This document shows positions 1 to 64,000 of a stretch of 64,000 nt of DNA, piece by piece. The notes below the pieces were generated by a model. It did no database searches and was not told the DNA's origin. It saw only the letters and a list, made by a program, of their open reading frames with translations. How positions within the stretch are numbered: position 1 is the stretch's first letter; the number at the start of each line of letters is the position of its first letter. Source of the stretch: a virus; IMG/VR virus record IMGVR_UViG_3300042566_001051, positions 11,126 to 75,125 of that record; one strand, written 5' to 3'. A program made the position numbers and the translations under genes.

Positions 1-1148
1 TGGTCAGCGAAACCAAGCATTGAAAGATCGACGCCGATGGCGCCAGACAGTAGGCGGGCATGGAGCATCACATCCTCAATCGTGATACTTCCAGCGCGGC
101 CAGACTGCCCGCCATTCGATGGGCCGATATTGGTCAGTTGCTTTTCGTTGAAAACCGGAATGATGTGGCGGATACGCTCCATGACCGGGCGCCCGCTCTT
201 TACGGCCTCTTCGGCGTGCGACTTTGACGCCTTGAGCATGTCCTTGACGGACTCCACAAACCGCTCTTGCTGCTCCAGGGTCATGGACTCAAGATTGACG
301 GCTACCATCTGCTCATCAATCGAATCCATCCAGCGCTGCCCGACAAGTCCAAGTAGTGATGCGGTCAGGTTGTCGTAGGCTTCCTCGGCGTTGTACAGCA
401 GCGATCCGCCGGCCATGCTCGGCATGACAGGCAGGCCGTCAATATCGTCCTCGGTGATGGCCAGTCGCAGTGACTTTTCCACCACGCCATGCTGCGGAAC
501 CCACTGGGTACGCGGCATCTTCATGCGCGCAAGCTGCGACACGTCAAGGCGCTCGAAATTGCGCTCACCGGTGTAGATGGCGTAGCCGACCGTGCGACTC
601 CCGCGCTCGAATGGCTGCACCAGCGGAGGCCGCACCATTTCATCGGCGTAAAGGTCGATCACGCCGCGCGAGTCGGCATAAATTCTGGCGTAGGCATCAC
701 CGAACACTGCCCCCGTGTAGGCGATCTGGAAGGCTACGCGGTTGAATAGCGGCGTCAGATCGGCCGCAACTTCCTCGGCGATGGTAGAAAGCTGCTTGTT
801 CTTTTTGGCGTCCGGGGTCTTTTCGACAAAAACAAGGTCGCCGTTCGTCTCGTGGCCTCCCAGGGCCGAAGTTACCAACAGCAGCAAGGCCGTTGAAACA
901 ATCGGGTCGGACTCCATTGTCGACCACTTGTCGTAGATAATCTGTCGAGACCTGGCCGACCGCTTGCCTGTTCCCAGTAGGGAGGCGACGGTAGTGCTTC
1001 CGGCGCCATACAGGAATGTGTCGGATTGGTCGATCTGGTTTGCCGGGCCAAGAAATGACGATGCCCAGCGGCGCGCCGTCATGCCGAAGCGAGAGAAAAT
1101 CCCGGCGGATTTGGTTGGAACCTTGATCGGTGCGTTGGAAATGGACAT
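1..1148 (-). CDS. prt: Portal protein, P1 Prt-like (runs off the window edge)
   Basis: Not in the ORF track. Read manually from ATG 1148: MSISNAPIKVPTKSAG...RSRQIIYDKWSTMESDPIVSTALLLLVTSALGGHETNGDLVFVE, resembling the P1/T4-type portal N-terminal helix; preceded by the late-promoter motif. Confidence 0.75.
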   Translation of the reverse strand, partial: MSISNAPIKVPTKSAGIFSRFGMTARRWASSFLGPANQIDQSDTFLYGAGSTTVASLLGTGKRSARSRQIIYDKWSTMESDPIVSTALLLLVTSALGGHETNGDLVFVEKTPDAKKNKQLSTIAEEVAADLTPLFNRVAFQIAYTGAVFGDAYARIYADSRGVIDLYADEMVRPPLVQPFERGSRTVGYAIYTGERNFERLDVSQLARMKMPRTQWVPQHGVVEKSLRLAITEDDIDGLPVMPSMAGGSLLYNAEEAYDNLTASLLGLVGQRWMDSIDEQMVAVNLESMTLEQQERFVESVKDMLKASKSHAEEAVKSGRPVMERIRHIIPVFNEKQLTNIGPSNGGQSGRAGSITIEDVMLHARLLSGAIGVDLSMLGFAD

Positions 1149-1177
1149 GTCGCGCCACAGTCATAGACGATGGCACG

Positions 1178-1219
1178 AGGGTAGCGCGGCGGGATTGCCC
1201 GATTCCCGCCCGTTTTCCG
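1178..1219 (-). promoter_or_regulatory. Candidate late promoter upstream of portal
   Basis: CGGAAAAC-N28-TACCCT with internal AATCGGGC; same motif at five other late gene starts. Confidence 0.6.
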
Positions 1220-1227
1220 CTACAGGG

Positions 1228-1533
1228 TCAGGCGTGCGCGATTTCTGGATGCAGCTTGAGGCCCAGCGCGTGCGTTACCTTGAGAATGGTCGCAAAACTC
1301 GGATTCCCTTCGCCTGAGAGCGCCTTGTAAAGGCTTTCGCGCCCAAGGCCGGTTTCCTTGGCGAGCTGCGTCATGCCCTTGGCGCGGGCGATAGTGCCCA
1401 GCGCCTTGGCGATGAAAGCGGCATCGTCGCCAGCTTCTTCCATGCAGGCTTCAAGGTACATCACCATGTCCTCGTCGGTCTTGAGGTGCTCGGCACTATC
1501 CCATTTGCGCAGTTTCAGCGTTCCCATTTTCAT
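1228..1533 (-). CDS. Addiction-module antidote (HigA-like HTH antitoxin)
   Basis: KWDSAEHL...YLEAC...ALGTIARAKGMTQLAKETGLGRESLYKALSGEGNPSFATILKV; directly downstream of a RelE-type toxin. Confidence 0.9.
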   Translation of the reverse strand: MKMGTLKLRKWDSAEHLKTDEDMVMYLEACMEEAGDDAAFIAKALGTIARAKGMTQLAKETGLGRESLYKALSGEGNPSFATILKVTHALGLKLHPEIAHA

Positions 1534-1536
1534 CTC

Positions 1537-1827
1537 CTACAGTTGCCGCGCCAGTTCAAGCGCGGTCTTGATGTCCTTCGATTGAGTGGATTTGTCGCCA
1601 CCCGCCAGCAGAATCACAATCTCCATGCCGCGCTGCGCGAAATACACGCGATAACCCGGCCCGTAGTGAATACGCATCTCCGACACTCCCTCTCCCACTG
1701 GCTCGCAATCACCGAAATTGCCATCTTCAGCCCGGTCGATGCGGGCCTGAATCCGGCGAATCGCTTGCCTGTCACGCAGCCCGGAAAACCAATCGTCGAA
1801 CGTTTCTGTGGTGTGAATGATCTTCAT
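1537..1827 (-). CDS. RelE/HigB-family addiction-module killer toxin
   Basis: FDDWFSGLRD...RIDRAEDGNFGDCEPVGEGVSEMRIHYGPGYRVYF...LLAGGDKSTQSKDI; start set at 1827 from promoter position. Confidence 0.9.
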   Translation of the reverse strand: MKIIHTTETFDDWFSGLRDRQAIRRIQARIDRAEDGNFGDCEPVGEGVSEMRIHYGPGYRVYFAQRGMEIVILLAGGDKSTQSKDIKTALELARQL

Positions 1828-1834
1828 GCGTTCC

Positions 1835-1863
1835 ATTGTATAAATTGGGATACACAAAGTCAA
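1835..1863 (-). promoter_or_regulatory. Sigma70 promoter and operator of the TA operon
   Basis: TTGACT-N17-TACAAT, 7 nt before ATG 1827; TGTAT-N8-ATACA palindrome overlapping spacer and -10. Confidence 0.75.
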
Positions 1864-1930
1864 TGAGAACGACAGCACCGAAACGTTCGTCTATTCGTCG
1901 GCGGCAAAACAGGATATGTTCGCCGCGTTG

Positions 1931-1959
1931 TTGCATCTCTCGCCGTTCCGGGACATAAT
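1931..1959 (+). promoter_or_regulatory. Sigma70 promoter of the c4-antirepressor operon
   Basis: TTGCAT-N17-CATAAT. Confidence 0.7.
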
Positions 1960-2017
1960 CAACCCGCTGCCGCAACAACGGCAGTCGGGATTGGCGTCCC
2001 GGAATCTACAGGCGGAC

Positions 2018-2042
2018 AAGCCGCCAGCAATGCGGCTTTTTT
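2018..2042 (+). terminator. Attenuator-like intrinsic terminator between the upstream C4 target sites and c4
   Basis: AAGCCGC-cagcaat-GCGGCTT followed by a T run. Confidence 0.65.
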
Positions 2043-2072
2043 CATGTCCGTCGGCATGGCGCACCTGTTTAT

Positions 2073-2147
2073 GGGCGGGCCGTGCGGGGAGTCTTCGGAC
2101 TCGCCGGTTTCCTGTAGGCCGGTACGCCAACCTGTACGGTTCCGCCC
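2073..2147 (+). ncRNA. C4-like antisense RNA (P1/P7 immI type)
   Basis: Outer stem GGGCGGGCCGTGCGGG/CCTGTACGGTTCCGCCC, GAGTC-TTCG-GACTC hairpin, and segments CCTGTAG (2111-2117) and ACGCCAA (2124-2130) complementary to target pairs on both sides. Confidence 0.8.
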
Positions 2148-2202
2148 ACCCTGATTGGCGTCGGGGAAGCGGAGACATAAACCGCACTACAGGAGTAATG
2201 CC

Positions 2203-2817
2203 ATGACTGCAACAGCACTCGTGCCCGTCTTCACCAGCACTATCCAGAATCAACCCGCCCAGCTTTGCAATGCCCGCGACCTGCACGCCTTCCTTGATGT
2301 CGGCCGTGACTTCGCCACCTGGATCAAGGATCGAATCGCCGAATACGGCTTTTCAGAGAATGATGACTACTTTCTGATTGATTCCCCGAAACGGGGGAAT
2401 CAAAAAAGCCGTGGCGGAGACCGGCGCAGCAAGGATTACCACCTGACTCTGGACATGGCGAAGGAACTGGCAATGGTCGAACGCAACGAGAAAGGCCGGC
2501 AGGTTCGCCGCTACTTCATCGAATGCGAGCGCCGGGCATTGGCCGCCGTCCCGCCAGCGCCGACTTTGCCGAAGTCCGGCCTTGGCCGCTCGCTGCGGGA
2601 GGAAATCCGGCAGGCCGTGGCCGAAGCGGTGGGGGCCGAACTGCCGAAGCTGACCGCGCCGCTCTACAGCCTCAAGAATGTCTGGGCGCACCTGTCCGCC
2701 GGAAATGGCATGTACATCGACAGCGACACCCTCGCCGAGATTGCCAGCGACTGCAATGCGAAACTCGCCAGTCGGGCGGCGTTCTATCAGCAACGGGCGC
2801 TGGCGGCGAGGCATTGA
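2203..2817 (+). CDS. AntA/AntB-family phage antirepressor
   Basis: CNARDLHAFLDVGRDFATWIKDRIAEYGF...DYHLTLDMAKELAMVERNEKGRQVRRYFIECE; AGGAG RBS. Confidence 0.9.
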   Translation: MTATALVPVFTSTIQNQPAQLCNARDLHAFLDVGRDFATWIKDRIAEYGFSENDDYFLIDSPKRGNQKSRGGDRRSKDYHLTLDMAKELAMVERNEKGRQVRRYFIECERRALAAVPPAPTLPKSGLGRSLREEIRQAVAEAVGAELPKLTAPLYSLKNVWAHLSAGNGMYIDSDTLAEIASDCNAKLASRAAFYQQRALAARH

Positions 2818-2819
2818 AA

Positions 2820-3353
2820 ATGGCACAGAAAACCGAGTTGACCGCAGCATTGCTCCGGGAACTGTTCGACTACGGTACTGACACCGGCCTTTTCACGCGC
2901 AAGGTCAGCACGACCAACCGCGTGAAGGTTGGTGACGTAGCCGGCGCCAAAAACCAGAAGGGCTACATCAACATCATGGTTTGCGGCAGGCTTCACCCGG
3001 CGCACCGTCTGGCGTGGCTGTACGTGCATGGGGTCTGGCCGCAAGGCCAGATTGACCATATCAACGGCATCCGGGACGACAACCGCATCGGTAATTTGCG
3101 GGAAGCAACCAATGCCCAGAACAAGCAGAACATGCGAGCGGCACGGTCGGACAGCAAAACCGGCCTGCTCGGCGTCCGTTGGAATGATCGGCACCAGTGC
3201 TGGCAGTCCCGGATCATGGTGGATGGCAAGGGGCGGCATCTGGGCAACTTCGGCACCGCAGAGGACGCCCATGCCGCCTACCTGTCAGCCAAGCGCGAAC
3301 TTCACGAATTCGGCGAAATCGCCAAGGCCGGGGCTTCCATGTCGGCATCGTAG
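2820..3353 (+). CDS. HNH endonuclease with AP2-like C-terminal domain
   Basis: AHRLAWLYVHGVWPQGQIDHINGIRDDNRIGNLRE...HLGNFGTAEDAHAAY. Confidence 0.9.
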   Translation: MAQKTELTAALLRELFDYGTDTGLFTRKVSTTNRVKVGDVAGAKNQKGYINIMVCGRLHPAHRLAWLYVHGVWPQGQIDHINGIRDDNRIGNLREATNAQNKQNMRAARSDSKTGLLGVRWNDRHQCWQSRIMVDGKGRHLGNFGTAEDAHAAYLSAKRELHEFGEIAKAGASMSAS

Positions 3354-3733
3354 AGCGTCCAGAATTCTCCGCTCTCGCCGTCGAGCATGAATTTGTTGGT
3401 GTAGATCATCTGGGTGCGCAGGTACTCGGTGCGGAACTCATCGGCGGCGATGAGCGTTTCGACATCGGTTTCGCCCCGGTATTCCTTGGCAATCAGCGGG
3501 TCGGACTGGTCGCCAAGGTTGTACCCGTTCCGGTTCATGACTTCCTTGAGGGCAAACCAAAACGGCCCGTAATCTCGATACCTCGGCGGATCGACGCGCA
3601 ACCGCTCGGCAACAACGCCCAAGCCAAACGCCAGGAGATTGGAAAACCCCCGGTTGGCCCGGAGGTTTGCGGAGCGCTCCGCGACGAGCGCCTTGAGCAT
3701 TTCCTTGTCGAACTTGTATTCAGTGAAGGCCAT
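3302..3733 (-). CDS. ulx: Ulx-like protein of the Dar antirestriction system
   Basis: RL..DP.RYRDYGPFWFALK and TLIAA motifs recall P1 Ulx; immediately downstream of darB as in P1. Confidence 0.7.
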   Translation of the reverse strand: MAFTEYKFDKEMLKALVAERSANLRANRGFSNLLAFGLGVVAERLRVDPPRYRDYGPFWFALKEVMNRNGYNLGDQSDPLIAKEYRGETDVETLIAADEFRTEYLRTQMIYTNKFMLDGESGEFWTLYDADMEAPALAISPNS

Positions 3734-3743
3734 GATTCATTCC

Positions 3744-6700
3744 TCAAATTGAACGGGTTGCGTCGGCAAGCTCAAGCTGCTCGGCTGCCCTTGGATAGGT
3801 GCTGACGAGATAATCCCACGTCGAGCGATAGACGTTCCATACCAGTGCATCGCCGTCCCACTTGAACTTGCCAAAGCCGGCCAGGTTCGCGCAGTTCTTG
3901 ATGGTCTCCTTCCACGGCTTGGTATTGCCCTTGATGCCCACCACGTCGGTAGGAAGATTTCCCTTCGGTGCGGAGCCGGACAGTGCCTTGCTCACGGCCG
4001 CCTCGATGGCCGACTTGTAGGCCCAAGGAAGGTAGTCGCTGGCTGGGTCTTTGCCCTTATAGTCGAACCATGACGCAGCGCCCTGCATGAACGATGCGGC
4101 CTGCTCACGAATCTCAGGCTCGGACTCGCCAGTTAAGGCGGCCTTCAAGTTGTCGAGCGATACCGTCTTCTCGATCTGCTTCTGCAACCAGATGTCGAAG
4201 TCGTCGAAATCTGCAATGGTCAGCTTTACGCCCGTTGCGGCAGCGTACTCACGCAGCGCGTCAAACTTCGATTCGCTGCTGCTGCCATGCTGCCGGCGCT
4301 CAACCGCCAGGCTGCTTGATACTACGAAGCTGCCGGAATCGAAAGACTTGATAACGCTCGCCTGGGAATCGAAGATGCTGCGCATGGCCGGCGTCTTGTC
4401 GGCATCGTTCGGCAGAATCACGAATGGGAAATGCGGCTGCGGAAGCTGGTACTCATGGGCGCTGTAGGCCGCAATGGCTTCAACCTTGCGGCGTTGCGCG
4501 ACTTCCGGCACGACCTTGTTGAAACCGTTTTCGACAGTACCCCCCTCGTTGATCCGGTCTTCAATCTCAGCCGCCTCAGTGATGCAGGCATCGTACTCTG
4601 CGGAGCCCTGGTAAATCCACTCGCCGGCCATGATGTCGCGGTCGGCCAGTGGCGAACCGTCACGGCTTCGGCCAAAGGCTCCAGGGCGGCCATTGACCAG
4701 CGTCAGCACGGCCAAGCCGGAGCCAAGCCGGACGAATGCGCCATGCAGGAGCGGCTTGCCGTTATAGACGATGCCGTTCCCGTTGGCGATGGCGTCCGCC
4801 ACGGCCGCCGGATAGGCGCCAGACTCTTCGGCCTGACGGAAGAAGCTGGACTTCGATTCATCGATCATGGATTTCGCCATATCGACCTCGGACTGCCATT
4901 CGTTGGAGATCGTGCCTCCATCGATGGCATCAATGCCGAAGGTCGGCCAAATCTTGCCCAACAGCATGGACTCGATGTCGTCATCCTTTTGCTTTTTGCC
5001 GCCGCGCACAGCAGTAAAGAAGCTATCCAGGGAGACGGTTTCCTTGCTCTGCCCGCCGGCGCGCCACTCGCTGCGATAAATGGTCGCGGAGCCTTCAATC
5101 TGGCGGCGAAGTCCGCCGATGCTTGCCATCAATTCAGCCAGCAGGCTTTCGTTCTTGGCAACAGCCGTTGCCGTGGCCTTCGGGTTGTTGATCCGGTCGC
5201 GCAGCATGCCGGCCTGCTTCTCCATGTTCCACAGGCCGATGATCTTGCGGATGATGAAATTCGCCGGCGTCGGGTTCTCGCTCAGGAAAGCATTCTGCTT
5301 GCGGATGGTGTCGATGTTAATCATCTGCCGGTCGCGGTTGCTTGATGCGCGCGAAGCTGCCTCCTTTGCGGCGATGGTTTCCTGCATGCGGCGCATTGCG
5401 TCAGCATCGCCTACAACGTCGATCAGGGCCTCCATCTGCTCCTTCGACAGGCCGCCGGTGACGGCAACGCTATCGGAACCATTCACATCCATAACCTGGC
5501 TGATCCAGTCGGCTTTCTTGTTCACCATTGCACGCTTGCTGGTGTCAAAGGTTCCGTCGGCATCGTAGTAGTAGAGGCTGACGCGCGCCGTCTTATTGCC
5601 CTGGCGGACGCCGCGCCCATTGCGCTGCTCCAGGCTATCTGGCGTCCATCCGATGGTCAGATGGTGGATAGCCTGCGTTCCCTTCTGGAGGTTGATGCCG
5701 ACCTCTGCCTTCTCGTTGGCGATCACGACGCGGTACTTGTTGTCCTCGCCGCCGGCGTTGAACCCGTCCTGCACCGCCATGATTTCATCGGGTGCATTGT
5801 TGGTCTTGCCGGTGATGACAGCCACGGCGCCAGACGGCACGCCGGCGCGCTTCGAAAGAAGGCGCTTGATCTTGTTATGCAGCGGCAGGATGTCGCAAAA
5901 CACGATCTGCTTGACGATGGGCGACTTGCCGCCGCTCTCGTCAATTCCGCGCGGCGTGGCTTGTTCGTGCTGGAAGTTCTCCAGCATGGCGGCCAGTTTC
6001 GGAGGGACGGAGACATCCAGGTCAAGGCCAAGTTTTTCGGCGATGGCTTCGAATGCGCTCTGGGTATCTGGGTCGATGGTGTCAATCGCAACCCGGTTTC
6101 CATCGATCGCCTTGGCGCGAACCTCGATCTTCAGGAGCTCGCTCTCATTTCCTGCGGCGTCCTTGGTGGTCTTACGGCCAACAATGGCGCTCTCATCGGT
6201 CATTGGCGACGGGCGCGGACGGTCTTCGCTGAACCGCTTGGCGTTGAACTGCTCAATGGCTGCCTTTGCCTTGTCTGCCTGGGCTGCAATGAAACTGTAG
6301 AAGGTGGCGCGCTGGTCAAGCTCAGGGTCGGCGATCAACAGCGTCATCTTGTTGATGAGGTTGAACGGGTGCCCGACCAGTGCCATTTCCTCGCCGAAGT
6401 GGCGCGAGACTTCATCGAATGCGCCCTTGTCTCCACGGTTCGGCGACTTCTCGGAGATTTCGTCAATGGCCCAGCGGAAAGCGCCCTTGTAGAGCTTCAG
6501 GCGATCAACGATGTCCTTGGGAAGCGTCACCGGTGTAGCCTTCTCTTCGCGGTCAGGAACAACAATCTGCTCGCCGACATCCTCTGCTGAACGGATGGTG
6601 AAGGCGCTCGAAAGCGCCTTGCGCAGCACGCCGACGTTGTTGAGGCCGACGAACACGTCCGTGGTGCGAGCTACGCCGTCCATTGTCACGTCGTCCTGGT

Positions 6701-9700
6701 TCTCCTTGGCGCACATCATTTCCATGAAGTTGTCGGCGCCCTTGATACCAAGGCACATGTCATTGACGCGCTCATGCCCAATGGCCAGCGACAGCATGGC
6801 GTAGATTTCCAGCGGGCTATTGGTGATCGGCGTGGCGGTCAGCATCAGGACGCCATCCTTCAGTTCCGACTTTCCACGGATGAGCCAGGATTTGGCCTGG
6901 GCATCAATGCCGCGCTTCGATGCCGGAGACAAGGAAAGGAACTTGGCGGCCTTGAAATCGACGGTCTGGGCGGAATTCTTGAAGACATGCGCCTCGTCGA
7001 ACACGATGCTATCGACGCCCATGTCTTCAAGATATGGGGCGCTGCCGCTCTTGTTTGACAGGAAGGAAAGAAGTCCGGCCTGCTTGCCCTTGGCGCGCTC
7101 GTCCTCCTTCTTGTCCTCGCTCTCGGCAAAGCTGGCGTCAGCCTTGCGCATGAACTGCTCATAGGAGGCGATGGTTTCGTCTCGCAGTCGGATGCGCTCG
7201 AACGCTTCCAGTGTCATGAAAATCTTGCTGTGCCGGTTCTCCATGACGGCCGTCAGGTCGGCGTCGAAGTTCGACGAGCTCACAACCGGTTTTCCGCCCT
7301 TGCCTTCGCGCAGGCCGACAAACAGGCAGTCGTCGGTTGAAGAATAGGCGCGCATGGCCTCCTTGCGCCAGTTGGACAGCACGGAATTGGGAACCACGAA
7401 GAGCGTCTTGGTCTTGACGCCGATGCTCTGGGCGTATTGAACCGCAACCAGTCCCTGGAAGGTCTTGCCAAGCCCTACGCCATCGCCGTTGCCGCCACCA
7501 AATTCGCGGCCTTGCAAGCGGACAAATGCGTTTTGGTAGCCATGCAGCTTGAGTTCAGGGTTAAGGCCAGGAACCGGCAACGGCGATTCGTCGCTGACAG
7601 AGCGGAAGCGCAGCTTCTCGGGGTCGGATGCGACACTTTCCAGTCGGCTCACAATGGCGCGATTGCCGCGCACCCAGCCGTTGAACTGCTCGTTGGCGGT
7701 ATTGACCATCTTGCGCAGCTCCTGGAGCGCCTTGGCATCATCCATGCCAAGTTTGGCGCCGCCAAGCGTAATGGTGCCGTTCTTCAGGTAGTCTCCGATG
7801 CGGTTCAGCAGCTTCTCGCGGTCGGTCAGCTTGCTGCCAGGAACATCAATATCGACGCGCTTTTCGCCAGTCTTCTCGTCATAGATGACAGAGGCAGACG
7901 GATGCACGAAACGGCGAAGGAATTCCGCCTTCTCTTCCAGTGTGACGTGAGGACTGAACAGGTTGAAGGTCAGCTTCGACACATCAACCTTGTCGATTCG
8001 GGCGGCGGCGTCCAGCTTCTGGCGCAGCAGCTTGGCCCGGATTTTCTCGTCGGTTGCTGCGGCGATGTCGGCGTCGGCGCGCTTCAGGAAGTCGGCGTAG
8101 TTGCCGACGTAATAGTCATCGGCGCGGGTGACGCTCTTCCCGTCAGGGGAGACGCACCAGGCCGGGTCTTCGTATGGCTCGAATCCATCGCCATAGATGG
8201 CCTTGGCCTCGTCCATGCCGGCCCAGATGGATTTCGTTTTGTAGCGCAGCCCCTCGAAGCTGGAATCTGCCGTGATTTCGACGGTTGGCGCCTGCTGCTG
8301 CACATCGCCACGCCACACGGCGGAGAACCCGGTTTTCTTCTGGTAGTGGTTGCCGATTGTGGCGAGCCCCTCCTTAACCTTCCCGCCAAGCACGGACGGC
8401 CGCTTTTTCGCGGCCACGGATACGCGCTGCATGGCGTCGGTCAGGGCGGGATATTCCTCGGCGAAATTGACGCCGATTTCCTCGCCAAGTCGCTCTTCCA
8501 GGACTTGGGCGACTGACATCCCAACAATCCCGGCATTCCAAAACTGTGCGCGCTCGCCGGCGTCCTTCAGTCGGCGGATTTCGGCCATTGCGCCGCGTAG
8601 CCACGCCGGTATGTCGAGAGATTGCGAAGTCTCGATCATGTAATCGACGCACTTTTCAGCCTCGATCCAGGTGACGCGGCTCTCAAAGGCGGAATACGGC
8701 GTCTTCAGCTTCCCGACCAGTTCGGCGGCGTCCGCGCTTTCCTCGCTGCGCATCATGGGCACCCAGCGGCCGCCCTGCATCTGAAGCGTCTGGCCGGACT
8801 GGGTGATCGTATCGCCATCGCGGTAAATGATCGGCGTGGTTTCAACCGTGCCCAGCAAGTCCCAATTCACTCTGGAATCAGGGAAGCGCTTCAGCATCTT
8901 GCCGATTTCTCCGACGCTGGCCTGAGTGATGACGCGATCCACGTCGCGGAACTTGTTCGGGTCTTTTGGAACGAAGTCGCCCAGCACGAATCGCTTTCCT
9001 TCGCCGTCGAAGTAACGGCCCTCGATGAACGGCTGCCATTGCACATTGGCATCGATCAGGGATTGCGGCGACTGCTCGCGCAATTCGGCGATCTTATCCA
9101 GGGTCTCGCGGCTGTACTTGCGGAAAGCAATCACGTCGGTCATGGTGTCGGCGCTTGCTGTGCCGAATACCGCGTTTGGCAGCCGGTAGGCGCCAAGGAA
9201 TTCAGCCGCGTAGCTCGCCTTGACGCGCAATTCCTCTTCCTTGCCGCCCTTGCCGGAGACGCAGCGCGGCGGCGTGATGAAAACAGCCAGGCCGCCAGGC
9301 TTCAGCTTCTCCAGGGAGCGCAGAATGAAGTAGTTTTGCAGCGGCTCCTTCTGGTAGCGGTTGTCGTGCAACTGGTTGCCGCCTCGATCTGCGACGCCGC
9401 CAAACGGAACATTTGTCACGATGGCGTCGTATTGCTCGTCCGGCGTTCCGGCTGCCACCTTCTCGAAAGGGGCAACAGTAGCCGTATAGCCTGGGCCTGC
9501 ATTCACCAGTCCATTTATTCGGCCTGATGTCTCGTTGAGCTCCACGGCGTCAATAGCCGCGCTCAGTGGCGCCGTAGCGCCGAAAATGCCAACGCCAGCG
9601 CACGGGTCAAGCACCTTGCCGCCCTGAAAGCCAAGCTCTGACATCAATTCCCAAACGCCCTCGGCAATCGGCTTCGGGGTGTAATACTCGTAGGCGCTGC

Positions 9701-10175
9701 CCTTCTTGCCGTCGGCCCCGACCAGCGCGCCGCCTGTACCGGAATACTTCGCAAGCGCCAGCTTTTCCTCTGGCGTCAGCCGGGACGGATCAATCTCGCC
9801 GGAATCGATGCGCGACAAAAGAGACATCGCGGCCGCGTTGTCCTTCTTGCGCTGGGCTGGCTTGCGGTTCGGGTCGAATTCGTAATACTGCGCCGTCTGG
9901 TTGCGCGGCGCCTGCGGCTCTTCGCCGCCTTCCTGCCGCTGTGAAACCGGTTCCGCGCGGGCGGCATTGGCGCCAAGATCGACGCGAATCTGGTTGGCTC
10001 TGGACGCCAGTTTCAGGCGTTTGACGGAGGCCAGCGGGCCGTCGCCGACATCCTTCAGGCCAACCTTGATCTTGGCAAGTTCGCCGACCAGCTTCAGGCG
10101 GGCCAGCAGCCCGCCGCTTCCGACGGCATCATCAAAGGCGATTCGATTCAGCATTTCTCGTTCTTCCTCATGCAA
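3744..10175 (-). CDS. darB: DarB-like protein (N6-adenine methyltransferase plus SF2/SNF2 helicase)
   Basis: EYYTPKPIAEGVW, VLDPCAGVGIF, NVPFG MTase motifs; GVGLGKT, DEAH, TATP, QRNGRGVRQGN helicase motifs; 2143 aa. Confidence 0.9.
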   Translation of the reverse strand: MHEEEREMLNRIAFDDAVGSGGLLARLKLVGELAKIKVGLKDVGDGPLASVKRLKLASRANQIRVDLGANAARAEPVSQRQEGGEEPQAPRNQTAQYYEFDPNRKPAQRKKDNAAAMSLLSRIDSGEIDPSRLTPEEKLALAKYSGTGGALVGADGKKGSAYEYYTPKPIAEGVWELMSELGFQGGKVLDPCAGVGIFGATAPLSAAIDAVELNETSGRINGLVNAGPGYTATVAPFEKVAAGTPDEQYDAIVTNVPFGGVADRGGNQLHDNRYQKEPLQNYFILRSLEKLKPGGLAVFITPPRCVSGKGGKEEELRVKASYAAEFLGAYRLPNAVFGTASADTMTDVIAFRKYSRETLDKIAELREQSPQSLIDANVQWQPFIEGRYFDGEGKRFVLGDFVPKDPNKFRDVDRVITQASVGEIGKMLKRFPDSRVNWDLLGTVETTPIIYRDGDTITQSGQTLQMQGGRWVPMMRSEESADAAELVGKLKTPYSAFESRVTWIEAEKCVDYMIETSQSLDIPAWLRGAMAEIRRLKDAGERAQFWNAGIVGMSVAQVLEERLGEEIGVNFAEEYPALTDAMQRVSVAAKKRPSVLGGKVKEGLATIGNHYQKKTGFSAVWRGDVQQQAPTVEITADSSFEGLRYKTKSIWAGMDEAKAIYGDGFEPYEDPAWCVSPDGKSVTRADDYYVGNYADFLKRADADIAAATDEKIRAKLLRQKLDAAARIDKVDVSKLTFNLFSPHVTLEEKAEFLRRFVHPSASVIYDEKTGEKRVDIDVPGSKLTDREKLLNRIGDYLKNGTITLGGAKLGMDDAKALQELRKMVNTANEQFNGWVRGNRAIVSRLESVASDPEKLRFRSVSDESPLPVPGLNPELKLHGYQNAFVRLQGREFGGGNGDGVGLGKTFQGLVAVQYAQSIGVKTKTLFVVPNSVLSNWRKEAMRAYSSTDDCLFVGLREGKGGKPVVSSSNFDADLTAVMENRHSKIFMTLEAFERIRLRDETIASYEQFMRKADASFAESEDKKEDERAKGKQAGLLSFLSNKSGSAPYLEDMGVDSIVFDEAHVFKNSAQTVDFKAAKFLSLSPASKRGIDAQAKSWLIRGKSELKDGVLMLTATPITNSPLEIYAMLSLAIGHERVNDMCLGIKGADNFMEMMCAKENQDDVTMDGVARTTDVFVGLNNVGVLRKALSSAFTIRSAEDVGEQIVVPDREEKATPVTLPKDIVDRLKLYKGAFRWAIDEISEKSPNRGDKGAFDEVSRHFGEEMALVGHPFNLINKMTLLIADPELDQRATFYSFIAAQADKAKAAIEQFNAKRFSEDRPRPSPMTDESAIVGRKTTKDAAGNESELLKIEVRAKAIDGNRVAIDTIDPDTQSAFEAIAEKLGLDLDVSVPPKLAAMLENFQHEQATPRGIDESGGKSPIVKQIVFCDILPLHNKIKRLLSKRAGVPSGAVAVITGKTNNAPDEIMAVQDGFNAGGEDNKYRVVIANEKAEVGINLQKGTQAIHHLTIGWTPDSLEQRNGRGVRQGNKTARVSLYYYDADGTFDTSKRAMVNKKADWISQVMDVNGSDSVAVTGGLSKEQMEALIDVVGDADAMRRMQETIAAKEAASRASSNRDRQMINIDTIRKQNAFLSENPTPANFIIRKIIGLWNMEKQAGMLRDRINNPKATATAVAKNESLLAELMASIGGLRRQIEGSATIYRSEWRAGGQSKETVSLDSFFTAVRGGKKQKDDDIESMLLGKIWPTFGIDAIDGGTISNEWQSEVDMAKSMIDESKSSFFRQAEESGAYPAAVADAIANGNGIVYNGKPLLHGAFVRLGSGLAVLTLVNGRPGAFGRSRDGSPLADRDIMAGEWIYQGSAEYDACITEAAEIEDRINEGGTVENGFNKVVPEVAQRRKVEAIAAYSAHEYQLPQPHFPFVILPNDADKTPAMRSIFDSQASVIKSFDSGSFVVSSSLAVERRQHGSSSESKFDALREYAAATGVKLTIADFDDFDIWLQKQIEKTVSLDNLKAALTGESEPEIREQAASFMQGAASWFDYKGKDPASDYLPWAYKSAIEAAVSKALSGSAPKGNLPTDVVGIKGNTKPWKETIKNCANLAGFGKFKWDGDALVWNVYRSTWDYLVSTYPRAAEQLELADATRSI

Positions 10176-13100
10176 GTTCAGCGGTGGCGGCCATCATGGC
10201 GTTCTGGTAGGCACTCACGGCCTGCTCGAACAGGCTGACAAGCGCGGGGTCGGTTTGCTGGCGGTAATAGGCGGCCTCCAGTGAGTCGGCCAGTTCAGGC
10301 GCAAGAATGTCAGGGACGTTGCCGTCGATCACGGACTGGAACAGCGCCTGGTCTGCTTGCTTTTGCCGGTCTTCGGGCGAAGCTTCTGGCGCGGCCTCCT
10401 GCGTAGCGGGCTCGCCCTTGCTCTTGATCTGACCGATGGTCTTTGGCGAGAAGTGGAAATCAAGCTCAACGCCGGCGCTGATGAGTTCTTCGATGCTGAT
10501 GTAGCCAAGCTCGCCGCCATAACCCAAGTCAGCCAAGCCGAAAGCCTGCTGGGTGCCTTTGCCTTCCATGTCCTTTTCGGTGATGTACCAGTCAGCGGCA
10601 CCCCTGAAGTAGTGGAGGTGCGCTACAGCAGAATCTCCCATTCCGTCCTGGTCGTAGGTCTTGGGCATGGCGGCGATGACGCCGGCCAGTTCTTTCATCT
10701 TGTCCGCGAAGAACTGCCATTCTTCGCCCATGAGTCCGGCGATCACGGCCTTGTTCTGACCTTCCGACATCCAGACGTTCATGCCGGTATCGGTCAGCAT
10801 CTTGAGCGCGGACGCGCGATCTTTTGCCGGTCCTTCAATCGCCTCGGGCACCGCGTTCGCTGCCTTGGTGGAAAATAGGGCGTCAATCATCGCTGCTGCA
10901 TCCTCATCGGAATAGGTTGCCTCCGTGCCGGATGGGAATACGACGCGCTGGTCGCCGGACGCGCCGACGAACACCATTGCCTTGCCGTCGCCGCCAATGT
11001 CGATACGCCCAACCACTTCTCCGCCCTTCTTGACTTTGCCGACATAGCCGTCGGAATCAACGCCGTCGAGCGAGACGGAATCGAAGCCGTCGCGTGGCTG
11101 GTTGTCGATATGCGGATACTTGGCTTTCATTTCAGGCGTGCGCAGCAGGTTCCGCGCGCCGGTATGGCGAATGCGCTTGGTCAGGTAGTCGCTGATGGTG
11201 CGAGCGTCGTGGGCATAGTCAGCCAGGCGCTTGTCCTGCTCCGGCGTCAGATCGGGAATGCCGGCCTTGCGGTTGATGGCGATGTCGATAAGGCTGCGCA
11301 AGCGGCGCTTGGCCTCTTCCTTGTCCATGACATCGCCGGCCGCCGTCCATCCGTATGCCGATTCAGGAACCTTCGCAAACTTGGCGTCCGATGCGATGAA
11401 GTCGCGGAAATACTGGAGCAATGCCTTGGTCGCGGAAATGGCCTGCTTTTCGACGCCAAGGTAGGCGCCGTCGGCGCTGTCCAGGGTCGCGGATTCCGCC
11501 TCGAACAGCCCGCCAATTTCCTCTTCGCTCGGGCCGTAGTCAGCCTCGGAAAGGATTCCGATGGCCTCCTTGATGCTGTCGGAGACTTCGGCCTCAAGGT
11601 TGGCCTGGCCGATATTCCCCTCGGCGCGATTGATCGGCTCGTTGGTGGCAACAACATCAAGCGCGCGCTCAAGCTCGGCAACGGCAGCGCCTACGCCGTC
11701 CAGCGCCGCACCGGAGAACATCCCCCAATCGACACTGGCGCCGTTACGCTGGGCCGCTTGATCCATTTCCTTGGCTGTGACGAACGGGGAGTATTCTGGC
11801 TTGTCCAGGTAGTCGGCGAGCCACGCCTTGAATTCGTCCGTTGCGCTGGCGAACTGATAGGCCGCATCAACACTCACTGCCTTGTCTCCGTCCGCATTTC
11901 CGACTGGTTCAATGGCGCCGACTGATTCAAGCGCTTTGCGCAGTCCGCCGAATGCCATTGCCGCCTTCAGGAAGCCGTTGAAGCTGCGGTTGTTGACGTA
12001 GCGGAGCGCGCTCCCCTTCTTCATGCCGTAGATCGTTGCTGCGCCCTTCTTGCCGGTGCCGGCCTCGTCGTATCCTTCGGCAAACTGGCGCAACAGGTAC
12101 TGCTGCCCATCAACCACGTCGGCGCCGTCTCGCACCTTCATGCTCTTCAGCCAGCCCCAGGAATCCCTGACGCCTTCCTCAGCCTTGCGAGCCTGCCACG
12201 CCGCATCTTTAGCGGCCTCAATCTCGGCGCGCTTCTCGGCTGTGATGCCAGCCCATTCGTCGATCTGCTTGGCGCGCTCCTTCTGAGTCTTTGCCAGCTT
12301 GAAGCCTGCCGCCCGTTCGAAAATCTCCATGCTGGCCTTGTTGCTGTCGCTGCCAACGCCGGCCAGGATGCTGCGCAGCGCCTCGGCGTCCTTTTCATTG
12401 ACGGCGGTGACGACGCGGGAAACCCAGTCGCTACGCTGCCCCATGTCGATGCCGTGCTTGCGATAGATGGCGCGGGCCGCGTCTTCAAGTGAAGCGTCTT
12501 CAGGAAGGGCTGCAAGCTCCGCCTTGCCTGCCTCGATCAGTTTTTCCTTGGCGATGGCTTGAATCTTGTCCATTGCCTCGCGGTAGGCATCCATTGCCTT
12601 GCTTTGTGCCTGGAATTCCTCGGTTTCAGTGACACCAGACAGGCGGGAATCCCATGTCTTCATGCCGGCCGCCTCCAGAGCATCGCGGGCCTTGATAATC
12701 GGCCGTTCGCTGTTGGCGGCGCTTTGCAGCTTCTGGATTTCTGCCGTCGCGCTGGCGTTGTCGACGATCCCTTCCCAATTCACGGCAGCCACGGCGGCAT
12801 TGACCATCGCCGCCTCTTCTCCCCACGCCTTGATGTAGGCGTCGATCAGGGCCTGTTCGTTTGAAGCAGGGGCGCCTTCTGCCTGAAGCGGCGGGAGCCC
12901 AAACCCCTCGCGCCAGCGGTTCTCGTTCTGCTCCTTGTCTCCAATCTTGGTTATCGCGGCATAGCTGCGCTCCATGTCTTCGATCATGCTTGCCTTGGTA
13001 TCGCTCTTGAACCCTGCTCCGTTGCCGTCAGCGGGGTTCATCTCCTTGCCGTTTTCCAAGACGCGAACGCCCCATACCCGCTGTTTCCCTTGCCTGATCT

Positions 13101-14886
13101 TGACGGCGAAAGCTTGGAATTTGACGGAGCCGACAGAGAACACATCGGGCGACTCATCCTGTTCGCCGGATTTCTGTGTCAGTTCGGCCAGCAGGGCGTC
13201 ATCATCGGCTGCGGTCAGCGTGCTGGTGTCCTCGGCCACGGTGTATCCGGCCTTGCGCAGTTGCTCAATGGTTGGCTCGGCATGTGCTGCCAGCACCTTG
13301 CCGCCCTCGGCTCCCGGTGTGGCATTGATGATGTTCCACGCCTTTTCGCCTTCCGGCGTGTCCGGGAAGAACGACGTAAAGAGGCCGTCGGCGCTGTTGC
13401 GATAGGTGATGTCGGGCTTCTGCTGCGCAGACTTTGCGGAGGCTTCCGGCACGACAGAGGCAATAGCCTTTTCAACGTCATCCGGGTGGTTTTCAAGAAT
13501 CTTGTCGATGGCAGCAAATCGGCCTAGCTTCAGGGTAACAACCGTCACCAGCGACGGGCTTGCGCCGACTTGCGTGATCTGCTCGTCAGTCATGCCTTCG
13601 AGGATGGCGCGAGCCGCTTCCTCTCGCTTGGCAAGTGCAGCCTGCTCTTCGTCCGTCAGCAGTGTGCGGGCCGGCGCAGTCTCAGCGGCCACTTTTGCCA
13701 CTTCGAGTTCATGCTGCGCCGTCGCCAACTCGGTTTCCAGCGTGGTGATTTCATCCTTCAGCGCCTGGATTCCCTGCATGCGCTCCGCGCGCTTGGTGTT
13801 GGCGCGCTGGAATGCCGGGCTGTTTTTCTCGGCAAGCCGAATGATGCGGCGTGCAACTTCGCGGACATTGAGGTCTTCGCCGCGCTCGGGCGCCACAACG
13901 ATGGTGATGTCCTTCTTGTTCAGGAGCCACTTCCACGAGATAACCTCATCACTCGCCGCCATCTTGTTCGGCGTCACGTCCGGGTTGTGGAAGAAGATCG
14001 AAACGGTTTGGCCGTCGGATAGCTCGAAAATGGCTGCCACGTTGGCGACGCCGCGCTGCTTGAATGGCTCGGTAACCTGCATGGCAACCGGCTTGACGGA
14101 CTCGCCAGAGCGAACCATGACGCCCTGTAGAACCTCCATCTTCCGCTCCAGCTTGGCGTATGGCGTCACCAGTGCATCAAACGCCAGGGCGCCGTCGGCG
14201 TCTTCAATGATGTCCTTGGCGCTCACAGCGTCCAGCAATAGGCTTTCGCCAGCGTCTGATCGCCGGATTTCGTACAGCACTTGGTCAAGGGTCTGGTCGT
14301 AGGGCAGCGCTTCGCTGTTCCATTGCACTTTGCGGGTCATGGTTTCGAGTCCTTCGTGAGGGAGATTTTCAGCACGCAGCGGCCGGCGCATGTCTCCATT
14401 CTTGAGCCACCACTTGAGTTGAGAAACGGATAGGGAAACGACGCTGGCGAGGCCATTCCAGCCGCGCTCGTAACTGTCCAGGTAGGCGCGCCGCGCGGAC
14501 TCTTCGTCCGGGTAAGCAAGCATCACCTTGTGCTCGTCGAACTTTCCGCCGACGTTCTGGTTGATGACGAATGCCGCCTGGGATTGGGGGTAGAAGCCGA
14601 TGAAGCAATCAACGCAGTCGCCGTCGTTGCCTTTTGTGCCGTTGATGTAGCCGTAGTGGGCCGCCATCCGGCTTGCCCAGCGCTTTCCGGTCTTGGAATC
14701 GATCCCGGTTCGATAGCTGCCGCGCGGCTGCTCGATGGCAATGGCCAGGCCGTAGATGTTGGCCCGGCCTACCTTGTAATTTCCAGAGAGGCATTGCGCC
14801 TCGGTCGGCGCCGGAATCGGGTTATCCCCGAAGGCGCCGCCGTGGGCGGCAGTCTCGATCTGAAGGAAGGTGGAATCGGCGCTCAT
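10168..14886 (-). CDS. darA: DarA-like polyvalent internal head protein
   Basis: InPase-like N-terminus (GNYKVG...YGYINGTKGNDGDCVDCFIG...FDEHKVMLAY), DarA_N-like (FELSDGQTVSIFFHNPD...WLLNKKDIT), DUF2958-like (WYITE...AFGLADLGYGGELGYISIEEL), DarA_C-like (ADQALFQSVIDG). Confidence 0.8.
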   Translation of the reverse strand: MSADSTFLQIETAAHGGAFGDNPIPAPTEAQCLSGNYKVGRANIYGLAIAIEQPRGSYRTGIDSKTGKRWASRMAAHYGYINGTKGNDGDCVDCFIGFYPQSQAAFVINQNVGGKFDEHKVMLAYPDEESARRAYLDSYERGWNGLASVVSLSVSQLKWWLKNGDMRRPLRAENLPHEGLETMTRKVQWNSEALPYDQTLDQVLYEIRRSDAGESLLLDAVSAKDIIEDADGALAFDALVTPYAKLERKMEVLQGVMVRSGESVKPVAMQVTEPFKQRGVANVAAIFELSDGQTVSIFFHNPDVTPNKMAASDEVISWKWLLNKKDITIVVAPERGEDLNVREVARRIIRLAEKNSPAFQRANTKRAERMQGIQALKDEITTLETELATAQHELEVAKVAAETAPARTLLTDEEQAALAKREEAARAILEGMTDEQITQVGASPSLVTVVTLKLGRFAAIDKILENHPDDVEKAIASVVPEASAKSAQQKPDITYRNSADGLFTSFFPDTPEGEKAWNIINATPGAEGGKVLAAHAEPTIEQLRKAGYTVAEDTSTLTAADDDALLAELTQKSGEQDESPDVFSVGSVKFQAFAVKIRQGKQRVWGVRVLENGKEMNPADGNGAGFKSDTKASMIEDMERSYAAITKIGDKEQNENRWREGFGLPPLQAEGAPASNEQALIDAYIKAWGEEAAMVNAAVAAVNWEGIVDNASATAEIQKLQSAANSERPIIKARDALEAAGMKTWDSRLSGVTETEEFQAQSKAMDAYREAMDKIQAIAKEKLIEAGKAELAALPEDASLEDAARAIYRKHGIDMGQRSDWVSRVVTAVNEKDAEALRSILAGVGSDSNKASMEIFERAAGFKLAKTQKERAKQIDEWAGITAEKRAEIEAAKDAAWQARKAEEGVRDSWGWLKSMKVRDGADVVDGQQYLLRQFAEGYDEAGTGKKGAATIYGMKKGSALRYVNNRSFNGFLKAAMAFGGLRKALESVGAIEPVGNADGDKAVSVDAAYQFASATDEFKAWLADYLDKPEYSPFVTAKEMDQAAQRNGASVDWGMFSGAALDGVGAAVAELERALDVVATNEPINRAEGNIGQANLEAEVSDSIKEAIGILSEADYGPSEEEIGGLFEAESATLDSADGAYLGVEKQAISATKALLQYFRDFIASDAKFAKVPESAYGWTAAGDVMDKEEAKRRLRSLIDIAINRKAGIPDLTPEQDKRLADYAHDARTISDYLTKRIRHTGARNLLRTPEMKAKYPHIDNQPRDGFDSVSLDGVDSDGYVGKVKKGGEVVGRIDIGGDGKAMVFVGASGDQRVVFPSGTEATYSDEDAAAMIDALFSTKAANAVPEAIEGPAKDRASALKMLTDTGMNVWMSEGQNKAVIAGLMGEEWQFFADKMKELAGVIAAMPKTYDQDGMGDSAVAHLHYFRGAADWYITEKDMEGKGTQQAFGLADLGYGGELGYISIEELISAGVELDFHFSPKTIGQIKSKGEPATQEAAPEASPEDRQKQADQALFQSVIDGNVPDILAPELADSLEAAYYRQQTDPALVSLFEQAVSAYQNAMMAATAELA

Positions 14887-14893
14887 GCACGGC

Positions 14894-14935
14894 ATGGTAT
14901 GCCGCGCGCAACAGCCCGATTGGCGAGGTTTTCCG
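14894..14935 (-). promoter_or_regulatory. Candidate late promoter upstream of darA
   Basis: CGGAAAAC-N28-TACCAT with internal AATCGGGC. Confidence 0.6.
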
Positions 14936-14936
14936 C

Positions 14937-15428
14937 TTACGCAGCGGCGGTTTTGACCGCTGTCAGTCCAGATATTTCGGAGCGGACGGCGGCAATCGCC
15001 GACTTCAGTGCGTCGCGCTTGTCGGTGAGAACCTGCTCCATTTTTGGCGCTGCCGTGCGGATGCCGGCGGGAGGCTTCACCTTGGCCGCTGCAAGAATCT
15101 TCTGGAACTTCGAGCGGCCGGCATCCATCGCCTGAACAATCTCAGCGATAGCCTTGACGTGATCGTCCTGATTCTTGATTGGCAGCACCTTGCCGTTCAG
15201 CAGCACTTGGAAAATGTCGCCGCTCTGCTTGATGCGCAGCACGACGGTCTGGGAGTCGGCAAAGGTGAGCGCCATTTCGCGGTAGGTGACGCCGGATGAT
15301 CGCTTGAGCGCGGACGGGATGTCCTGCTGCACGACGTTGGCGCCGGCGCGCGAGAAGTAGCGGATGGCTTGCTTGGCCGCCTTATCCTTGGCCGTCAGGT
15401 CTTCGAAGCTGAAAAGTAGATTCTTCAT
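14937..15428 (-). CDS. hdf: Hdf-like protein (DarA N-terminal homologue)
   Basis: KRSSGV...LTFADSQTVVLRIKQSGDIFQVLLNGKVLP; directly upstream of darA as in P1. Confidence 0.7.
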   Translation of the reverse strand: MKNLLFSFEDLTAKDKAAKQAIRYFSRAGANVVQQDIPSALKRSSGVTYREMALTFADSQTVVLRIKQSGDIFQVLLNGKVLPIKNQDDHVKAIAEIVQAMDAGRSKFQKILAAAKVKPPAGIRTAAPKMEQVLTDKRDALKSAIAAVRSEISGLTAVKTAAA

Positions 15429-15718
15429 TATGCGTTATCCTCACAAAAAACATCCGGGCTTCCAGTCATGCAGAACGATCCGCAATCAACAGGATCGCCG
15501 ATTCGCGCAAGGTCTAGGCCGTTTACAAAAACCGTTGGGCTACCTTTTGCCAGGTTTCCACCGTGACATGGCGGGCAGCAGTGAACTGCCCAATCGTCTG
15601 TTCGTCGGTGGATTCCCAGGCCGTTAACAAATACGTCCGCGCTGGCCTGGATGTTTGGCCGAGAAGGCCAGCAACCGTGTCCGGTACAGATGTCGGTGTG
15701 CCTATGAACCGCCGGCAT
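15428..15718 (-). CDS. PAAR spike-tip protein
   Basis: MPAVHRHTDICTGHGCWPSRP...SADVFVNG...GSPTVFVNGLDLARIGDPVDCGS...GSPDVF. Confidence 0.9.
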   Translation of the reverse strand: MPAVHRHTDICTGHGCWPSRPNIQASADVFVNGLGIHRRTDDWAVHCCPPCHGGNLAKGSPTVFVNGLDLARIGDPVDCGSFCMTGSPDVFCEDNA

Positions 15719-15887
15719 CTTTGACAAGCTCCATGTAGCGGTCGTAAATCTTCGACCCCTCCATTGACGCCATCTGCATTGCCTCTGAGCGCACAACGGA
15801 ATTCTTTTGACATACCGCCGTTTGCTCCATTGCGGCCGCAATTCGTTCGAGCGCAACAGCAACTCTCTCAATCATCGCGTCGCTCAC
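15702..15887 (-). CDS. Small hypothetical protein between spike and PAAR
   Basis: 61-aa ORF overlapping both neighbours. Confidence 0.5.
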   Translation of the reverse strand: MSDAMIERVAVALERIAAAMEQTAVCQKNSVVRSEAMQMASMEGSKIYDRYMELVKDAGGS

Positions 15888-16447
15888 GTTTCCCCCTTCT
15901 TGGTCAGGTCGTCGCTACCTATCTTCCTGAAAATCTTCCCGCCTCCCCAGGCCGCAATCGCCTTAACTGCTTCCATCCACGGATAAGTGATTGCGGCAAG
16001 GAATGGCCTTGGGTGCGGCAGGTTGTAGTCGATACGGGCTGCGTCAATCCAGATATTGTCTGGCGTCATAATTACCGTACTTGACGCGCCACCCGTTCCG
16101 CAAACCAGCCTCAATTCCTGATCGGCGATCAGCTCAATATTCTTATGGTGCCAGCGCCTCCAATCGGTCGAATTTCCGGTTCTTGGGTTTCTTGCGCCAG
16201 TGATGACTGGGTAGCGCGGATCGCCGCCGACAAAGGCAACCCAAACGGCATCATCCGGGTTGATCTCTATTTCAGTTTCCCAAAATCCAGCGCGCGACTT
16301 GTCGCCTATTGGGTACTCGATTTCAGCTTCAGGTAGAACGTCCGCGCCGTCAGTCAATCCTGGGATTTCGATTCTGCAAGTTCTCCGTTCCTGGTCGTAG
16401 GATTTGACGATGGCCGGATAGCGCCCCGGCATGAGTCCGTATTCCAT
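15884..16447 (-). CDS. Baseplate spike (gpV/gp5 OB-fold, P1 gp5-like)
   Basis: GRYPAIVKSYD...RIEIPGLTDG...PEAEIEYPIG...VWVAFVGGDPRYPVITG. Confidence 0.8.
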   Translation of the reverse strand: MEYGLMPGRYPAIVKSYDQERRTCRIEIPGLTDGADVLPEAEIEYPIGDKSRAGFWETEIEINPDDAVWVAFVGGDPRYPVITGARNPRTGNSTDWRRWHHKNIELIADQELRLVCGTGGASSTVIMTPDNIWIDAARIDYNLPHPRPFLAAITYPWMEAVKAIAAWGGGKIFRKIGSDDLTKKGET

Positions 16448-17346
16448 TACCCCTCCAGACTGCCCAGCCAAAGCCGGGTATAGGTGTTGCTGGCGCCGCC
16501 GTCGTCCGTGCCGCTCTCGAAGACATGCGCCGCCGTGATGATGCAGAGCTTGTCGCCGCCAACGAAATTGACAAGATCGCCGGCGACAATCTGCCCAGAA
16601 AAGTCGATTTTCGATGTCTTGCGATGCACCAGGCAGCGCGTCATATTGCGCAGGCGCTGGACATCCTTGAACGGCGCGTAGCGCACCGCCCTGGGCTTTT
16701 CTTGGTTGCCGAACACGAAGCCTGCGGTCTCGTTCAGAGAAAAGAACCACGGCACTTCGTGGCGCTCCAGGAACCCGCTATCAACATCATCTGATGCGTT
16801 GTTTGGAAGATCGAGAACCGGCTTCTGCTTAAACAGATCGGGCAGGCGGACAAATTGCAGGCGGCCGGACTTCCAGCGCACGGCGCCGCCTTCTTCCTGC
16901 AATACGCGGGCGATGTGGAACGTCGGTGTTTCTCCGACCGGGCAGTAGAAGCGCGGAACAGGGAAGTCAGCATCAACCGCCTTGATGGTCGCGCCGGCAG
17001 CCCGGTAGATCGCGGACAGGGCCGCGCTCTCCTTGATGATCGCCCGACTGCGCACAAAGGCTGCGCTGTGACACGAATCAAGCATGGCCGTGATGCGGAT
17101 CGCGGTCATTTCGCGTTCGCCTTGAGCGGCCCGGCCAACAGCCCTGACAGACTTCACGATACGCAGCGAATCCCCGGTTCCAACAGAAACAAGCTGCCCC
17201 TCGGCGAGCCGCTTCTCCATGTCGTCGTCGCCGGCGCGGATTTCAGCCTCAAGCGTCACCGGTATGGGCGCCAGGTCGTAACGAAGCGCGGCCGACTTGA
17301 TGAGGTCGCCGCGAATCTGCTTGCCGTCGGCGAGGAACAGAATCAC
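16447..17346 (-). CDS. P1 gp6-like tail/baseplate protein
   Basis: GKQIRGDLIKSAALRYDLAPIPVTLE resembles the P1 gp6 N-terminus; upstream of spike. Confidence 0.6.
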   Translation of the reverse strand: MILFLADGKQIRGDLIKSAALRYDLAPIPVTLEAEIRAGDDDMEKRLAEGQLVSVGTGDSLRIVKSVRAVGRAAQGEREMTAIRITAMLDSCHSAAFVRSRAIIKESAALSAIYRAAGATIKAVDADFPVPRFYCPVGETPTFHIARVLQEEGGAVRWKSGRLQFVRLPDLFKQKPVLDLPNNASDDVDSGFLERHEVPWFFSLNETAGFVFGNQEKPRAVRYAPFKDVQRLRNMTRCLVHRKTSKIDFSGQIVAGDLVNFVGGDKLCIITAAHVFESGTDDGGASNTYTRLWLGSLEG

Positions 17347-17350
17347 GCCG

Positions 17351-17734
17351 CTACACCGTTATGATGGGGCGAAAGAAGGCCCGGTGCGGTAGCTCCGCCT
17401 CGAACTGGAGAATATCTGCCGCCACCTCGCTTGAGGATCGCCCGAAAACATCCATGCCAAGGCCACGAGAAGCCTCAAGCTGCAATGCCGTCTCGCGTTC
17501 GACGTACAGCAGGAACAGCGGCCGAATCAGCGCCCATTCTGAGTTGCTGATTTCAGTGTCGCCAGAAACGTCAGGCGCAGGCGATACACCCGCATGGGCG
17601 CGCAGTTCTGCATACCCGGCATAGAGACGGGTTGCAGCCACGGCCTGAGCAAGAACGGAAGGCCCGTCCAGCAGATTGCCAGCCGGGCGCTCGTTCGTTG
17701 CGAAGTTATCCGCTAGGGCGGAAAGAGTTGCCAT
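17351..17734 (-). CDS. P1 UpfB-like virion protein
   Basis: EWALIRPL...LEASRGLGMDVFGRSSSE...LPHRAF resembles P1 UpfB from recall. Confidence 0.5.
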   Translation of the reverse strand: MATLSALADNFATNERPAGNLLDGPSVLAQAVAATRLYAGYAELRAHAGVSPAPDVSGDTEISNSEWALIRPLFLLYVERETALQLEASRGLGMDVFGRSSSEVAADILQFEAELPHRAFFRPIITV

Positions 17735-18234
17735 TACCGGTAGTCGCCGGAGTTACCAGGAACGACTTCGCCGAAGTAGTGGTAGAACAGCGTGCCGGAG
17801 AAGATCAGAATCTGGGAACGGTTCTCCCAATCGCGGTCTGGCGCGTCAAGCTGGATGAAGCAATCGACGATGCGCTTGGCCTTCAGGAACTTCTGAGGAG
17901 TGCCCTCGTAAATCTTGGCATTGAACGTGCCGCCCTTGGCGATCAGGCTGACCATCATGTTGTCGATGCTGCCAGCAACGGTCTCCATCATGGAAATCTG
18001 GCCCTGCTGCGCGATTTCGACTTGCTGCGGCTGCCACATTTTGGCGCCCATCGGCGTGGGAACTTCGATTTCACCAGCCGGAGAAATCTCAGGCCAAGGC
18101 GCCTGCTTGCACAGCAGGTAGTTCTGTTCGAAGCCCTCGATTTCGAACGTGAAGTCACTGGAAACAACCTTGGCGCCAAGCGCCTTGGTCGTGTCGTAAA
18201 AGCCTTTGAGGTAGGCGGCATTGGAAACGGTCAT
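17734..18234 (-). CDS. bplB: Tail tube protein (P1 BplB-like)
   Basis: YLKGFYDTTKALGAKVVSSDFTFEIEG...QISMMETVAG...IVDCFI, similar to P1 BplB; 166 aa. Confidence 0.65.
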   Translation of the reverse strand: MTVSNAAYLKGFYDTTKALGAKVVSSDFTFEIEGFEQNYLLCKQAPWPEISPAGEIEVPTPMGAKMWQPQQVEIAQQGQISMMETVAGSIDNMMVSLIAKGGTFNAKIYEGTPQKFLKAKRIVDCFIQLDAPDRDWENRSQILIFSGTLFYHYFGEVVPGNSGDYR

Positions 18235-18578
18235 GGCATGTCCTTTCGGTGAATAGGTTGCTTCCCTGCACTGTATTGCACGGCATTTGGCTCAATCGGC
18301 GTGTTTTCCGGGCCTTCCTGGCAGGACTTGACGGCCGCCTCAAGCTCGGTTTCGTATCCCTGGCGCTGGCTTCGCTCGGCGCGCAAGGCTTTCATCTGCT
18401 CCCATATTCCTGAGCCGACAGGGAGCGAATCAACGGCAAGCGCAGGGCGATCAGGAATCGCCACCTTGCACGGAACTGGTACGGGCACAAGAACCTCTTG
18501 AACCTTTGGGGCCGTGGATACGCACCCAGACAGTGCCACGGCCATCACGATGGCTATTGCAAACATGCGCATAGTCAC
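18231..18578 (-). CDS. o-spanin lipoprotein
   Basis: Lipobox LSGC, Pro-rich VPVPVPC; follows i-spanin. Confidence 0.8.
   Translation of the reverse strand: MTMRMFAIAIVMAVALSGCVSTAPKVQEVLVPVPVPCKVAIPDRPALAVDSLPVGSGIWEQMKALRAERSQRQGYETELEAAVKSCQEGPENTPIEPNAVQYSAGKQPIHRKDMP
18270..18310 (-). promoter_or_regulatory. Candidate late promoter upstream of the tail tube gene
   Basis: CGGAAAAC-N27-TACAGT with internal GATTGAGC. Confidence 0.55.
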
Positions 18579-19006
18579 TTTCCTCTCTCTTCTCTAAGTT
18601 CGATGTCGAACGCCTCTCGTGCAGCAGTGCATTCGTCTGTTCCAGGCGGCAATTTGAGGCCCATGATGGCCGTTGCTTTGCTCTTGAATGCGGATGACTC
18701 GGCCTTTGCCTTGGCAATGGCGATGTCCGCCAGGCGCTGGCGCTCTGCCGAATCGGCGCGCAGCTTGTTGATGGCGTCGTTCTGGCGCTGCGTTGCGCCG
18801 ACCAGTGCGTTGTAGGCCGTCTCAAATTCAGTAGCGCGATCCTCGGCGGCCTTCGCCCGCATCTCTAGCTTCTCAATCTTTGGCTGGTAATAGGCTTGCG
18901 TGGCCTTGTGGCCTCCCCATGCGCCGGCTCCGGCGATAACGGCGACGGCCGCCAGCCATAACAGCCAGCGGTACGGGGCTGGGATAAGCGCGCTTGCGAT
19001 GCTCAT
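18575..19006 (-). CDS. i-spanin (Rz-like)
   Basis: N-terminal TM helix, coiled coil, C-terminal Cys; in lysis cassette. Confidence 0.8.
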   Translation of the reverse strand: MSIASALIPAPYRWLLWLAAVAVIAGAGAWGGHKATQAYYQPKIEKLEMRAKAAEDRATEFETAYNALVGATQRQNDAINKLRADSAERQRLADIAIAKAKAESSAFKSKATAIMGLKLPPGTDECTAAREAFDIELREERGK

Positions 19007-19383
19007 TTCACGGACTCCGGTAGGTCGGGAAGCGGTACGGTTTGGCCTGCCAGCTCGTGCGTGCAGTCGCTCAAGAACTGGATTTGGCCGTTGGTGACAA
19101 ATGAATGGCAGATGCCGCACGGCCAAGGCCACGGCCCCTCGTCCGGGTATCGTTCTTGGTAATCGCAGGCGCAATCACCGGGCTGCTGGCCTGGGTTGCA
19201 GTAATGCCCGGTTCGCACCAGCACGGACGGCGTGAAAGTCGGATTATCGGCGTTGCCGTTGTAAGTCCAGCCAGGCCCAGCGCCGTCGCCAATGCGAATC
19301 GTGTGAGTGTCCTTGCAGCCTGGGCAGTAGAACGCCACGCGGCCGCCTTCGACGGTGCGTAGCTTGCTGGAAATGGCGCCCAT
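19003..19383 (-). CDS. Cys/His-rich protein (DUF6527-like)
   Basis: FYCPGC...H...WTYNGN...PTFTPSVL...CHSFVTNGQIQFLSDCTHELAGQTV. Confidence 0.7.
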   Translation of the reverse strand: MGAISSKLRTVEGGRVAFYCPGCKDTHTIRIGDGAGPGWTYNGNADNPTFTPSVLVRTGHYCNPGQQPGDCACDYQERYPDEGPWPWPCGICHSFVTNGQIQFLSDCTHELAGQTVPLPDLPESVK

Positions 19384-19384
19384 G

Positions 19385-19876
19385 TCAGCCATCCCCAAGG
19401 CACTGCCGGCACTCTTCATGCCGGCGCTTTGCCAGCCCGCCGCAGAGGCGAGCATTCTCAGGCGCTGCGCAGTTCTTCCCTTGGAAATATGTCCAGCGCA
19501 GAATTTCTCCGCATGCCCCCTTGTAGTCGCCGGCGTTCAGTTTCTTGACGATCCCAGACCGGCAGAATGCAGCGGAGCCGACGTTGTAGGAGAAGCCGAC
19601 AAAGGCGTCGTACTCGTGTTGGTGAAGCGGGACGGTGACGCATTGCTTCAGCGCCCCCTCGAACTTCTGCACATCGGTCAGTGCGCGCGCCAGGGCCTTG
19701 GGCGGTGTAATCGTGTCGCCCATCTTGACGCCGCCGGTCGTGCCAAAGCCGATTGTCGGGACATCGCCCTTGACCGGGATGACGGCGCGTTCGGTGTAGC
19801 CCTCTTGCATGACGATCCCCACCAAGGCGGCAGCGGATAGGGTCAGCGCGGCAAGCGCATTGCGTGGCCGGTTCAT
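19385..19876 (-). CDS. Endolysin (GH24 lysozyme, probable SAR type)
   Basis: Hydrophobic N-terminus then EGY...GDVPTIGFGTT; YDAFVGFSYNVG; GLAKRRHEE. Confidence 0.9.
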   Translation of the reverse strand: MNRPRNALAALTLSAAALVGIVMQEGYTERAVIPVKGDVPTIGFGTTGGVKMGDTITPPKALARALTDVQKFEGALKQCVTVPLHQHEYDAFVGFSYNVGSAAFCRSGIVKKLNAGDYKGACGEILRWTYFQGKNCAAPENARLCGGLAKRRHEECRQCLGDG

Positions 19877-20082
19877 TGGTGCATCCTCGGCTGGGAGACG
19901 ACGCGGGCGACTGCGGCGCCGACGACGGCAACAAACGATAGGGAGGCGAAGAGATTTCGCGGCAGCACGTCGATAAACAACGGCAAGACAACTTCAGCCC
20001 CGGAGAGCATGGCGGCAATGATGGAAAGGCGAATGCTCCACGCCCGGCGGGCGATGCGCTTCCAGTCGGGCAAAAGTTCCAT
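19873..20082 (-). CDS. Putative holin
   Basis: LLPDWKRIARRAWSIRL plus two TM segments ending ARVVSQP; upstream of lysozyme. Confidence 0.7.
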   Translation of the reverse strand: MELLPDWKRIARRAWSIRLSIIAAMLSGAEVVLPLFIDVLPRNLFASLSFVAVVGAAVARVVSQPRMHQ

Positions 20083-20381
20083 CAGTGCCCCCCGTTGATT
20101 TTCGATACGATGCCTGCCCACACGGCGGCCGCCAGTGCGGCAGCAGCAACGCCGAAGAAGGCCAACATGCCGTGATCGGCTACCTTGCGAAGGCGCCGGC
20201 CAAATCGCAAGTCTTCCCGGAATTCCTCGACGCTCTCCGGTCGGTCAATATCCACACCAAGAATGGCGAACACCTTCTTGACGGCGGAGTCGGCAGCATC
20301 TTCCGATGCCTGCTCTGCATGGTGGCAAAGCTCCCGCTCTGCATCGCATGTCGCCATGCGCCTCATGGGCTTCTCGCTCAT
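20082..20381 (-). CDS. Membrane protein of the lysis cassette (holin/antiholin-like)
   Basis: C-terminal TM helix; translationally coupled to the putative holin. Confidence 0.55.
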   Translation of the reverse strand: MSEKPMRRMATCDAERELCHHAEQASEDAADSAVKKVFAILGVDIDRPESVEEFREDLRFGRRLRKVADHGMLAFFGVAAAALAAAVWAGIVSKINGGH

Positions 20382-20545
20382 CACCGAGACCTCGCTACCG
20401 TCTTGGCGACTATCCCGCATGCGCGAATCACGTCATTGAGACGATTCACGATGGCTGCCTGTGTTTTCAACTCGGACTCCCTTCCCCGCTTCCACTCTTC
20501 GAAGGGCTTTCCTTCGAAGAACTTCCTTGCCGTGCTGGCCTGCAT
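20381..20545 (-). CDS. Small hypothetical protein (start uncertain)
   Basis: MQASTARKFFEGKPFEEWKRGRESELKTQAAIVNRLNDVIRA; downstream of a late-promoter motif. Confidence 0.45.
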   Translation of the reverse strand: MQASTARKFFEGKPFEEWKRGRESELKTQAAIVNRLNDVIRACGIVAKTVARSR

Positions 20546-20574
20546 AGCCAGCGCGTCGGTTAATGATGTGTGGG

Positions 20575-20616
20575 AATATAGGGCGAGACTAGACGCCAGA
20601 TTCGTGAGGTTTTCCG
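20575..20616 (-). promoter_or_regulatory. Candidate late promoter upstream of the lysis cassette
   Basis: CGGAAAAC-N28-TATATT with internal AATCTGGC. Confidence 0.6.
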
Positions 20617-21359
20617 ACCAACTCGCGCGCCATTCCAGAGAGGCAGGTATGGGCCGGAAATCGGGCTGGCGGCAAATTGCTTGCAGCCCCTCCTTTCGGC
20701 ATAGCCACGATGCCATCCGATGTGAATTCGATCCTGAAAAGGTGGTGCAGCTTGTCGCGCCCGATCATGTACTTGGTCATGAGTGCGGCAAAGTCGCTCT
20801 CCGGGAAGGCCGACATCACGCGCATTCGGCCAACCAGGAACTCATCAAAAGCGCCTTCGCCGTCCGATGCGTCTGGAACACTCTCGCCGGAGCGCACCAT
20901 CTGGCACGCCATGCCGCCCAACAGCCAGTGCAGCCGGCCGGAAATTCCCTCAACCTCACCAGTCATGCGCTCGATTGATTCAGCCATCGCGCCGGTCAGG
21001 TGCCGGATGTGCCAGACATCGCCGCCGACCTCGCCAATCTCGACTGATGCAACCGCCGTTGGTATGTCGGATGCGCCGTCCAGGTAGTCGGAGTAGCGCC
21101 CATCACCCAGGGAGAAATCCGGGCCGTCCTCGGCTGTCGATGCCAGGTAGTGGCAGACGGCGAGCATGCGCTCCTGTACCGTCCAGTGCGCCGGGTCTTC
21201 GATGCCCTTGGATGTATCGACAGCGCGGCGCAGGAACGCCGTGCAGGACGCCTCTTCAAGATGCGCCGGCATGGCGGCAATGGCAATCGACTCGCCAATA
21301 GACAGTTCGCGCAGTTGTGCCGTCAGGCGCCTGGTGCGCAGAGGCGGGAAGTGGATCAT
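20589..21359 (-). CDS. Tail/baseplate assembly protein (P1 gp25-like)
   Basis: FPPLRTRR...WTVQERM; synteny with the gp7-like gene. Confidence 0.5.
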   Translation of the reverse strand: MIHFPPLRTRRLTAQLRELSIGESIAIAAMPAHLEEASCTAFLRRAVDTSKGIEDPAHWTVQERMLAVCHYLASTAEDGPDFSLGDGRYSDYLDGASDIPTAVASVEIGEVGGDVWHIRHLTGAMAESIERMTGEVEGISGRLHWLLGGMACQMVRSGESVPDASDGEGAFDEFLVGRMRVMSAFPESDFAALMTKYMIGRDKLHHLFRIEFTSDGIVAMPKGGAASNLPPARFPAHTCLSGMARELVGKPHESGV

Positions 21360-21373
21360 GGCTTGCTCTCCTG

Positions 21374-22165
21374 TTACAGGGATGCCGCTCTAGCCCAGTC
21401 GTTACGATCCAGGGCGGTGAGCGTGCAAAGGGTCATTGGAATTGCCAGTTCGACGTAGCGGCCGTTCTTATCGACCGGCGAAGTCATCGGCTGCCCGATG
21501 GACTCAATCACCAGTGGCGAATAGATGCGCCCCTTGTATTTCATGGCGATGCGGGTAGGCGACTTGGAAGGCATCAGAGCCTCGACATAGCCCATGTCGC
21601 CCTTTGCCGTCTCGGCGGCTCGCGCCAGAACTGAGCCGTCTTTCGATAGCTCGATGGGCAGAGCCCACTCCATGAGCTTGTTGAATGGCGCCTCAACCTC
21701 CTTCATGGAGTCACGCCAGGCCCGGAACAGCGCCGTGACTTGAATCTTCACCGGCGGCATGCCGTTGAACACCTGGGTGGAATTCAGCTTTGTGATGCCG
21801 GTGCGGCCCTCGAACTGCGCGAGGAAATCGTTCGATTTCTGCTGCGCCCCGCCTTGCTCCTTCTGCTTGCCCATGACCGAATCGACAATCGGCTGCAAAG
21901 CGCCTGATTGCAGCATCGCCATCAAGGCTGGCGCCTTCGACTCAGGCCCGGCCTGCTCGAATGGGCTCTGCCAGTTCAGTGCGATTTCCATGTTCGCCTC
22001 AGTGAGTGGGGCGAGCACGGTCTTGGGGTCAGTCTTGCCTGTCCGCCCCCAGGCGTCGTCTCCCGTCTTCGTCACTTCGTAGAAACTGGCGATCAGGTGC
22101 GGCGATAGCCCATCCCAGAGAGAGGAAAGGGTGTTTGCATCAAGGCTTGGCATGTTCGTCGTCAT
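21374..22165 (-). CDS. Tail protein (P1 gp7-like)
   Basis: LSPHL...NWQSPFE...NSTQVFNG.PP...EVEAP...L.EWALP. Confidence 0.55.
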   Translation of the reverse strand: MTTNMPSLDANTLSSLWDGLSPHLIASFYEVTKTGDDAWGRTGKTDPKTVLAPLTEANMEIALNWQSPFEQAGPESKAPALMAMLQSGALQPIVDSVMGKQKEQGGAQQKSNDFLAQFEGRTGITKLNSTQVFNGMPPVKIQVTALFRAWRDSMKEVEAPFNKLMEWALPIELSKDGSVLARAAETAKGDMGYVEALMPSKSPTRIAMKYKGRIYSPLVIESIGQPMTSPVDKNGRYVELAIPMTLCTLTALDRNDWARAASL

Positions 22166-22168
22166 GGC

Positions 22169-22200
22169 AAAAAAATGGCGCTACCGAGAAGCAGCGCCAT
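22169..22200 (-). terminator. Intrinsic terminator after the gp21-like gene
   Basis: ATGGCGCTGC-TTCTCG-GTAGCGCCAT followed by a T run on the minus strand. Confidence 0.7.
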
Positions 22201-22226
22201 TCCCCCGGTTAAGGTTGCAAGGGTGG

Positions 22227-22901
22227 TCAGATGCCCATCTTCCGGCGCATACGCATGGACTTCATGCGGCGCATCATCGCGCCCGCAGAATGGCTCTTCA
22301 TGCGCGCCTTGCGGATGGCGAGTTTCTGTTTTGCGGAGAGGCGCACCGTTCCGGAAATGCGCTTGCGGATGCGCATCTTCTTGCCGCCGCGAACCGCCAT
22401 CTTCATCTTGTAGACGGCATCCAAGGCGGGCTCCTGGTCGGACTCGCTGAAAACGAAGCTGTCGATTTCGGCGCTGGCCTCGTCATCGCCTTCCGGCAGC
22501 ACAGAGGCAACCAGATCACGCACGCGGTCAGCGGCTTCATCGTCCCAGTCGTTCAACAGTGCGCCGGCGTCCTCTTCGGTTGCGCCGCACTTGACCAGAT
22601 AGTCCCAGGCCGCATTGAGTGCAACTTCCAGCACGCCCTGTTCGTCCTCGGTGATGTCGCCGTCCTTGTTGGCATCGGCAATACCCACCACGAGGGCCAT
22701 CAGGCGGTCTGCGTAGCTCTCGCCATCGTCCAGATCGTCGGTTTCCGCCCATTGCTGGACGGCGGATACCGCAGACATGGAAATGTCGGCGATGGTGTAG
22801 TTGTCGGCCCCTGCGAGCGCCGGCTCTTCGCCGGTGGAATCCAGGGTCTTGGTAGCATCGCGGCGCTTCATCGCCCCGCGCAGCAGTTCGGTCATGCTCA
22901 T
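22227..22901 (-). CDS. P1 gp21-like protein (acidic body, very basic C-terminus)
   Basis: C-terminus AVRGGKKMRIRKR...LSAKQKLAIRKARMKSH...RRMKSMRMRRKMG; follows sheath. Confidence 0.65.
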   Translation of the reverse strand: MSMTELLRGAMKRRDATKTLDSTGEEPALAGADNYTIADISMSAVSAVQQWAETDDLDDGESYADRLMALVVGIADANKDGDITEDEQGVLEVALNAAWDYLVKCGATEEDAGALLNDWDDEAADRVRDLVASVLPEGDDEASAEIDSFVFSESDQEPALDAVYKMKMAVRGGKKMRIRKRISGTVRLSAKQKLAIRKARMKSHSAGAMMRRMKSMRMRRKMGI

Positions 22902-22928
22902 GTTTCTGTCCTTTCCTTGTGGGAGGGG

Positions 22929-24572
22929 TTAGCGAGTCAGCGTCTGGGTGACGAAAATCTGGCGGACGGTGCCGTCATAGCGAAGCCAGTACGAGCAATC
23001 CATCCGGTCGTAAGGCCGCACCTCATTTGGGCGAACGTCGAACTTCCACGCCTTGCCGTTCATTTCAGGCGCACTGGATGGAACCAGCCAGCCGGAAGAC
23101 TCGGCGCCCTCGAAGAGCTCGACCAGGAAGTCCTGCATGCGCTTCACGGCTACCTGCATCGGCAGTTGCAGCATGTCCTTGCCGGCACGAGTGACGGCAT
23201 CGTCGATGCTTGTGGACATGTCGGCCACGGAAATCAGCTTTTTCAGGCTGGATTCAACCAGGGCGCACGTCAGGGAGTCGCGGAAGACGTAGCGGCCGCC
23301 GCCGGTATAGACCTCGTACATCACCGGGTTGATCTTGGCGCGGGCCAGGGCGTTCAGTTCCTGGTCGCGTGGCGAATAAACCTGGGTCATGCGAGTGCGA
23401 CGGATAGGCCACTCGCGGCCGGCAATGACGTAGTTCTTCGGGGCAAAGCCCTTGGCATTGGTCTGAGCGTTGCGCAGGCAGGCGTAGGCGATGTTCAGCG
23501 TGGCCGTGCCAAGATGGCCCTTGGGGTTAATGCCCGTCGGGTCGTCCGACTTGATTGGAGACCAGAAGGCGTGCATCAGGTGGGCCGTCATGCTGGCGCC
23601 CATGTTCAACTGCTCCACGAAGGTGATAGCCGCCTCCGGGTTCAGGTTGCCAGGGATGTCGAAGCGCAATTGACGGTTGGTATCGAACGCCAGTTGTGCC
23701 AGTTGCGCCAGCAGGGCCGGCGCCTGGGTGCCGCCGGACGAAATGTAGGCATAGTTGAACGGGGTGTATTGCAGCTTCTCGCGCGCAGCCATGTAGTCCT
23801 GCGTGGTGTAGCCGGTGCCACCTTCAGTGAAGCACACCAGGACGGCGGACTTCGCCCACTTCTCTTGCCCATTCACGTCGTAGCCATAGGCCGGCGATGC
23901 GGGATCGACCGTTGCGCCGGCGCCGATGGTGCCGACTTTGATTTCGACCGCATCAGTCAGCGCCAAAGCAACGTCAGGCAGGTAGGCCGAGTTGCCGTAG
24001 TCGTCCTTGGCTTCCGGGTTCAGAGAGCCGTAGAACTCGTAAAGCAGGACGCCATCCTTGTCGCGGATGCGCAAGGTCAGCTTGTCGTTTGCGGCAGCTA
24101 CTCCGCCAACCTTGTTTTCATCTGCCCGGTATTCGAGCTTGATGCCATCGTTGTAGCACTCAAGGTGCTTCACGGCGAACAGGTACGGCGCGACGGGATC
24201 GGTTTCCGATGCTGAAAAGGTGACAGCCTTGGTTTCTGCATCAACCGTTGCAACAGCCCACTTGATGATGGCGGCGGAGGTGGTCAGGCGCTGGACAACG
24301 GCCTCATAGGCGCCGTTGTTCAGGGCCTCGACGACATGCACCCAAGCCTCGTTGAGGGCGGAGACGCGAATCTGCTCACCCTTGCCGAGTTTCTTGAACA
24401 CGTTGCCGCGATCAACCTTGAAAGGTTTGTCGATGCGGCCACGAGTGGCCCGCATCATGATGCCGAAGACCTGATCGGCGTTGTCGGCTACCGGAATCTC
24501 GGAGTTATCGCGCAGCGGATTAAGCTGCACGCCGGATTCGGCGCCAAGTTGTCTCACAAAAGCGGTACTCAT
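22929..24572 (-). CDS. Contractile tail sheath protein (P1 gp22-like)
   Basis: 547 aa; RGRIDKPF, ARAKINPV, DSLT, YDGTVRQI motifs; downstream of capsid. Confidence 0.8.
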   Translation of the reverse strand: MSTAFVRQLGAESGVQLNPLRDNSEIPVADNADQVFGIMMRATRGRIDKPFKVDRGNVFKKLGKGEQIRVSALNEAWVHVVEALNNGAYEAVVQRLTTSAAIIKWAVATVDAETKAVTFSASETDPVAPYLFAVKHLECYNDGIKLEYRADENKVGGVAAANDKLTLRIRDKDGVLLYEFYGSLNPEAKDDYGNSAYLPDVALALTDAVEIKVGTIGAGATVDPASPAYGYDVNGQEKWAKSAVLVCFTEGGTGYTTQDYMAAREKLQYTPFNYAYISSGGTQAPALLAQLAQLAFDTNRQLRFDIPGNLNPEAAITFVEQLNMGASMTAHLMHAFWSPIKSDDPTGINPKGHLGTATLNIAYACLRNAQTNAKGFAPKNYVIAGREWPIRRTRMTQVYSPRDQELNALARAKINPVMYEVYTGGGRYVFRDSLTCALVESSLKKLISVADMSTSIDDAVTRAGKDMLQLPMQVAVKRMQDFLVELFEGAESSGWLVPSSAPEMNGKAWKFDVRPNEVRPYDRMDCSYWLRYDGTVRQIFVTQTLTR

Positions 24573-24584
24573 GGCCTAGCCCCC

Positions 24585-24950
24585 TTACTGAGCTTGCGTT
24601 TCAGTGGTAGCAGCGCCGCCGGTCTTGCCCTTGGTGGGCGCGACAACCGCAACCTCTTCGATGGTCAGTGCCAGTTCGTAGCCATTCAGTTCGGCGATCT
24701 GCTCGATGCTGGATGCCAGGCGCTGGAACTGGTCTTCGCTTTCGATGGAGACCTCTTTTTGACGGCCAGCCTCGTCGGCGCAGTGGCGAAGGTGCAGCCC
24801 CTCCACCTCGGGGAACACGGCATTGCGCGGCATGTGGTTCGTCACCACAACCTTGAACGGGTACTTGACCTTGGCGAACTCCTTTGCCACCAGATCATTG
24901 GCGTCCTTCCCGGTGAGGGAAGGAGCGCCCAAATCGACTTTACGGGTCAT
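24585..24950 (-). CDS. Hypothetical virion protein
   Basis: 121-aa ORF between capsid and sheath with GGA-type RBS. Confidence 0.6.
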   Translation of the reverse strand: MTRKVDLGAPSLTGKDANDLVAKEFAKVKYPFKVVVTNHMPRNAVFPEVEGLHLRHCADEAGRQKEVSIESEDQFQRLASSIEQIAELNGYELALTIEEVAVVAPTKGKTGGAATTETQAQ

Positions 24951-24975
24951 GTTGGTTGCTCCTTATCCAGCCCGA

Positions 24976-26646
24976 TTACTTCAGGTTGGTGATGTTGATG
25001 AGTGCGCAGCCCAGCGAAGACGGGCCGTGCGGATTGACTGCCGTGAAGTTGCGGGCGTAGAAACCAGCGCCCTGCTTCAGGTCAGCCCCAACAGACAGCG
25101 GGATCACGGTCGGCGGAACGGCGTCGCCCAAAATGAACGGGTTGCGCGTCACGTCGGTAGCGCGGCCAACGCACAGAATTTGCGATGCGGTTTCGCTCTC
25201 GGTGATGCCCTTCGGGGTGTAATAGACCTCGAACCGGCCAAACAGGCGGCCGATGCGGAAGATGCCGGGACGCTCGGCGACGCCGGACGGCTCGAAAATC
25301 TCGCGCGGCAGCGACATGAACTGAGCGGCGACGTTCTTGCCGACGTACAGATGGGTGATACCGTGATTCATGGTATCCAGCGCCATCTGCTGCGATGCGG
25401 CAGCCAGGACATGGCCGAAATCAAGCCAGAGCATCGCGCGGTTCATCTGCGGCGAACGTGCGGCCCACTCGAAGTCGTAATCAACTTGGTTGTTGGCGGC
25501 CAGGCGGCGAGCCTTAGCCAGAACCTCGTAGTGACGCTCATTGGCGAACTGCGCCTGAATGGCAATCACGCTCTCGCTGTACGGGTCGAGGCCCAATTCA
25601 TTCGCCATCTGAGTACGGCTGTCGATGGTCTGGTGAGTGGTTACGCGCCAGGGCTTGGCGTGCAGCTTGTAGGTATTGACCGCCGTGATGATCGAGGGGG
25701 TCAGTTCCGGGGCGCGCTCGTAGTCGATGAAGCCTTCAACGACGACCGGGATAGTGACGGGCATAGCCGGCGCAGTGGTCAGGGCATAGACGCCGGTATC
25801 GGTGTTGATGGTGCCGCCGATAACGTAGTTGGTGCCGGCGATGGTGATATTGCCGGACACGGGCGAGTTGCCGGAACCGGTCGAATCAACTTCCTTGGCT
25901 GCCAGAACGCCATTCACATAAACCAGGGAGCGGCCACGCAACAGCTTGACGGCAGCAGCGCCGGCGTCGCAGGTTTCGTCGGTCGTCTGGATCGTGGTCA
26001 GCTTGCCGGTGACGGCGCCAGTATCGACAACCGGCATCGACTTGTTGATGCGGGACGAGGACACATAGGTATTGCCCGACAAGGAGCCGTCCATCAGCCC
26101 GCCCTCGGCATAGCGGCCGTAGGTATTGCCGGCGTTGTGGCTCATGATGGCAAGAACTGCCTCATTGGAACCGATGTCGGCAGGCAGGTAGTGGGCGAAC
26201 GGGATGGCATCGCCCATTGCGGAGAGAATTGCCACAATGGCGCGGTTCGGCTGCAATGCCAGGGCGTCGTGATGCGCGGAGCTTGCGGAGTCCAGGCTGA
26301 ACTTGCGGCGCGCGGAGTCCGTGGTGGCAAAGGCCAGGTGCAGGGCTTGCTCGATCACGTCGGCAGGGGCTGCAATGCCGTGCTGGGATTCGTAGGCGGA
26401 AACGCCATCGAGAATCGCGCGGGTGACGAGTGCTGCATCATCGCCCTTGGCTTCATCCAGAACGACTTGCAGGGTCTCGGGAACCTTGACGCCGGAATTC
26501 TGGTTGCTCGCGGTCGCAATGAAGTCTGCGGCAGCGGCGGAATCGAAGGTGCCAGCCTTGACGGCATTGTCCTTCAGGTTATCAACGAACTGGGCTACCT
26601 CGGCGGTTTCGCGCTTGAAGTAATCCTGGTGGATGCGCTTGGTCAT
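24976..26646 (-). CDS. Major capsid protein precursor (P1 gp23-like)
   Basis: 556 aa; LLRGRSLVYVNG, DYERAPELTP, IGRLFGRFEVY, PFILGDAVPPT. Confidence 0.85.
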   Translation of the reverse strand: MTKRIHQDYFKRETAEVAQFVDNLKDNAVKAGTFDSAAAADFIATASNQNSGVKVPETLQVVLDEAKGDDAALVTRAILDGVSAYESQHGIAAPADVIEQALHLAFATTDSARRKFSLDSASSAHHDALALQPNRAIVAILSAMGDAIPFAHYLPADIGSNEAVLAIMSHNAGNTYGRYAEGGLMDGSLSGNTYVSSSRINKSMPVVDTGAVTGKLTTIQTTDETCDAGAAAVKLLRGRSLVYVNGVLAAKEVDSTGSGNSPVSGNITIAGTNYVIGGTINTDTGVYALTTAPAMPVTIPVVVEGFIDYERAPELTPSIITAVNTYKLHAKPWRVTTHQTIDSRTQMANELGLDPYSESVIAIQAQFANERHYEVLAKARRLAANNQVDYDFEWAARSPQMNRAMLWLDFGHVLAAASQQMALDTMNHGITHLYVGKNVAAQFMSLPREIFEPSGVAERPGIFRIGRLFGRFEVYYTPKGITESETASQILCVGRATDVTRNPFILGDAVPPTVIPLSVGADLKQGAGFYARNFTAVNPHGPSSLGCALINITNLK

Positions 26647-26709
26647 AATCGTGAGTCCTTTCGGAAAGTTCAAACACAAGAAACGCCGGCTGGTAGCCGA
26701 CTTGTGTGT

Positions 26710-26750
26710 ATTCTGAAAGGCTGAAAACTGACCAAACGGGGCTTTTTCCG
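26710..26750 (-). promoter_or_regulatory. Candidate late promoter upstream of capsid
   Basis: CGGAAAAA-N27-CAGAAT. Confidence 0.5.
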
Positions 26751-26771
26751 GGTTTGCTGCCCCGCCTCCGA

Positions 26772-27257
26772 CTACGGCAAATCAAGGTCTCCGCGCCGGT
26801 TGCACACATACCGCGTCACGAATGGCGGGATATTGACGGTGGTCTCGGTGCCAACAACCTCATACGCCAGCCTCACGTCATCCGACAGAACGAGGTAGAT
26901 CACGTCTCGGTTGCGGATGTCGAAGAACCCAGGCATGCCGGACGGCTCTTCTGGCTCCACGAGAAAGCGGAATTCGGCGCCACTGCCGTTATTCGCATCC
27001 TGGCGATCCATCATCGGCGACGCCATGAACGCCTCTGCCTGCAATGCGTACCCGTTCCCAAGGTGGTCGTACTCGACAGACTCTTCATCCTCGGAGTCCA
27101 GAACGCCAAGCCCGCCCATCGTTGGCAAGCCGCCGACGGGCTCGCCTCCGGTGCGCGTGACGCGCTTCCCGAATACCTGGCACTCCCATGTATTCGGGTG
27201 GTTGATTACGACGTTGCGCGCCATGCGATTCACGGCGCTTGGTACATTAGTGAGCAT
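26772..27257 (-). CDS. Hypothetical virion (possible head-tail) protein
   Basis: 161-aa ORF in the structural operon. Confidence 0.55.
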   Translation of the reverse strand: MLTNVPSAVNRMARNVVINHPNTWECQVFGKRVTRTGGEPVGGLPTMGGLGVLDSEDEESVEYDHLGNGYALQAEAFMASPMMDRQDANNGSGAEFRFLVEPEEPSGMPGFFDIRNRDVIYLVLSDDVRLAYEVVGTETTVNIPPFVTRYVCNRRGDLDLP

Positions 27258-27259
27258 GC

Positions 27260-28360
27260 CTATCCTTTCAGTGCTGCCATGATGTCTTCTGGCGCTTTGC
27301 CAAGACGGCGAAGCTGGGCGATCAGGTCTTCCGCCGTAATTTCCCCCTTGTCGATCTGGGCCTCAAGCCGCCTGGTCGCTGCCGGCTTCTTGGCTTTCGA
27401 GCGGGGCGCGGCTTTCACGGCCGCCTTTGCCACCCGGCGCTCTTTTGCCTTTGCGGCTTCGGCCTTGCGCTGGTCGCTGGTCTTGATCTTTGTCACACTC
27501 TTGGCGTCCGCCGCCTCTTCGGCTTCATTCTGTGCGGCCTGAATGCGTGCAGTGTTGTCGGCTGACGCCTGCAACTTCTCCATGTACTTCTCAAGGAAGC
27601 GCAGCACGGCGTTCGACGACTCTATTTCCGTCATCACGCGCAGCACATGCTTACAAGCAACGCCCTTCAGCCCAGGATTGCGAATCTTCGGGAAGCCCCA
27701 TTCCTGCCGGCCAGCAGCAAAACCACCGATGGTGGCGACGTAACGCAGGAAATAGCGATGCCGGCCGCAGTCGCAATCGAATGACAGCTTCTGCTTCCTG
27801 AGCCAGTTGGCTACCTGCTTTGGTGACTTCCGGTCTTTTGCCTCGGTGGCGGCCAGCTTGTGACCGGCTTCATCGAAGGCGTTGAACATCACAACGACGT
27901 GGTGCCGTGTAACGTCAGAATCCTTTCCGGCGTTGGTGATGAATCGAACCATGCCGTTGTGAGCGGAAACTGGGATGCCGGACGTAATTTCCTTGCGCGC
28001 CTTGTCAATGTCGCTCGACGCTTCGTTTGGGTTCGCCGACACATAGGACAGCGGCTGAGACGAAGCCATGTCGATCACCTGGCGGGCTGTGATGCCTTTC
28101 CCGCCCTTGAATCTCGACTGCGCCATGCGCATGTTATGGCGGAACGTAGCCAGGTCGTCTGAAGTGATTCGACGCGAGCCTCCGCCTATGGTCGTCATGA
28201 GTACGCGATTTGCGTCCCATTCGCCCTGAACCTCCTGCTTGGTCAGGATTATCGACTTCGGCGACTTCTCAGCCTCTTCCCGCTGCTTCTTGTCGGCAGA
28301 AAAGCGGTCTTTCGCCTCGCCGACGTGGCCCTTTACCTTGCCAAGCCATGAATCGGCCAT
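27260..28360 (-). CDS. P1 gp16-like protein with SWIM-type Zn finger
   Basis: FDCDCGRHRY..RY.AT.G...FPKIRNP.L.GVACKHV. Confidence 0.7.
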   Translation of the reverse strand: MADSWLGKVKGHVGEAKDRFSADKKQREEAEKSPKSIILTKQEVQGEWDANRVLMTTIGGGSRRITSDDLATFRHNMRMAQSRFKGGKGITARQVIDMASSQPLSYVSANPNEASSDIDKARKEITSGIPVSAHNGMVRFITNAGKDSDVTRHHVVVMFNAFDEAGHKLAATEAKDRKSPKQVANWLRKQKLSFDCDCGRHRYFLRYVATIGGFAAGRQEWGFPKIRNPGLKGVACKHVLRVMTEIESSNAVLRFLEKYMEKLQASADNTARIQAAQNEAEEAADAKSVTKIKTSDQRKAEAAKAKERRVAKAAVKAAPRSKAKKPAATRRLEAQIDKGEITAEDLIAQLRRLGKAPEDIMAALKG

Positions 28361-28363
28361 GCG

Positions 28364-28702
28364 TTACCCCTCAGCCCAGGTGGGCGCGTAGTCTTCTCGG
28401 TATCCTGGGATGGACTCAAAGCCAGTGCGGCGCTTGATGGCGTAAAGCTGCCCTTCATTCGGCAGAACAATGCGTTTCTGTGGCAGCGGCTGATCTACGG
28501 TATCAAGCCCAGCGGCGGCCATGACGGCAAGGAACTCGTCACGCCGGCCATATACGCGCTGCGATACCAGCGTCAGGTCGAAAGCCTCGTCTGGCTTTGT
28601 CTCATAGAAAATTGCCGTGGCGTCCCAGGGCTTGGTGCTCTCGGCGAATTTGCGCACCTCTCGGTAGAAGGACTTGGCCGCTCGGGTGTCTTTTTCGATC
28701 AT
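28364..28702 (-). CDS. Baseplate protein (P1 gp26-like)
   Basis: YETKPDE..DLTLVSQRVYG...VMAAAG...LP. Confidence 0.6.
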   Translation of the reverse strand: MIEKDTRAAKSFYREVRKFAESTKPWDATAIFYETKPDEAFDLTLVSQRVYGRRDEFLAVMAAAGLDTVDQPLPQKRIVLPNEGQLYAIKRRTGFESIPGYREDYAPTWAEG

Positions 28703-28839
28703 TCCTGGTCACTTCCCACGATATACCTTGTGCCAGGTGTCCCAGAATTCAGCGGCGACATCAAGCGGAAGAACGATCGCTTTCGTGATCGCCTTGATCC
28801 ACGCGCCGGCGTACCAATGAGCAAGCATGTCAGTCCCTT

Positions 28840-29328
28840 TCAGATTGTGATGACGCCGCCACGGGTCAGGAAGCGGAACGATTCAGCCATCTTCACGGTG
28901 CGCTCAACCGTATCGGAGCGGGTCGCGTGCAGGCACGTCGCCAATGCGGCAATCTGCCCGCAGGTAACGCCCTCTGCAATGCGGTATTTCGGCCCGCCGG
29001 CGTCGATGCCGTCTTTCTCGATAGCCTGATCCGGGTTGGCTCGCGCGGCGCGGTCAGCGAAAGCGATGCGCGAACTCTTGCCGTCGGCGGCGATGCCGGC
29101 CTTCAGGGAATAGAACGCCGATATGGCGCGCATCAGATCGGCATCGGTAAAGAGCTCGTCGCGCGGTATGTCCTGGTCGTTGGTCAGCACGATACAGCCA
29201 GCCCGGCGCTCGGTTCGATAATCCGCCTCAGCCCCGACAACCAGGACGCGGGCATCAGGGTCGTAGGCTGAAAAAAGGCTGCACGGGCGGCCGCCGTAGC
29301 CGGTGAAAGTAGCCTGAATCTGGATCAC
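28840..29328 (-). CDS. Hypothetical protein in the structural operon
   Basis: 162-aa ORF coupled to the upstream gene. Confidence 0.6.
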   Translation of the reverse strand: MIQIQATFTGYGGRPCSLFSAYDPDARVLVVGAEADYRTERRAGCIVLTNDQDIPRDELFTDADLMRAISAFYSLKAGIAADGKSSRIAFADRAARANPDQAIEKDGIDAGGPKYRIAEGVTCGQIAALATCLHATRSDTVERTVKMAESFRFLTRGGVITI

Positions 29329-30104
29329 AGGTCGCGCTCCCCATTGACGACGTATGGCCTGACGACGACGGAGCCGCCGTTATCACCGCTCTCCATGCTC
29401 TCGGCGTTGATTTCCTGCACAAGCGGATAGCCTGCCGGGTCTGCCGTGCCTGGCGTGCCCTTGCCGTCGTTCGGCTGCCCCTCGGCAGGCGCGTCGAACA
29501 GCGGGATTTCGGCCTTCAGGGTGATGTCAATGGCGAGGATGGTGAGATTCTTCGCCTCGGTCTGGATTGACATGGCCGGAGCGTCCGGCGACTCGACCTG
29601 TACCGGCCAATCCATCGGCTCGCCGGCGAAGTTGTATCGCGCCGTGAATCGTCGATTCGGCACGGCATCAAGGAACAGCAGGAACTGAGCGGCAATGGAG
29701 CGGGCGGACGGCTCGTCATGGGCGAATATGCAAATCTGCGCCCGGATGTCACCGGCGACGGCGCGAACACCGAAAACGCGCTCCTTGTCATCGCCGGGAA
29801 TCATGACCATGACAGATTCAGCTACCTGGCGGGTGAAGTCTCGCCCTGTCGGCGTGTAATCCTTGGCCATTGCAACGATGATGACTGGCATGTTCGCCGG
29901 CTTGGTTGCGGCGCTGTCCGTGTCGTTACGCTGCCAGCTTGAAAGCATGTCCTCGGCCGCGTCGATCATCCTGGACGGCGCCCAAACAACACTCTTTGCC
30001 AGGCCGCGCGTGACGTACCCCTCCAATGCTTTGGTGGTTGGCACGATGGAGGCGTAAAAGCCCCCCATGTATTCGCCGAACGCGGCTTTGACTGGCTGGA
30101 GCAT
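29325..30104 (-). CDS. Tail completion/terminator-like protein (P1 gp24-like)
   Basis: Size, position and weak motif resemblance. Confidence 0.45.
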   Translation of the reverse strand: MLQPVKAAFGEYMGGFYASIVPTTKALEGYVTRGLAKSVVWAPSRMIDAAEDMLSSWQRNDTDSAATKPANMPVIIVAMAKDYTPTGRDFTRQVAESVMVMIPGDDKERVFGVRAVAGDIRAQICIFAHDEPSARSIAAQFLLFLDAVPNRRFTARYNFAGEPMDWPVQVESPDAPAMSIQTEAKNLTILAIDITLKAEIPLFDAPAEGQPNDGKGTPGTADPAGYPLVQEINAESMESGDNGGSVVVRPYVVNGERDL

Positions 30105-30110
30105 TGGTAG

Positions 30111-30947
30111 TTACCGGGTGAATTTGCCCAACAGGCGGTCGTATAGCGGCGAGGAAGGCGCGGCATCTTCTGCCGGAGCGACGAAGGTGGGCAGATCGGC
30201 AGCCCGGAACAGCTTGGCGTCTCGGCTGATCCGGTCGGCGGAGCTGATCGAAACCGCTACCGGCAGAATTGATGCAGCATCAAGGACGGCAGATGGCTCA
30301 ATGCCCTTCTTGGCGAGCATCGAGAGAAGCTGCTCGTTTTCCGATTGCAGGCGCTCAATCACGGCGCTCGTCGCGGAGCGCTCCGCATTGATGTTGTCCA
30401 GAATGGCGATCACGGCCTGAGCCTGCTCATCTTGCTCCGCCGCGTAAATGTCGTCGTAAGTCAGCGCGCCAACATTCCCGCCCATCGCATCATCCAGTGC
30501 GATTCCACGGAATGAATTGTTCAGGTAGTTGGGCTGGGCAACATAGTCAAACCCGTAGAACTCCGGGCGAGACTGATCTATCGCCGATGAAAACCCGCCC
30601 ACCTTCTCTTCCCATAATTTGGCAGCAAGGCGGCCCGCTGCCGTATCGAGGAACTGGGCGCGGTGCTCAACGTTTCCGTCGTAGTCCGCCTTCAGGTAGG
30701 TGGTAACAATGGCCGGCTCGACCGGAGCATACTTACCGCCCTCGATACCGCCTTCGACTGGGGCCATGCCATAGCGGACGCGCGGAAGGTGCCCATAGAA
30801 GCCCAGCATCCCGCGCGACGCGACCATTTCCTGACACGCTGGGCCGTTGATGGCGTCACAAATGGCCTTAATGTTGAAATTACGATGCTGGCCGGTATGT
30901 TGCCGGCCGCGATCCTTGAGGTTGTAGCGGATAACCGGGGTTTCCAT
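30111..30947 (-). CDS. pro: Prohead protease (P1 Pro-like)
   Basis: GRQHTG..RN...GFYGH..R...VEH...LDT..G...GGFSSA...GFDYVAQPNY; AAGGAG RBS. Confidence 0.8.
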   Translation of the reverse strand: METPVIRYNLKDRGRQHTGQHRNFNIKAICDAINGPACQEMVASRGMLGFYGHLPRVRYGMAPVEGGIEGGKYAPVEPAIVTTYLKADYDGNVEHRAQFLDTAAGRLAAKLWEEKVGGFSSAIDQSRPEFYGFDYVAQPNYLNNSFRGIALDDAMGGNVGALTYDDIYAAEQDEQAQAVIAILDNINAERSATSAVIERLQSENEQLLSMLAKKGIEPSAVLDAASILPVAVSISSADRISRDAKLFRAADLPTFVAPAEDAAPSSPLYDRLLGKFTR

Positions 30948-30979
30948 CGTGCGAACTCCTTGTGAATAGGTGCTCGCAC

Positions 30980-31021
30980 AATCTTCGCACTCCACTACAT
31001 GCCAATCATTGCCATTTTCCG
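30980..31021 (-). promoter_or_regulatory. Candidate late promoter upstream of pro
   Basis: CGGAAAAT-N28-AAGATT with internal GATTGGC. Confidence 0.45.
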
Positions 31022-31702
31022 CGCTTGCACCGCTTCATCCAGGGTATCGAACGTGCCGACGCAAACTTGCCTGCCGCCCTTGGTGTAGTAGGCGCGGAAC
31101 CGGCCTCTGCGCACCCATACGCCCGGCTCACCCGTGCCTTTCTTGCGCTCAAGTCGCTCCGGTATGGCGGAAGGCTCTTCAAGCGTGCCGAATGGGTGCG
31201 TATCACGCTTGGCCTTCAGGTATGCAGCCTCTGCCTCTTCTGCTGTTGCGTAGCTGCCAAGGTATTTCCGCTTGCCGCCGGACTGGATCATCACGACGAA
31301 CCGGCCCCGCTTGGTCAGGCTTACCCCAAGGATTCCAGCCTTGTTGTTCCAGTGCGCCTTGCGCTGGTTTTGAAGGTTCTCATCCCTGAGAGCTTTTCGC
31401 AGGTTTGCGATCCGGTTGTCAGCCTTGTTGCCGTTGATGTGGTCAAGCTCTACGGGCCACTCGCCGTAGTAATGGAGCCAAGCGAGTTGATGGGCTTGGT
31501 ATCGTCTGCCGAATAATGCGATGCGGACATAGCCTGTGGATGACACTCCGCCGGCATCGGCCCCTGATTTTGCGGCACCCATGCTTTTCAGCCAGACGAA
31601 CCTACCTGTATCGGGACAGTACCCAAGCGTCTTGCGCAAGACTTCTGCGGTCAACGTTAATTTATCGTCGAAAGTCGGCGCTGGCGGGACAGTGGTTTTC
31701 AT
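30995..31702 (-). CDS. HNH endonuclease with two AP2-like domains
   Basis: AHQLAWLHYYGEWPVELDHINGNKADNRIANLR; YLGSYATAEEAEAAY; VGTFDTLDEAVQAR. Confidence 0.9.
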   Translation of the reverse strand: MKTTVPPAPTFDDKLTLTAEVLRKTLGYCPDTGRFVWLKSMGAAKSGADAGGVSSTGYVRIALFGRRYQAHQLAWLHYYGEWPVELDHINGNKADNRIANLRKALRDENLQNQRKAHWNNKAGILGVSLTKRGRFVVMIQSGGKRKYLGSYATAEEAEAAYLKAKRDTHPFGTLEEPSAIPERLERKKGTGEPGVWVRRGRFRAYYTKGGRQVCVGTFDTLDEAVQARKMAMIGM

Positions 31703-31917
31703 TTACCGTTCGATACATCAGGCCACGGCTCGTTTCGCAGCAGGTAGTTTTGCTCAAAGCCTTCGATTTTGAAGGTGAAGTCGCTCGGAATGTCTCTTGG
31801 CTCAATGGCTTTGATTGAGTCGTAAAATCCTTTTAGATAAAGGTAATTTGGCGACTTTCTGTTGGCAAAAATATCTAATAGCCGCTTGTTTCTGCGATTT
31901 TGTTTGGCTCGTTTCAT
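31699..31917 (-). CDS. 72-aa protein carrying a truncated copy of the tail tube N-terminus
   Basis: YLKGFYDSIKAIEPRDIPSDFTFKIEGFEQNYLLRNEPWPDVS aligns with tube YLKGFYDTTKALGAKVVSSDFTFEIEGFEQNYLLCKQAPWPEIS; ATGA-coupled on both sides. Confidence 0.7.
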   Translation of the reverse strand: MKRAKQNRRNKRLLDIFANRKSPNYLYLKGFYDSIKAIEPRDIPSDFTFKIEGFEQNYLLRNEPWPDVSNGK

Positions 31918-32381
31918 TTTTCGCCCCGCCTGTTGCTAGCAAGAAAACTTTTCCCGCTGCTTACAGTTGCCTCGACATCACGAAGTTGCCTAACCGTAAT
32001 AAATTCGCTTCCATTCCCAAAAACAACAACAGAATCATCGGCACTCTCAAGATGTCCATTTAGAAATCTCGCAAATGGCCCCATGACCTCAATCGCTGTT
32101 GCGTAGTTTTCATTGGCAATCGCAACAGCCCTTGAAAGCTCCGATTTTTGTCGTTCCTGGTCAGCCTGCATGCTGTCATAAAAATTCCCTTCTATGACTT
32201 CATAGTGTCTGCTCTCCAACAGATCAATAGCTGATTTGACTTGGCTATCTGGAGCGTTGATGAACATTGAAACCGCTCGCCTGATTAGCTCGCTTACCGG
32301 AACCCCTGTTTCGAGCGACATGGTTTTCAGCGCATCAAGCATGGGCTGAGGATAGTAGAAGTTCGTGCGCTTCATTTTCAT
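31914..32381 (-). CDS. Ribbon-helix-helix domain protein
   Basis: MKRTNFYYPQPMLDALKTMSLETGVPVSELIRRAV; ATGA overlap with the upstream ORF. Confidence 0.75.
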   Translation of the reverse strand: MKMKRTNFYYPQPMLDALKTMSLETGVPVSELIRRAVSMFINAPDSQVKSAIDLLESRHYEVIEGNFYDSMQADQERQKSELSRAVAIANENYATAIEVMGPFARFLNGHLESADDSVVVFGNGSEFITVRQLRDVEATVSSGKSFLASNRRGEK

Positions 32382-32641
32382 TCTTTGCTTTCTTTGCGCT
32401 CTTTTAAGTCGTTGGGCGTCTTCGCGCGCTTTGCGATCATGCGAAGTATCTTCTTCCCGTACTTGTATTTTAGTCTCCAAAACGTGTCCTTATCTGCATC
32501 ACTAATGAGGCCGCCTTTGTCCACGCACGCATCGCAAATCGAAATCCAAGCATTACACCACTCGTCATTTTGTCCAGATCCCTCCCAGAACGAAATGATA
32601 TTTTCAATCTCGTTACCTGTAAGTTCTTTTATTTCACTCAT
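32378..32641 (-). CDS. Hypothetical protein, first gene of the AT-rich operon
   Basis: 87-aa AT-rich ORF with GGA RBS. Confidence 0.6.
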   Translation of the reverse strand: MSEIKELTGNEIENIISFWEGSGQNDEWCNAWISICDACVDKGGLISDADKDTFWRLKYKYGKKILRMIAKRAKTPNDLKERKESKE

Positions 32642-32670
32642 TTTTCATCCAGTCTCTCTTAACATCCCGC

Positions 32671-32701
32671 TTAATATGTGCCATATCATAGCACATATTA
32701 A
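32671..32701 (-). promoter_or_regulatory. Extended -10 promoter inside a perfect 11-bp inverted repeat
   Basis: TTAATATGTGC-N9-GCACATATTAA; minus strand reads TG-C-TATGAT. Confidence 0.65.
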
Positions 32702-34206
32702 ACGTCGGCAAACAAGCTCTCGGCACGAGACACAACGCTTTCTGCCAGGCTTCCGCTGAACCCGGCCCCACCCTCGCAAATCATGTAGGTGGCGTCCTCA
32801 AGGAACATGAAGCAGATCGCATCGAACAAGTCAGGCGACGGCAGGCCCATCTTCCGCATTTCGTCCTTCCGCTCGATCACGTAGCGCGCTTTCTCGTCAA
32901 AGTGGAACGGAACCCGGCTCATCTGATCCAATAGCTCTTTCACCCACGGGCCGTCGGCAATACCAAGCCGCCCCTCCTTGGCGGCCCGCGCGGCATGCAC
33001 CATCGCTTGCGCCCGCAGGTTGAAAAACCGCTCCTTGTTGCGCTGCTTGAAGCATGGCGCTCCCCATTTCACGCGCTTAACCTCTGGCAGCCCCATGCTT
33101 TCCAGCGCCTGGCAGACAGCAACGCCCATGCCGCCGGCGTCAACCAGCGTCGTGACGTTCTCCAATTCGCTTGCCGTATTGAAGATCGCCCCGGAAAAGT
33201 CTTGCAGGTTGCGCGTATTGGAATTGATCGGCACGCCTACAATCTGAACGCGGCGAGCGTCCGGCCCAAAATCGCTATGCCCTGTCACATGAGCGACAAT
33301 GGCGACGGACTTGTCGCGGTACTCCCCAGCCCCCACGTCGCACGAAAGCATGATGCCGTAGCTTTCCCCTTGCTGAATTACCTTGCGCCCGATGCAGGCT
33401 TCGGCGGCCTTTCTGCCCAGCAGGTAGTCATCACGCGACTCGGGGAATTCGCCTAGCACCTTGATGGTGTATTCCTCTTCGGTGTATTCCTGCTTCTTTT
33501 CCTCGATGAAAGCCTTGGAAACCAGCGGCGAATCGTTCGAATCCATGCGTATCGCGTTCCATACACCGCCGTTGTGCATCGCCAGCTTGTTGTGGGTGTC
33601 GTAGAAGAACCCGGACGGTCTGGTGGGCTGCGAAAGCATCAGCATCCGGTTTCTGGCGTCCGTCAGCGCGCCCGTGATAACGGCGTAGTTCGGGTCTGGG
33701 ATGCCGGATGCCTCGTCGGCAATCACCAGATACCAATCCCGGTGCATGCCGGCCAGATTCTCAGGGTTTCCGCGCGGCGCCGTCTTGGCGAAGACGAACC
33801 ATGTCTGCTTGAAGCCCTTCACATAGACGCGCTCCGCCTCAAATGTGACGTAATCAGCAATCCACGACTGCCCGCCCTTGCTTCGGATCAGGTCAAGCAC
33901 ATCGGCCATTTCCTTCCATGCCACGTTGCGCACCTGTTCGATCTTCGGCGCGGTAATCATCGTGTTGGATTTCGGGTAGCACAACAGATGCCACAGGGCG
34001 ATAACGGCCAATGATCGAGACTTTCCTGAGCCGTGGCCGCTTCGAACGGATGTCCGACTGCCTGGCGGAGATACCGAATCCAGCAATTCAAGCTGCTGGT
34101 GGGTCGGCATCATCCCGACCACCTCGGCGGCAAACCTCGCCAGGCTGAATGCGTACCTTGCGGCAAACGGTAGATAGCGCGGGTCATCAAGCAGCCTCAT
34201 TGCCAT
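32698..34206 (-). CDS. pacB: Terminase large subunit (P1 PacB-like)
   Basis: VRSGHGSGKS Walker A, LVIADEASG Walker B, CDVG and SPDLFDA nuclease motifs. Confidence 0.92.
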   Translation of the reverse strand: MAMRLLDDPRYLPFAARYAFSLARFAAEVVGMMPTHQQLELLDSVSPPGSRTSVRSGHGSGKSRSLAVIALWHLLCYPKSNTMITAPKIEQVRNVAWKEMADVLDLIRSKGGQSWIADYVTFEAERVYVKGFKQTWFVFAKTAPRGNPENLAGMHRDWYLVIADEASGIPDPNYAVITGALTDARNRMLMLSQPTRPSGFFYDTHNKLAMHNGGVWNAIRMDSNDSPLVSKAFIEEKKQEYTEEEYTIKVLGEFPESRDDYLLGRKAAEACIGRKVIQQGESYGIMLSCDVGAGEYRDKSVAIVAHVTGHSDFGPDARRVQIVGVPINSNTRNLQDFSGAIFNTASELENVTTLVDAGGMGVAVCQALESMGLPEVKRVKWGAPCFKQRNKERFFNLRAQAMVHAARAAKEGRLGIADGPWVKELLDQMSRVPFHFDEKARYVIERKDEMRKMGLPSPDLFDAICFMFLEDATYMICEGGAGFSGSLAESVVSRAESLFADV

Positions 34207-34783
34207 CGGTAGCGCCCCGCTCCTTGCGCACAGCCTCGCGCATTTCCTCCGACTTCTTCATTGCCTGCGCAAACATGGCGTCAAGCTCATCCAGCGTTGC
34301 CACGCCGCTTGAGTTGTCCTCGGCAATGGCGTCCAGCCCCCACGCCTTGCGCTCGCCTTCCTGTCTGATCTTGATGGCCTCAGCCGCCGTCTTCGCCACG
34401 CGGGCAACGCCAAGCCCATCCTCGCCCAGCATGTCCTTCAACGTGAATAGCCGGCGATGGTCGCCCCATTCCTCGCGGTGCTTCTCGATCACGTCGGCGC
34501 GCAGATCAACCGACTCTGATTCAGTTAGCGGACTAACTTTCCCGCTAACTTTGCGACTAACTTTCTCGTCAGCCTTGGCCTGGGCGCGTTCAACAATGGT
34601 CTTGAGACTGGCCTTCTTAGCCCATCCTTCCTTGCGGGCGCGCTTGAGAACGGCAACGTCAGAGACGGACAAATTCATTTCCGTCACGATCCATGTGTAG
34701 CCGTCTCGCGGGTCGGTTTCCCACTTGGCGCGAATCCCGGCCCACTCTTCGGGAGACATTCGTTTTTTGGTCGTCGTGGTCAT
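34187..34783 (-). CDS. pacA: Terminase small subunit (PacA-like)
   Basis: N-terminal HTH (EEWAGIRAKWE...KRARKEGW); directly upstream of the large subunit. Confidence 0.75.
   Translation of the reverse strand: MTTTTKKRMSPEEWAGIRAKWETDPRDGYTWIVTEMNLSVSDVAVLKRARKEGWAKKASLKTIVERAQAKADEKVSRKVSGKVSPLTESESVDLRADVIEKHREEWGDHRRLFTLKDMLGEDGLGVARVAKTAAEAIKIRQEGERKAWGLDAIAEDNSSGVATLDELDAMFAQAMKKSEEMREAVRKERGATDGNEAA
34523..34564. repeat. CTAACTTT x3 at 12-bp spacing plus AGTTAG-N4-CTAACT palindrome inside the small terminase gene
   Basis: Copies at 34533, 34545, 34557; palindrome 34523-34538. Confidence 0.7.
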
Positions 34784-34805
34784 TTCTGCAACCTCTCTCA
34801 GATCG

Positions 34806-35423
34806 TCAGATCGTCAGGCTTAGTTGATTCGTGTCGGCGGCGGCGATGGAGCATTCAAGCCGGAACCGCGTCATCTTTGCCTTGGCGTTCTTGGCGGCAT
34901 CGGCAGCGCGCCCGATTGATCCGGTCAGCCTGCTACCGGCTTTCATGTCCTCGAATTCAGGGTTGAGCTCAATGAACCGTTCCAGGGCGGCGCCGGTCTC
35001 GTCAGAAGCAGCGAGCATCGTGGCAATCGCCTCTTCCATTGCCTCCACCTTGTTGTGCAATTTTCGCAAGGTCTCCATGTCTCGCCGGCGGGCCTTTTCC
35101 CACGTATCGAACAGCCACGCGGAGGTTTCGCGCTCCTGGGTCATGCGGGAGCCAGCCTCCCAGTCATCCGAACAGCCAAAAAGGTAGTCGATTGAAACCT
35201 CATACACGCTGGCGGCGCGCACGATCAGCCACAAGGGGACAGAGTTGGTATCGGTTGCCCATTCCACCTTGGAGAGCTTCGATGGATTCGAGTACCCAAG
35301 CCGACGGGCTGCCGCGCTCTGGGACATGTTGCACAGTTCGCGGGCCTCTCTCATCCGGGCGCCGATGGTTTTCACCACGGCCGCCTGTTCGATTCGAGTT
35401 GATGAAGGTTTCTTCTCTGGCAT
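34806..35423 (-). CDS. XRE-family HTH protein, candidate late-gene activator
   Basis: IGARMREARE..NMSQSAAARRLGY...LSKVE...YEVSIDYLFG; immediately upstream of pacA. Confidence 0.7.
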   Translation of the reverse strand: MPEKKPSSTRIEQAAVVKTIGARMREARELCNMSQSAAARRLGYSNPSKLSKVEWATDTNSVPLWLIVRAASVYEVSIDYLFGCSDDWEAGSRMTQERETSAWLFDTWEKARRRDMETLRKLHNKVEAMEEAIATMLAASDETGAALERFIELNPEFEDMKAGSRLTGSIGRAADAAKNAKAKMTRFRLECSIAAADTNQLSLTI

Positions 35424-35878
35424 TAGACCCCCTTGATTTTCCAGCCGCCGCCGTCCTTCTTCGCCAGTTTTTGGCAGAGGAAGAACCTGAACGGGAACAT
35501 CCCGGCGGCGATCTTGAGCTTCTGCCAGCCGTCCTCCCGGATGAACCCACCTTTTGTCTCGTGAATCTCGAACTCTCCGTTGGGCAACATCACAGCGAAG
35601 TCCGGCGTATATCGTGTGTCGTCCGCCAACTTGAAGGTGATGGCCTCGTACTTCCACCAGGCGATTTCCCGCCTGGCCTTGCGCTCTTCCAGCATCCCGG
35701 CGTATTCCGCCTCGGTCCTGTTCATTCCTTGGTCGCGCTCGGCGCCAATAGCCACTGGAAGCGGTTGCGCTTTGGAAACTTCCGGCGCCTTCAATTCCTT
35801 CCTGGGCGGATTCGATGCAGCCGCGCGCTCCCGGTGGGCCGCAAGCTGCTCTTCTGACCATCGAACGACGTTACTCAC
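35423..35878 (-). CDS. DUF1064-like PD-(D/E)xK nuclease/resolvase
   Basis: MNRTEAEY...YE..TFKLAD.TRYTPDF...HETKG. Confidence 0.7.
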   Translation of the reverse strand: MSNVVRWSEEQLAAHRERAAASNPPRKELKAPEVSKAQPLPVAIGAERDQGMNRTEAEYAGMLEERKARREIAWWKYEAITFKLADDTRYTPDFAVMLPNGEFEIHETKGGFIREDGWQKLKIAAGMFPFRFFLCQKLAKKDGGGWKIKGV

Positions 35879-36098
35879 GGTCAGAGCCCCTCTTTTCAAG
35901 CCACGCCTTGCGGCCGGCGAGCACATCATCAGCCGCGATCACCCATTGCTTGCACTCCCTCGGGTAGGTTGCCGACATGAATTCGTGCCCGTTTTTCTTC
36001 GGTGCGCACAGCCCAAAGCCGAACTTCGCCATGTCCTTGGCGTCCTTCAAGCGGAAGTGGTCGCAATCGACGCAGCGGACGGACTCGGCTACCGGCAT
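35871..36098 (-). CDS. Small Cys-rich hypothetical protein
   Basis: VRCVDCDHF...GLC...REC. Confidence 0.55.
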   Translation of the reverse strand: MPVAESVRCVDCDHFRLKDAKDMAKFGFGLCAPKKNGHEFMSATYPRECKQWVIAADDVLAGRKAWLEKRGSDRE

Positions 36099-36382
36099 CG
36101 CGCCCCCAGTTTCTCAATGGTCAGCGCCAACAGATCGAGCTCGTTCAGTCGATAGGTGCGCTCAAACGCCTTCGCCCCCAGGCCATGAATGCCGGAAGCG
36201 CCCTGGTGATGCTCTGGGCACAGCGGAATCGTCAGGAAGTTGCTGGCGCGCTGACCCATGCCTTGCCCTTCCCGGATGTGATGAACATGGGCCGGCGTGG
36301 CGCCAAGGCCAAGGTGATGGCACAGAATGCAGCCAACCTCGGCGACTTTGCCCATATGGCGCTTCTCGGCGGCCGTGCTCAC
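36089..36382 (-). CDS. Ref-like (RecA-dependent) HNH nuclease
   Basis: GCILC...AHVHHIREG.G...TIPLCPEHHQG..GIH. Confidence 0.75.
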   Translation of the reverse strand: MSTAAEKRHMGKVAEVGCILCHHLGLGATPAHVHHIREGQGMGQRASNFLTIPLCPEHHQGASGIHGLGAKAFERTYRLNELDLLALTIEKLGARCR

Positions 36383-36855
36383 GAGTCGAACCTCATCAGC
36401 TCATCGACAACGCGCTCAACCTCAGACTCGGTCTCATACCCGGCATTGCGCAGCACTCGGTTCCAGACCACATTCAGCACGGCCCGGAAAACCTTCTCGA
36501 AACGATCCTCGGCCATGCTGGCAAAGGACAGGCTTTCCGCCTCAAGCCTCACCTCTCCGCGAGCGTTATAGACGGCCTTGTAGAAGCCAGCCAGGATGGT
36601 CATGTCCTTGCGGAACCGGTCAAAATCCTTGGATACCGCCTTGCCCTTGTAGGTCTGTGGCGTCTCAGGCTCCCAAACATCGAAGGCCAGCTTGAACAGG
36701 GCAAACGCCTTGCGGTGGAAGCGCACATTCCGGGCGCGCTTGATGGTGGCGCGGACACCTTGACCGGCTTTCAGCTTCTCCACCAACGCGCGGGCTTCCT
36801 CGTCTGCCGGCGCCAGGGCTCCGCCCGGGGTCTTGACCAGAACCAACTCAGTCAT
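36379..36855 (-). CDS. DUF1367-family protein
   Basis: RNVRFHRKAFAL...FDRFRK..TILAG...SLSFASM. Confidence 0.8.
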   Translation of the reverse strand: MTELVLVKTPGGALAPADEEARALVEKLKAGQGVRATIKRARNVRFHRKAFALFKLAFDVWEPETPQTYKGKAVSKDFDRFRKDMTILAGFYKAVYNARGEVRLEAESLSFASMAEDRFEKVFRAVLNVVWNRVLRNAGYETESEVERVVDELMRFDS

Positions 36856-37634
36856 GCAGCAGCCTTCCCCCGGTAGCTTTCCCAGTCGAAGACGATTGAC
36901 TCTCCGCCATCCTCGCGCAAACGGTCGAAAATGCGCTCACCAAGGAAGGCGCGAACATCGTCAAGCCCAAGGTTCGAAAGCATCAGCGTCGGGCGGCGCT
37001 TCTCATACCTCTCGTTCAGCACGTCGAACAGGATCAGCTTTTCGGTATCGCTTCCGAACTGGACGCCAACCTCATCCAGAATCAGCAGATCGGGGAAGAC
37101 CAGGGCGGCAATGGCGTCTGTCTCGCTCTCGCGGCTGTCACGGCTCCATGTGTCCTTTACCCTGCGAATGGCGCGCATCACCGTCGTGAAAAGAACGCTC
37201 CGGTTATCGCGCTGCATGATCTGCATGCCGATGCCGACGGCCAGGTGCGTCTTGCCAGTTCCGGGCTTTCCGAGAAACAGGGCGCTTCGCCCTGTCTTCA
37301 GCGCAGCATCGAAGTTATCGGCGTACCCCTTGGCGAATTCGAGTGCATTGCCCTGGGCGCCGGTCTTGACGACAAACCTGGACAGGCTTCGATCACGGAA
37401 CCGCTCAGGGATTCCAGCGTCGCCGATCTTGCGCTGCCACGCCTGCAAACGGCTCTCGCGCTCCCGCGTTTCAGCCTCGGAACGTTCTTTTGCGGCCGTC
37501 TCGGCGCCGCATGCCGGGCACCTCGACCAGATCGAGCCGATGAAGCACCGGCTTTCGTAGGCGCCGTGCGTTTCGCACACAGCGGGCTTGGTTTTCGGCT
37601 CGGCATGGAGCCCGATGTCAGCAATGGCCTTCAT
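36852..37634 (-). CDS. DnaC/IstB-like helicase loader ATPase
   Basis: GKPGTGKTHLA, LLILDEVG, RYEKRRPT; N-terminal Zn motif. Confidence 0.9.
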   Translation of the reverse strand: MKAIADIGLHAEPKTKPAVCETHGAYESRCFIGSIWSRCPACGAETAAKERSEAETRERESRLQAWQRKIGDAGIPERFRDRSLSRFVVKTGAQGNALEFAKGYADNFDAALKTGRSALFLGKPGTGKTHLAVGIGMQIMQRDNRSVLFTTVMRAIRRVKDTWSRDSRESETDAIAALVFPDLLILDEVGVQFGSDTEKLILFDVLNERYEKRRPTLMLSNLGLDDVRAFLGERIFDRLREDGGESIVFDWESYRGKAAA

Positions 37635-38512
37635 AGCCTTCCCCCAGTCCCGTAATTCACGTTGTCGAAGTTGTCTCGCGGCGGAATCTTGGCTGCCGGG
37701 CGCGCGCCCTTGGCCTGCCCGCTGGCGTTGGAGCGGCGAATCCAGTTGCGCCAGGTGGCCTCCCAGTCGGCCTTGCGCGCATCGGCTCCGGCCTTGCCGT
37801 GCCAGTGGTCAGCAAAGCAGGCGGCTTCACGGCGCACGTCGTCAGCAGTCAGGTCGTTGCGCTCGGCAAGCGCCCATTCTCCCCAAGCCTTCGGCAAAAC
37901 CCAGCCTTCAGGCAAACGAGTGCCGGTAGGCGAGGCCTTTGGTTTCGGCGTAGCCGGAGGCGGAGCATCGCCGTCCTGCGACGGCGCCAAAGCTTGTTCC
38001 TGTTCCTGCTTCTGTTCCTGCTTCTGTTCCTGCTTCTGTTCCTGCTTCTGGCTTGGCAGGGGCTTAGAAGGGGCTTCAGAGGGGCTATCGCATTCCCCGC
38101 TTTCAGGGAGGTGGTAGGCGTCGCGGTATTTCGCATAAAAGCCTTGTTTTATCGGGCCTTCAGGCAGGTTTTCATACTGCTTTTGGATGTCTTTGACGCG
38201 GTTGTCAGACGCCTTCAGCGAGTCACCGATCTGGAATTTCGCCATTTCGTGAATCCAGACCGTTTCGGAGTCCTCGTCATAGGTGCAAAAACCCCCTTCG
38301 ATCAGCTTTTTAAGCCCCTCATAAGCCCCTTCCAAGGGGCTTCCTGTCTCGTGAGAAATGTAGATAACAGGGCAGTTGAAGACCCCGATCATGTTTGAAT
38401 GGGGGCTTGTCATCAGATACAGGGCAACGATCTGTGTTTGCATGTCGCCACGCAAAGAGCGGCCCGTTTTTCCAGTCCAGAACTGGGCAGAAACCTTCGA
38501 ATAGTCACGCAT
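37631..38512 (-). CDS. Phage replication initiator
   Basis: MRDYSKVSAQFW...LYLMTSPHSNMIG; QKQE linker; C-terminal F.DHW...K.DWEATWRNWIRR. Confidence 0.85.
   Translation of the reverse strand: MRDYSKVSAQFWTGKTGRSLRGDMQTQIVALYLMTSPHSNMIGVFNCPVIYISHETGSPLEGAYEGLKKLIEGGFCTYDEDSETVWIHEMAKFQIGDSLKASDNRVKDIQKQYENLPEGPIKQGFYAKYRDAYHLPESGECDSPSEAPSKPLPSQKQEQKQEQKQEQKQEQEQALAPSQDGDAPPPATPKPKASPTGTRLPEGWVLPKAWGEWALAERNDLTADDVRREAACFADHWHGKAGADARKADWEATWRNWIRRSNASGQAKGARPAAKIPPRDNFDNVNYGTGGRL
38001..38050. repeat. 12-bp tandem repeat TGTTCCTGCTTC x4 (encodes the QKQE linker)
   Basis: Read directly. Confidence 0.9.
38058..38341. repeat. AGGGGCT repeats (candidate origin iterons) inside the rep gene
   Basis: Copies at 38058, 38069, 38080; inverted at 38313, 38324; direct at 38335; 11-bp spacing. 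Confidence 0.6.
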
Positions 38513-38765
38513 TCTTGGCGCCCTTCCTCGTGTTGCAGACGGTGCATAGAACGCGCAAATTCGACCTGTCGTTTGTTCCACCATTGGACTTTGGAACAAT
38601 GTGATCGATGCTCAGATACACGCCTTCGGCGTGCGTGTAGTAGCCGTAGCCGCCCCTTGGAAACCGCTTCTCGAAGCCAGGAACTCCGCATGACGCGCAC
38701 TTGAGCCCATCCTCGCGGAAAACACGCCTCCTGAGTGATGTCGGGACGCCAGAACCGTTAGGCAT
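38505..38765 (-). CDS. Small HNH endonuclease
   Basis: CASCG...LSIDHIVPKSNGGTNDRSNLRVLCTVCNTRKG. Confidence 0.85.
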   Translation of the reverse strand: MPNGSGVPTSLRRRVFREDGLKCASCGVPGFEKRFPRGGYGYYTHAEGVYLSIDHIVPKSNGGTNDRSNLRVLCTVCNTRKGAKNA

Positions 38766-38807
38766 AGCTCCCCCTTGTTGATCTGTTTTTCATGTTTTCT
38801 CCATCGC

Positions 38808-39053
38808 CTACTGAATCAGGGTGGCTTGCATTGCCGCCTCTTTGTTCTTCGCGTCCAGCTTGTACCGCGCAACCCGGCATTCCTCCCCGAAGCGGTTGTT
38901 CACCGCAACCAGTTCCCGGACGATTTCATGGCCCTGGGCCTTCAGATCGAAAACGCGAGCGCCAAGGCGGTAAATGCCAAGTTCGCTCCAGGCTTCCATC
39001 GGGGTGATTGGCCCGCGCTTCAGGCGGGCAAGGAGGCGGTCGCACTGGCTCAT
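38808..39053 (-). CDS. Winged-HTH protein
   Basis: SQCDRLLARL..GPITPMEA...GIYRLGARVFDLK..G. Confidence 0.75.
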   Translation of the reverse strand: MSQCDRLLARLKRGPITPMEAWSELGIYRLGARVFDLKAQGHEIVRELVAVNNRFGEECRVARYKLDAKNKEAAMQATLIQ

Positions 39054-39057
39054 GGCG

Positions 39058-39519
39058 TTACCCGCGAATGGCTTGCAACAGTTCGCCGGTCGCCTTCATG
39101 AGAGACAGCAACATTGGTTCGAGCATCTTTCGCTCGTCCGGGTCAAAGCGACCATCCTTGGCGGCGTCACTGCCCTTGCCAAGAACGTCGCCGACGGTGT
39201 GCATCAGCGTCAGGAACAGCCGGACGGCTTCCGCCGGAGAGCGCTGCTCAAGCTCAAAATCCATCGGAACCTGTCCGACAAGCTGGGCCAGGGCGAACAC
39301 TGAGCGCTTGGCCTGAGCCAATACGACTATCTCCAAGATGGCAGAAAACGATGGTGGCGGCGCATCATGGTCGGGGTTGATGCCGTTCGATAGCGTGTTG
39401 CCATTCACCCCCATGACTTCGGCGATGGCCTTCACGCCGCCTGGGTATTCCTTTGAATCGGCCTGAAGCGCCAGGAAGAGCGCCCGATGTGTCTGCTTGG
39501 TCGGTCTTGTATGTCTCAT
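39058..39519 (-). CDS. cII: CII-family phage regulatory protein
   Basis: YPGGVKAIAEVMGV...LSNGINPD; DGRFD..E; position after cro. Confidence 0.7.
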   Translation of the reverse strand: MRHTRPTKQTHRALFLALQADSKEYPGGVKAIAEVMGVNGNTLSNGINPDHDAPPPSFSAILEIVVLAQAKRSVFALAQLVGQVPMDFELEQRSPAEAVRLFLTLMHTVGDVLGKGSDAAKDGRFDPDERKMLEPMLLSLMKATGELLQAIRG

Positions 39520-39583
39520 GACGAATGCCTTTCAAAAGTCGCCTATCGCCGAACCGGCGCCGGGCAGATACTTGTTTCACGCC

Positions 39584-39618
39584 AAAAAAATGGCGCCAGG
39601 CCGGAGAGGCCCAGCGCC
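39584..39618 (-). terminator. tR1-like terminator between cro and cII
   Basis: GC-rich imperfect hairpin followed by T7 on the minus strand. Confidence 0.5.
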
Positions 39619-39655
39619 GCAAACCGCCTAATGGCGATGGAGGAAAAGGAAATGG

Positions 39656-39889
39656 TCATACCGATGTCTCGCCAGACCCGCCTTCTGCGACATAGATGTC
39701 GTCAAAGGACACCGAGACACCACGCTCCTGGGCAGCCGCGATGATGCGGCGCGCCACGTCGGGAGAAACGTCCTGGCGCTGGCACTCGTAGTGGCTGATG
39801 TTGCCCTGCGATACGCCGATAGCCTCGGCGAATGACGCCTGAGACAGCCCAAGTCGCTCCCGAACTTGCTTGATGTTGTTCGTTCTCAT
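39656..39889 (-). CDS. cro: Cro-like HTH repressor
   Basis: IKQVRERLGLSQASFAEAIGVSQGNISHYE; divergent from cI. Confidence 0.85.
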   Translation of the reverse strand: MRTNNIKQVRERLGLSQASFAEAIGVSQGNISHYECQRQDVSPDVARRIIAAAQERGVSVSFDDIYVAEGGSGETSV

Positions 39890-39895
39890 GCCGCG

Positions 39896-39937
39896 ATATT
39901 AGTCGGACTGTTGCGCCTCGTCAATAGTCGGACTGTT
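39896..39937 (-). promoter_or_regulatory. PR-like promoter with two operators
   Basis: TTGACG-N17-TAATAT; TAGTCGGACTGTT at 39900 and 39925. Confidence 0.85.
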
Positions 39938-39971
39938 TTGTAATTATTAGCCTGCGTAATAACCTACTGAC

Positions 39972-40865
39972 ATGCCAGCCAAACCACTCACGCCAGAGCA
40001 ACAGGGTGACGCACAGCGCCTCATGGCCATCTTCGAAGAGCACAAGACCAAGCACGGCCTGACGCAGGCAACGCTTGCGGATGACCTTGGCTACTCGGTG
40101 CAAAGCTCTGTCAGCCAGTACCTGAAAGGAAAAATCCCGCTGAACGTTGAAGCGGCGGTGAAATTTGCAGGCCGTTTCGGGTGCGCAGTTTCTGAGTTCA
40201 GTCCATCAATTCAAAAAGAAATTGACAGGATTGCCGGTTTTTCAACCAAGTCAGGAGACGCAGGGAGGCGCAAATTGACTGATTTTGAGAAAGAAAAAGA
40301 AAACGCAACCAAACTAAATCAGCAAATTGAAAATGATCGCCGCGCCATTGATGAGTATCTTGTGGCCGGCATGCCGGACGCTAAATTGATAGATGGTGAA
40401 TTTAGCGTTGTTTCGGCGAACGATGATTTTGTTAGGTTTGAAATCTACGACGTGAGAATGTCAGCAGGGCCTGGCGCAGAGCAGGTAGCTCACCCTGATA
40501 TGGTTGAGTACCTACCGGTTTTGAAAGAATGGGCGAACGAGAACCTTGGCACTACCGATCACAATCGGATAAAGCTGGTAACGTGCTCAGGGGTAAGCAT
40601 GCAGCCAACAATTGACGACGGATCGCTGATGTTTGTTGATGTCACTGTCAAAAACTACCGTGGCGACGGGCTGTATTGCCTTGCATTTAGAGACGGGCTG
40701 ATCGTGAAAAGGCTGGTTGCCGACGTGAAAAGCCGTCGAATTCGCCTTGTCTCGGACAACCCTGATAAGACGAATTATCAAGATCAAATCATTGAGCCTG
40801 ACGAAGAGGATAGACTCACGATTATTGGTCAGGTGAAGAGGTGGTTCAAAACATGCAAGCCATGA
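39972..40865 (+). CDS. cI: CI-like repressor (HTH plus S24 autopeptidase)
   Basis: LTQATLADDLGY..QSSVSQYLKG; SAGPG cleavage site; GVSMQP, IVKRL, SDNP. Confidence 0.92.
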   Translation: MPAKPLTPEQQGDAQRLMAIFEEHKTKHGLTQATLADDLGYSVQSSVSQYLKGKIPLNVEAAVKFAGRFGCAVSEFSPSIQKEIDRIAGFSTKSGDAGRRKLTDFEKEKENATKLNQQIENDRRAIDEYLVAGMPDAKLIDGEFSVVSANDDFVRFEIYDVRMSAGPGAEQVAHPDMVEYLPVLKEWANENLGTTDHNRIKLVTCSGVSMQPTIDDGSLMFVDVTVKNYRGDGLYCLAFRDGLIVKRLVADVKSRRIRLVSDNPDKTNYQDQIIEPDEEDRLTIIGQVKRWFKTCKP

Positions 40866-41620
40866 AAATAGCTGGTTTTTTGGCATTGATAACGGCAGCC
40901 GTCCCGTCGGTTGCTTTTGCCGATATTGGCGGCACATATTCAAAGAAAAACTCTATTGCTGAAATAAAGCAGCAGGGAAAATCTGTTGAGTTCTCAATCA
41001 ATTCGTCAGCCAACCAAGGCGCCTGCGAATTAGAGGGTGTGGCGGCGATGATCGACGAAAACCGTGCCGCCTACACATCGGGAGAAGGTTCCGACAAATG
41101 CGTTGCCGTACTTAATTTTTCAGGCGGTCAGCTTGTCGTGACAACCAAGGGGTGCGAAGGCTATTGCGGATTGAATGCGGCCGGATCAATGGACGGAACA
41201 TACAAGACGAGCAAGGGCGCAAATTCGGCGCCTCAAGGGGCCCTCGTGAGTGACGATAAGGCTTTTGCTATCGCTGGAGATATGTACAAGGCGTACCGAT
41301 ATGGCGGAGCAAGCGAGATGCTTGCAATTGAGAATTCATGCTGGAGCGCCCTTCACAAGCAAGGCAAGAAGAACGAGGCTGGCGCCGCCTCTTGTTCGGT
41401 TGCTGGGCTTTCAGGCGCCTTCGTAGAAGGAACCATTGCCAGAAGCCAGCGCAGGTCTCCAACCCCGATCTACAGCGGTGATGGGGTAAGAGGGAGAATA
41501 CTGAAGAACATGGCTAAGGCTGGAATCGACGAGGCCCAGGCGCAACAGATTCTCGAAACATCGGTTCAGACAAAGCAAGGATCGATACTCTCCGGGCTAT
41601 CAGCCGCTGGGATGCGGTAA
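40862..41620 (+). CDS. Secreted/periplasmic protein co-transcribed with cI
   Basis: Signal peptide MKIAGFLALITAAVPSVAFA; six Cys; ATGA overlap with the cI stop. Confidence 0.7.
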   Translation: MKIAGFLALITAAVPSVAFADIGGTYSKKNSIAEIKQQGKSVEFSINSSANQGACELEGVAAMIDENRAAYTSGEGSDKCVAVLNFSGGQLVVTTKGCEGYCGLNAAGSMDGTYKTSKGANSAPQGALVSDDKAFAIAGDMYKAYRYGGASEMLAIENSCWSALHKQGKKNEAGAASCSVAGLSGAFVEGTIARSQRRSPTPIYSGDGVRGRILKNMAKAGIDEAQAQQILETSVQTKQGSILSGLSAAGMR

Positions 41621-41643
41621 CAGAACGTAGCGAACAAACAACG

Positions 41644-41668
41644 ACCCACCAATCGGTGGGTTTTTTTT
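41644..41668 (+). terminator. Intrinsic terminator of the cI operon
   Basis: ACCCACC-aatc-GGTGGGT followed by a T run. Confidence 0.85.
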
Positions 41669-41680
41669 GGCCTAAATAAT

Positions 41681-41720
41681 TAGTCGGACTGTTGACAGCA
41701 TGAAACAGTCCGACTAATAT
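41681..41720 (+). promoter_or_regulatory. PL-like promoter with two operators
   Basis: TTGACA-N17-TAATAT; TAGTCGGACTGTT at 41681 and inverted copy at 41704. Confidence 0.88.
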
Positions 41721-42328
41721 CCAGTCTCAGAAACAAGCAACGTCAGGCAACGCCCGGCGGCGCAACGCTCCTTAACAACACGTTGGATGAATAGAGGCTA
41801 GGCCCGCAAGGGCGACAACCTCCTGCGCCGTGGCGCGTGCCGCAGAAGTAAAAGCACGCGAAATCCGAGGCTCCCTGGGGGAGTGGCCCGTGGGGCTGCG
41901 ATGAAACCAAAGACTCGGTCGAAAGACGCCCATCCGGAGGTGGCGAGGTAACACCGGGCACCAAAGCGGCTTTTAACAAGGCTGCTTTGGCGGCTGACCA
42001 GAGGGCCGACACAAATTCTCTGGAGGTCTGGCGGTTTCCAAAACTAACGCCCGAAGCATGAGAGCAAGCCGGAAGGACAGACCCTGGAATTCGTAGGCCA
42101 GCCGCAGAAGTCATGCGGTGAAACGCTGACGAACCGCGATCTACAGACGCAATCAGGAACCACCTTCCGCCGGTGCTCGCATTCGACACATGCCGCAACG
42201 ATGGACGAAAGATTCGTGACAGCCCGGAGAGACGGGCACTAATCCCCCCCCAACGTAGCCGGAAACGTCCTCCCTTCCTCGCGCCCGCCGAGGCTTCCGG
42301 CAGCGGGCACTTTTACAAGGAGGCAACC

Positions 42329-42589
42329 ATGCCGCAAGCAATCGATTACGGAGTCATGTCGGACGATGAGCAAGTAGGCCGCTTGTCTCCGAAAGACTTG
42401 GAAATGTGCGGGGTGGCGATGAAGCCATTCCGCGTCAAGGTCTATCGCCGCACGCCGGCAGGCCGTCAGGTTGAGCGAATCGGCGTTCTGGCTACATCGG
42501 GCTGCGATGCAATCCTCCGCGCCTTCGAGATTTTCGGCGACGGCGACGCAGTAGGCGCTTTCGCACAACCAGCCGGGAGCGTGCAATGA
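42329..42589 (+). CDS. Hypothetical early protein
   Basis: AAGGAGG RBS, 86 aa. Confidence 0.6.
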   Translation: MPQAIDYGVMSDDEQVGRLSPKDLEMCGVAMKPFRVKVYRRTPAGRQVERIGVLATSGCDAILRAFEIFGDGDAVGAFAQPAGSVQ

Positions 42590-42671
42590 AAAAGCTCCTA
42601 TCTGATTTTCTGTACTACCTCAAACGCGGGCATTCGATTCAAAACGCCTGGCGCCTTGCGAGGCTGACTCT

Positions 42672-42908
42672 ATGAGCCGCACCGCGATTCATTTCCTCTG
42701 GCTGTTCGCCCTGGTCAATGCCGGGCCGGCGCTATACCTGATTGGCCGCAGCGATGGCAAAGAGGTTGCACAGCGCAGTTGCCCGCCTGCCCAGCAAGGC
42801 GAAAAGCTCTTGAGTACCGTTCAAAACCTGGACGGAACAGTCTGGTGCTCCTACGCGGAAAGCGGAACCGGATACGGACGAGCGATCACCCGAAGGAAGG
42901 CGTCATGA
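42672..42908 (+). CDS. Hypothetical membrane protein
   Basis: N-terminal hydrophobic helix; coupled ORF chain. Confidence 0.5.
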   Translation: MSRTAIHFLWLFALVNAGPALYLIGRSDGKEVAQRSCPPAQQGEKLLSTVQNLDGTVWCSYAESGTGYGRAITRRKAS

Positions 42909-43105
42909 GCCCATGTCAGTGCGCAGCCTATCCATTCCCTCATCGGCCAGATGGCGGCAAATGCATCAACCCCGGCACAGAACCGCGCTCATGCGGCGAT
43001 TGCCATTACAGCCAGCGGCTTGTTGATCCCTACGGAACCGGCGACCGCTGGTATTCGATCACCGAGTGCACGGCAGACGACGGATGCCCTTGGGGCAAAG
43101 ACTGA
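42905..43105 (+). CDS. Small Cys-rich hypothetical protein
   Basis: CQCAAYPFPHR...C. Confidence 0.5.
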   Translation: MSPCQCAAYPFPHRPDGGKCINPGTEPRSCGDCHYSQRLVDPYGTGDRWYSITECTADDGCPWGKD

Positions 43106-43115
43106 AAGGAAGACC

Positions 43116-43913
43116 ATGAAGGAAATCATCACCATCCGGGCAAGCAGCTTGTCCGATCTGATGGACTGCCCGGCGCGCTGGGCGGCCAAGCACATCGACA
43201 AGAAATGGATGCCGACATCAGCCGCCGCGCAGCTTGGCACGGCCGTTCATGCCGGCGCCGAAGCATTCGACAAGGCCATCTTGTCAGGCAGCCAGATCAC
43301 GATTGACGACGCCGCTGGCGCCGTGGTCGATGCGATCAACAAGCCAGACGAGGAAGTCGATTGGAGCGAGCAGGCGCCAAGCGAGGCAGAACGCATCGCC
43401 CTGTCTCTGCACGTCAAGTATTGCTCCGAGATTGCGCCAGCGCAGATTTACACCGGAATCGAGGTTATGTGCGAGCGGCTGGAAATCTCCGATCTTGGGA
43501 TTGCGCTGACCGGAACCACAGACCGCATTCGCCAAACCGCCGAAGGGCTTGGCGTTGCCGACCTGAAGACCGGAAAGACCGCCGTCGGCTCCGATGGCGT
43601 GGCGGCAACTGGTAAGCACGCCTTACAGATTGGCGTCTATGAGCTTCTGGCCGAGCATTCCACCGGCCAGCAGATCACGGCTCCCGGCCAGATCATCGGC
43701 ATGAACACGGCCAAGACGCCGGCCTCTCAGCGAATCGGAACCGGCGAAGTGCGCAATGCGAAATCGCTGCTGATTGGCTCAGAGGGCAGTCCGGGTGCGC
43801 TGGAAATCGCGTCGAAGATCATCCACAGCGGCATGTTCTACGGCAACGCAAGAAGCCAGCTATGCACGCCGAAGTTCTGCCCGATCTACGGGGCATGCAA
43901 GTGGAGGGGTTGA
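43116..43913 (+). CDS. PD-(D/E)xK exonuclease (RecE-like partner of RecT)
   Basis: RASSL..CPARW, GTAVH, LTGTTD, ADLKTG, Q...Y, C-terminal Cys cluster. Confidence 0.85.
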   Translation: MKEIITIRASSLSDLMDCPARWAAKHIDKKWMPTSAAAQLGTAVHAGAEAFDKAILSGSQITIDDAAGAVVDAINKPDEEVDWSEQAPSEAERIALSLHVKYCSEIAPAQIYTGIEVMCERLEISDLGIALTGTTDRIRQTAEGLGVADLKTGKTAVGSDGVAATGKHALQIGVYELLAEHSTGQQITAPGQIIGMNTAKTPASQRIGTGEVRNAKSLLIGSEGSPGALEIASKIIHSGMFYGNARSQLCTPKFCPIYGACKWRG

Positions 43914-43914
43914 C

Positions 43915-44403
43915 ATGGCCCGCCCTGCAATCGAAATCAACACGGCAGCAATCGCCTGCATGTACTCAGCAGGCAAGCCGGCGTGCGAGATAGCGGAAGA
44001 AATTGGCGTTTCGACGCAAACCGTTCTCCGCCGGCTGAAGGCCGCCGGGATGCACGTCAAGCCGCAGGGCGAGCGAATGCGCGGGACGACTTCAAAGCCA
44101 GAATTCGTTGGCCCTGCCCTGCCGCGAGGCGCCCGCAACTCGATCAACAAGCTGGGTTCTTCCGGTTTGAGCAGTCAAGGCTATGTCCGCATCAACACCG
44201 GTTCGCGCAAGCGCCAATACGAGCATGTCCTGAAAGCAGAAAAGGCGCTTGGGCGGCGCCTAAAACCCGGCGAGGTCGTGCATCACATCAACTGCGACCG
44301 AACCGATAACCGAAGTGAAAACCTGCTTGTGTGCTCGCACAAGTACCACCTCCAACTCCACGCCAGGATGCGTCGCAACGACTACTGGCGCCAATTCAAC
44401 TGA
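43915..44403 (+). CDS. HTH-HNH homing endonuclease
   Basis: EHVLKAEKALGRRLKPGEVVHHINCDRTDNRSENL; N-terminal HTH. Confidence 0.85.
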   Translation: MARPAIEINTAAIACMYSAGKPACEIAEEIGVSTQTVLRRLKAAGMHVKPQGERMRGTTSKPEFVGPALPRGARNSINKLGSSGLSSQGYVRINTGSRKRQYEHVLKAEKALGRRLKPGEVVHHINCDRTDNRSENLLVCSHKYHLQLHARMRRNDYWRQFN

Positions 44404-44417
44404 AAGGACGGCCCAAC

Positions 44418-45551
44418 ATGGCTACCACTAACCTCTCCAACCTCCAGCAGGGGCAGCAGCAACAGACCGCCCGCCGACCCAAGACCATCTTCGACTTCCT
44501 GGACGACCCGCGCGTCCAGAAGGGTATCGGCGCCGTGGCCGGAAAGTTCCTGACGCCCGACCGCTTCCTGCGTTTGGCGATCAACGCGGTGAAGAAAACT
44601 CCGCTGCTTGCCCAGTGCGATCCGCAAAGCGTCCTGGGTTCCTTCATGGCATCTGCTGCCCTGGGCCTGGAGCCGAACACAGTACAGCAGCAAGCGTTTC
44701 TGATTCCCTACAAGAAGCGTGCCAAGGTCGATAACCAGTGGGTGGATATTTACGAATGCCAGTTCCAGATTGGCTATCGCGGCTTTATCACCCTCGCCCA
44801 CCGCTCTCCGCACATCGCCAGCGTCCAGGCCGAAGCGATCCACGACGGCGACCTGTTCGACCACATGCTGGGCTCCGAGTCGTTCCTGAAGTACCGCAAG
44901 GCGCTCAAGGATCGTGGCGGCCTGATCGGCTCGTTCTGCTACACGAAGCTGGAATCCGGCATTGAAATGGCGACCGTTCTTCCGCTCTCCGAGGTGGAGA
45001 AGATTCGCGGCAAGAGCGAGACCTACAACGCCCTGATGCGCAACGTCGAGCAGGCCGACAACCAGAAAGACCGCGAGAAGGCCGAAAAGAAGCTGGCCGA
45101 AACGCCCTGGGTCATGTGGGAAGACGACATGGCCGCCAAGTCGGCGATCAAGAAGCACGCCAAGCAGTTGCCGTTGATGCCCGGTGACGCGATGTCGGCC
45201 GCTGCTGAAATCGACTCCAACGCCGACCGCAACGTCATCGACATGTCGGCGATGGCTGACCCGGATGTCGTGCGCGGCGTGGTGCAGGACGGCTACAGCC
45301 CGCCGGCGATTGAGCACCAAGAGGCCGAGCACCTGCCCGCCGACCTTGGCAAAGGAAATCGCCAGGCCGAACCGGTTGAGGCCCGCCAAGCCCGCCAGCA
45401 GCCGGCCCGGCGCGCCGCCCAGGCCAACGTCGATCAAGAGACCGGCGAAATCCAGGGAGGCGGCGACAACTGGGAGCCGACGGCAGAAGAGCTTGCCGAG
45501 ATTCAAGCGCGCGAACTCGCTGAGTCCGGCGGCTTCGGCAACGTCGATTAA
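44418..45551 (+). CDS. recT: RecT-family single-strand annealing recombinase
   Basis: CDPQSVLGS...LGLEP...AFLIPY...CQFQIGYRG...MAAKSAIKK. Confidence 0.92.
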   Translation: MATTNLSNLQQGQQQQTARRPKTIFDFLDDPRVQKGIGAVAGKFLTPDRFLRLAINAVKKTPLLAQCDPQSVLGSFMASAALGLEPNTVQQQAFLIPYKKRAKVDNQWVDIYECQFQIGYRGFITLAHRSPHIASVQAEAIHDGDLFDHMLGSESFLKYRKALKDRGGLIGSFCYTKLESGIEMATVLPLSEVEKIRGKSETYNALMRNVEQADNQKDREKAEKKLAETPWVMWEDDMAAKSAIKKHAKQLPLMPGDAMSAAAEIDSNADRNVIDMSAMADPDVVRGVVQDGYSPPAIEHQEAEHLPADLGKGNRQAEPVEARQARQQPARRAAQANVDQETGEIQGGGDNWEPTAEELAEIQARELAESGGFGNVD

Positions 45552-45596
45552 CTCACAACCACCGGGCGGCCACCGCGCCGCCCCAGGGAGAACCCC

Positions 45597-46118
45597 ATGC
45601 AAGTTATTCGCATCACCATGCCGGACGGCGCCAAGTACGACGTTCCGACAGAAATCATCGCCCGCAACCGGGCCAAGTATTACGCCGACAAGGAGTTTGA
45701 CGGCGACATCGAGCGTTCGCTGGCCGAGGACACGCTCCCGCTCTTCCAGTCCGACGACTACGAAATTCACGACTGGGCCGCCAACAACATGAACTGGAGC
45801 GACGTGAAGGATCACGCGACCCTTGCATCGCTGCCGGAAGACAGAGAAGCGTCGCACCAGGAAGGCTGGATCAACGGCGAGTACGAAATCATCGACAAGC
45901 CGGACGGCGCCGCTGCCGACCTTTTGAACCTTGAACGGCTGGCAAGCATGCCGCTGAAGGTCATCACCCGCTCCATGTCTCTCGCCGGCGCCAGCAAGGT
46001 GCAACTGGTTTTTGAGACCGCAGGGGAAAAGCCGGTCGGGGCAATCATTCTGCTGACCGGCGACGACACCGAACGCTACCTGAAGGCCATCGAGGCGGAA
46101 GCTGAATCCGAAGGCTGA
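45597..46118 (+). CDS. Hypothetical protein
   Basis: 173 aa, GGAG RBS. Confidence 0.6.
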   Translation: MQVIRITMPDGAKYDVPTEIIARNRAKYYADKEFDGDIERSLAEDTLPLFQSDDYEIHDWAANNMNWSDVKDHATLASLPEDREASHQEGWINGEYEIIDKPDGAAADLLNLERLASMPLKVITRSMSLAGASKVQLVFETAGEKPVGAIILLTGDDTERYLKAIEAEAESEG

Positions 46119-46134
46119 CCACGAAAGGACGGAC

Positions 46135-47976
46135 ATGAAAATAGAATCCATTGGCGTCAGCAACTTCCAAATGCTGACCGACATCAACATCAATCTCGCC
46201 GGCACGCCGATCTGCCTGATCGCCGGCGCCAACGAACAAGGCAAGTCGTCATTGCACGAGGCCATCCGCTTCGCGCTGACCGGCGAAAGCACCCGCGTCA
46301 AGCTGAAGAAGGACATGGACGCCCTGGTGCGCGATGGCACGAAAACGGGCGGCGTCATCGTCCGCCTGGAAAACGGCAACAGCGCCGAGCTCGAATTGCC
46401 GGCCGGCAAAGTTTCGACGGTCGGCACGCTGGTCAATGACTTGCAGTTGAAGGCGCTTCCGCTGGTTATGGATGCCGGCCGCTTCGCCGCCATGACCGAG
46501 AACGACCGCCGTGCCTTCCTGTTCGATCTGTCCGGACTGCAATGCGACAGCAAGAACGTCGGCGACCGCCTCGTTGCGCGTGGCTGCGACGCCAAGAAGG
46601 TTGAGGCAATCGCCCCGCTGCTGCGCAACGGATTTCCGGCAGCCGAGACCGAGGCGCGAACCAAGGTGCGCGAGAAAAAGGCAAGCTGGAAGACCGTGAC
46701 TGGCGGCGAGACCTGGGGAAAAGACAAGGCGGCAAAGTGGCAGCCGGCCGCCCTGCCTCCTGAGTCGGACAAGGCGGCGGGACGGGCGGAGAATGCGCGC
46801 CAAAAAGCCAGCGAGGTTGAGCGCGAGCTTTCGGCAGCGCAGCAGGAACTTGGCGCGGCCCGTGCCGAATTGCAGCGCCGGCAGCAGGCCGAGACCGAGC
46901 GCGAACATCTTGCCGAAAAAGCTGGCACCGTCGGCCGGTTTAAGTCAAAGCTGGCGCACGACGAGGCGGAATTGAAGCAGTGGGAGGCAAAGGTTGAAGA
47001 AACCCGCGCCAAGGCCGGCGCCGCAAGCGTCAATCCGAAAGCACCGGGCGAGTACCTGTTGCGCGGCCTGGCCGCCGTGGCAGACGAATTCCTTGTCGTG
47101 GCTGAAAATCACCATGACATCGAGTGGCCGGAAGGGCTAGTCAGCCGCGCATCCGCTCATTTGGCTGAATACAAAAAGCTGCATGGCTGGCCGTTCAAGA
47201 GCGGCGACCAGGCAGACCCGGAGGCAGTTGCGCGGTTGCCTGAGCATGAGCGCGCACTGACCTTGCTGCAAAGCGCCGTTGCCAACAGCAAGCGCGACCT
47301 GGCAGCCGCTGAAGCCGCCGCCACCAAGCTGGCTGAACTGGATGGCGAGAAGGTCGAGGCAATCGACTTGGAGGCGATTCAGGCCAAGGTCAGTGAGTTG
47401 AGCGAAAAGCGCAACGGCTGGCGCGCCGACGCCGAAAAATACCAGGCCATTGCCGAGCAGGCAAAGCGGCACCAGGAAGTCATCGACCAAGCGGCCGCGC
47501 TGCATGGCGACATCCTTGCGTGGTCTGACATCGCCGACGCCCTGGCTCCCGATGGAATCCCCGGTGAAATGCTGGCCGATGCCATCAAGCCGCTGAACGA
47601 CCGACTGCGCGCAACGTCGATTGCCACTGGCTGGGATCAGGTTTCGATTGATGCCGACATGACCATCCGAATCAACGGCCGCCTGTATTCGCTGGGCAGC
47701 CAGTCGGCGCGCTACCGGGCAAACATGGCGATGGTCGAGGCTATTTCGTTCCTGTCTGGCCTGCGCTTCTTCGCTATCGACGAATTCGACTGCCTTGATT
47801 CCGATAACCGCATGGCTGGCCTCAAGTGGTTTCATCAGCTTGCGGTATCCGGCGATGCGGAAACGATGCTGGTGTTTGGCACCTTCAAGCAGCCGCCGCA
47901 AGCGCCTAACACGTTTCAGGTCTTGTGGATGGAGCGCGGCTCTGTCGGAGGTGACTCGTTACGGAGGGCTGCATAA
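46135..47976 (+). CDS. SbcC/Rad50-like coiled-coil ATPase
   Basis: GANEQGKSS Walker A, long coiled coil, FFAIDEFDCLD Walker B. Confidence 0.8.
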   Translation: MKIESIGVSNFQMLTDININLAGTPICLIAGANEQGKSSLHEAIRFALTGESTRVKLKKDMDALVRDGTKTGGVIVRLENGNSAELELPAGKVSTVGTLVNDLQLKALPLVMDAGRFAAMTENDRRAFLFDLSGLQCDSKNVGDRLVARGCDAKKVEAIAPLLRNGFPAAETEARTKVREKKASWKTVTGGETWGKDKAAKWQPAALPPESDKAAGRAENARQKASEVERELSAAQQELGAARAELQRRQQAETEREHLAEKAGTVGRFKSKLAHDEAELKQWEAKVEETRAKAGAASVNPKAPGEYLLRGLAAVADEFLVVAENHHDIEWPEGLVSRASAHLAEYKKLHGWPFKSGDQADPEAVARLPEHERALTLLQSAVANSKRDLAAAEAAATKLAELDGEKVEAIDLEAIQAKVSELSEKRNGWRADAEKYQAIAEQAKRHQEVIDQAAALHGDILAWSDIADALAPDGIPGEMLADAIKPLNDRLRATSIATGWDQVSIDADMTIRINGRLYSLGSQSARYRANMAMVEAISFLSGLRFFAIDEFDCLDSDNRMAGLKWFHQLAVSGDAETMLVFGTFKQPPQAPNTFQVLWMERGSVGGDSLRRAA

Positions 47977-48203
47977 TGTCAGCAAATCAAAACAACAAAA
48001 GCCGGGAGGAATTGGCGGGGTTCGATAATCTTCCAGACTCTGCAAACGTCAGGATTCGAATCGTCATGGGGCTGCTCTCCTGCTCAGACGCGACCGTCTG
48101 GCGTATGTCCAAGGATGGCCGCATACCCAAACCAAGGAAGCTCTCAAAGCGAGTAACCGCCTGGAACGTAGGCGAGTTGCGCAAAGCGCTCGCCGCACTG
48201 TAA
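47976..48203 (+). CDS. AlpA-family DNA-binding protein
   Basis: SDATVWRMSKDGRIPKPRKLSKRVTAWNVGELR. Confidence 0.85.
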   Translation: MSANQNNKSREELAGFDNLPDSANVRIRIVMGLLSCSDATVWRMSKDGRIPKPRKLSKRVTAWNVGELRKALAAL

Positions 48204-48212
48204 GGGGCGGCC

Positions 48213-48527
48213 ATGACTCGATACTGCACGCAATACGGCGCCTATGAAATTGATAGCGTGCCAGGCCAACCCCAGCTTGCACACTGCCACGGCTTCTTTG
48301 TGGCACCGGAACATCGCGGCAAAGGGATTGGGCACTTCCTGAAGCAAGAGCAGATGCAGATGCTGGCATCGCTTCGCTACGACGCCGCAACTTGCACGGT
48401 CGACGGCGGGAATGCAGCCCAAAAGCGGGTTCTTGAAAAGGCTGGCTGGGCGAAAGTCGGCGGATTCAAGAACGGGAAAACAGGCGCTTTGACTGAGGTC
48501 TGGTTTTGGGAAGTTGGTTCGACATGA
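48213..48527 (+). CDS. GNAT-family acetyltransferase
   Basis: FVAPEHRGKGIG; N...KRVLEKAGW. Confidence 0.8.
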   Translation: MTRYCTQYGAYEIDSVPGQPQLAHCHGFFVAPEHRGKGIGHFLKQEQMQMLASLRYDAATCTVDGGNAAQKRVLEKAGWAKVGGFKNGKTGALTEVWFWEVGST

Positions 48528-49063
48528 GCGCCGTATCGCCAGCGCCGACTTTTGACGAAAAATCCACGTTGACCGTAGAAGTCCTGCGCAACCTCATGAG
48601 CTACGACGCGGAAACCGGGATTTTCACCTGGAGAGGGAAGCCGAATGGCAGGGTTGCCCACGGCGCACAAGCCGGGACGCTGCTGCCGGATGGTTACGTC
48701 AGGATCAAGCTGCGCCGCAAGCTCTACCTCGCCCACCGGCTGGCATGGTTTTACGTGCATGGCGTCTGGCCGGAAAACGAGATTGACCACATCAACCGAA
48801 CCCGCTCTGACAACCGCATCGCCAATCTTCGAGAGGCGACCAAATCAGAGAACCTTCAAAACCAGATTTCCGCCCAGCGCCACAACACCACGAGCAAGTT
48901 GCTTGGGGCGAGTTGGCACGAAGGCTGCCAAAAGTGGCAGGCGCAAATCTACATCAACGGGAAAGCCAAGTATCCAGGGCTATTCAAAACCAAGGAAGAG
49001 GCGCACGCCGCCTACCTTGCTGCGAAACGCGAACTGCACCCGTTCAGCACCATTGAGGATTGA
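48524..49063 (+). CDS. HNH endonuclease with AP2-like domain
   Basis: AHRLAWFYVHGVWPENEIDHINRTRSDNRIANLRE...FKTKEEAHAAY. Confidence 0.9.
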   Translation: MSAVSPAPTFDEKSTLTVEVLRNLMSYDAETGIFTWRGKPNGRVAHGAQAGTLLPDGYVRIKLRRKLYLAHRLAWFYVHGVWPENEIDHINRTRSDNRIANLREATKSENLQNQISAQRHNTTSKLLGASWHEGCQKWQAQIYINGKAKYPGLFKTKEEAHAAYLAAKRELHPFSTIED

Positions 49064-49066
49064 TCC

Positions 49067-49687
49067 ATGCAAGAACAACTGATTGAAATTCTATCCAGGG
49101 CAACCGGCTGGATGACGGCCGCCGAAATCGCCGCCGAAGGAAAGTGGCGCAGCGCATCGAATGTCTCTGTTGCCCTAAAGCAGCTTGAGAAGTCCGGCGC
49201 CGTTACTCACCGCTCCCGCATGACCGGCGACGGAAAGGAAGTCCAGTGGCGGCATGCCGACAAGGACTTCGACGATGCCGGCGAGGTCGGCGCGAAGGCC
49301 AAGCGCAAGCCGAAAGGCGCCGCCGATCAGACGGACGCAACCAAGGCGCCGGAAATCAGCGCCGACGAATTGCGGGCAGAAATCCAGCGCCAGAAAGGCA
49401 TTGCCCAGGAGTTCATCGACAAGGCAAACCGCCTTGAGCAGAAATTCTCCGAGGCTGTAGAGGAAGTGACCCGGCTTGACCGCGAGCTTGCGGCCGCCAA
49501 AGCCAAGGCCATGCCGGAGAAAAAATCCAGCAAGCCGCGCAAGCCGTTCAGCGTCACCGGTCTTGCTGGGTTCCATGCAGGCGGCGACCGGGTGACGCTC
49601 TTCCTAGATCGTCGCCTTCACGCCAAGTCGATCACCTTGCCGGCTGACAAGTTGCACCAACTGGCAGAAATGGCGAGGGCAGCATGA
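49067..49687 (+). CDS. Winged-HTH plus coiled-coil protein
   Basis: MTAAEIA...NVSVALKQLEKSGAV. Confidence 0.6.
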   Translation: MQEQLIEILSRATGWMTAAEIAAEGKWRSASNVSVALKQLEKSGAVTHRSRMTGDGKEVQWRHADKDFDDAGEVGAKAKRKPKGAADQTDATKAPEISADELRAEIQRQKGIAQEFIDKANRLEQKFSEAVEEVTRLDRELAAAKAKAMPEKKSSKPRKPFSVTGLAGFHAGGDRVTLFLDRRLHAKSITLPADKLHQLAEMARAA

Positions 49688-50256
49688 GCCAAAACAAGGA
49701 GCCTGAAAAGATCGTTCCCTATGACTCCGCCGAGGCCGCGAGCATCCAGACCGTAACCGGCTGGGTTTCTCGCTCCGGTCGATTCTGGGGAAACGACGAG
49801 CACATGGCGCGCTACGACGGCTGCACCCATCGCAAGTGTGACGCCTGTGATGCGCTGATACCGGTTCGCGGATACACGATCTGCGACCAGTGCCGCGAGT
49901 CCAAGGAAATCGAGAAATGGCAAGCGATGCCGCGCCAAGAGTGGGACGGCAAAAGCCTCCTGTATTCACAGGCGGCCGATGTTTTCTTCCAGGACTCCGA
50001 CGACCTGTCATGTCACTGCGAAGAGAACGAATGCACGCCGCAATCGCTGCGCCTGGTGATATGCGATCCGCAATACGCCAGACAGATCGACGCGGAAGAC
50101 CACTACTCGGACGAACTGCCAGAAGACGGCGACCTTCCGCCGGAGCTTGAAGAGGCTTTCGAGCGACTGAACGAAGCGATCAAGGCATGCCGGACGCCGC
50201 TCTCGTGGATTCCAGGCAAGTTCGCACCGACCGACCAATCCGTAACCATTGACTGA
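49684..50256 (+). CDS. Conserved phage hypothetical protein
   Basis: [33 protein letters not shown]. Confidence 0.65.
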
Positions 50257-50270
50257 AAGGGGATAGCAGA

Positions 50271-51392
50271 ATGCTCGCCCGCAACGCAACAATCCTGACA
50301 TTTGCCGGCATCACGCTGGACACCATTGATGCCGCCGTTGCGCGGCGACCGTTCATCCCTTGCGGAGCCTCCGAGGCAAGCAGCCGAGGGTTTATCCCGC
50401 CAGTTGCCGGCATGGAGGGCCTGATCCGCTTCGCCGATAACGTAGCGGCAATCGCCATGCGTGAAGACGACAAGATTCTTCCAGCCTGTGTCGTTCAGGC
50501 GGAGTCCAAGCGGCGGGCGGAAGAGATTGAAGAGCAGCAAGGCTACAAACCTGGGCGCAAGCAGATGCGCGAAATCAAGGAGCTCGTCACCAAGGAATTG
50601 CTCGCCAAGGCATTTATCAGAACAACCGTCGTCCGCGCCTGGCTGGATTTCGGCGCCGGGCTGATGGTTGTCGATGCCGCCAGCGAAACCAAAGTGGACA
50701 ACCTCATCGGAACCCTGATCCGCAACTTCGACGAAATGCCGAAGCTGCGGCGCTGGCGCACCAAGGGCGTGCCGGCAAGCCACTTCACGGCATGGGTTCA
50801 GTCCGGCGAGGCGCCAGACTTCTTCACCATCGACGACCGCGCCCTTCTCACAAACCCGGAGGGCGGAAAAATCCGGCTCACCAACCAGAGCATGGTCGAT
50901 GACGAGGTGCGGAGGCTGGTTGAGCACGGCCGGACATGCTCAGAACTGGCTGTGACGCACGCCGACAAGCTGTCCTTCGTTCTCACCCAGTCGCTGGTGC
51001 TGAAGCGAATCGCTCACATCGGCGTCAATGAAGAGCGCGACCCAGCCCAGGCGGACATGATGGAGGAAGAGCGCCACGACGCCGAAATCATCCTGAACGC
51101 CGGCGCAGTCCGCGAAGCCTTTGCAGCCATCAACGAGGCGTTGGGCGGAATTCAGGAGCACGAAGAAGAGCCGGCGGCTTCAATTTCTGGCGTCGGCGAC
51201 GAAGATGATCCGCTGTACGAGCAGGCCCGCCAGATCGTTATCGACAACGGCCGGGCGTCTATCTCGCTGGTGCAGCGCCATTTGCGCATCGGATACAACC
51301 GCGCGGCCCGGCTGGTCGAGCAAATGGAGCGCTTCGGCGTCGTCAGCCCGATGGATTCTTCCGGCTCGCGCAAGGTGCTGATGGCTGCATAG
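50271..51392 (+). CDS. rdgC: RdgC with fused C-terminal FtsK-gamma domain
   Basis: F.PCG..E..SRGF, KILP..VV, ELL.KAF; C-terminal DPLYEQA...[29 protein letters not shown]. Confidence 0.85.
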
Positions 51393-51406
51393 CCAAGGGG
51401 AGCAAC

Positions 51407-52429
51407 ATGGCAGAAAACACGAAAATCGAGTGGGCCAACCACACGTTCAACCCTTGGTTTGGCTGCCAGAAGGTCGGGCCTGGCTGCGACCACTGCTACG
51501 CCGAGGGCTGGGCCAAGCGTAGCGGCCTGGTGCAGTGGGGGCCGGGAGCCGACCGGCGCCGCAGCAGCGAGGCGAACTGGCGGAAGCCTATCAAGTGGAA
51601 CCGACAGTCCGAGATTCAGCACAACGCTTGGCAGGCATTCAAGGAGGCGCATCCTGGACTCACCGATGCCCAGCTTGTTGATGCCGGCTTCTCCAAGCCC
51701 GAGCGGCCAAGGGTGTTTTGCGCGTCGCTGGCCGATGTCTTCGACAACGCCGTTCCTGACGCCTGGCGCATGGACTTGTTCAGCCTGATCGCCAAGACGC
51801 CGTACCTTGACTGGCTGCTGGTGACAAAGCGCGTCGGCAACGTCATGCGGATGTGTTCCGGCGACGGCCTGATGTTCGACATGATCGCTGATCGTGTCTG
51901 GCTTGGCGTGACGATATGCAACCAGGAAGAGGCCGACCGCGACATTCCGAAGCTGATGCGGATACCCGCAAAAGTTCGCTGGTTGAGCATGGAGCCGCTA
52001 CTTGGGTCAGTTGATCTGAGCCAGTGGCTTGACATCATCCAGTACGAGGACGGCGCCGCCTGGATGCGCCGCAACATCGGCCACTTGCACGACATGCTCG
52101 ATTGGGTTGTGGTCGGCGGCGAGAGCGGGCCGCACGCCAGGCCGATGAATCCAGACTGGGCTTATGAGCTACGCGACCAGTGCGATGCGGCTGACGTGCC
52201 TTTCCTGTTCAAGCAATGGGGCGAATGGGCAACGGCCGGAAACCGTGCATTCGGCACCGTCAAGGGCGAAGTGAGGCACATCCGGTCTGATGGCAGCTTC
52301 TGGGGTGACGATCTTCCAGAGGATGAAAACGCCGACGTGCTTACCGTGGTGAAGGTGGGCAAGGCGGCCGCCGGCAGGCTGTTGGGCGGCGTGCAGCATG
52401 ACGGGTATCCGAAAGGAGGCGCAGCATGA
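51407..52429 (+). CDS. Gp37/Gp68 (DUF5131) family protein
   Basis: TKIEW..HTFNPW.GC.KV.PGCDHCYA; LSMEPLLG; WVVVGGESG; FLFKQWG. Confidence 0.9.
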   Translation: MAENTKIEWANHTFNPWFGCQKVGPGCDHCYAEGWAKRSGLVQWGPGADRRRSSEANWRKPIKWNRQSEIQHNAWQAFKEAHPGLTDAQLVDAGFSKPERPRVFCASLADVFDNAVPDAWRMDLFSLIAKTPYLDWLLVTKRVGNVMRMCSGDGLMFDMIADRVWLGVTICNQEEADRDIPKLMRIPAKVRWLSMEPLLGSVDLSQWLDIIQYEDGAAWMRRNIGHLHDMLDWVVVGGESGPHARPMNPDWAYELRDQCDAADVPFLFKQWGEWATAGNRAFGTVKGEVRHIRSDGSFWGDDLPEDENADVLTVVKVGKAAAGRLLGGVQHDGYPKGGAA

Positions 52430-53091
52430 CGCGCGATACTACAGAGGCCGATTTCCTCAAGGACGTGGCCGCGCATGAAATGGAGGTTTTGCGCGACGAC
52501 GGCGTCTATCGGCACATCCGATTCAAGAAGCCGGGAACCGGGTGCATGCACTTCGATCTAGTGACGTGGCCGGGATACCTGGCCTACTCCGGCGACATGG
52601 GCTGCTATGTCTTTTCTCGCCTGAACGACATGTTCGAGTTCTTCCGCGCCGACCGGGAATACTTGCAGCGCGACGGGCGCCAGCTTTGCATCAATCTTGG
52701 CTACTGGTCGGAGAAATTGCAGGCCGTGGATGGGGGCCGGCGAGAAGGCTCCGCCAAGGAGTTCAGCGAAGAAAAGTTCAGTCGCGCCGTTATTGAAGAC
52801 CTCATCGCATGGATTCGCGGCAACGCATACCGGACAACCAAAGATGAGCGCCGCGAGTTGTGGGGTGCGGTCATGTCTGAGGTGATGGGCGCGGACGGCG
52901 ACTCAGGCGGATACCGAAAACAAACCGCCGCACACGATTTCAGCCACTTCGTCAATAACGACGTTGGCAGCTTCTACTTTCAGGACTTCTGGGAGCACGA
53001 CCTCACCGAATACACCTTCCGGTTCGTTTGGTGCTGCTACGCGCTGGCATGGGGAATCCTGAAGTACGACGAAGCAAAAGGCGGTGCGTGA
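52426..53091 (+). CDS. Conserved phage hypothetical protein
   Basis: DDGVYRH.RF...FD.VTWPG.L...GDMG.YVF.R..DMFEFF. Confidence 0.7.
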   Translation: MTRDTTEADFLKDVAAHEMEVLRDDGVYRHIRFKKPGTGCMHFDLVTWPGYLAYSGDMGCYVFSRLNDMFEFFRADREYLQRDGRQLCINLGYWSEKLQAVDGGRREGSAKEFSEEKFSRAVIEDLIAWIRGNAYRTTKDERRELWGAVMSEVMGADGDSGGYRKQTAAHDFSHFVNNDVGSFYFQDFWEHDLTEYTFRFVWCCYALAWGILKYDEAKGGA

Positions 53092-53348
53092 TGGGCGAGA
53101 TTGCTGAAATGATGCTTGACGGCACGCTCTGTGCAGGATGCGGCGGCTACCTGAAAGGCGATGGCGATGGGCTGCCGCGCTACTGCTCCGACTGCAAGGG
53201 GGAGCGCGGTAGCGGTGGTCACTTGCGAACAAAGGTTGTATCTAAGGTCAAGTGCCAGATATGCGGGAAGCTCGTAAAAAAGATAGGGCTTCCAGACCAC
53301 AAGCGCGACGCGCATGGCGTGACAGGAGGTCGGCATGAAGATCACTGA
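53091..53348 (+). CDS. Zn-finger hypothetical protein
   Basis: MGEIAEMMLDGTLC..CG...C..C; C-terminal C2H2. Confidence 0.65.
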   Translation: MGEIAEMMLDGTLCAGCGGYLKGDGDGLPRYCSDCKGERGSGGHLRTKVVSKVKCQICGKLVKKIGLPDHKRDAHGVTGGRHEDH

Positions 53349-53883
53349 GAAGCTGATTCGCCATCTTGAAATCAGCGAAGTACAGAACCTTGACTCTATC
53401 CGCGTCACGCTGGAGGACATCGAGCCGAGAAAGGGGCGCATCAATATTGAGTGCTATGGCAAGGCGTGGGCGTCGTATTGGGGCGGAATGGGGGATCGGA
53501 CTATCGCCGAGTTCTTCTGTTCTTGCGATGAGCACTACTTGGCAGGGAAACTCGCCAGCGGCCTCAATAGTTCGGTATTCGATCCTGAAGGGTTGATCGT
53601 GACCCTGCGCAAGGAAGTTATCCGCGACCGCCGGAGACGCGACCTGACCGCCAGCGAAGCGCGCGAGTTGTTCGATGAAATTGACGAGGTTGGCGATGTT
53701 ACCGACCCGTGGAGCCAGAGCAACCTGATGCAGAAACTTCTGGGTGACGAGTGGTGGTATCGGCTGCCGGAAAAGGACAACCCGGACTACCTGTATCTGA
53801 CCCGCATCATACGGGCAGTAAAGGAAGCGCTGTTTTCAACAATGAGGATCGAAGAAAAGGAAGAGCATGGCCTCAGTCAATAA
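53335..53883 (+). CDS. Conserved phage hypothetical protein
   Basis: LD.IRV.LED...G.I.I.CYG.AW..YWGGMG. Confidence 0.7.
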
Positions 53884-54349
53884 AGTAATCCTGGTCGGGC
53901 ACCTGGGGAAAGACCCGGAGACCCGCTACATGCCGAATGGTGACGCGATAACAAACGCCACCCTGGCTACGTCCGAATCATGGAAGGACAAGCAGACGGG
54001 CGAGAAGAAGGAGCAAACGGAGTGGCATCGCCTCGTTTTCTACCGGAAGCTCGCCGAAATCGCCGGGCAGTACCTGCGCAAAGGCTCCCTGATCTACATC
54101 GAGGGAAGCCTGAAAACCCGGAAGTGGCAGGACAAGGACGGGCAAGACCGCTACACCACGGAAATCACGGTCAATGAAATGACCATGCTTGGCGGTCGTG
54201 GCGACGCCAGCGGCGGACAGTCTTCCGGCGAACCGCAGCAGCGGCAGCAGCAACAGCGCCCACAAGGCAACGGCGGCGGGCAGCAGCGGCAAAGCGCACC
54301 TCAATCACGGGGCTTCGACGACTTCGAGGACGACATCCCTTTTGATTGA
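53867..54349 (+). CDS. ssb: Single-stranded DNA-binding protein
   Basis: [16 protein letters not shown]...TEWHR...DDIPF. Confidence 0.97.
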
Positions 54350-54386
54350 GCAGCGCACGCCTGCGTCATCAACGTGTATCCGTATC

Positions 54387-54409
54387 GGCCCCACCTGGGG
54401 CCATTTTTT
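54387..54409 (+). terminator. Intrinsic terminator between ssb and DGR target 1
   Basis: GGCCCCA-cc-TGGGGCC then A and T6. Confidence 0.65.
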
Positions 54410-54430
54410 CGACATCAAGGAGCGAATCAC

Positions 54431-55414
54431 ATGGGCAAGATCATCGGCATTATCTTCGGCAAGAAAAACACCCCCTGGCAGCGCATCGACGAGGCCGGCA
54501 ACAGCATCGACGTGGCGCCGGGCTACTTCGACGAGCACCCGGCCTACGCTGGCATCCAGGACGAAATCATCGACGGCCAGCACATGGTGCGCGTGCCGAC
54601 CTTCTACTACCGTTCTGGCGTTATCGAGTCTGGCGAGCACGTCGGCAAGAAAGCCGTCTGGATCAGCGACGAGCACGACGAAGGATTCAGCGCCCACCCT
54701 GCTTTCATGCGCAACGCCCTGCAACTGAAGGCGTTCTATGTCGGCAAATACCAGGGCACGCCTGATGGCGACAAGCTGGGCTCACAGCCGGGCCAGATGC
54801 CACTAACGCGAATCAACTTCCCGGCCATGCAAAAGGCAGCCGAGGCGCGCAACGGCGAGTTCGATGGCTTTCAGTTGTGGAGCATCTATCACCTTGGCGC
54901 CATTCAAACGCTCGCGCTGATCGAACTTGGAACGCCGGACGCCAAGTCGGCTCTTGGTGATGGCTACGTCAATGGCAGCGGCGCCCGCCCGGTTGATGAT
55001 GAGGTAGTCGCTCAGGCAACTTGGCGCGGCATCGTGGGCCTCTGGGGCAACGTGTGGCAGATGGTCGATGGCCTGCAAACCGACGAAGAGCGCCGCTATC
55101 GCATCTGGGATGCTGAAGGCGGGAAATCCTACGTATCCACCGGCGTCAAGGCGCCATCCAGCGGCTGGTTCCACCGCCGCGCCCGCAAGCAGGGCGAGGG
55201 CTTCGACCTGGGCGCCGTGTTTGTGGCGAAGAAGACCCGCGAGGATCGTGACGATTCGGCCTTCGGCAACTACTTCTGGGCCTGGGGAAACGCTGTGGCG
55301 TACCACGGCGGCGTTTGGAGCCACGGCGCGCTCGCCGGCCTGTTCTCTCTCAACGTCTACTACGCCGCGTCGTACTCGGGCCCGAGCATCGGCGGCCGCC
55401 TCGCAAAGGTGTAA
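54431..55414 (+). CDS. DGR target 1: C-type-lectin/FGE-fold protein with C-terminal variable region
   Basis: AAGGAG RBS; HPAF...FYVGKY, GIVGLWGNVWQMVDG, GG.W...AGLF...IGGRL; ends in a VR matching TR. Confidence 0.92.
   Translation: MGKIIGIIFGKKNTPWQRIDEAGNSIDVAPGYFDEHPAYAGIQDEIIDGQHMVRVPTFYYRSGVIESGEHVGKKAVWISDEHDEGFSAHPAFMRNALQLKAFYVGKYQGTPDGDKLGSQPGQMPLTRINFPAMQKAAEARNGEFDGFQLWSIYHLGAIQTLALIELGTPDAKSALGDGYVNGSGARPVDDEVVAQATWRGIVGLWGNVWQMVDGLQTDEERRYRIWDAEGGKSYVSTGVKAPSSGWFHRRARKQGEGFDLGAVFVAKKTREDRDDSAFGNYFWAWGNAVAYHGGVWSHGALAGLFSLNVYYAASYSGPSIGGRLAKV
55304..55407 (+). repeat. DGR variable region VR1
   Basis: 104-nt match to TR with 14 mismatches, all at TR adenines. Confidence 0.97.
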
Positions 55415-55468
55415 TGGGTCATGTGACCTGTGTCATGTAATCGGGCTGGCCCGCCGAGCGGGCCGCCC
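55408..55468 (+). promoter_or_regulatory. IMH and DNA hairpin downstream of VR1
   Basis: 61 nt identical except one base to the VR2 3' flank; GGCCCGC-CGA-GCGGGCC hairpin 55448-55464. Confidence 0.85.
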
Positions 55469-55494
55469 GAAACGATTTCAGAGCCAACAAAATC

Positions 55495-55932
55495 ATGCAA
55501 ATCCTCAAATTCAAAAAGACCGACCCCAAAGCCATCATTCCACGCCGCCAAACCGAAGGTGCGGCGGGGTTTGACCTGCACGCGCTCGAAGCCGAGTACC
55601 TGCACAAGACGACAACGCCCCTGATGGTTCGCACCGGTATTTCGGTGGAGATTCCGCCCGGCCATGTTGGGCTGATCCGAGACCGCTCCGGCCTCGCCGC
55701 AAAGCACGGAATAACGGTTCTCGCCGGCGTCATCGACGCCGACTACCGAGGCGAGCTCAAGGTGATTCTCGCCCACCACGGCCAAGGCGCCCTCAACATC
55801 CAGCCAGGCGAGCGAATCGCCCAACTGGTAGTGACCGTGTGCCCAGATTTCGAGGTGCAGGAAGTCGAAGACCTTTCCGACACGGAGCGGGGCGCCGGCG
55901 GGTTTGGTAGCACGGGAACCGGCGCGGCCTGA
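55495..55932 (+). CDS. dut: dUTPase
   Basis: AAGFDL, RSG, GVIDADYRGE, ERIAQ, RGAGGFGSTG. Confidence 0.97.
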   Translation: MQILKFKKTDPKAIIPRRQTEGAAGFDLHALEAEYLHKTTTPLMVRTGISVEIPPGHVGLIRDRSGLAAKHGITVLAGVIDADYRGELKVILAHHGQGALNIQPGERIAQLVVTVCPDFEVQEVEDLSDTERGAGGFGSTGTGAA

Positions 55933-55946
55933 TAGGAGAGCCAGTC

Positions 55947-56234
55947 ATGCCTTGCTACATCGAGAGAACAAGGGACGGCGGGACGATGTTTCTGTGCGGC
56001 AATCTTGGGCCGCACTGCGCCGCTGAGAAGTGCGCGGCAAGTTCCGGCTACCTATGCGATTACCCGGTTGGCGACGGCAAGACCTGCGACCTTCCGCTGT
56101 GCAGCAGCCATGCCTATCAAGTCGCCCCGAACGTCCATTACTGCCCTGGCCATCTGATTTTGTGGAATGAGTTTCGTGACTCCGGCGGGGTTGAAAAGGA
56201 ACTGGTGAACGTAGTGCCATTCCCGCAGAAATAG
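55947..56234 (+). CDS. Cys-rich hypothetical protein
   Basis: LCDYPVG.GKTCD..LC..H...YCP.H. Confidence 0.65.
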   Translation: MPCYIERTRDGGTMFLCGNLGPHCAAEKCAASSGYLCDYPVGDGKTCDLPLCSSHAYQVAPNVHYCPGHLILWNEFRDSGGVEKELVNVVPFPQK

Positions 56235-56256
56235 TCGAGCAGACATCAACCAACGA

Positions 56257-56283
56257 GGGGCGCCGAGAGCGCCCCGATTTTTT
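56257..56283 (+). terminator. Intrinsic terminator
   Basis: GGGGCGC-cgaga-GCGCCCC followed by a T run. Confidence 0.65.
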
Positions 56284-56300
56284 GCCCATTGGAGGGCGCG

Positions 56301-56768
56301 ATGCCAAAGAGCAAGAAGCCGCGCCGGAAATACAGTCCGGCCCGCCATCAAGTGAAGAAAAACACCCCGCGCATGGACAGCATCTACCTTCTGTTCCAGC
56401 CCATCTACACCGCATTCGACAGGCTTGCGGACGGTGAAATCGAAGTGTCGCGCGGGAAGCCGATCTTCAAGGATTTCTACAACGAATGGTGCGAGCTGGC
56501 GCCGGCAATGGACGGTTGGGCCGACTGCTGGGAGCGCATCTGCCGCAACCAGGGAATCGACATTGATCTTGAGCCGCTTCGCAAGCTGGCCCGCAAGCTC
56601 GATTACGGCATCCCGCTCACCGAGGACGATGTTTCTGCCGGCCGCGCCGTGATTGACGAGACGCGCAGCGCCTTTGTTTCGCTCCCGGTCGAAGTGACCA
56701 GGGCGCATGCCGTCACTGAGCAAATCCAGATCGAAGTAGATCGCCTGAACCTGAAGGAAGCCGCATGA
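56301..56768 (+). CDS. Hypothetical protein
   Basis: MPKSKKPRRKY N-terminus; GGAGG RBS. Confidence 0.65.
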   Translation: MPKSKKPRRKYSPARHQVKKNTPRMDSIYLLFQPIYTAFDRLADGEIEVSRGKPIFKDFYNEWCELAPAMDGWADCWERICRNQGIDIDLEPLRKLARKLDYGIPLTEDDVSAGRAVIDETRSAFVSLPVEVTRAHAVTEQIQIEVDRLNLKEAA

Positions 56769-58684
56769 TGCGCCCACAACTTGCCCTGCCTTTCCACGGC
56801 GAACTGATTATTGACAACTTCGCCGGCGGCGGCGGAACGAGCACCGGCCTTGAGGCCGCATTCGGCCGCCCGGTTGATATTGCCATCAACCATGACCCCG
56901 AGGCCCTAGCGATGCATGCCATCAACCACCCGCACACGCTCCACCTGTGCGAAAGCGTCTGGGATGTCGATCCGATCAAGGTAACGAAGAATCAGCCGGT
57001 CGGCCTGGTGTGGCTTTCTCCAGACTGCAAGCACTTCAGCAAAGCGAAGGGCGGGACGCCGGTTGCGAAGCACATTCGCGGCCTGGCATGGGTGACGATG
57101 CGCTGGGCTGCATTGTGCCGGCCGCGTGTCATCATGCTCGAAAACGTCGAGGAATTCCGCACCTGGGGGCCGCTTGTCGTCGGCGACGATGGGAACGCCT
57201 ACCCAGACCCGTCGCGCAAGGGGAAGACCTTCGAGAGCTTCATCCGGCAACTGAAGGCGCACGGCTACAAGGTCGATTGGCGAGAGTTGCGCGCCTGCGA
57301 CAACGGAGCCCCGACGATCCGCAAGCGCTTCTTCATGGTTGCCCGGCGCGACGGTCTTCCGATCCACTGGCCGGAGCAGACGCACGGCGCCCCGACATCG
57401 CGCGAGGTGATCGCCCGCAAGATAGCCCCGTACCGGACGGCCGCCGAGTGCATTGATTTCGGCGTCGAGGCGGCCAGCATCTTCGACCGCAAGAAGCCGC
57501 TGGCAACCAACACCCAGCGCCGCGTTGCAAAAGGGTTGTGGCGCCACGTCCTGACCTCTGACGCGCCATTCATCGTTGGCGATGCCGGCGCGCTGGCGCC
57601 GTTCTTGAATGAGCACGCCAACGCCAGTAACCAGCGCACCATGTCGGCCAACGAGCCACTGCGGACGATCTGCGCCCAGGTCAAGGGCGGGCATTTCTCA
57701 GTGGTTGCGCCGTCGCTCGCGCCTCTTCGTGGAACCAGCGAAGCTCACCTTGGCGGCCATAGCATCAAGGCGCCTCTTTCGACCATTTCCGCCGGCGGGA
57801 CGCATCATGCCCTGGTCGGCGCAAACCTTGTGACCATCGGATACGGTGAGCGCAAGGGTCAGGACGCCCGGACAAGCAGTGTCGAGCAGCCGCTTGGAAC
57901 CGTGGTTGCCGGCGGCGTCAAACAAGCGCTTGTGTCGGCCCACTTGGTTGATATGGGACATGGCGAGTCGTGCAGCACCGGTGCAAAACGCTGGAGTAGC
58001 GGCGTCCGCTCCCTGGAAACGCCGCTCAACTCAGTGCTTGCCAGCAGCATCCCGAGCGCCTTGGTTGCCGCCTTCTTCGAACAGGCAAACGGCGGGTTCT
58101 ACGATGGCGATGGCCGCCCGGCGGATGCTCCTATTTCGACCATCACGGCAGCCGGGAGCAACCAGCGCCTGGTGACTGCCTACTTGGTCAAATACTACGG
58201 CAGCGGCGGCCAATGGCAGACCCTCCACGAACCAATGCACACCCTGCCGACCAAGGCACGCATGGGCCTGGTGCAAACCGTCCAGGTTCCGGCTGACTTC
58301 GTTGCACCGGAACACATTGCCCGCGCCAGGCAGTGCGCCATGTTGCTCCATGAGCACCTTCCAGAGCACTTTCCAAGTCCGGCAGACATGGTTCTTGTCG
58401 GCGAATGGGTTCTGGTCGACATCACGCTGCGCATGCTCAAAGCGCGCGAACTGTACCGCGCCCAGGGCTTCCCGGAGTCCTACGTTATCGAGGAAATACC
58501 CGATCCGAAACTGCTGTTCAAGGATGGCGTTCAGGCGGCCCATCCGCTGGAGATTCCGCGCGTTCCGCTGACGGTGACGGCTCAGGTTCGCATGTGCGGA
58601 AACAGCGTCTCGCCGGTGCAGGCCGAGGCACTAGCAGCAGCAAACTTCCGCCACGAGGCGATGTTTATGGAGAAATCAGCATGA
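56765..58684 (+). CDS. DNA cytosine-5 methyltransferase
   Basis: DNFAGGGG, SPDCKHFS, ENVEEF, PTIRKR, RAQGF, GNSV. Confidence 0.92.
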   Translation: MMRPQLALPFHGELIIDNFAGGGGTSTGLEAAFGRPVDIAINHDPEALAMHAINHPHTLHLCESVWDVDPIKVTKNQPVGLVWLSPDCKHFSKAKGGTPVAKHIRGLAWVTMRWAALCRPRVIMLENVEEFRTWGPLVVGDDGNAYPDPSRKGKTFESFIRQLKAHGYKVDWRELRACDNGAPTIRKRFFMVARRDGLPIHWPEQTHGAPTSREVIARKIAPYRTAAECIDFGVEAASIFDRKKPLATNTQRRVAKGLWRHVLTSDAPFIVGDAGALAPFLNEHANASNQRTMSANEPLRTICAQVKGGHFSVVAPSLAPLRGTSEAHLGGHSIKAPLSTISAGGTHHALVGANLVTIGYGERKGQDARTSSVEQPLGTVVAGGVKQALVSAHLVDMGHGESCSTGAKRWSSGVRSLETPLNSVLASSIPSALVAAFFEQANGGFYDGDGRPADAPISTITAAGSNQRLVTAYLVKYYGSGGQWQTLHEPMHTLPTKARMGLVQTVQVPADFVAPEHIARARQCAMLLHEHLPEHFPSPADMVLVGEWVLVDITLRMLKARELYRAQGFPESYVIEEIPDPKLLFKDGVQAAHPLEIPRVPLTVTAQVRMCGNSVSPVQAEALAAANFRHEAMFMEKSA

Positions 58685-59262
58685 CCGAAACACCAGCGCA
58701 GTACGAAATCAAGTCCTTGTCGGACTTCCTCAACGTGCCAGCCGAAAAGCTGCCGGAGTGCCTTGGCGACTTCGAGCAGTGGGTTGCGCTTCGCCGGTCA
58801 ATGGCCGACGGCTTCAAGTTGCTGGAGCCGCTGTTTGGCGACTTGTCTGCGGCCGTGGAAATGAAGGACGTTTTCATCTGGCTTGACGACGGGTTGAGCG
58901 GCTTCAGCCAGATCAACATCGTGTGCGGCGAAGAGCAGATTGGAACCTTGAGCCTGACAACTGAAGGCAGCCAGCCAACAAGGCACGACCTTCAGAAGGA
59001 AGGCAAGCACCCGGCGCCTTGCGCGAGATTCTGCGAGGCAACAGCATTTGAAATCGAGATTCGCAGACTGCGAACTGAGGCCCAAGGCGCGGCCGCCGCA
59101 AAGACTGCTCTATCCCAGTTCTATCACGCCTCGAAGGAGCTCATCGACTCCGGCGGATCGCCTGAAGCATGTCGGAAATTTGACGATGCCGAGGCAAAAG
59201 TTCTTGCGATTATTGGCATTGTCGAGCAAGACACGAAAACCAGAGAGGATCACCAAAAATGA
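58681..59262 (+). CDS. Hypothetical protein
   Basis: 193 aa, ATGA-coupled; contains HPAPCARFCEATAF. Confidence 0.6.
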   Translation: MTETPAQYEIKSLSDFLNVPAEKLPECLGDFEQWVALRRSMADGFKLLEPLFGDLSAAVEMKDVFIWLDDGLSGFSQINIVCGEEQIGTLSLTTEGSQPTRHDLQKEGKHPAPCARFCEATAFEIEIRRLRTEAQGAAAAKTALSQFYHASKELIDSGGSPEACRKFDDAEAKVLAIIGIVEQDTKTREDHQK

Positions 59263-59519
59263 ACGCACGAGACCTGACGTTTGAGGAAATGAAGAAGACC
59301 GGCAAGGTGCTCATCAACCGTAAGCAGCTTCTTGGCATGGTTCCACTGTCCGAGCGGACTATCCTGGATATGGAGAAGCGCGGGGAATTCCCCCGTCGCT
59401 TTGCCATCACGCCCCGCTTGGTGGCTTGGGACTTGCGCGAGATTGAAAAGTGGATCGAGGAACGAAAGGCCGCCGCTATGCAGCCGATGGCGCCCGGCCT
59501 TCAAGCTGCTGCGGCTTAG
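59259..59519 (+). CDS. AlpA-family excisionase (recombination directionality factor)
   Basis: VPLSERTILDMEKRGEFPRRF..TPRLVAW...EIEKWI; convergent with the integrase. Confidence 0.85.
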   Translation: MNARDLTFEEMKKTGKVLINRKQLLGMVPLSERTILDMEKRGEFPRRFAITPRLVAWDLREIEKWIEERKAAAMQPMAPGLQAAAA

Positions 59520-60708
59520 TCCATTGGTCGATCATGTCGGCCCAGTCTTGCAGCATCGCGCGCCGTTGCTCAGAGTATTCGGCCTTGTTGTAGACGGCGC
59601 GCACCCCTTTTTGCTCATGGGCAAGGCACTTCTCAATCCAGTCCGTGTTGTAGCCGGCCTCGTGCAGCAGCGTTGATGCCGTCCGGCGCAGATCGTGCGG
59701 GCCAAACTTGCCCAGCGGCTTCCCTTCCTTCTGCGCCAGCTTGAACGCCAGTGTCGTAACTTGATTCAGCGTCGCCTTGCTCATGTGAATGTCTGGATCG
59801 TAGCGGGAAGGCAGGACGTAGCGAGAGCCGCCGGCGCACGTCTTCAGCGCCACGAAAATATCGAGAACCTGCCTCGAAAGATAGACGTTGTGCGGGTTCC
59901 TCCGCTTCATCCGCTCCGCCGGTATCGTCCATACCGCATCGGTGAAGTTGATTTCTTCCCAGGTGGCTTCGATCAATTCCGACTTGCGCAGCATGGTCAG
60001 CAGTAGAACCTTGACCGCAAGGCGGATGGTCGGCGATGTCGATATGCGCTCCAGGTACTGGTAGAGAATCCTGATTTCTTCCGGTGTCAGCGAGCGGTCT
60101 TTCGGCTGGAATCGGGCTATCGAGGTTGGCCGCACCAGTTCTGCCGGATTTTCGTACTTGTGACCCCTCTCCATCGCGTAACGGAAGACCATATACACCA
60201 CTTCGCGGGCATGAACGGCGGTCGCCGGCGCCCCGCGCTCCACGATCTTGTCGCACAGACCGCGCAAGTCCTCGTGCGTTATCTCAGTCATCTTCAGCCG
60301 ACCGAACGACCCCTTCAGGTCGCGCTCGAAGACGGATCGCCGCATGTCTCGCGTCGATTCTGCCATCTGGTGATCCTTCAGCCAGAGTTCGGCCCACTCC
60401 CCAAACGAATCCGCCTCCTTGACCTTCTGCTTTTCCCTGGCCTTCTGCCGAGACGGAGACTTGCCGGAAGCAAGCCCCTTCTTCGCCTCAGAAAGCAACT
60501 CCCTGGCCTCCGACAGGGTGATGCCGCCCGGCCCATATCTTCCAAGCACCAGCGTTTCCTGACGCCCATTGATGCGGTAGTTGTACCGGAATGAGATTGT
60601 CCCCGTGGTCAGCACCGTGACGTAGAGGCCGTCGCGGTCAGTGAGCTTGTACGCCTTCTCTCCAGGCTTGAGATTCCTCAGTTTCGTGTCTGTCAGCATG
60701 TTTTCCAT
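59476..60708 (-). CDS. int: P4-type tyrosine integrase
   Basis: MLTDTKLRNLKP..K.YKL.DRDGLY arm-binding domain; R (LRKSEL), HDLRRT, LAH, VYN. Confidence 0.95.
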   Translation of the reverse strand: MENMLTDTKLRNLKPGEKAYKLTDRDGLYVTVLTTGTISFRYNYRINGRQETLVLGRYGPGGITLSEARELLSEAKKGLASGKSPSRQKAREKQKVKEADSFGEWAELWLKDHQMAESTRDMRRSVFERDLKGSFGRLKMTEITHEDLRGLCDKIVERGAPATAVHAREVVYMVFRYAMERGHKYENPAELVRPTSIARFQPKDRSLTPEEIRILYQYLERISTSPTIRLAVKVLLLTMLRKSELIEATWEEINFTDAVWTIPAERMKRRNPHNVYLSRQVLDIFVALKTCAGGSRYVLPSRYDPDIHMSKATLNQVTTLAFKLAQKEGKPLGKFGPHDLRRTASTLLHEAGYNTDWIEKCLAHEQKGVRAVYNKAEYSEQRRAMLQDWADMIDQWTKPQQLEGRAPSAA

Positions 60709-60717
60709 CCATCGCCC

Positions 60718-61095
60718 GATACCATCATTCTGATGTCCGGTTTTTGTGTGTTTTTTTGTTTGTGCATCAACAACTTACGCCAATTCAATACCATCATTCA
60801 ACAAAAAACACGGTGATGGTATTGAAGGCTGTTCATGGTATCAGCGATTGCCAATGCCATCAAAAAAACCATCAAAAAATGCTGCTTCCCACTGCTTTTT
60901 GCTGCCTGACGCTGCCAGCCAAAAAAGCGAAAAGCCCTGATTTCTCAGGGCTTCCGGGGCGTTTTCTGCCTTCAGTTGCTAGTGTCTGCCTGACGCAGAT
61001 TCATTCCCACTCAATAATAAACAAGACTGAAAGCGCCTTGTTTTTGCTGTGTTTTTCAGTGTGGCGATTTGCCGATACCATCGTTTGTACCATCA
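60718..61095. mobile_element. attP region: guaA 3'-end core with arm-type repeats
   Basis: Core TCATTCCCACTCAAT 61001-61015 (reverse complement ATTGAGTGGGAATGA = IEWE-stop); TACCATC-like repeats on both sides. Confidence 0.8.
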
Positions 61096-61159
61096 TGGAG
61101 AAATGCTGCAATTTGCCAGTCATTGCCAATGCGGCAATCATCAACCAGGCGACTGGCGT

Positions 61160-62212
61160 TCATTTTACAGGGCATGCTCCGCGCAAGCCAGGAATCAATA
61201 CAAGGTCGCCAAGTACGCCCTCAACGGTCTGATGGGCGCTGCAATGCTTCGAGTAGGCGATGAACGACATCACCCGCTGCCTCACGAATTCCAGGTCGAT
61301 TTCACCGTCGTGGTACTGGGCCGCCATTTCCTTGAAGGCCAGGCGCGCCCGCTTGATGTTCCGCTTGCGTGGCAGGATGTGCGTCGGCCAGATGCGATAG
61401 CCGCAGAAGTCGATGCCGCGCTGCCAGGGGTGAATCGCGGTCTTCGGGTTCAGCGATAGCGCCAGGCCATTGACCGCCTCGCCAAGCTCGCGCATGACCT
61501 TCTGGGCGGCCGCCTTGTCTGGAACGATGGCGACGAAATCATCCATGTACCGGACGTAGAAGCGGATGCCCATGTCGTCCTTGGCGATGTGATCCAGGCG
61601 GTTCAGCATGATGTTCGCGGCAAGCTGGCTGGTCAGGGCGCCGACCGGCAGGCCGACGCCGGCCTCGTGGCCGTAGCCGCTGATGACCTTGCGCCACAGC
61701 CAGAGCACGTCCTTGTCTGAAATGGTGCGCTCCACCTCGCTCATGAGCACGTCGTGCCGGATGCTGGCGAAGTATTTGCTGATGTCGGCCTTCAGGACAT
61801 AAACCTTGTCGCCCCAGTTCCGTTTCGCCACGCGCAGGAAGTGTTGCGCCCGGAAGACGGCGCGCTGGGTGCCTTTATCGACGCGACAGGCAAACGAATC
61901 CGGGATGAATTTGCGCTCGAAGAGTGTATCGACGAGACGCACCAGGGCATGGTGAATCACGCGGTCGGCAAATGGCGGCGCCTGGATCATGCGCATCTTC
62001 GGCTCGAAGACGGTGAATTCGCGCTGCTTGCCCGGCGCCCAGGTCTTCCAGATCAGGTGATTTTGCAGGTTGATCAGGTTCTCTTCGAGATTGCTGGCAA
62101 AGCGCATCACTTCAAGGCGATACCGCTTGCCGTGGCGCGCCTCCTGGAAGGCTTGGTACAGGTTCTCGAATTCGATCAGTTTGGCCCAGAGGCCGTTGGT
62201 TGTTTTCGGCAT
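61160..62212 (-). CDS. DGR reverse transcriptase
   Basis: DRVIHHAL, LKADISKYF, GLPVGALTSQ, YVRYMDDF, GIDFCGY; 350 aa with no maturase or endonuclease domain; next to TR and avd. Confidence 0.96.
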   Translation of the reverse strand: MPKTTNGLWAKLIEFENLYQAFQEARHGKRYRLEVMRFASNLEENLINLQNHLIWKTWAPGKQREFTVFEPKMRMIQAPPFADRVIHHALVRLVDTLFERKFIPDSFACRVDKGTQRAVFRAQHFLRVAKRNWGDKVYVLKADISKYFASIRHDVLMSEVERTISDKDVLWLWRKVISGYGHEAGVGLPVGALTSQLAANIMLNRLDHIAKDDMGIRFYVRYMDDFVAIVPDKAAAQKVMRELGEAVNGLALSLNPKTAIHPWQRGIDFCGYRIWPTHILPRKRNIKRARLAFKEMAAQYHDGEIDLEFVRQRVMSFIAYSKHCSAHQTVEGVLGDLVLIPGLRGACPVK

Positions 62213-62371
62213 GTTGTTCTTGTGGGTGGTCGGGCGCCGCCACGTTCGCCGGTTTCCCGGCTACTGGCCGCAGCGCCCTGTTCATCTTCGACAGCATGGT
62301 CAGGACAATGGCCCCAAAGGAAATGCGCTGGACGGCGGCCACTTGAGCCGCTCGCCTTCTGGCGTCAGTCG

Positions 62372-62475
62372 TTTGCGAGGCGGCCGCCGATGTTCGTGTT
62401 CGAGTTCGACGCGGCGTTGTTGACGTTGAGATAGAACAGGCCGGCGTTCGCGCCGTTGCTCCAATTGCCGCCGTT
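62372..62475 (-). repeat. DGR template repeat (TR)
   Basis: AAC-rich 104 nt between avd and RT; matches both VRs except at adenines; diverges after GCAAA (IMH*). Confidence 0.97.
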
Positions 62476-62508
62476 ACTAAGCCATTGCCCCTCAAAAATC
62501 GGTGAGGG

Positions 62509-62856
62509 TTACATGGCGCTCCCTTCGTGCTTGATCCACGCGCCGACCATCTTGCCTATCTCGTTCGTGTGTCGCATCCAGACTTCCAGTCGGTTGGTGT
62601 TGATGTAGCCCATGCGGTGCGCCTTGCGGACGAAGCCCCGGAAAACCTCAATCTCGACATCGAGGTCAAACAGCGCGCCGGACTTCTGGCGACGCTTCCA
62701 GGCAACTACGGTCAGCCGCATGATCTTGTTCATGTCCGTGCGCATTTCGGCGCACAGCAAATGGCGTTCGAGCTTCGGGAACTGGTGCAACACGGTGTGC
62801 GTGTAGGCGTCCAGTTCCTCCAGCTTCGTCATCAAGGCAAGGTGCGCCTCACTCAA
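62509..62856 (-). CDS. avd: DGR accessory variability determinant
   Basis: QFPKLERHLL...LDVEIE...EIGKMVGAW; TTG start with GGGGAG RBS. Confidence 0.92.
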   Translation of the reverse strand: MSEAHLALMTKLEELDAYTHTVLHQFPKLERHLLCAEMRTDMNKIMRLTVVAWKRRQKSGALFDLDVEIEVFRGFVRKAHRMGYINTNRLEVWMRHTNEIGKMVGAWIKHEGSAM

Positions 62857-63169
62857 GCGTCCGCTCCCCTTCGTCGTGCTCGATATTCGCCTCGCAATGG
62901 CCAGGGTCGATCTTGTCCAGCAAGCGGCAGAGCGCGCACCCCCAAATCTTCCCCTTGCGCGCCGCCTTGCCGGCCCGGCTGCTGACGGTCTCGTCTTCGC
63001 TGCCGGCGCGCCCGACCAGGGCCGCATTCAGCGCCTGGTCGTTGGCCACGGCCACCGGCCACGCCCGGTTGCTGCCCAGCAGGGCGGCCCCCAGGGCGAT
63101 CAGGTTGCCGGCCAGCGCCATGAGCATCGAGCCAATCAGCAGCCCGATCCGTGCGCAGTAGCGTTTCAT
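62849..63169 (-). CDS. Phage membrane-associated hypothetical protein
   Basis: N-terminal TM; DQALNA...DETVSSRAGK...LCRLLD.IDPGHC. Confidence 0.7.
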   Translation of the reverse strand: MKRYCARIGLLIGSMLMALAGNLIALGAALLGSNRAWPVAVANDQALNAALVGRAGSEDETVSSRAGKAARKGKIWGCALCRLLDKIDPGHCEANIEHDEGERTLE

Positions 63170-63179
63170 GGCCGAGTCC

Positions 63180-63761
63180 TTACCAGGCGATGCCGGCAAC
63201 GTCTTCCGGCGTTGCAGCTACGTCGATCAGGTCTTCGGCAGCCTGCCGGCGGCCGATCAGCGCACCGGACGCGCCCGCGTAGGCGTTCATCTTGCCCAGC
63301 ACGCGCGAGGCCAGTTCAACCACGGGCAGCGAGCGGGCTTCGGCGATGGCAGTCAGCAGCGGCGCGGGCGCCTGCGGGTCGGCGGCCAGGGCTTCGGCTT
63401 CCTTGACCTGTTGCGGCCAGGACTGGATTTCGCGCTCCGGGTAGGAGGCGGCCAGGGCAGCCACGGCGGTATTGCATGCCTCGTTGATTTCGATGCGCTT
63501 GGCCGCCTTCACGGCTTCCAGCTTGGCATCGTCGCCGGCATCAAGATCAAGCTCGCCCAGGAATTCACACGCCGCCAGGTCGCAGGCCGGGATTTCCTCG
63601 GCCTCACCCTTGACGGTGACGGCAACAAACAGGCGGTCGGCGCGGTAGTCGGCGGGAACGAGCCAGGCTTTCACCTTGGCATCGGCGGCGATGGTCGCCA
63701 GCGGAACGGTCTTCTCGACGCCATCCACCGTGACAACCAGGGAACCATTTTCGATTTTCAT
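63180..63761 (-). CDS. Tail fibre assembly-like protein
   Basis: KAAKRIEIN...YPEREIQSWPQQVKEA...APLLTAIA.AR...LIGRRQ...I.W. Confidence 0.7.
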   Translation of the reverse strand: MKIENGSLVVTVDGVEKTVPLATIAADAKVKAWLVPADYRADRLFVAVTVKGEAEEIPACDLAACEFLGELDLDAGDDAKLEAVKAAKRIEINEACNTAVAALAASYPEREIQSWPQQVKEAEALAADPQAPAPLLTAIAEARSLPVVELASRVLGKMNAYAGASGALIGRRQAAEDLIDVAATPEDVAGIAW

Positions 63762-63784
63762 TCAGTGCTCCTTGTGAGAGGGAT

Positions 63785-63845
63785 GGGCGGCCCGCTCGGC
63801 GGGCCAGCCCGGTTACATGACACAGGTCACATGACCCATTACACC
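63785..63845 (-). promoter_or_regulatory. IMH and DNA hairpin downstream of VR2
   Basis: Near-identical to the VR1 flank; hairpin 63789-63805. Confidence 0.85.
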
Positions 63846-64000
63846 TTTGCGAGGCGGCCGCCGATGCCCGAGCCCGAGTGCGACGCGGCGTTGGCGACGT
63901 CGAGAAAGAACAGGCCGGCGATCGCGCCGTAGCTCCAATGGCCGCCGTGGTAGGCAACGCACGATGCGCCACTGTAGAAAATGTCAGGGAATGTCGCGCT
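63839..64000 (-). CDS. DGR target 2, C-terminal fragment (probable tail fibre/receptor-binding protein)
   Basis: Read manually: SATFPDIFYSGASCVAYHGGHWSYGAIAGLFFLDVANAASHSGSGIGGRLAKV-stop; upstream of a fibre-assembly-like gene. Confidence 0.85.
   Translation of the reverse strand, partial: SATFPDIFYSGASCVAYHGGHWSYGAIAGLFFLDVANAASHSGSGIGGRLAKV
63846..63949 (-). repeat. DGR variable region VR2
   Basis: 104-nt match to TR with 14 mismatches, all at TR adenines. Confidence 0.97.

What the first reader, a model, noticed from the sequence alone, without database searches (positions are those of the whole stretch)
31699..32701. AT-rich operon with its own promoter encoding a truncated tail-tube mimic
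Seen: between pacB and pro lies an AT-rich, ATGA-coupled chain (87-aa unknown, RHH protein, 72-aa ORF, HNH-AP2). The 72-aa ORF has a basic N-terminus fused to about 43 residues resembling the N-terminus of the phage's own tube protein (17734-18234). Over SDFTF(E/K)IEGFEQNYLL there are 6 synonymous changes and 1 non-synonymous change. Known: some prophages encode tail-assembly inhibitors against superinfecting phages. Inference: the fragment could cap or poison tube polymerisation of related phages, or decoy a host sensor of tail proteins. Alternative: a recombination relic from a related phage's tube gene, which would give the same synonymous bias.
Basis: partly seen in the sequence, partly recalled or inferred. 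Interest (0 to 1): 0.82.

Follow-up and report, generated by a model that had tools for sequence, protein, structure and literature searches.

The report
Tail-tube gene remnant in homing cassette
A P1-like phage carries a short extra copy of the front end of its own tail-tube gene inside a mobile homing-endonuclease cassette; it looks like a hitch-hiked gene remnant that still recombines with real tube genes, not a proven tail-assembly inhibitor.

Summary
The 72-aa ORF (31699-31917, minus) matches residues 5-51 of the phage's tube protein (29/47 identical, E 3e-20). It lies in a 41-47% GC island, ATGA-coupled between an RHH gene and an HNH-AP2 homing endonuclease.

The tube is a homologue of phage P1 BplB. 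The fragment covers its N-terminal 'rim' domain and first strands, and stops just before the beta-hairpin 'plug'.

Five sister phages have TerL directly followed by the protease gene, so island plus HNH is an insertion. Metagenome contigs show cassette variants without the 72-aa ORF (RHH coupled straight to HNH) or without the 87-aa gene.

The fragment is a mosaic. Codons 45-60 are 46/48 nt identical to tube alleles of sister phages but 41/48 to the phage's own tube. Codons 24-44 are about 59% identical to any tube. This patch explains the 6 synonymous : 1 non-synonymous pattern.

Only five such truncated proteins were found among about 15 billion, and three residues invariant in the aligned tubes are changed.

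Best reading (0.55): a hitch-hiked tube-gene remnant, its frame perhaps kept as a translational bridge to the HNH gene. A tail-assembly inhibitor or decoy is not excluded (about 0.2 for the two readings together) but has no positive support.

The parts
32668..32704 (.). Inverted repeat (17-nt arms, 88% complementary, 3 nt apart) straddling the TerL stop codon. It contains TGCTATGAT, an extended -10-like motif. Candidate promoter and RHH operator at the upstream edge of the insertion.
   Evidence: The consensus promoter scan did not call a site here. The X3 contig variant keeps this element directly in front of the RHH gene.
32378..32641 (-). 87-aa ORF of unknown function, GC 0.44. An optional module of the cassette.
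   Evidence: No hit in Pfam, PHROGs, PADLOC, NCBIfam or isolate phages. A contig in run X3 replaces 32383-32676 by 20 nt.
31914..32381 (-). RHH (CopG/Arc-like) protein, 155 aa: N-terminal ribbon-helix-helix domain plus an unassigned C-terminal part. Its ATG overlaps the 87-aa stop (ATGA).
   Evidence: Pfam RHH_3 E 7e-7 and RHH_1 E 1e-4; phrog_2639 Arc-like repressor; junction sequence. A 73%-identical RHH domain lies directly downstream of an unrelated TerL in L066.
31699..31917 (-). 72-aa ORF: a basic leader of about 21 aa (31855-31917) fused to a copy of tube residues about 4-51. ATGA overlaps on both sides.
31711..31848 (-). Tube-like part of the 72-aa ORF (codons 24-69), equivalent to P1 BplB residues about 9-55: the N-terminal 'rim' helix domain plus the first beta-sandwich strands. 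It ends just before the beta-hairpin 'plug'.
   Evidence: BLASTP; profile alignment of the tube family to 8jan BplB; BplB domain limits from PMC10304247
31738..31785 (-). 48-nt conversion patch (codons 45-60, SDFTFKIEGFEQNYLL). It is 46/48 identical to the tube alleles of L018/L010/L011, 45/48 to L009 and 41/48 to this phage's own tube.
   Evidence: In 254 tube pairs with equally diverged flanks, block identity never exceeds 0.83. Fisher p 4.5e-6 for block against flank.
30995..31702 (-). Free-standing HNH_3 + AP2 homing endonuclease, 235 aa, GC 0.58. One of three paralogues in this genome.
   Evidence: Pfam HNH_3 E 3.7e-13 and AP2 E 1.7e-10; phrog_99 E 1e-63; PADLOC 'homing endonuclease'; 1944 phage records with relatives; paralogues
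31015..31021 (-). CGGAAAA box of the putative P1-type late promoter of the protease gene, lying inside the last codons of the HNH gene. It marks the downstream limit of the insertion.
   Evidence: Sequence. The same box lies 14 nt after the TerL stop in cassette-less L004. The motif was first noted in earlier finding e1-6081264.
17734..18234 (-). The phage's intact tail-tube gene (166 aa), a homologue of P1 BplB and the parent family of the fragment.

Best explanation
The 72-aa ORF is a genuine partial paralogue of the phage's P1-BplB-type tail-tube gene. It is carried as an optional module of a mobile accessory cassette: palindrome/promoter, 87-aa gene, RHH gene, 72-aa ORF, HNH-AP2 homing endonuclease. 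The cassette is inserted between the large terminase gene and the late promoter of the prohead protease gene.

It is most likely a hitch-hiked remnant of a tube gene, not a dedicated tube mimic. Its 5' tube-like part is old and diverged (about 59% nt identity to any tube, AT-rich codons). A 48-nt patch in the middle was recently copied from a real tube gene of a sister phage by homologous recombination. That patch produces the 'synonymous-only' pattern.

Inferred step: the reading frame stays open because the ORF bridges the RHH and HNH genes by termination-reinitiation at ATGA overlaps, so frame and end points matter more than sequence.

Shown: homology, insertion polymorphism, modularity, mosaic structure, rarity. 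Inferred: the remnant origin, the direction of conversion (tube to fragment), and the coupling role.
For: 1. The cassette is an insertion. In L004, L005, G002, G003 and G004 (TerL 68-82% identical) TerL is followed directly, or after a 220-nt spacer, by the protease gene, with no island and no HNH. In four wastewater runs the summed contig depth over the island bins is 25-92 in X2/X3 and 2-24 in X6/X7. Most structural-gene bins are at 1000-5900 in X2/X3 and 70-1270 in X6/X7 (table 2).

2. It is a homing-endonuclease setting. The gene carries HNH_3+AP2 domains and matches phrog_99. The genome has three paralogues and relatives occur in 1944 phage records.

3. The 72-aa ORF is dispensable for the cassette. 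An X2 contig replaces 31658-31923 by 27 nt, so that the RHH stop overlaps a TTG start of the HNH gene (TTGA).

4. The fragment is a mosaic. Codons 45-60 are 46/48 nt identical to L018/L010/L011 tubes, with dS 0.12 against 1.65 to the phage's own tube. Codons 24-44 are 59% identical with saturated dS. Tube pairs with such diverged flanks never exceed 83% identity in the block.

5. Tube constraints are relaxed. Residues invariant in 19 tubes spanning 38-68% GC are changed: G20 to E, K22 to R, Q44 lost. Eight amino-acid replacements occur among four variants that are more than 90% identical. The distant relative P0006 ends about 10 residues earlier.

6. The family is rare. One cluster of 4 sequences plus one singleton were found among about 15 billion proteins. 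A pattern scan found none in IMG/VR, JGI contigs or GTDB genomes.

7. ATGA overlaps lie on both sides, and no convincing Shine-Dalgarno sequence precedes the HNH start.
Against: - The frame is intact in all four close variants.
- A 55-60%-identical relative (P0006) keeps the same basic leader plus tube-like part, so the chimera has persisted through substantial divergence.
- The YLKGFYD helix motif is kept at the protein level despite synonymous changes.
- The fragment corresponds to a discrete structural unit of the tube, the rim domain that contacts the next ring and the terminator in P1 (PMC10304247). A random breakpoint would not necessarily give that.
- No related phage with a homing endonuclease next to its tube gene was found in 35 tube loci, so the postulated earlier capture event is not documented.
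- The coupling role is inferred from sequence only.
- I could not obtain the DNA of the other variants, so no dN/dS of the fragment itself was computed.
Confidence: 0.55

Rival explanations
1. Dominant-negative tail-assembly interference. The 72-aa protein presents the tube's N-terminal rim domain without the wall and plug. It binds the plug hairpins of free tube subunits, the growing tube end, or the terminator, and so blocks tail completion of competing related phages. The resident tube would escape through sequence differences or timing.
For: - The fragment equals BplB residues about 9-55, the domain that forms the rim receiving the next ring's plug. In the top ring of P1 that domain pairs with terminator gp24.
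- The ORF is intact in 4 variants plus P0006.
- It sits in a cassette with a plausible own promoter and an RHH regulator.
- Tail-assembly blockers encoded by prophages exist: Tab, PMC10884400; Tai, PMC11364771.
Against: - Tube-invariant residues are lost.
- The family is extremely rare.
- Cassette variants lack the ORF.
- The C-terminal end point is variable (P0006).
- No partner counter-defence gene is recognisable.
- Tab acts on the tape measure protein (a section heading of PMC10884400). Neither abstract presents Tab or Tai as a fragment of a structural protein.
- There is no similarity to any PADLOC model.
Confidence: 0.14
2. Decoy for a host immune sensor. The fragment mimics the tube epitope that a bacterial defence protein recognises and titrates it, protecting the phage.
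For: - From general knowledge, some defence systems are triggered by tail-tube proteins (for example DSR2).
- The fragment keeps the most conserved tube motif, SDFTFEIEGFE, which is refreshed by conversion from real tubes.
- It would be made from a promoter independent of the late operon, if that promoter is real.
Against: - No evidence of expression.
- No identified sensor in the unknown host.
- The fragment is unlikely to fold alone, since it is part of a beta-sandwich.
- Rarity and optional presence, as above.
Confidence: 0.06
3. DNA-level role. The tube-like stretch matters as homology, not as protein. It is the footprint of an earlier residence of the endonuclease in or beside a tube gene, or it lets endonuclease-induced breaks in tube genes be repaired from the cassette. 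Either would drive the repeated patch exchanges between fragment and tube genes.
For: - Sharp 48-nt patch of tube origin.
- The tube-like part of P0006 is 81% identical (protein) to a different tube lineage, L008.
- P0002 is a tube(1-41)/fragment(61-72) chimera.
- Homing endonucleases mobilise flanking DNA (PMC2790892, PMC2988022).
Against: - There is no tube homology downstream of the HNH gene, so true homing into a tube gene is impossible.
- No endonuclease gene lies near the tube in 35 related loci.
- P0002 may be an assembly chimera. E50 variants share a 29-nt exact run with L018-type tubes, close to the assembler's word length.
- The cleavage site is unknown.
Confidence: 0.12
4. Untranslated pseudogene. 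The ORF is a chance-open relic with no role at all, and the HNH gene is translated independently.
For: The ORF is short (219 nt). The family is young and rare. Close variants show many replacements.
Against: ATGA overlaps on both sides are kept. A GGGG box lies 6 nt upstream of its ATG. The frame is open in all five known relatives, including the 55-60%-identical P0006.
Confidence: 0.1

Closest known systems
Free-standing HNH homing endonuclease genes of phages with co-mobilised flanking DNA (T4 seg/mob genes; mobE, PMC2790892; review PMC2988022)
   Same: An HNH-family endonuclease gene is inserted between two conserved genes and is present or absent among close relatives. The genome holds several paralogues. 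The neighbouring DNA shows mosaic recombination tracts.
   Different: Here the endonuclease is translationally chained to an RHH regulator and to a fragment of a distant structural gene (the tube gene lies 13.5 kb away), not to its immediate neighbours. Its cleavage site is unknown.
Phage P1 tail tube protein BplB (PDB 8jan; PMC10304247)
   Same: The full-length 166-aa tube of this phage is a sequence homologue (profile E 1e-6). The fragment aligns to the BplB N-terminal domain plus the first strands.
   Different: The fragment lacks about 70% of the protein: the wall beta-sandwich, the beta-hairpin plug and the O-loop. It carries a foreign basic leader and has lost residues that are invariant in the tube family.
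Prophage tail-assembly inhibitors Tab (PMC10884400) and Tai (PMC11364771)
   Same: These are small accessory proteins of temperate elements that block the tail assembly of other phages.
   Different: No sequence relation was found. Neither abstract presents Tab or Tai as a fragment of a structural protein, and both come with counter-defence genes; none is seen here. No activity has been shown for the 72-aa ORF.
Phage morons and RHH-regulated accessory operons
   Same: An AT-rich insert with a plausible own promoter and operator lies inside a late operon, next to the terminase gene.
   Different: It is linked to a homing endonuclease, and one of its ORFs is a paralogue of a virion gene.

Membership tests
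P1 BplB-type tail tube protein (phrog_1120) | Sequence homology to the family | tested here: met
   BLASTP to the phage's own tube: 29/47 identical, E 3e-20. phmmer hits to tube proteins, E 1e-5 to 1e-9. The fragment alone does not reach phrog_1120.
P1 BplB-type tail tube protein (phrog_1120) | Full-length fold: beta-sandwich wall, beta-hairpin plug, O-loop (about 160-173 aa) | tested here: not met
   Only tube residues about 4-51 are present. The ORF stops before the hairpin that spans BplB 52-77.
P1 BplB-type tail tube protein (phrog_1120) | Invariant N-terminal residues of the family (Y8, G20, K22, S26, D27, E31, E33, G34, E36, Q44, P46, W47) | tested here: not met
   G20 to E, K22 to R, Q44 deleted or replaced, and E31 to K in the window's variant. 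The others are kept.
Free-standing HNH homing endonuclease cassette | HNH nuclease domain plus DNA-binding module | tested here: met
   HNH_3 E 3.7e-13 and AP2 E 1.7e-10; phrog_99 E 1e-63
Free-standing HNH homing endonuclease cassette | Presence/absence polymorphism at one site between conserved genes in related genomes | tested here: met
   Five relatives have TerL adjacent to the protease gene. Contig depth is far lower over the cassette than over the flanks.
Free-standing HNH homing endonuclease cassette | Site-specific cleavage of cassette-less alleles and gene conversion | not testable with these tools
   Needs enzyme assays or co-infection crosses.
Free-standing HNH homing endonuclease cassette | Not intron-encoded | tested here: met
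   No Rfam family (including group I/II introns) at E <= 1 in 30500-33200.
Tail-assembly inhibitors (Tab / Tai) | Sequence membership | tested here: inconclusive
   No PADLOC, Pfam, PHROG or NCBIfam hit. PADLOC v2.0.0 (2023) predates the two papers, and the Tab/Tai sequences were not compared directly.
Tail-assembly inhibitors (Tab / Tai) | Blocks tail assembly of an infecting phage; paired counter-defence gene | not testable with these tools
   Needs plaque assays and electron microscopy. No candidate counter-defence gene was recognised in the cassette.
RHH-autoregulated operon | RHH repressor plus palindromic operator overlapping its promoter | tested here: inconclusive
   RHH domain met. 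A 17-nt-arm inverted repeat containing TGCTATGAT lies upstream. The promoter scan did not call it, and no binding or transcription data exist.

The most novel reading that the evidence does not exclude
The basic-leader/tube-rim chimera is a functional small protein that a homing-endonuclease cassette carries as cargo. It would act as a dominant-negative cap of tube or terminator assembly, or as a decoy for a tube-sensing host defence. Recurrent patch conversion from resident tube genes would keep it matched to circulating tube alleles. That would be a self-updating structural-protein mimic spread by a selfish endonuclease.
Probability: 0.13. Interest if true: 0.75.

Novelty: new member of a known kind. 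Interest (0 to 1): 0.33.

Why it matters
The locus is a clean, dated example of three things:
- a free-standing homing-endonuclease cassette in a P1-like phage assembling from optional modules;
- such a cassette carrying a piece of a distant structural gene;
- a short gene remnant continuing to exchange about 50-nt patches with its functional parent.

It is also a warning for sequence-only reading. A strong synonymous bias between a fragment and its parent gene can come from recent conversion by another allele of the parent, not from selection on the fragment.

If the minority reading were true, it would add a new principle to phage-phage interference and anti-defence: a tail-assembly blocker or sensor decoy derived from the target protein itself.

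Tried and rejected
The contigs of P0001, P0002, P0004, P0005 and P0006 could not be fetched, so there is no genomic context for them and no dN/dS among fragment variants.
- A degenerate DNA pattern for SPN-x-x-YLK-x-FYD found only chance matches in IMG/VR, JGI metagenome contigs and GTDB genomes.
- The search for related loci with the 72-aa ORF found nothing in IMG/VR.
- The search for homologous proteins with 'longer' returned nothing, not even the phage's own tube, so that answer is uninformative.
- Complex prediction (tube family with fragment family) gave no verdict: score 0.00, and the partner's fold was uncertain. This is not evidence either way.
- The AlphaFold2 model of the tube from a 19-row alignment was poor (mean pLDDT 42.9) and was not used for fold searches. 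The structural mapping rests on the sequence alignment to P1 BplB instead.
- No RNA holder is listed among public runs. The 'RNA-Seq' wastewater libraries are probably DNA, so nothing can be said about expression.
- The origin of the basic leader is unknown. A short-peptide tblastn against the window and all loci gave nothing significant. I considered that the leader derives from the o-spanin/tube junction and dropped the idea for lack of similarity.
- The protein atlas gave no usable lead for the RHH C-terminal part or the 87-aa protein. Neither has relatives in isolate phages.
- A group I intron around the HNH gene was excluded.
- A low-GC tube lineage as donor was considered. The fragment is not closer to the tubes of low-GC phages L032, L040 and L042 (54-67% nt) than to its own clade (71-72%).
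- P0002 was considered as proof of fragment/tube recombination. It was down-weighted because a shared 29-nt exact run makes an assembly chimera possible.
Full report
**What is there**

The window is part of a 75-kb IMG/VR virus record of about 60% GC. Its late genes lie on the minus strand. Reading that strand, the order is:
- small terminase (34783-34187);
- large terminase TerL (34206-32698, Pfam Terminase_6N);
- a 56-nt spacer;
- an 87-aa ORF (32641-32378);
- an RHH protein (32381-31914, 155 aa, RHH_3/RHH_1);
- the 72-aa ORF (31917-31699);
- an HNH_3+AP2 endonuclease (31702-30995);
- a probable capsid-region gene.

The three internal junctions are all ATGA stop/start overlaps. GC falls to 0.41-0.47 between about 31700 and 32700, against 0.58-0.62 on both sides. 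The HNH gene is not part of the AT-rich stretch (GC 0.58, GC3 0.67).

**The similarity is real**

The 72-aa ORF aligns to residues 5-51 of the 166-aa protein at 17734-18234 with 29/47 identities, E 3e-20. An all-against-all comparison of every open frame in the window shows this is the only partial duplicate of a structural gene. The other paralogous pairs are three HNH copies and the DGR repeats.

The 166-aa protein is a tail tube protein. It matches phrog_1120, E 3.7e-46. A profile of 19 family members hits the phage P1 tube protein BplB (PDB 8jan), E 1e-6, with tube residue n equal to BplB residue n+4. The synteny with Xanthomonas phage Rb1 (spanins, tube, two tail genes, baseplate, DarA-like gene) agrees with a P1-like myovirus.

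**What part of the tube is copied**

In P1 BplB, residues 1-31 form an N-terminal domain (a helix and two loops). Six of these make the 'rim' that receives the beta-hairpin 'plug' (residues 52-77) of the adjacent ring. In the top ring this domain refolds and pairs with the terminator gp24 (PMC10304247).

The fragment corresponds to BplB residues about 9-55. That is the rim domain plus the first sandwich strands, and it ends just before the plug. In front of it is a 21-aa basic leader (MKRAKQNRRNKRLL...) with no detectable relative in the window or in any locus fetched.

**The cassette is an insertion and is modular**

In five related phages TerL is followed directly by the protease gene:
- L004 and L005, with TerL 82% and 78% identical at the protein level;
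- G002, G003 and G004, the last carrying an almost identical tube.

L005, G002 and G003 have no spacer between the two genes. L004 has a 220-nt spacer. None has the island or the HNH gene.

In the window it lies inside the last codons of the HNH gene. The insertion therefore sits between the TerL stop and that promoter.

Contigs of four wastewater runs were laid on 17000-35000. Summed depth over the island bins is 25-92 in X2/X3 and 2-24 in X6/X7. Most structural-gene bins are at 1000-5900 in X2/X3 and 70-1270 in X6/X7. Most related phages in those samples therefore lack the cassette (depth of contigs is only a rough guide).

Two contig variants are informative:
- In run X2, 31658-31923 is replaced by 27 nt. 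The whole 72-aa ORF is gone, and the RHH stop overlaps a TTG start of an HNH gene with a different N-terminus (TTGA).
- In run X3, 32383-32676 is replaced by 20 nt. The 87-aa gene is gone, and the palindrome plus a GAGGTGG ribosome-binding site precede the RHH gene directly.

So RHH plus HNH is the core, and the 87-aa and 72-aa genes are optional modules.

The HNH-AP2 protein belongs to a very common phage homing-endonuclease family: phrog_99, relatives in 1944 phage records, and three paralogues in this genome. No intron model matches.

**The fragment is a mosaic**

Against 36 tube genes, codons 24-44 of the fragment are about 59% identical at the DNA level to every tube, with saturated synonymous divergence and AT-rich third positions (GC3 0.39).

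Codons 45-60 (31738-31785) behave differently. They are 46/48 identical to the tube genes of L018, L010 and L011, 45/48 to L009, and only 41/48 to the phage's own tube. dS is 0.12 to L018 against 1.65 to the own tube.

Among 254 tube-tube pairs whose codons 5-25 are no more than 65% identical, the same block never exceeds 83% identity. The within-fragment contrast gives Fisher p 4.5e-6.

The simplest reading is a short, recent gene-conversion patch copied from a real tube gene of a sister phage into an old fragment. The '6 synonymous, 1 non-synonymous' differences from the resident tube are then allelic differences between two functional tube genes. The single non-synonymous change (K50) is private to the window's variant; the other three variants have E, like all tubes.

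Overall the fragment is nearest to its own clade of tubes (71-72% nt), not to the tubes of low-GC phages.

**How conserved is the truncated form**

An exhaustive HMMER scan of 1.84 billion representatives and two word-indexed searches found only two entries with the basic leader:
- a cluster of four 72-aa sequences (92-94% identical to the window's, with eight replacements among the four);
- one 60-aa protein, P0006 (55-60% identical). It has the same leader, its tube-like part is 81% identical to the tube of L008, and it ends about ten residues earlier.

A third protein, P0002 (53 aa), equals the resident tube's residues 1-41 joined to the fragment's last 12 residues. It may be a true recombinant. 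It may also be an assembly chimera, because E50 variants share a 29-nt exact run with L018-type tubes.

Of twelve residues invariant in the first 47 positions of the 19 aligned tube proteins (38-68% GC), the fragment has changed G20, K22 and Q44.

**Interpretation**

The weight of evidence favours a hitch-hiked remnant of a tube gene inside a homing-endonuclease cassette (confidence 0.55). The points in favour are an accessory cassette, an optional module, extreme rarity, loss of family-invariant residues, a variable end point, and mosaic exchange with real tube genes.

Two facts need explaining: the frame is open in all five relatives, and ATGA overlaps are kept on both sides. I infer that the ORF serves as a translational bridge from the RHH gene to the HNH gene. 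The HNH start has no convincing Shine-Dalgarno sequence, and the variant without the ORF has RHH coupled directly to HNH. That role would conserve frame and end points but not sequence.

The capture event itself is not documented. No endonuclease gene lies near the tube gene in 35 related loci.

**Rivals**

- A dominant-negative rim-domain protein that blocks tail assembly (0.14), or a decoy for a tube-sensing defence (0.06), cannot be excluded. The fragment matches a discrete interaction domain, and the chimera has persisted to about 55-60% identity. No positive evidence was obtained, and it is not related to any known defence model.
- A DNA-level role as recombination homology or a homing footprint (0.12) would fit the repeated exchanges. 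It lacks a second homology arm.
- A wholly silent pseudogene (0.10) is less likely, given the conserved junctions.

**Promoter claim**

The consensus scan found nothing in the spacer. The spacer does contain TGCTATGAT, an extended -10 form, centred in an inverted repeat with 17-nt arms that straddles the TerL stop. This would be a natural operator for the RHH protein. It is plausible and untested.

**Limits**

No RNA data exist. The complex prediction gave no verdict. The tube model was of low confidence.

Noticed in passing
window 2826-3332 (+) and 48530-49087 (+): Two further HNH-AP2 homing-endonuclease paralogues, 43% and 49% identical to the one at 30995-31702. The second has an in-frame TGA inside the match and may be broken or split.
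   Followed up: partly
L066:5001-5141 (and L065): In an unrelated phage with a different large terminase, a 47-aa RHH protein lies immediately downstream of TerL. Its first 37 residues are 73% identical to the island's RHH domain (same MKMKRTNFYYP start). An RHH gene just after the terminase gene may be a recurrent mobile module.
   Followed up: partly
window 17930-18021 (tube gene); loci L015, L019, L021-L023: A common tube allele of 173 aa carries a 7-residue insertion (TYASGGA-like) after the GG at residues 101-102. It is seen both in IMG/VR relatives and as a 113-for-92-nt replacement in wastewater contigs.
   Followed up: no
proteins P0007, P0009, P0010, P0012, P0014, P0015, P0016: Several metagenome-predicted 'tube' proteins of 63-134 aa have a normal N-terminus that runs into unrelated sequence at different positions (residues about 36-100). 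They look like frameshifts or assembly errors rather than a second truncated family.
   Followed up: no
window 55252-55437 vs 63816-63983, and neighbours: Short, highly similar protein segments on opposite strands, consistent with the DGR template/variable repeats that other first-stage notes describe for this genome.
   Followed up: no
window 31015-31021 and L004:5070-5077: The CGGAAAA late-promoter box upstream of the protease gene is embedded in the HNH C-terminal codons here, but is intergenic in the cassette-less relative. The endonuclease gene's 3' end therefore doubles as the promoter region of the next gene.
   Followed up: partly

Follow-up and report, generated by a model that had tools for sequence, protein, structure and literature searches.

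The temperate phage genome considered here, a 75 kb circular contig with a 163 bp terminal overlap that includes VR2, carries a DGR whose template repeat (TR) is matched by two variable repeats (VR), one in the neighbouring tail fibre gene and the other at the 3' end of a distant gene, target 1 (T1), found among early genes. This locus raises the question of whether the distant repeat is an active target, when T1 is expressed, and whether its product is part of the virion. The explanation favoured, with a probability of roughly 0.7, is that one DGR has two targets, of which T1 is expressed early and is free of the fibre. Positions refer to the window, the whole 64,000 nt stretch of DNA that was analysed (Table 1).

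Template and variable repeats

TR, VR1 and VR2 align without gaps when TR is read in its sense orientation, on the minus strand (62475..62372), and 24 of the 27 adenines in the 104 nt of TR precede a GC-only stretch. It had originally been predicted that both VRs match TR, with mismatches confined to TR adenines in two differing patterns; this was confirmed for 14 of 14 mismatches in each VR. Repeat position 1, where TR reads AAC and the VRs CAC, represents a fixed TR/VR boundary difference in all lineages examined, so that each VR carries 13, rather than 14, true adenine substitutions. VR1 and VR2 differ from one another at 12 positions, every one a TR adenine, and at the ten sites mutated in both (leaving out position 1) they share the same base in four cases, relative to approximately 3.3 expected if mutation were independent. 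This chance-level sharing supports the further claim that one DGR has retrohomed independently into two targets. The two terminal copies of VR2 themselves differ at three positions, all TR adenines, and the other VR2 allele therefore has 16 mismatches to TR.

A scan of the whole 75 kb circular genome, permitting up to 25 mismatches at the 77 non-A sites, found no copy beyond TR, VR1 and VR2. VR1 has the characteristics by which Wu et al. 2018 recognise non-adjacent targets, namely A-to-N differences only and no other DGR to which it could belong, the genome containing a single RT and a single TR. The sequence GGCGGCCGCCTCGC is common to TR and the VRs, with divergence beginning after AAA (IMH versus IMH*). 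As had also been claimed, the 61 nt 3' flanks of the VRs share all but one base (60/61 identical) and a GC hairpin, GGCCCGC-CGA-GCGGGCC. Hairpins of at least 6 bp were present in 57 of 65 unique related flanks, relative to 5% of shuffles, and these 65 flanks comprised 21 different stem sequences, in which the changes are compensatory.

Table 1. Positions of the features discussed, in window coordinates
Feature	Position	Strand	Details
Candidate PL-like sigma-70 promoter	41692..41720	+	TTGACA-17-TAATAT; consensus match only
ssb, upstream neighbour of T1	53867..54349	+	PF00436, E 2.5e-40
Terminator-like hairpin and T-run, ssb/T1 gap	54387..54402	+	putative function
T1, stand-alone C-type-lectin-fold variable protein, 327 aa	54431..55414	+	ATG 54431, SD AAGGAG
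VR1	55304..55407	+	14 mismatches to TR, all at TR adenines; 0/77 non-A mismatches
VR1 IMH-distal flank	55408..55468	+	T1 stop codon 55412-55414; GC hairpin 55448-55464
dUTPase (dut), downstream neighbour of T1	55495..55932	+	PF00692, E 7e-35
Terminator-like hairpin and T-run after T1-dut-p95 group	56257..56275	+	–
Tyrosine integrase	59476..60708	-	PF00589 and Arm domain; separates T1 operon from DGR cassette
DGR reverse transcriptase (RT), 350 aa	61160..62212	-	PF00078, E 1.4e-21; motifs
TR	62372..62475	-	between avd and RT; IMH*/spacer next, towards RT
bAvd accessory gene, 172-aa ORF	62509..63027	-	PF22296 over residues 65-167
p193, conserved cassette gene between fibre and avd	63180..63761	-	phrog_2618
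VR2 IMH-distal flank	63785..63845	-	stop codon; GC hairpin 63789-63805
Target 2 3' end, 855-aa tail fibre	63839..64000	-	crosses circular junction (G000:C1:2-2569, minus)
VR2	63846..63949	-	14 mismatches to TR, all at TR adenines; 0/77 non-A mismatches

The DGR cassette and the adjacent target

The DGR is complete: it has an RT with VGALTSQ and YMDD motifs, bAvd and the IMH, and both VRs are followed by a GC hairpin. These RT motifs, at residues 190 and 222 respectively, correspond to the [I/L/V]GxxxSQ motif 4 and YxDD that define the DGR clade. The TR-adjacent bAvd scores 81.7 bits against PF22296, for which the cut-off is 40; homologues match over only ~105-130 aa, with the N-terminus of the ORF being Arg/Ala-rich read-through, and comparison with them suggests the true start is probably M66 (62832), giving a product of ~107 aa. 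The p193 gene was found within the cassette in dozens of related loci. The attP site presumably lies near the integrase.

The fibre, target 2, has an N-terminal part of 520 aa, including an Ig-like domain, followed by the lectin module. The genes upstream of it encode baseplate components, and a copy of a candidate late-promoter motif precedes this baseplate-fibre operon.

Structure of T1

T1 and the final 334 aa of target 2 share 50% identity, with the similarity beginning exactly at the module boundary (IIGI...WQRID). Its AF2 model (pLDDT 91.5) matches TaqVP, TvpA, Mtd and FGE. In the alignment with TaqVP (Z 27.3, rmsd 2.5 Å, 249 residues aligned, 24% identity), residues 40-327 of T1 cover residues 17-380 of the TaqVP chain, as expected of an FGE-subtype lectin fold without extra domains. 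Mtd aligns to T1 residues 43-327 through its lectin domain only (Mtd residues 165-376); its prism and sandwich domains have no counterpart in T1, in which the ~40 residues ahead of the lectin domain are too few to form them. No signal peptide was identified on T1 by inspection, and its PHROG family is phrog_5302, 'tail protein'. The original prediction of a stand-alone lectin-fold protein of 327 aa that lacks a fibre shaft is upheld, with translation starting at the SD-preceded ATG at 54431. The accompanying suggestion that a stand-alone target is unusual is not: free-standing lectin targets of 330-380 aa, such as Mtd and TaqVP, are the norm for prophage DGRs.

Genomic context and expression of T1

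The predicted location of T1 between ssb and dut was verified by Pfam matches. The surrounding plus-strand operon is unbroken, comprising an exonuclease, RecT, an SMC-like ATPase, ssb, dut and a methylase, and is headed by the PL-like candidate promoter, which follows a cI-like repressor gene and is the top sigma-70 consensus match in the 41.5-61.2 kb interval. This continuity, along with a motif scan in which no copy of the candidate late-promoter motif was found near T1, accords with the proposal that T1 lies downstream of a PL-like promoter and lacks the late motif. A 'moron'-like accessory unit of an early region would bring its own promoter and terminator and be transcribed without late activators; consensus matching revealed no T1-specific promoter in the window, and terminator-like hairpins flank the T1-dut-p95 group; as one of these is directly upstream of T1, expression from the PL-like promoter would require read-through. 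Early expression of T1, or expression that does not depend on late promoters, is quite probable, the label 'early' here denoting gene order and consensus motifs only.

Diversification and conservation of T1 in related phages

Thirteen other lineages were checked, and in 12 of them VR1 tracks the TR of its own phage. In nine lineages VR1 differs from that TR at 0-2 non-A sites, relative to 7-27 for the TRs of other phages, a range that leaves out the TRs of the most closely related phages; the same relationship was found in three of four further genomes. In the exception, Comamonas nitrativorans (L077), VR1 differs from the TR found there at 13 non-A sites, and the target may be decaying or supplied by another TR.

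Within five clusters of T1 sequences defined at 90% identity, 36-81% of extra residue types occur in the last 40 columns, compared to 12% expected, and these fall mostly at TR-AAY codons; the same concentration of variation is evident in a Mu-like stand-alone family. Homologues of ~325 aa form more than 50 clusters. It had been suggested that T1 would be revealed as a passive duplicate by an invariant VR1 in a decaying gene, and neither was found: VR1 varies (VR pN 0.18, pS 0.06), and the scaffold dN/dS is 0.03-0.04 across 285 codons. At the level of sequence, the existence of two VR2 alleles, the co-variation of VR1 with its own TR and the adenine-codon hypervariability of T1 variants constitute indirect evidence for homing, and these comparisons establish both VRs as real targets following their own TR, and T1 as conserved, selected and hypervariable in nature. 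T1 is almost certainly an active second target, judging by these patterns.

In prophage relatives, T1 and the cassette are at opposite ends of the prophage, ~62 kb apart. T1 precedes a YqaJ exonuclease on another backbone and follows MuA/MuB in Gulbenkiania, while in a Mu-like family of independent origin a stand-alone target is found between Gam and Mor; the stand-alone form of target arose at least twice. In L085 and L086, T1 is preceded by a near-consensus sigma-70-like site, TTGAC[TC]-N17-TAATAAT (a consensus match only), and in L086 the gene immediately follows the RT and shares the strand of the late operon. The sites of T1 are either the early regions of P1/lambdoid and Mu-like backbones or beside the RT with its own sigma-70-like promoter; among the backbones examined it was never in the virion morphogenesis block. 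Such convergent placement in the early regions of unrelated phage backbones makes early expression of T1 likely, yet is compatible with its presence in virions.

Proposed mechanism

A BPP-1-type DGR (bAvd, TR and RT; minus strand, 61160-63027) would produce adenine-mutagenised cDNA from the TR transcript, which would then overwrite, in trans, the final ~100 nt of a pair of paralogous C-type-lectin genes. The first of these encodes the tip of the neighbouring 855-aa tail fibre. The second, T1, belongs to the RecET/ssb/dut/methylase early-left operon on the opposite strand, at a distance of 7 kb that would become ~62 kb once integrated as a prophage. Recognition of each target would depend on a GC-rich IMH and a downstream GC hairpin, of which both targets have a copy, and the coding capacity per VR is ~1e13 protein variants. 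T1 would be transcribed with early or host-polymerase-dependent genes, not from late virion promoters, and would serve as a free ligand-binding module, separate from the fibre. The chances are about even that T1 functions away from the virion, where it would bind a variable molecule of the host, of a defence system or of a competing phage, whether in the infected cell or lysogen or following lysis. It had originally been suggested that T1 may be an intracellular binder directed against host defence proteins, a decoy or an alternative tip.

Alternative explanations

It is highly improbable that homologous recombination or gene conversion, rather than retrohoming, has kept VR1 similar to TR and VR2 in a T1 gene that is a passive duplicate. 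Each VR and its flank do form near-identical inverted repeats of ~165 bp, 8.4 kb apart, and the phage encodes a RecT/exonuclease pair (RecET). However, the 12 VR1/VR2 differences are all at TR adenines with shared substitutions at chance level; in many lineages VR1 agrees at each non-A site with TR and not with VR2; protein-level identity of the upstream flanks is only ~50%; and no inversion isomer was seen among relatives. Furthermore, adenine-restricted hypervariability within the 90% clusters is beyond what conversion can produce, and the T1 scaffold is under strong purifying selection. Scarcely credible is the notion of T1 as a storage or back-up cassette, its protein irrelevant and its VR an archive recombinable into the fibre gene, for which the inverted orientation, the shared flanks and the precedent of silent alternative fibre ends in P1 and Mu might be cited. 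A silent cassette would be expected to lose the SD and start codon, the dN/dS of 0.03 over those 285 codons, the 325-aa length kept in more than 50 clusters and the confidently predicted fold, all of which T1 retains.

That T1 is instead part of the virion, adding another receptor-binding head that is diversified on its own and docks non-covalently on the fibre or baseplate, is possible, if short of probable. The models would be Mtd in BPP-1 and the gp38 adhesins of T2-like phages, with the early-operon site being incidental, and each particle would then have two binding specificities. The nearest relative of T1 is the distal module of the fibre, with which it shares 50% identity from the exact module boundary, its PHROG family is labelled tail protein, and the characterised phage DGR targets are all receptor-binding proteins, making a virion role quite possible. 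Mtd and TaqVP likewise stand alone, Mtd as a separate protein sitting on fibres, and in L086 T1 comes immediately after the RT, in the orientation of the late genes. By contrast, the ~40 residues before the T1 lectin domain provide no equivalent of the 520-aa N-terminal part of the fibre, the Mtd prism and sandwich domains are missing, and TaqVP, the closest structural match, is monomeric. Docking is also difficult to reconcile with the location of T1 outside the morphogenesis block in all backbones examined, its lack of the late-promoter motif and its own sigma-70-like promoter in two lineages.

Relation to known systems

The BPP-1 DGR (mtd-avd-TR-brt) has the same cassette order of target, avd, TR and RT, the same adenine-specific transfer from TR to VR, a GC-rich IMH followed by a GC hairpin, a C-type-lectin fold bearing the VR at its C-terminus, ~1e13 variants, and a host group that likewise includes Alcaligenaceae. 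It differs in having one target rather than two, whereas here the cassette-adjacent target is a fused part of an 855-aa fibre and the cassette includes the extra conserved gene p193; in being carried by a 42 kb podovirus, not a 75 kb P1-like virion with lambdoid control; and in the beta-prism and beta-sandwich trimerisation domains of Mtd, absent from T1. The best structural match to T1, TaqVP from a Thermus aquaticus prophage DGR (PDB 5vf4; PMC6328139), is likewise encoded by a prophage and comparable in size, consisting of one stand-alone FGE-type lectin domain whose VR is C-terminal. However, taqvp is the sole target and directly upstream of avd, whereas T1 is an additional target in an early operon of the opposite strand, separated from TR by 7 kb (62 kb in the prophage).

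The separation of T1 from the cassette, originally regarded as unusual, is not exceptional, since Wu et al. 2018 (PMC5758913) describe phage-associated DGRs with non-adjacent targets inside prophages. These resemble the present case in having one adjacent and one non-adjacent target in the same prophage, within ~50 kb, with A-to-N differences only. As far as the main text shows, what those non-adjacent targets are and how they are placed for transcription is not described, whereas the one studied here belongs to a conserved stand-alone family, recurring in the early regions of unrelated backbones; relative to that text, it is this conserved free target in the early region that is new. Similarly, tentaclins are the two lectin-fold targets of gut phage DGRs, for which the report by Baykov et al. 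2023 (PMC10743442) calls the role of diversifying two genes unclear. As presented there, the lectin domain of tentaclins is N-terminal and precedes Ig domains, and a receptor-binding role is proposed for them, while T1, a fibre-tip paralogue encoded outside the structural region, comprises just a lectin module.

In Treponema denticola and Legionella DGRs, one TR and RT also serve several IMH-recognised VRs in trans, at any distance, but these are cellular systems diversifying surface lipoproteins with export signals, whereas T1 is phage-borne and without a signal peptide on inspection. P1 (C segment/cin) and Mu (G segment/gin) have invertible fibre-tip segments that include a silent alternative fibre end. 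These temperate phages likewise possess two alternative distal fibre modules in opposite orientation; by contrast, there is no invertase or shared constant part here, the extra copy forms an entire gene of its own among the early genes, and variation arises through reverse transcription rather than a two-state switch.

Implications

It is conceivable, though unlikely, that temperate-phage DGRs also hypermutate an early, cytoplasmic lectin-fold binder of variable intracellular molecules, such as host defence or competitor-phage proteins. Were this so, T1 would represent an antibody-like repertoire for counter-defence or exclusion, in which each infecting genome directly tries its own variant, and this architecture would have arisen at least twice and been kept on both P1/lambdoid and Mu-like backbones. 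Since many prophages of P1/lambda-like and Mu-like type have this layout, hypermutation in phages may extend to a protein with no obvious place in the virion.

The template and variable repeats

The template repeat (TR) and the variable repeats of target 1 (VR1) and of the tail fibre, target 2 (VR2), lie at exactly the positions originally predicted for them and align without gaps (see table). As had also been anticipated, each VR carries 14 mismatches to the TR, every one of them at a TR adenine, in a pattern of its own. The first of these (TR AAC against VR CAC) marks the TR/VR boundary and is constant in all related elements examined, leaving 13 mutagenic substitutions per VR. A scan of the whole circular genome found only these three copies, each matching at 77 of 77 non-adenine positions. 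With nine AAY and four single-adenine codons, the TR could specify about 10^13 protein variants per target.

Coordinates of features of the diversity-generating retroelement (DGR) and associated loci
Feature	Position	Strand	Remarks
TR	62475..62372	minus	sense orientation; ungapped alignment with both VRs
VR2	63949..63846	minus	in fibre gene; ungapped against TR
VR1	55304..55407	plus	in target 1; ungapped against TR
Sigma-70 match TTGACA-17-TAATAT	41692-41720		heads plus-strand operon; best consensus match in the scanned 20 kb
DGR reverse transcriptase (RT)	61160-62212	minus	RVT_1, VGALTSQ, YMDD
avd ORF	62509-63027	minus	bAvd domain in last ~105 residues
Tandem RT pairs, four related prophages	G003:C2:10405-13152; G002:C7:11340-14087; G004:C43:198894-201646; G001:C1:167972-170724

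The predicted 61 nt 3' flank common to both VRs was recovered with a single mismatch (60/61 identical) and contains the hairpin GGCCCGC-CGA-GCGGGCC; the sequence behind the TR is unrelated, distinguishing the recognition element at the VR 3' end (IMH) from its TR counterpart (IMH*). The contig, 75,125 bp and circular, has a 163 bp terminal overlap that includes VR2. The two overlap copies (G000:C1:1-163 and window 63838-64000) show three differences, all in VR2 at TR-adenine positions, encoding G/G in one copy and H/S in the other; hence two VR2 alleles of the same sample are represented in the assembly.

Behind each target's stop codon come two GTCATGT repeats, readable as ATGGGTCATGTGACCTGTGTCATGTAA (window 55414-55440 and 63813-63839). 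Situated between IMH and hairpin and kept in most lineages, this element is probably part of the recognition sequence, not a gene. Together, VR and flank form ~165 bp near-identical inverted repeats (window 55304-55468, plus; 63785-63949, minus), 8.4 kb apart in a phage encoding RecET. Recombination between them would flip dut-methylase-int-RT-avd-p193, putting the cassette behind target 1; no such isomer, with p193-avd-RT behind target 1, was seen in about 150 related loci.

The DGR cassette and fibre

The TR lies between avd and RT, and p193 is a conserved cassette gene between fibre and avd; the order fibre-p193-avd-TR-RT is found again in dozens of viral and prophage loci. Target 2 leaves the window end and resumes at the contig start, its 855 aa comprising an N-terminal part of ~520 aa with an Ig-like domain and a distal module of ~334 aa. 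The true start of avd is probably M66, since the bAvd domain is confined to the end of the ORF; the first 65 codons (window 62833-63027, minus) are Arg/Ala-rich, have no counterpart in homologues and are probably untranslated. In each of four related prophages, a pair of DGR-type RT genes lies in tandem with a spacing of about 1.7 kb; the two genes are 69-73% and 44-46% identical to the window RT, and the arrangement may represent two stacked DGRs.

Target 1 as a live, selected target

Sequence comparisons identify target 1 as a live DGR target along four lines: the match of VR1 to its own TR, the distribution of variation within clusters, dN/dS and the recognition elements. In the nine lineages whose target 1, fibre and TR share a contig, non-adenine mismatches between VR1 and its own TR number 0-2, whereas comparison with the TRs of other phages, closest relatives excepted, gives 7-27. 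Four more genomes were compared through their RT loci, and VR1 follows its own TR in three, one of which has two DGRs, where it follows the TR of its own prophage; the exception is Comamonas nitrativorans, with 13 non-adenine mismatches. A DGR RT is present in all five of the target 1-bearing genomes tested.

Within 90%-identity clusters of target 1 homologues (n = 5), the last 40 columns account for 36-81% of extra residue types, compared with 12% expected; this variation lies at TR AAY codon positions, a single site showing as many as nine residues across 15 sequences. An invariant VR1 in a decaying gene, the pattern named in the original prediction as indicating a passive duplicate, is not what was found: against close relatives, scaffold dN/dS is 0.03-0.04, and the last 42 codons have pN of 0.18-0.20 versus pS of 0.06-0.09. 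Both targets retain the recognition elements. Of 65 unique flanks, 57 have a GC hairpin of at least 6 bp located 25-37 nt past the stop codon, versus 5% of shuffles, and the 21 different stem sequences in these flanks imply compensatory change.

Substitutions common to VR1 and VR2 are at chance level, indicating that the two were written independently, in line with the prediction of one DGR with two targets. Gene conversion alone is therefore rejected, as is a passive duplicate, given the purifying selection on the scaffold, the hypervariable VR and the own-TR match. A silent storage cassette was also considered and rejected.

Predicted fold of target 1

The target 1 ORF starts at ATG 54431 behind a Shine-Dalgarno sequence (AAGGAG) and encodes the 327 aa originally reported. 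The protein shares 50% identity with the C-terminal 334 residues of the fibre, the match beginning exactly at the module boundary. Pfam returned no domain, and by sequence the PDB offered no more than a marginal match to TaqVP, the variable protein of a Thermus aquaticus prophage DGR. A fold search with an AlphaFold model (56 homologues, pLDDT 91.5) again matched TaqVP (Z 27.3, rmsd 2.5 Å, 249 residues), and also TvpA, FGE and the lectin domain only of Mtd, the BPP-1 tropism determinant. TaqVP is a monomeric, single-domain variable protein (PMC6328139), and target 1 is likewise modelled as a single-domain FGE-type lectin fold, whereas the trimerisation domains described for Mtd (PMC6328139) have no equivalent in it. 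As modelled, target 1 thus consists of a lone FGE-type C-type-lectin module preceded by only about 40 extra residues at the N-terminus, and it carries no fibre anchor, which upholds the original description of a stand-alone lectin fold lacking a fibre shaft.

Genome context

Control is lambdoid: a cI-like repressor is followed by a minus-strand series of cro-like and CII-like genes, a DnaC-like loader, NinB and a resolvase that runs into terminase and virion genes; on the plus strand lies an unbroken early-left operon of exonuclease, HNH, RecT, SMC-like ATPase, GNAT, several unknowns, ssb, target 1, dut, two unknowns and C5 methylase. This continuous order places target 1 between ssb and dut, downstream of a PL-like promoter, as predicted, the candidate promoter being the sigma-70 match at the operon head. 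Terminator-like hairpins with T-runs stand between ssb and target 1 and after the group target 1-dut-p95 (p95 being a window ORF), so expression from this promoter would need read-through. An 883 aa minus-strand ORF within the operon (44382-47033), called from GC3, was rejected because Pfam supports the plus-strand RecT and SMC-like genes, leaving the operon uninterrupted. Such a high-GC3 shadow ORF could mislead composition-based gene callers.

The candidate late motif CGGAAAA-N-TANNNT occurs four times in the window (0.19 expected), always ahead of virion genes, and a fifth copy precedes the operon in which baseplate genes are followed by the fibre gene. None of the five copies is near target 1, consistent with its originally stated lack of the late-promoter motif. 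The integrase lies between the target 1 operon and the DGR cassette; in prophage relatives these two occupy the two extremities of the prophage, separated by about 62 kb, as against the 7 kb between TR and VR1 here. Mapping of attP against a 99%-related prophage gave homology end-points at about 60744 and about 61005, where no core common to phage and prophage was found; the window contains no tRNA genes.

Relatives of target 1

The family comprises more than 50 clusters of ~325 aa proteins, with hosts including Azonexus, Alcaligenes, Pseudomonas (P. aeruginosa included), Burkholderia, Pandoraea, Bordetella hinzii, Castellaniella, Comamonas, Pigmentiphaga, Pseudothauera and Gulbenkiania; candidate cultured lysogens are Gulbenkiania mobilis DSM 18507, Castellaniella denitrificans CCUG 39541, Pseudothauera nasutitermitis CC-YHH838 and Pseudomonas sp. 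UMAB-08. In a scaffold tree built with the VR removed, 17 stand-alone proteins form one clade (100/100) apart from fibre modules; L108/L113, another stand-alone group, falls within the fibre modules, implying a second, independent origin. This independently derived group is equally hypervariable; it belongs to a Mu-like phage family, where it is flanked by Gam and the late activator Mor and where its ORF has an 11 nt overlap with the early gene upstream. One Mu-like viral contig (L047:1284-3600) has the stand-alone target in two tandem copies between Gam/DBP and Mor.

Among the loci examined, target 1 shifts in position and is never within the morphogenesis block. The order ssb-target 1-dut occurs in the window and close relatives; other lineages have target 1 elsewhere, after a methylase (L075), upstream of YqaJ exonuclease (L097), after MuA/MuB (Mu-like Gulbenkiania prophage) or directly behind RT (L086). 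Two lineages (L085 and L086) have a near-consensus sigma-70-like site, TTGAC[TC]-N17-TAATAAT, about 100 nt upstream of the target 1 start codon, with a common GTTAG...GGCTAATAAT core.

Gulbenkiania mobilis DSM 18507 (L078/L089) carries a near-identical fibre/DGR cassette (fibre N-terminus 92%, RT 91% identical to the window) on a transposable prophage of Mu-like type, in which target 1 is preceded by MuA and MuB, so DGR, fibre and target 1 modules pass between P1/lambdoid and Mu-like backbones. The target 1 and fibre trees are incongruent. INPHARED gave no near-DNA match and no isolated, characterised phage with this two-target DGR; target 1 and the fibre N-terminal part matched its entries only at <30% identity.

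Discussion

The DGR part of the mechanism is standard: the TR transcript would be reverse-transcribed with adenine misincorporation, and the mutagenised cDNA would overwrite a VR wherever IMH and hairpin are present, here at two sites, in trans. As to function, we put at roughly one in two the probability that target 1 acts as a free binder, produced either early or in the lysogen, a reading favoured by its recurrent early-region placement, consensus matches to sigma-70-type promoters and the absence of any anchor. The same observations count against docking of target 1 on the virion. Docking nevertheless draws support from the paralogy between target 1 and the fibre tip and from Mtd, a precedent for a separate fibre-bound protein, and we consider it a credible but somewhat less probable alternative. 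Were target 1 a free binder, an infecting genome would test its own variant directly.

To our knowledge, every experimentally understood phage DGR target is a receptor-binding virion protein. Metagenome surveys limited to RT-adjacent VRs miss non-adjacent targets. Multi-target DGRs and non-adjacent targets within prophages are already known, Wu et al. 2018 (PMC5758913) counting 45 DGRs of the latter sort; gut phage DGRs with two targets have also been discussed, the role of the second target being called unclear (PMC10743442). Our literature coverage, incomplete and thus possibly missing such a report, yielded no paper on a conserved stand-alone DGR target family in phage early regions. On that coverage, it is this family that is new here.

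The evidence points to a large family of DGR targets in prophages, free and strongly conserved, that has yet to be described; its members recur among genes for early recombination and host takeover, and the TR that diversifies them also serves the fibre. A single DGR is also seen to serve a target at each end of an integrated prophage. If target 1 docks on the virion, such phages would carry two independently evolving specificities; if it acts off the virion, the reach of DGRs in phages would go beyond host-range switching and take in recognition inside the cell or after lysis.
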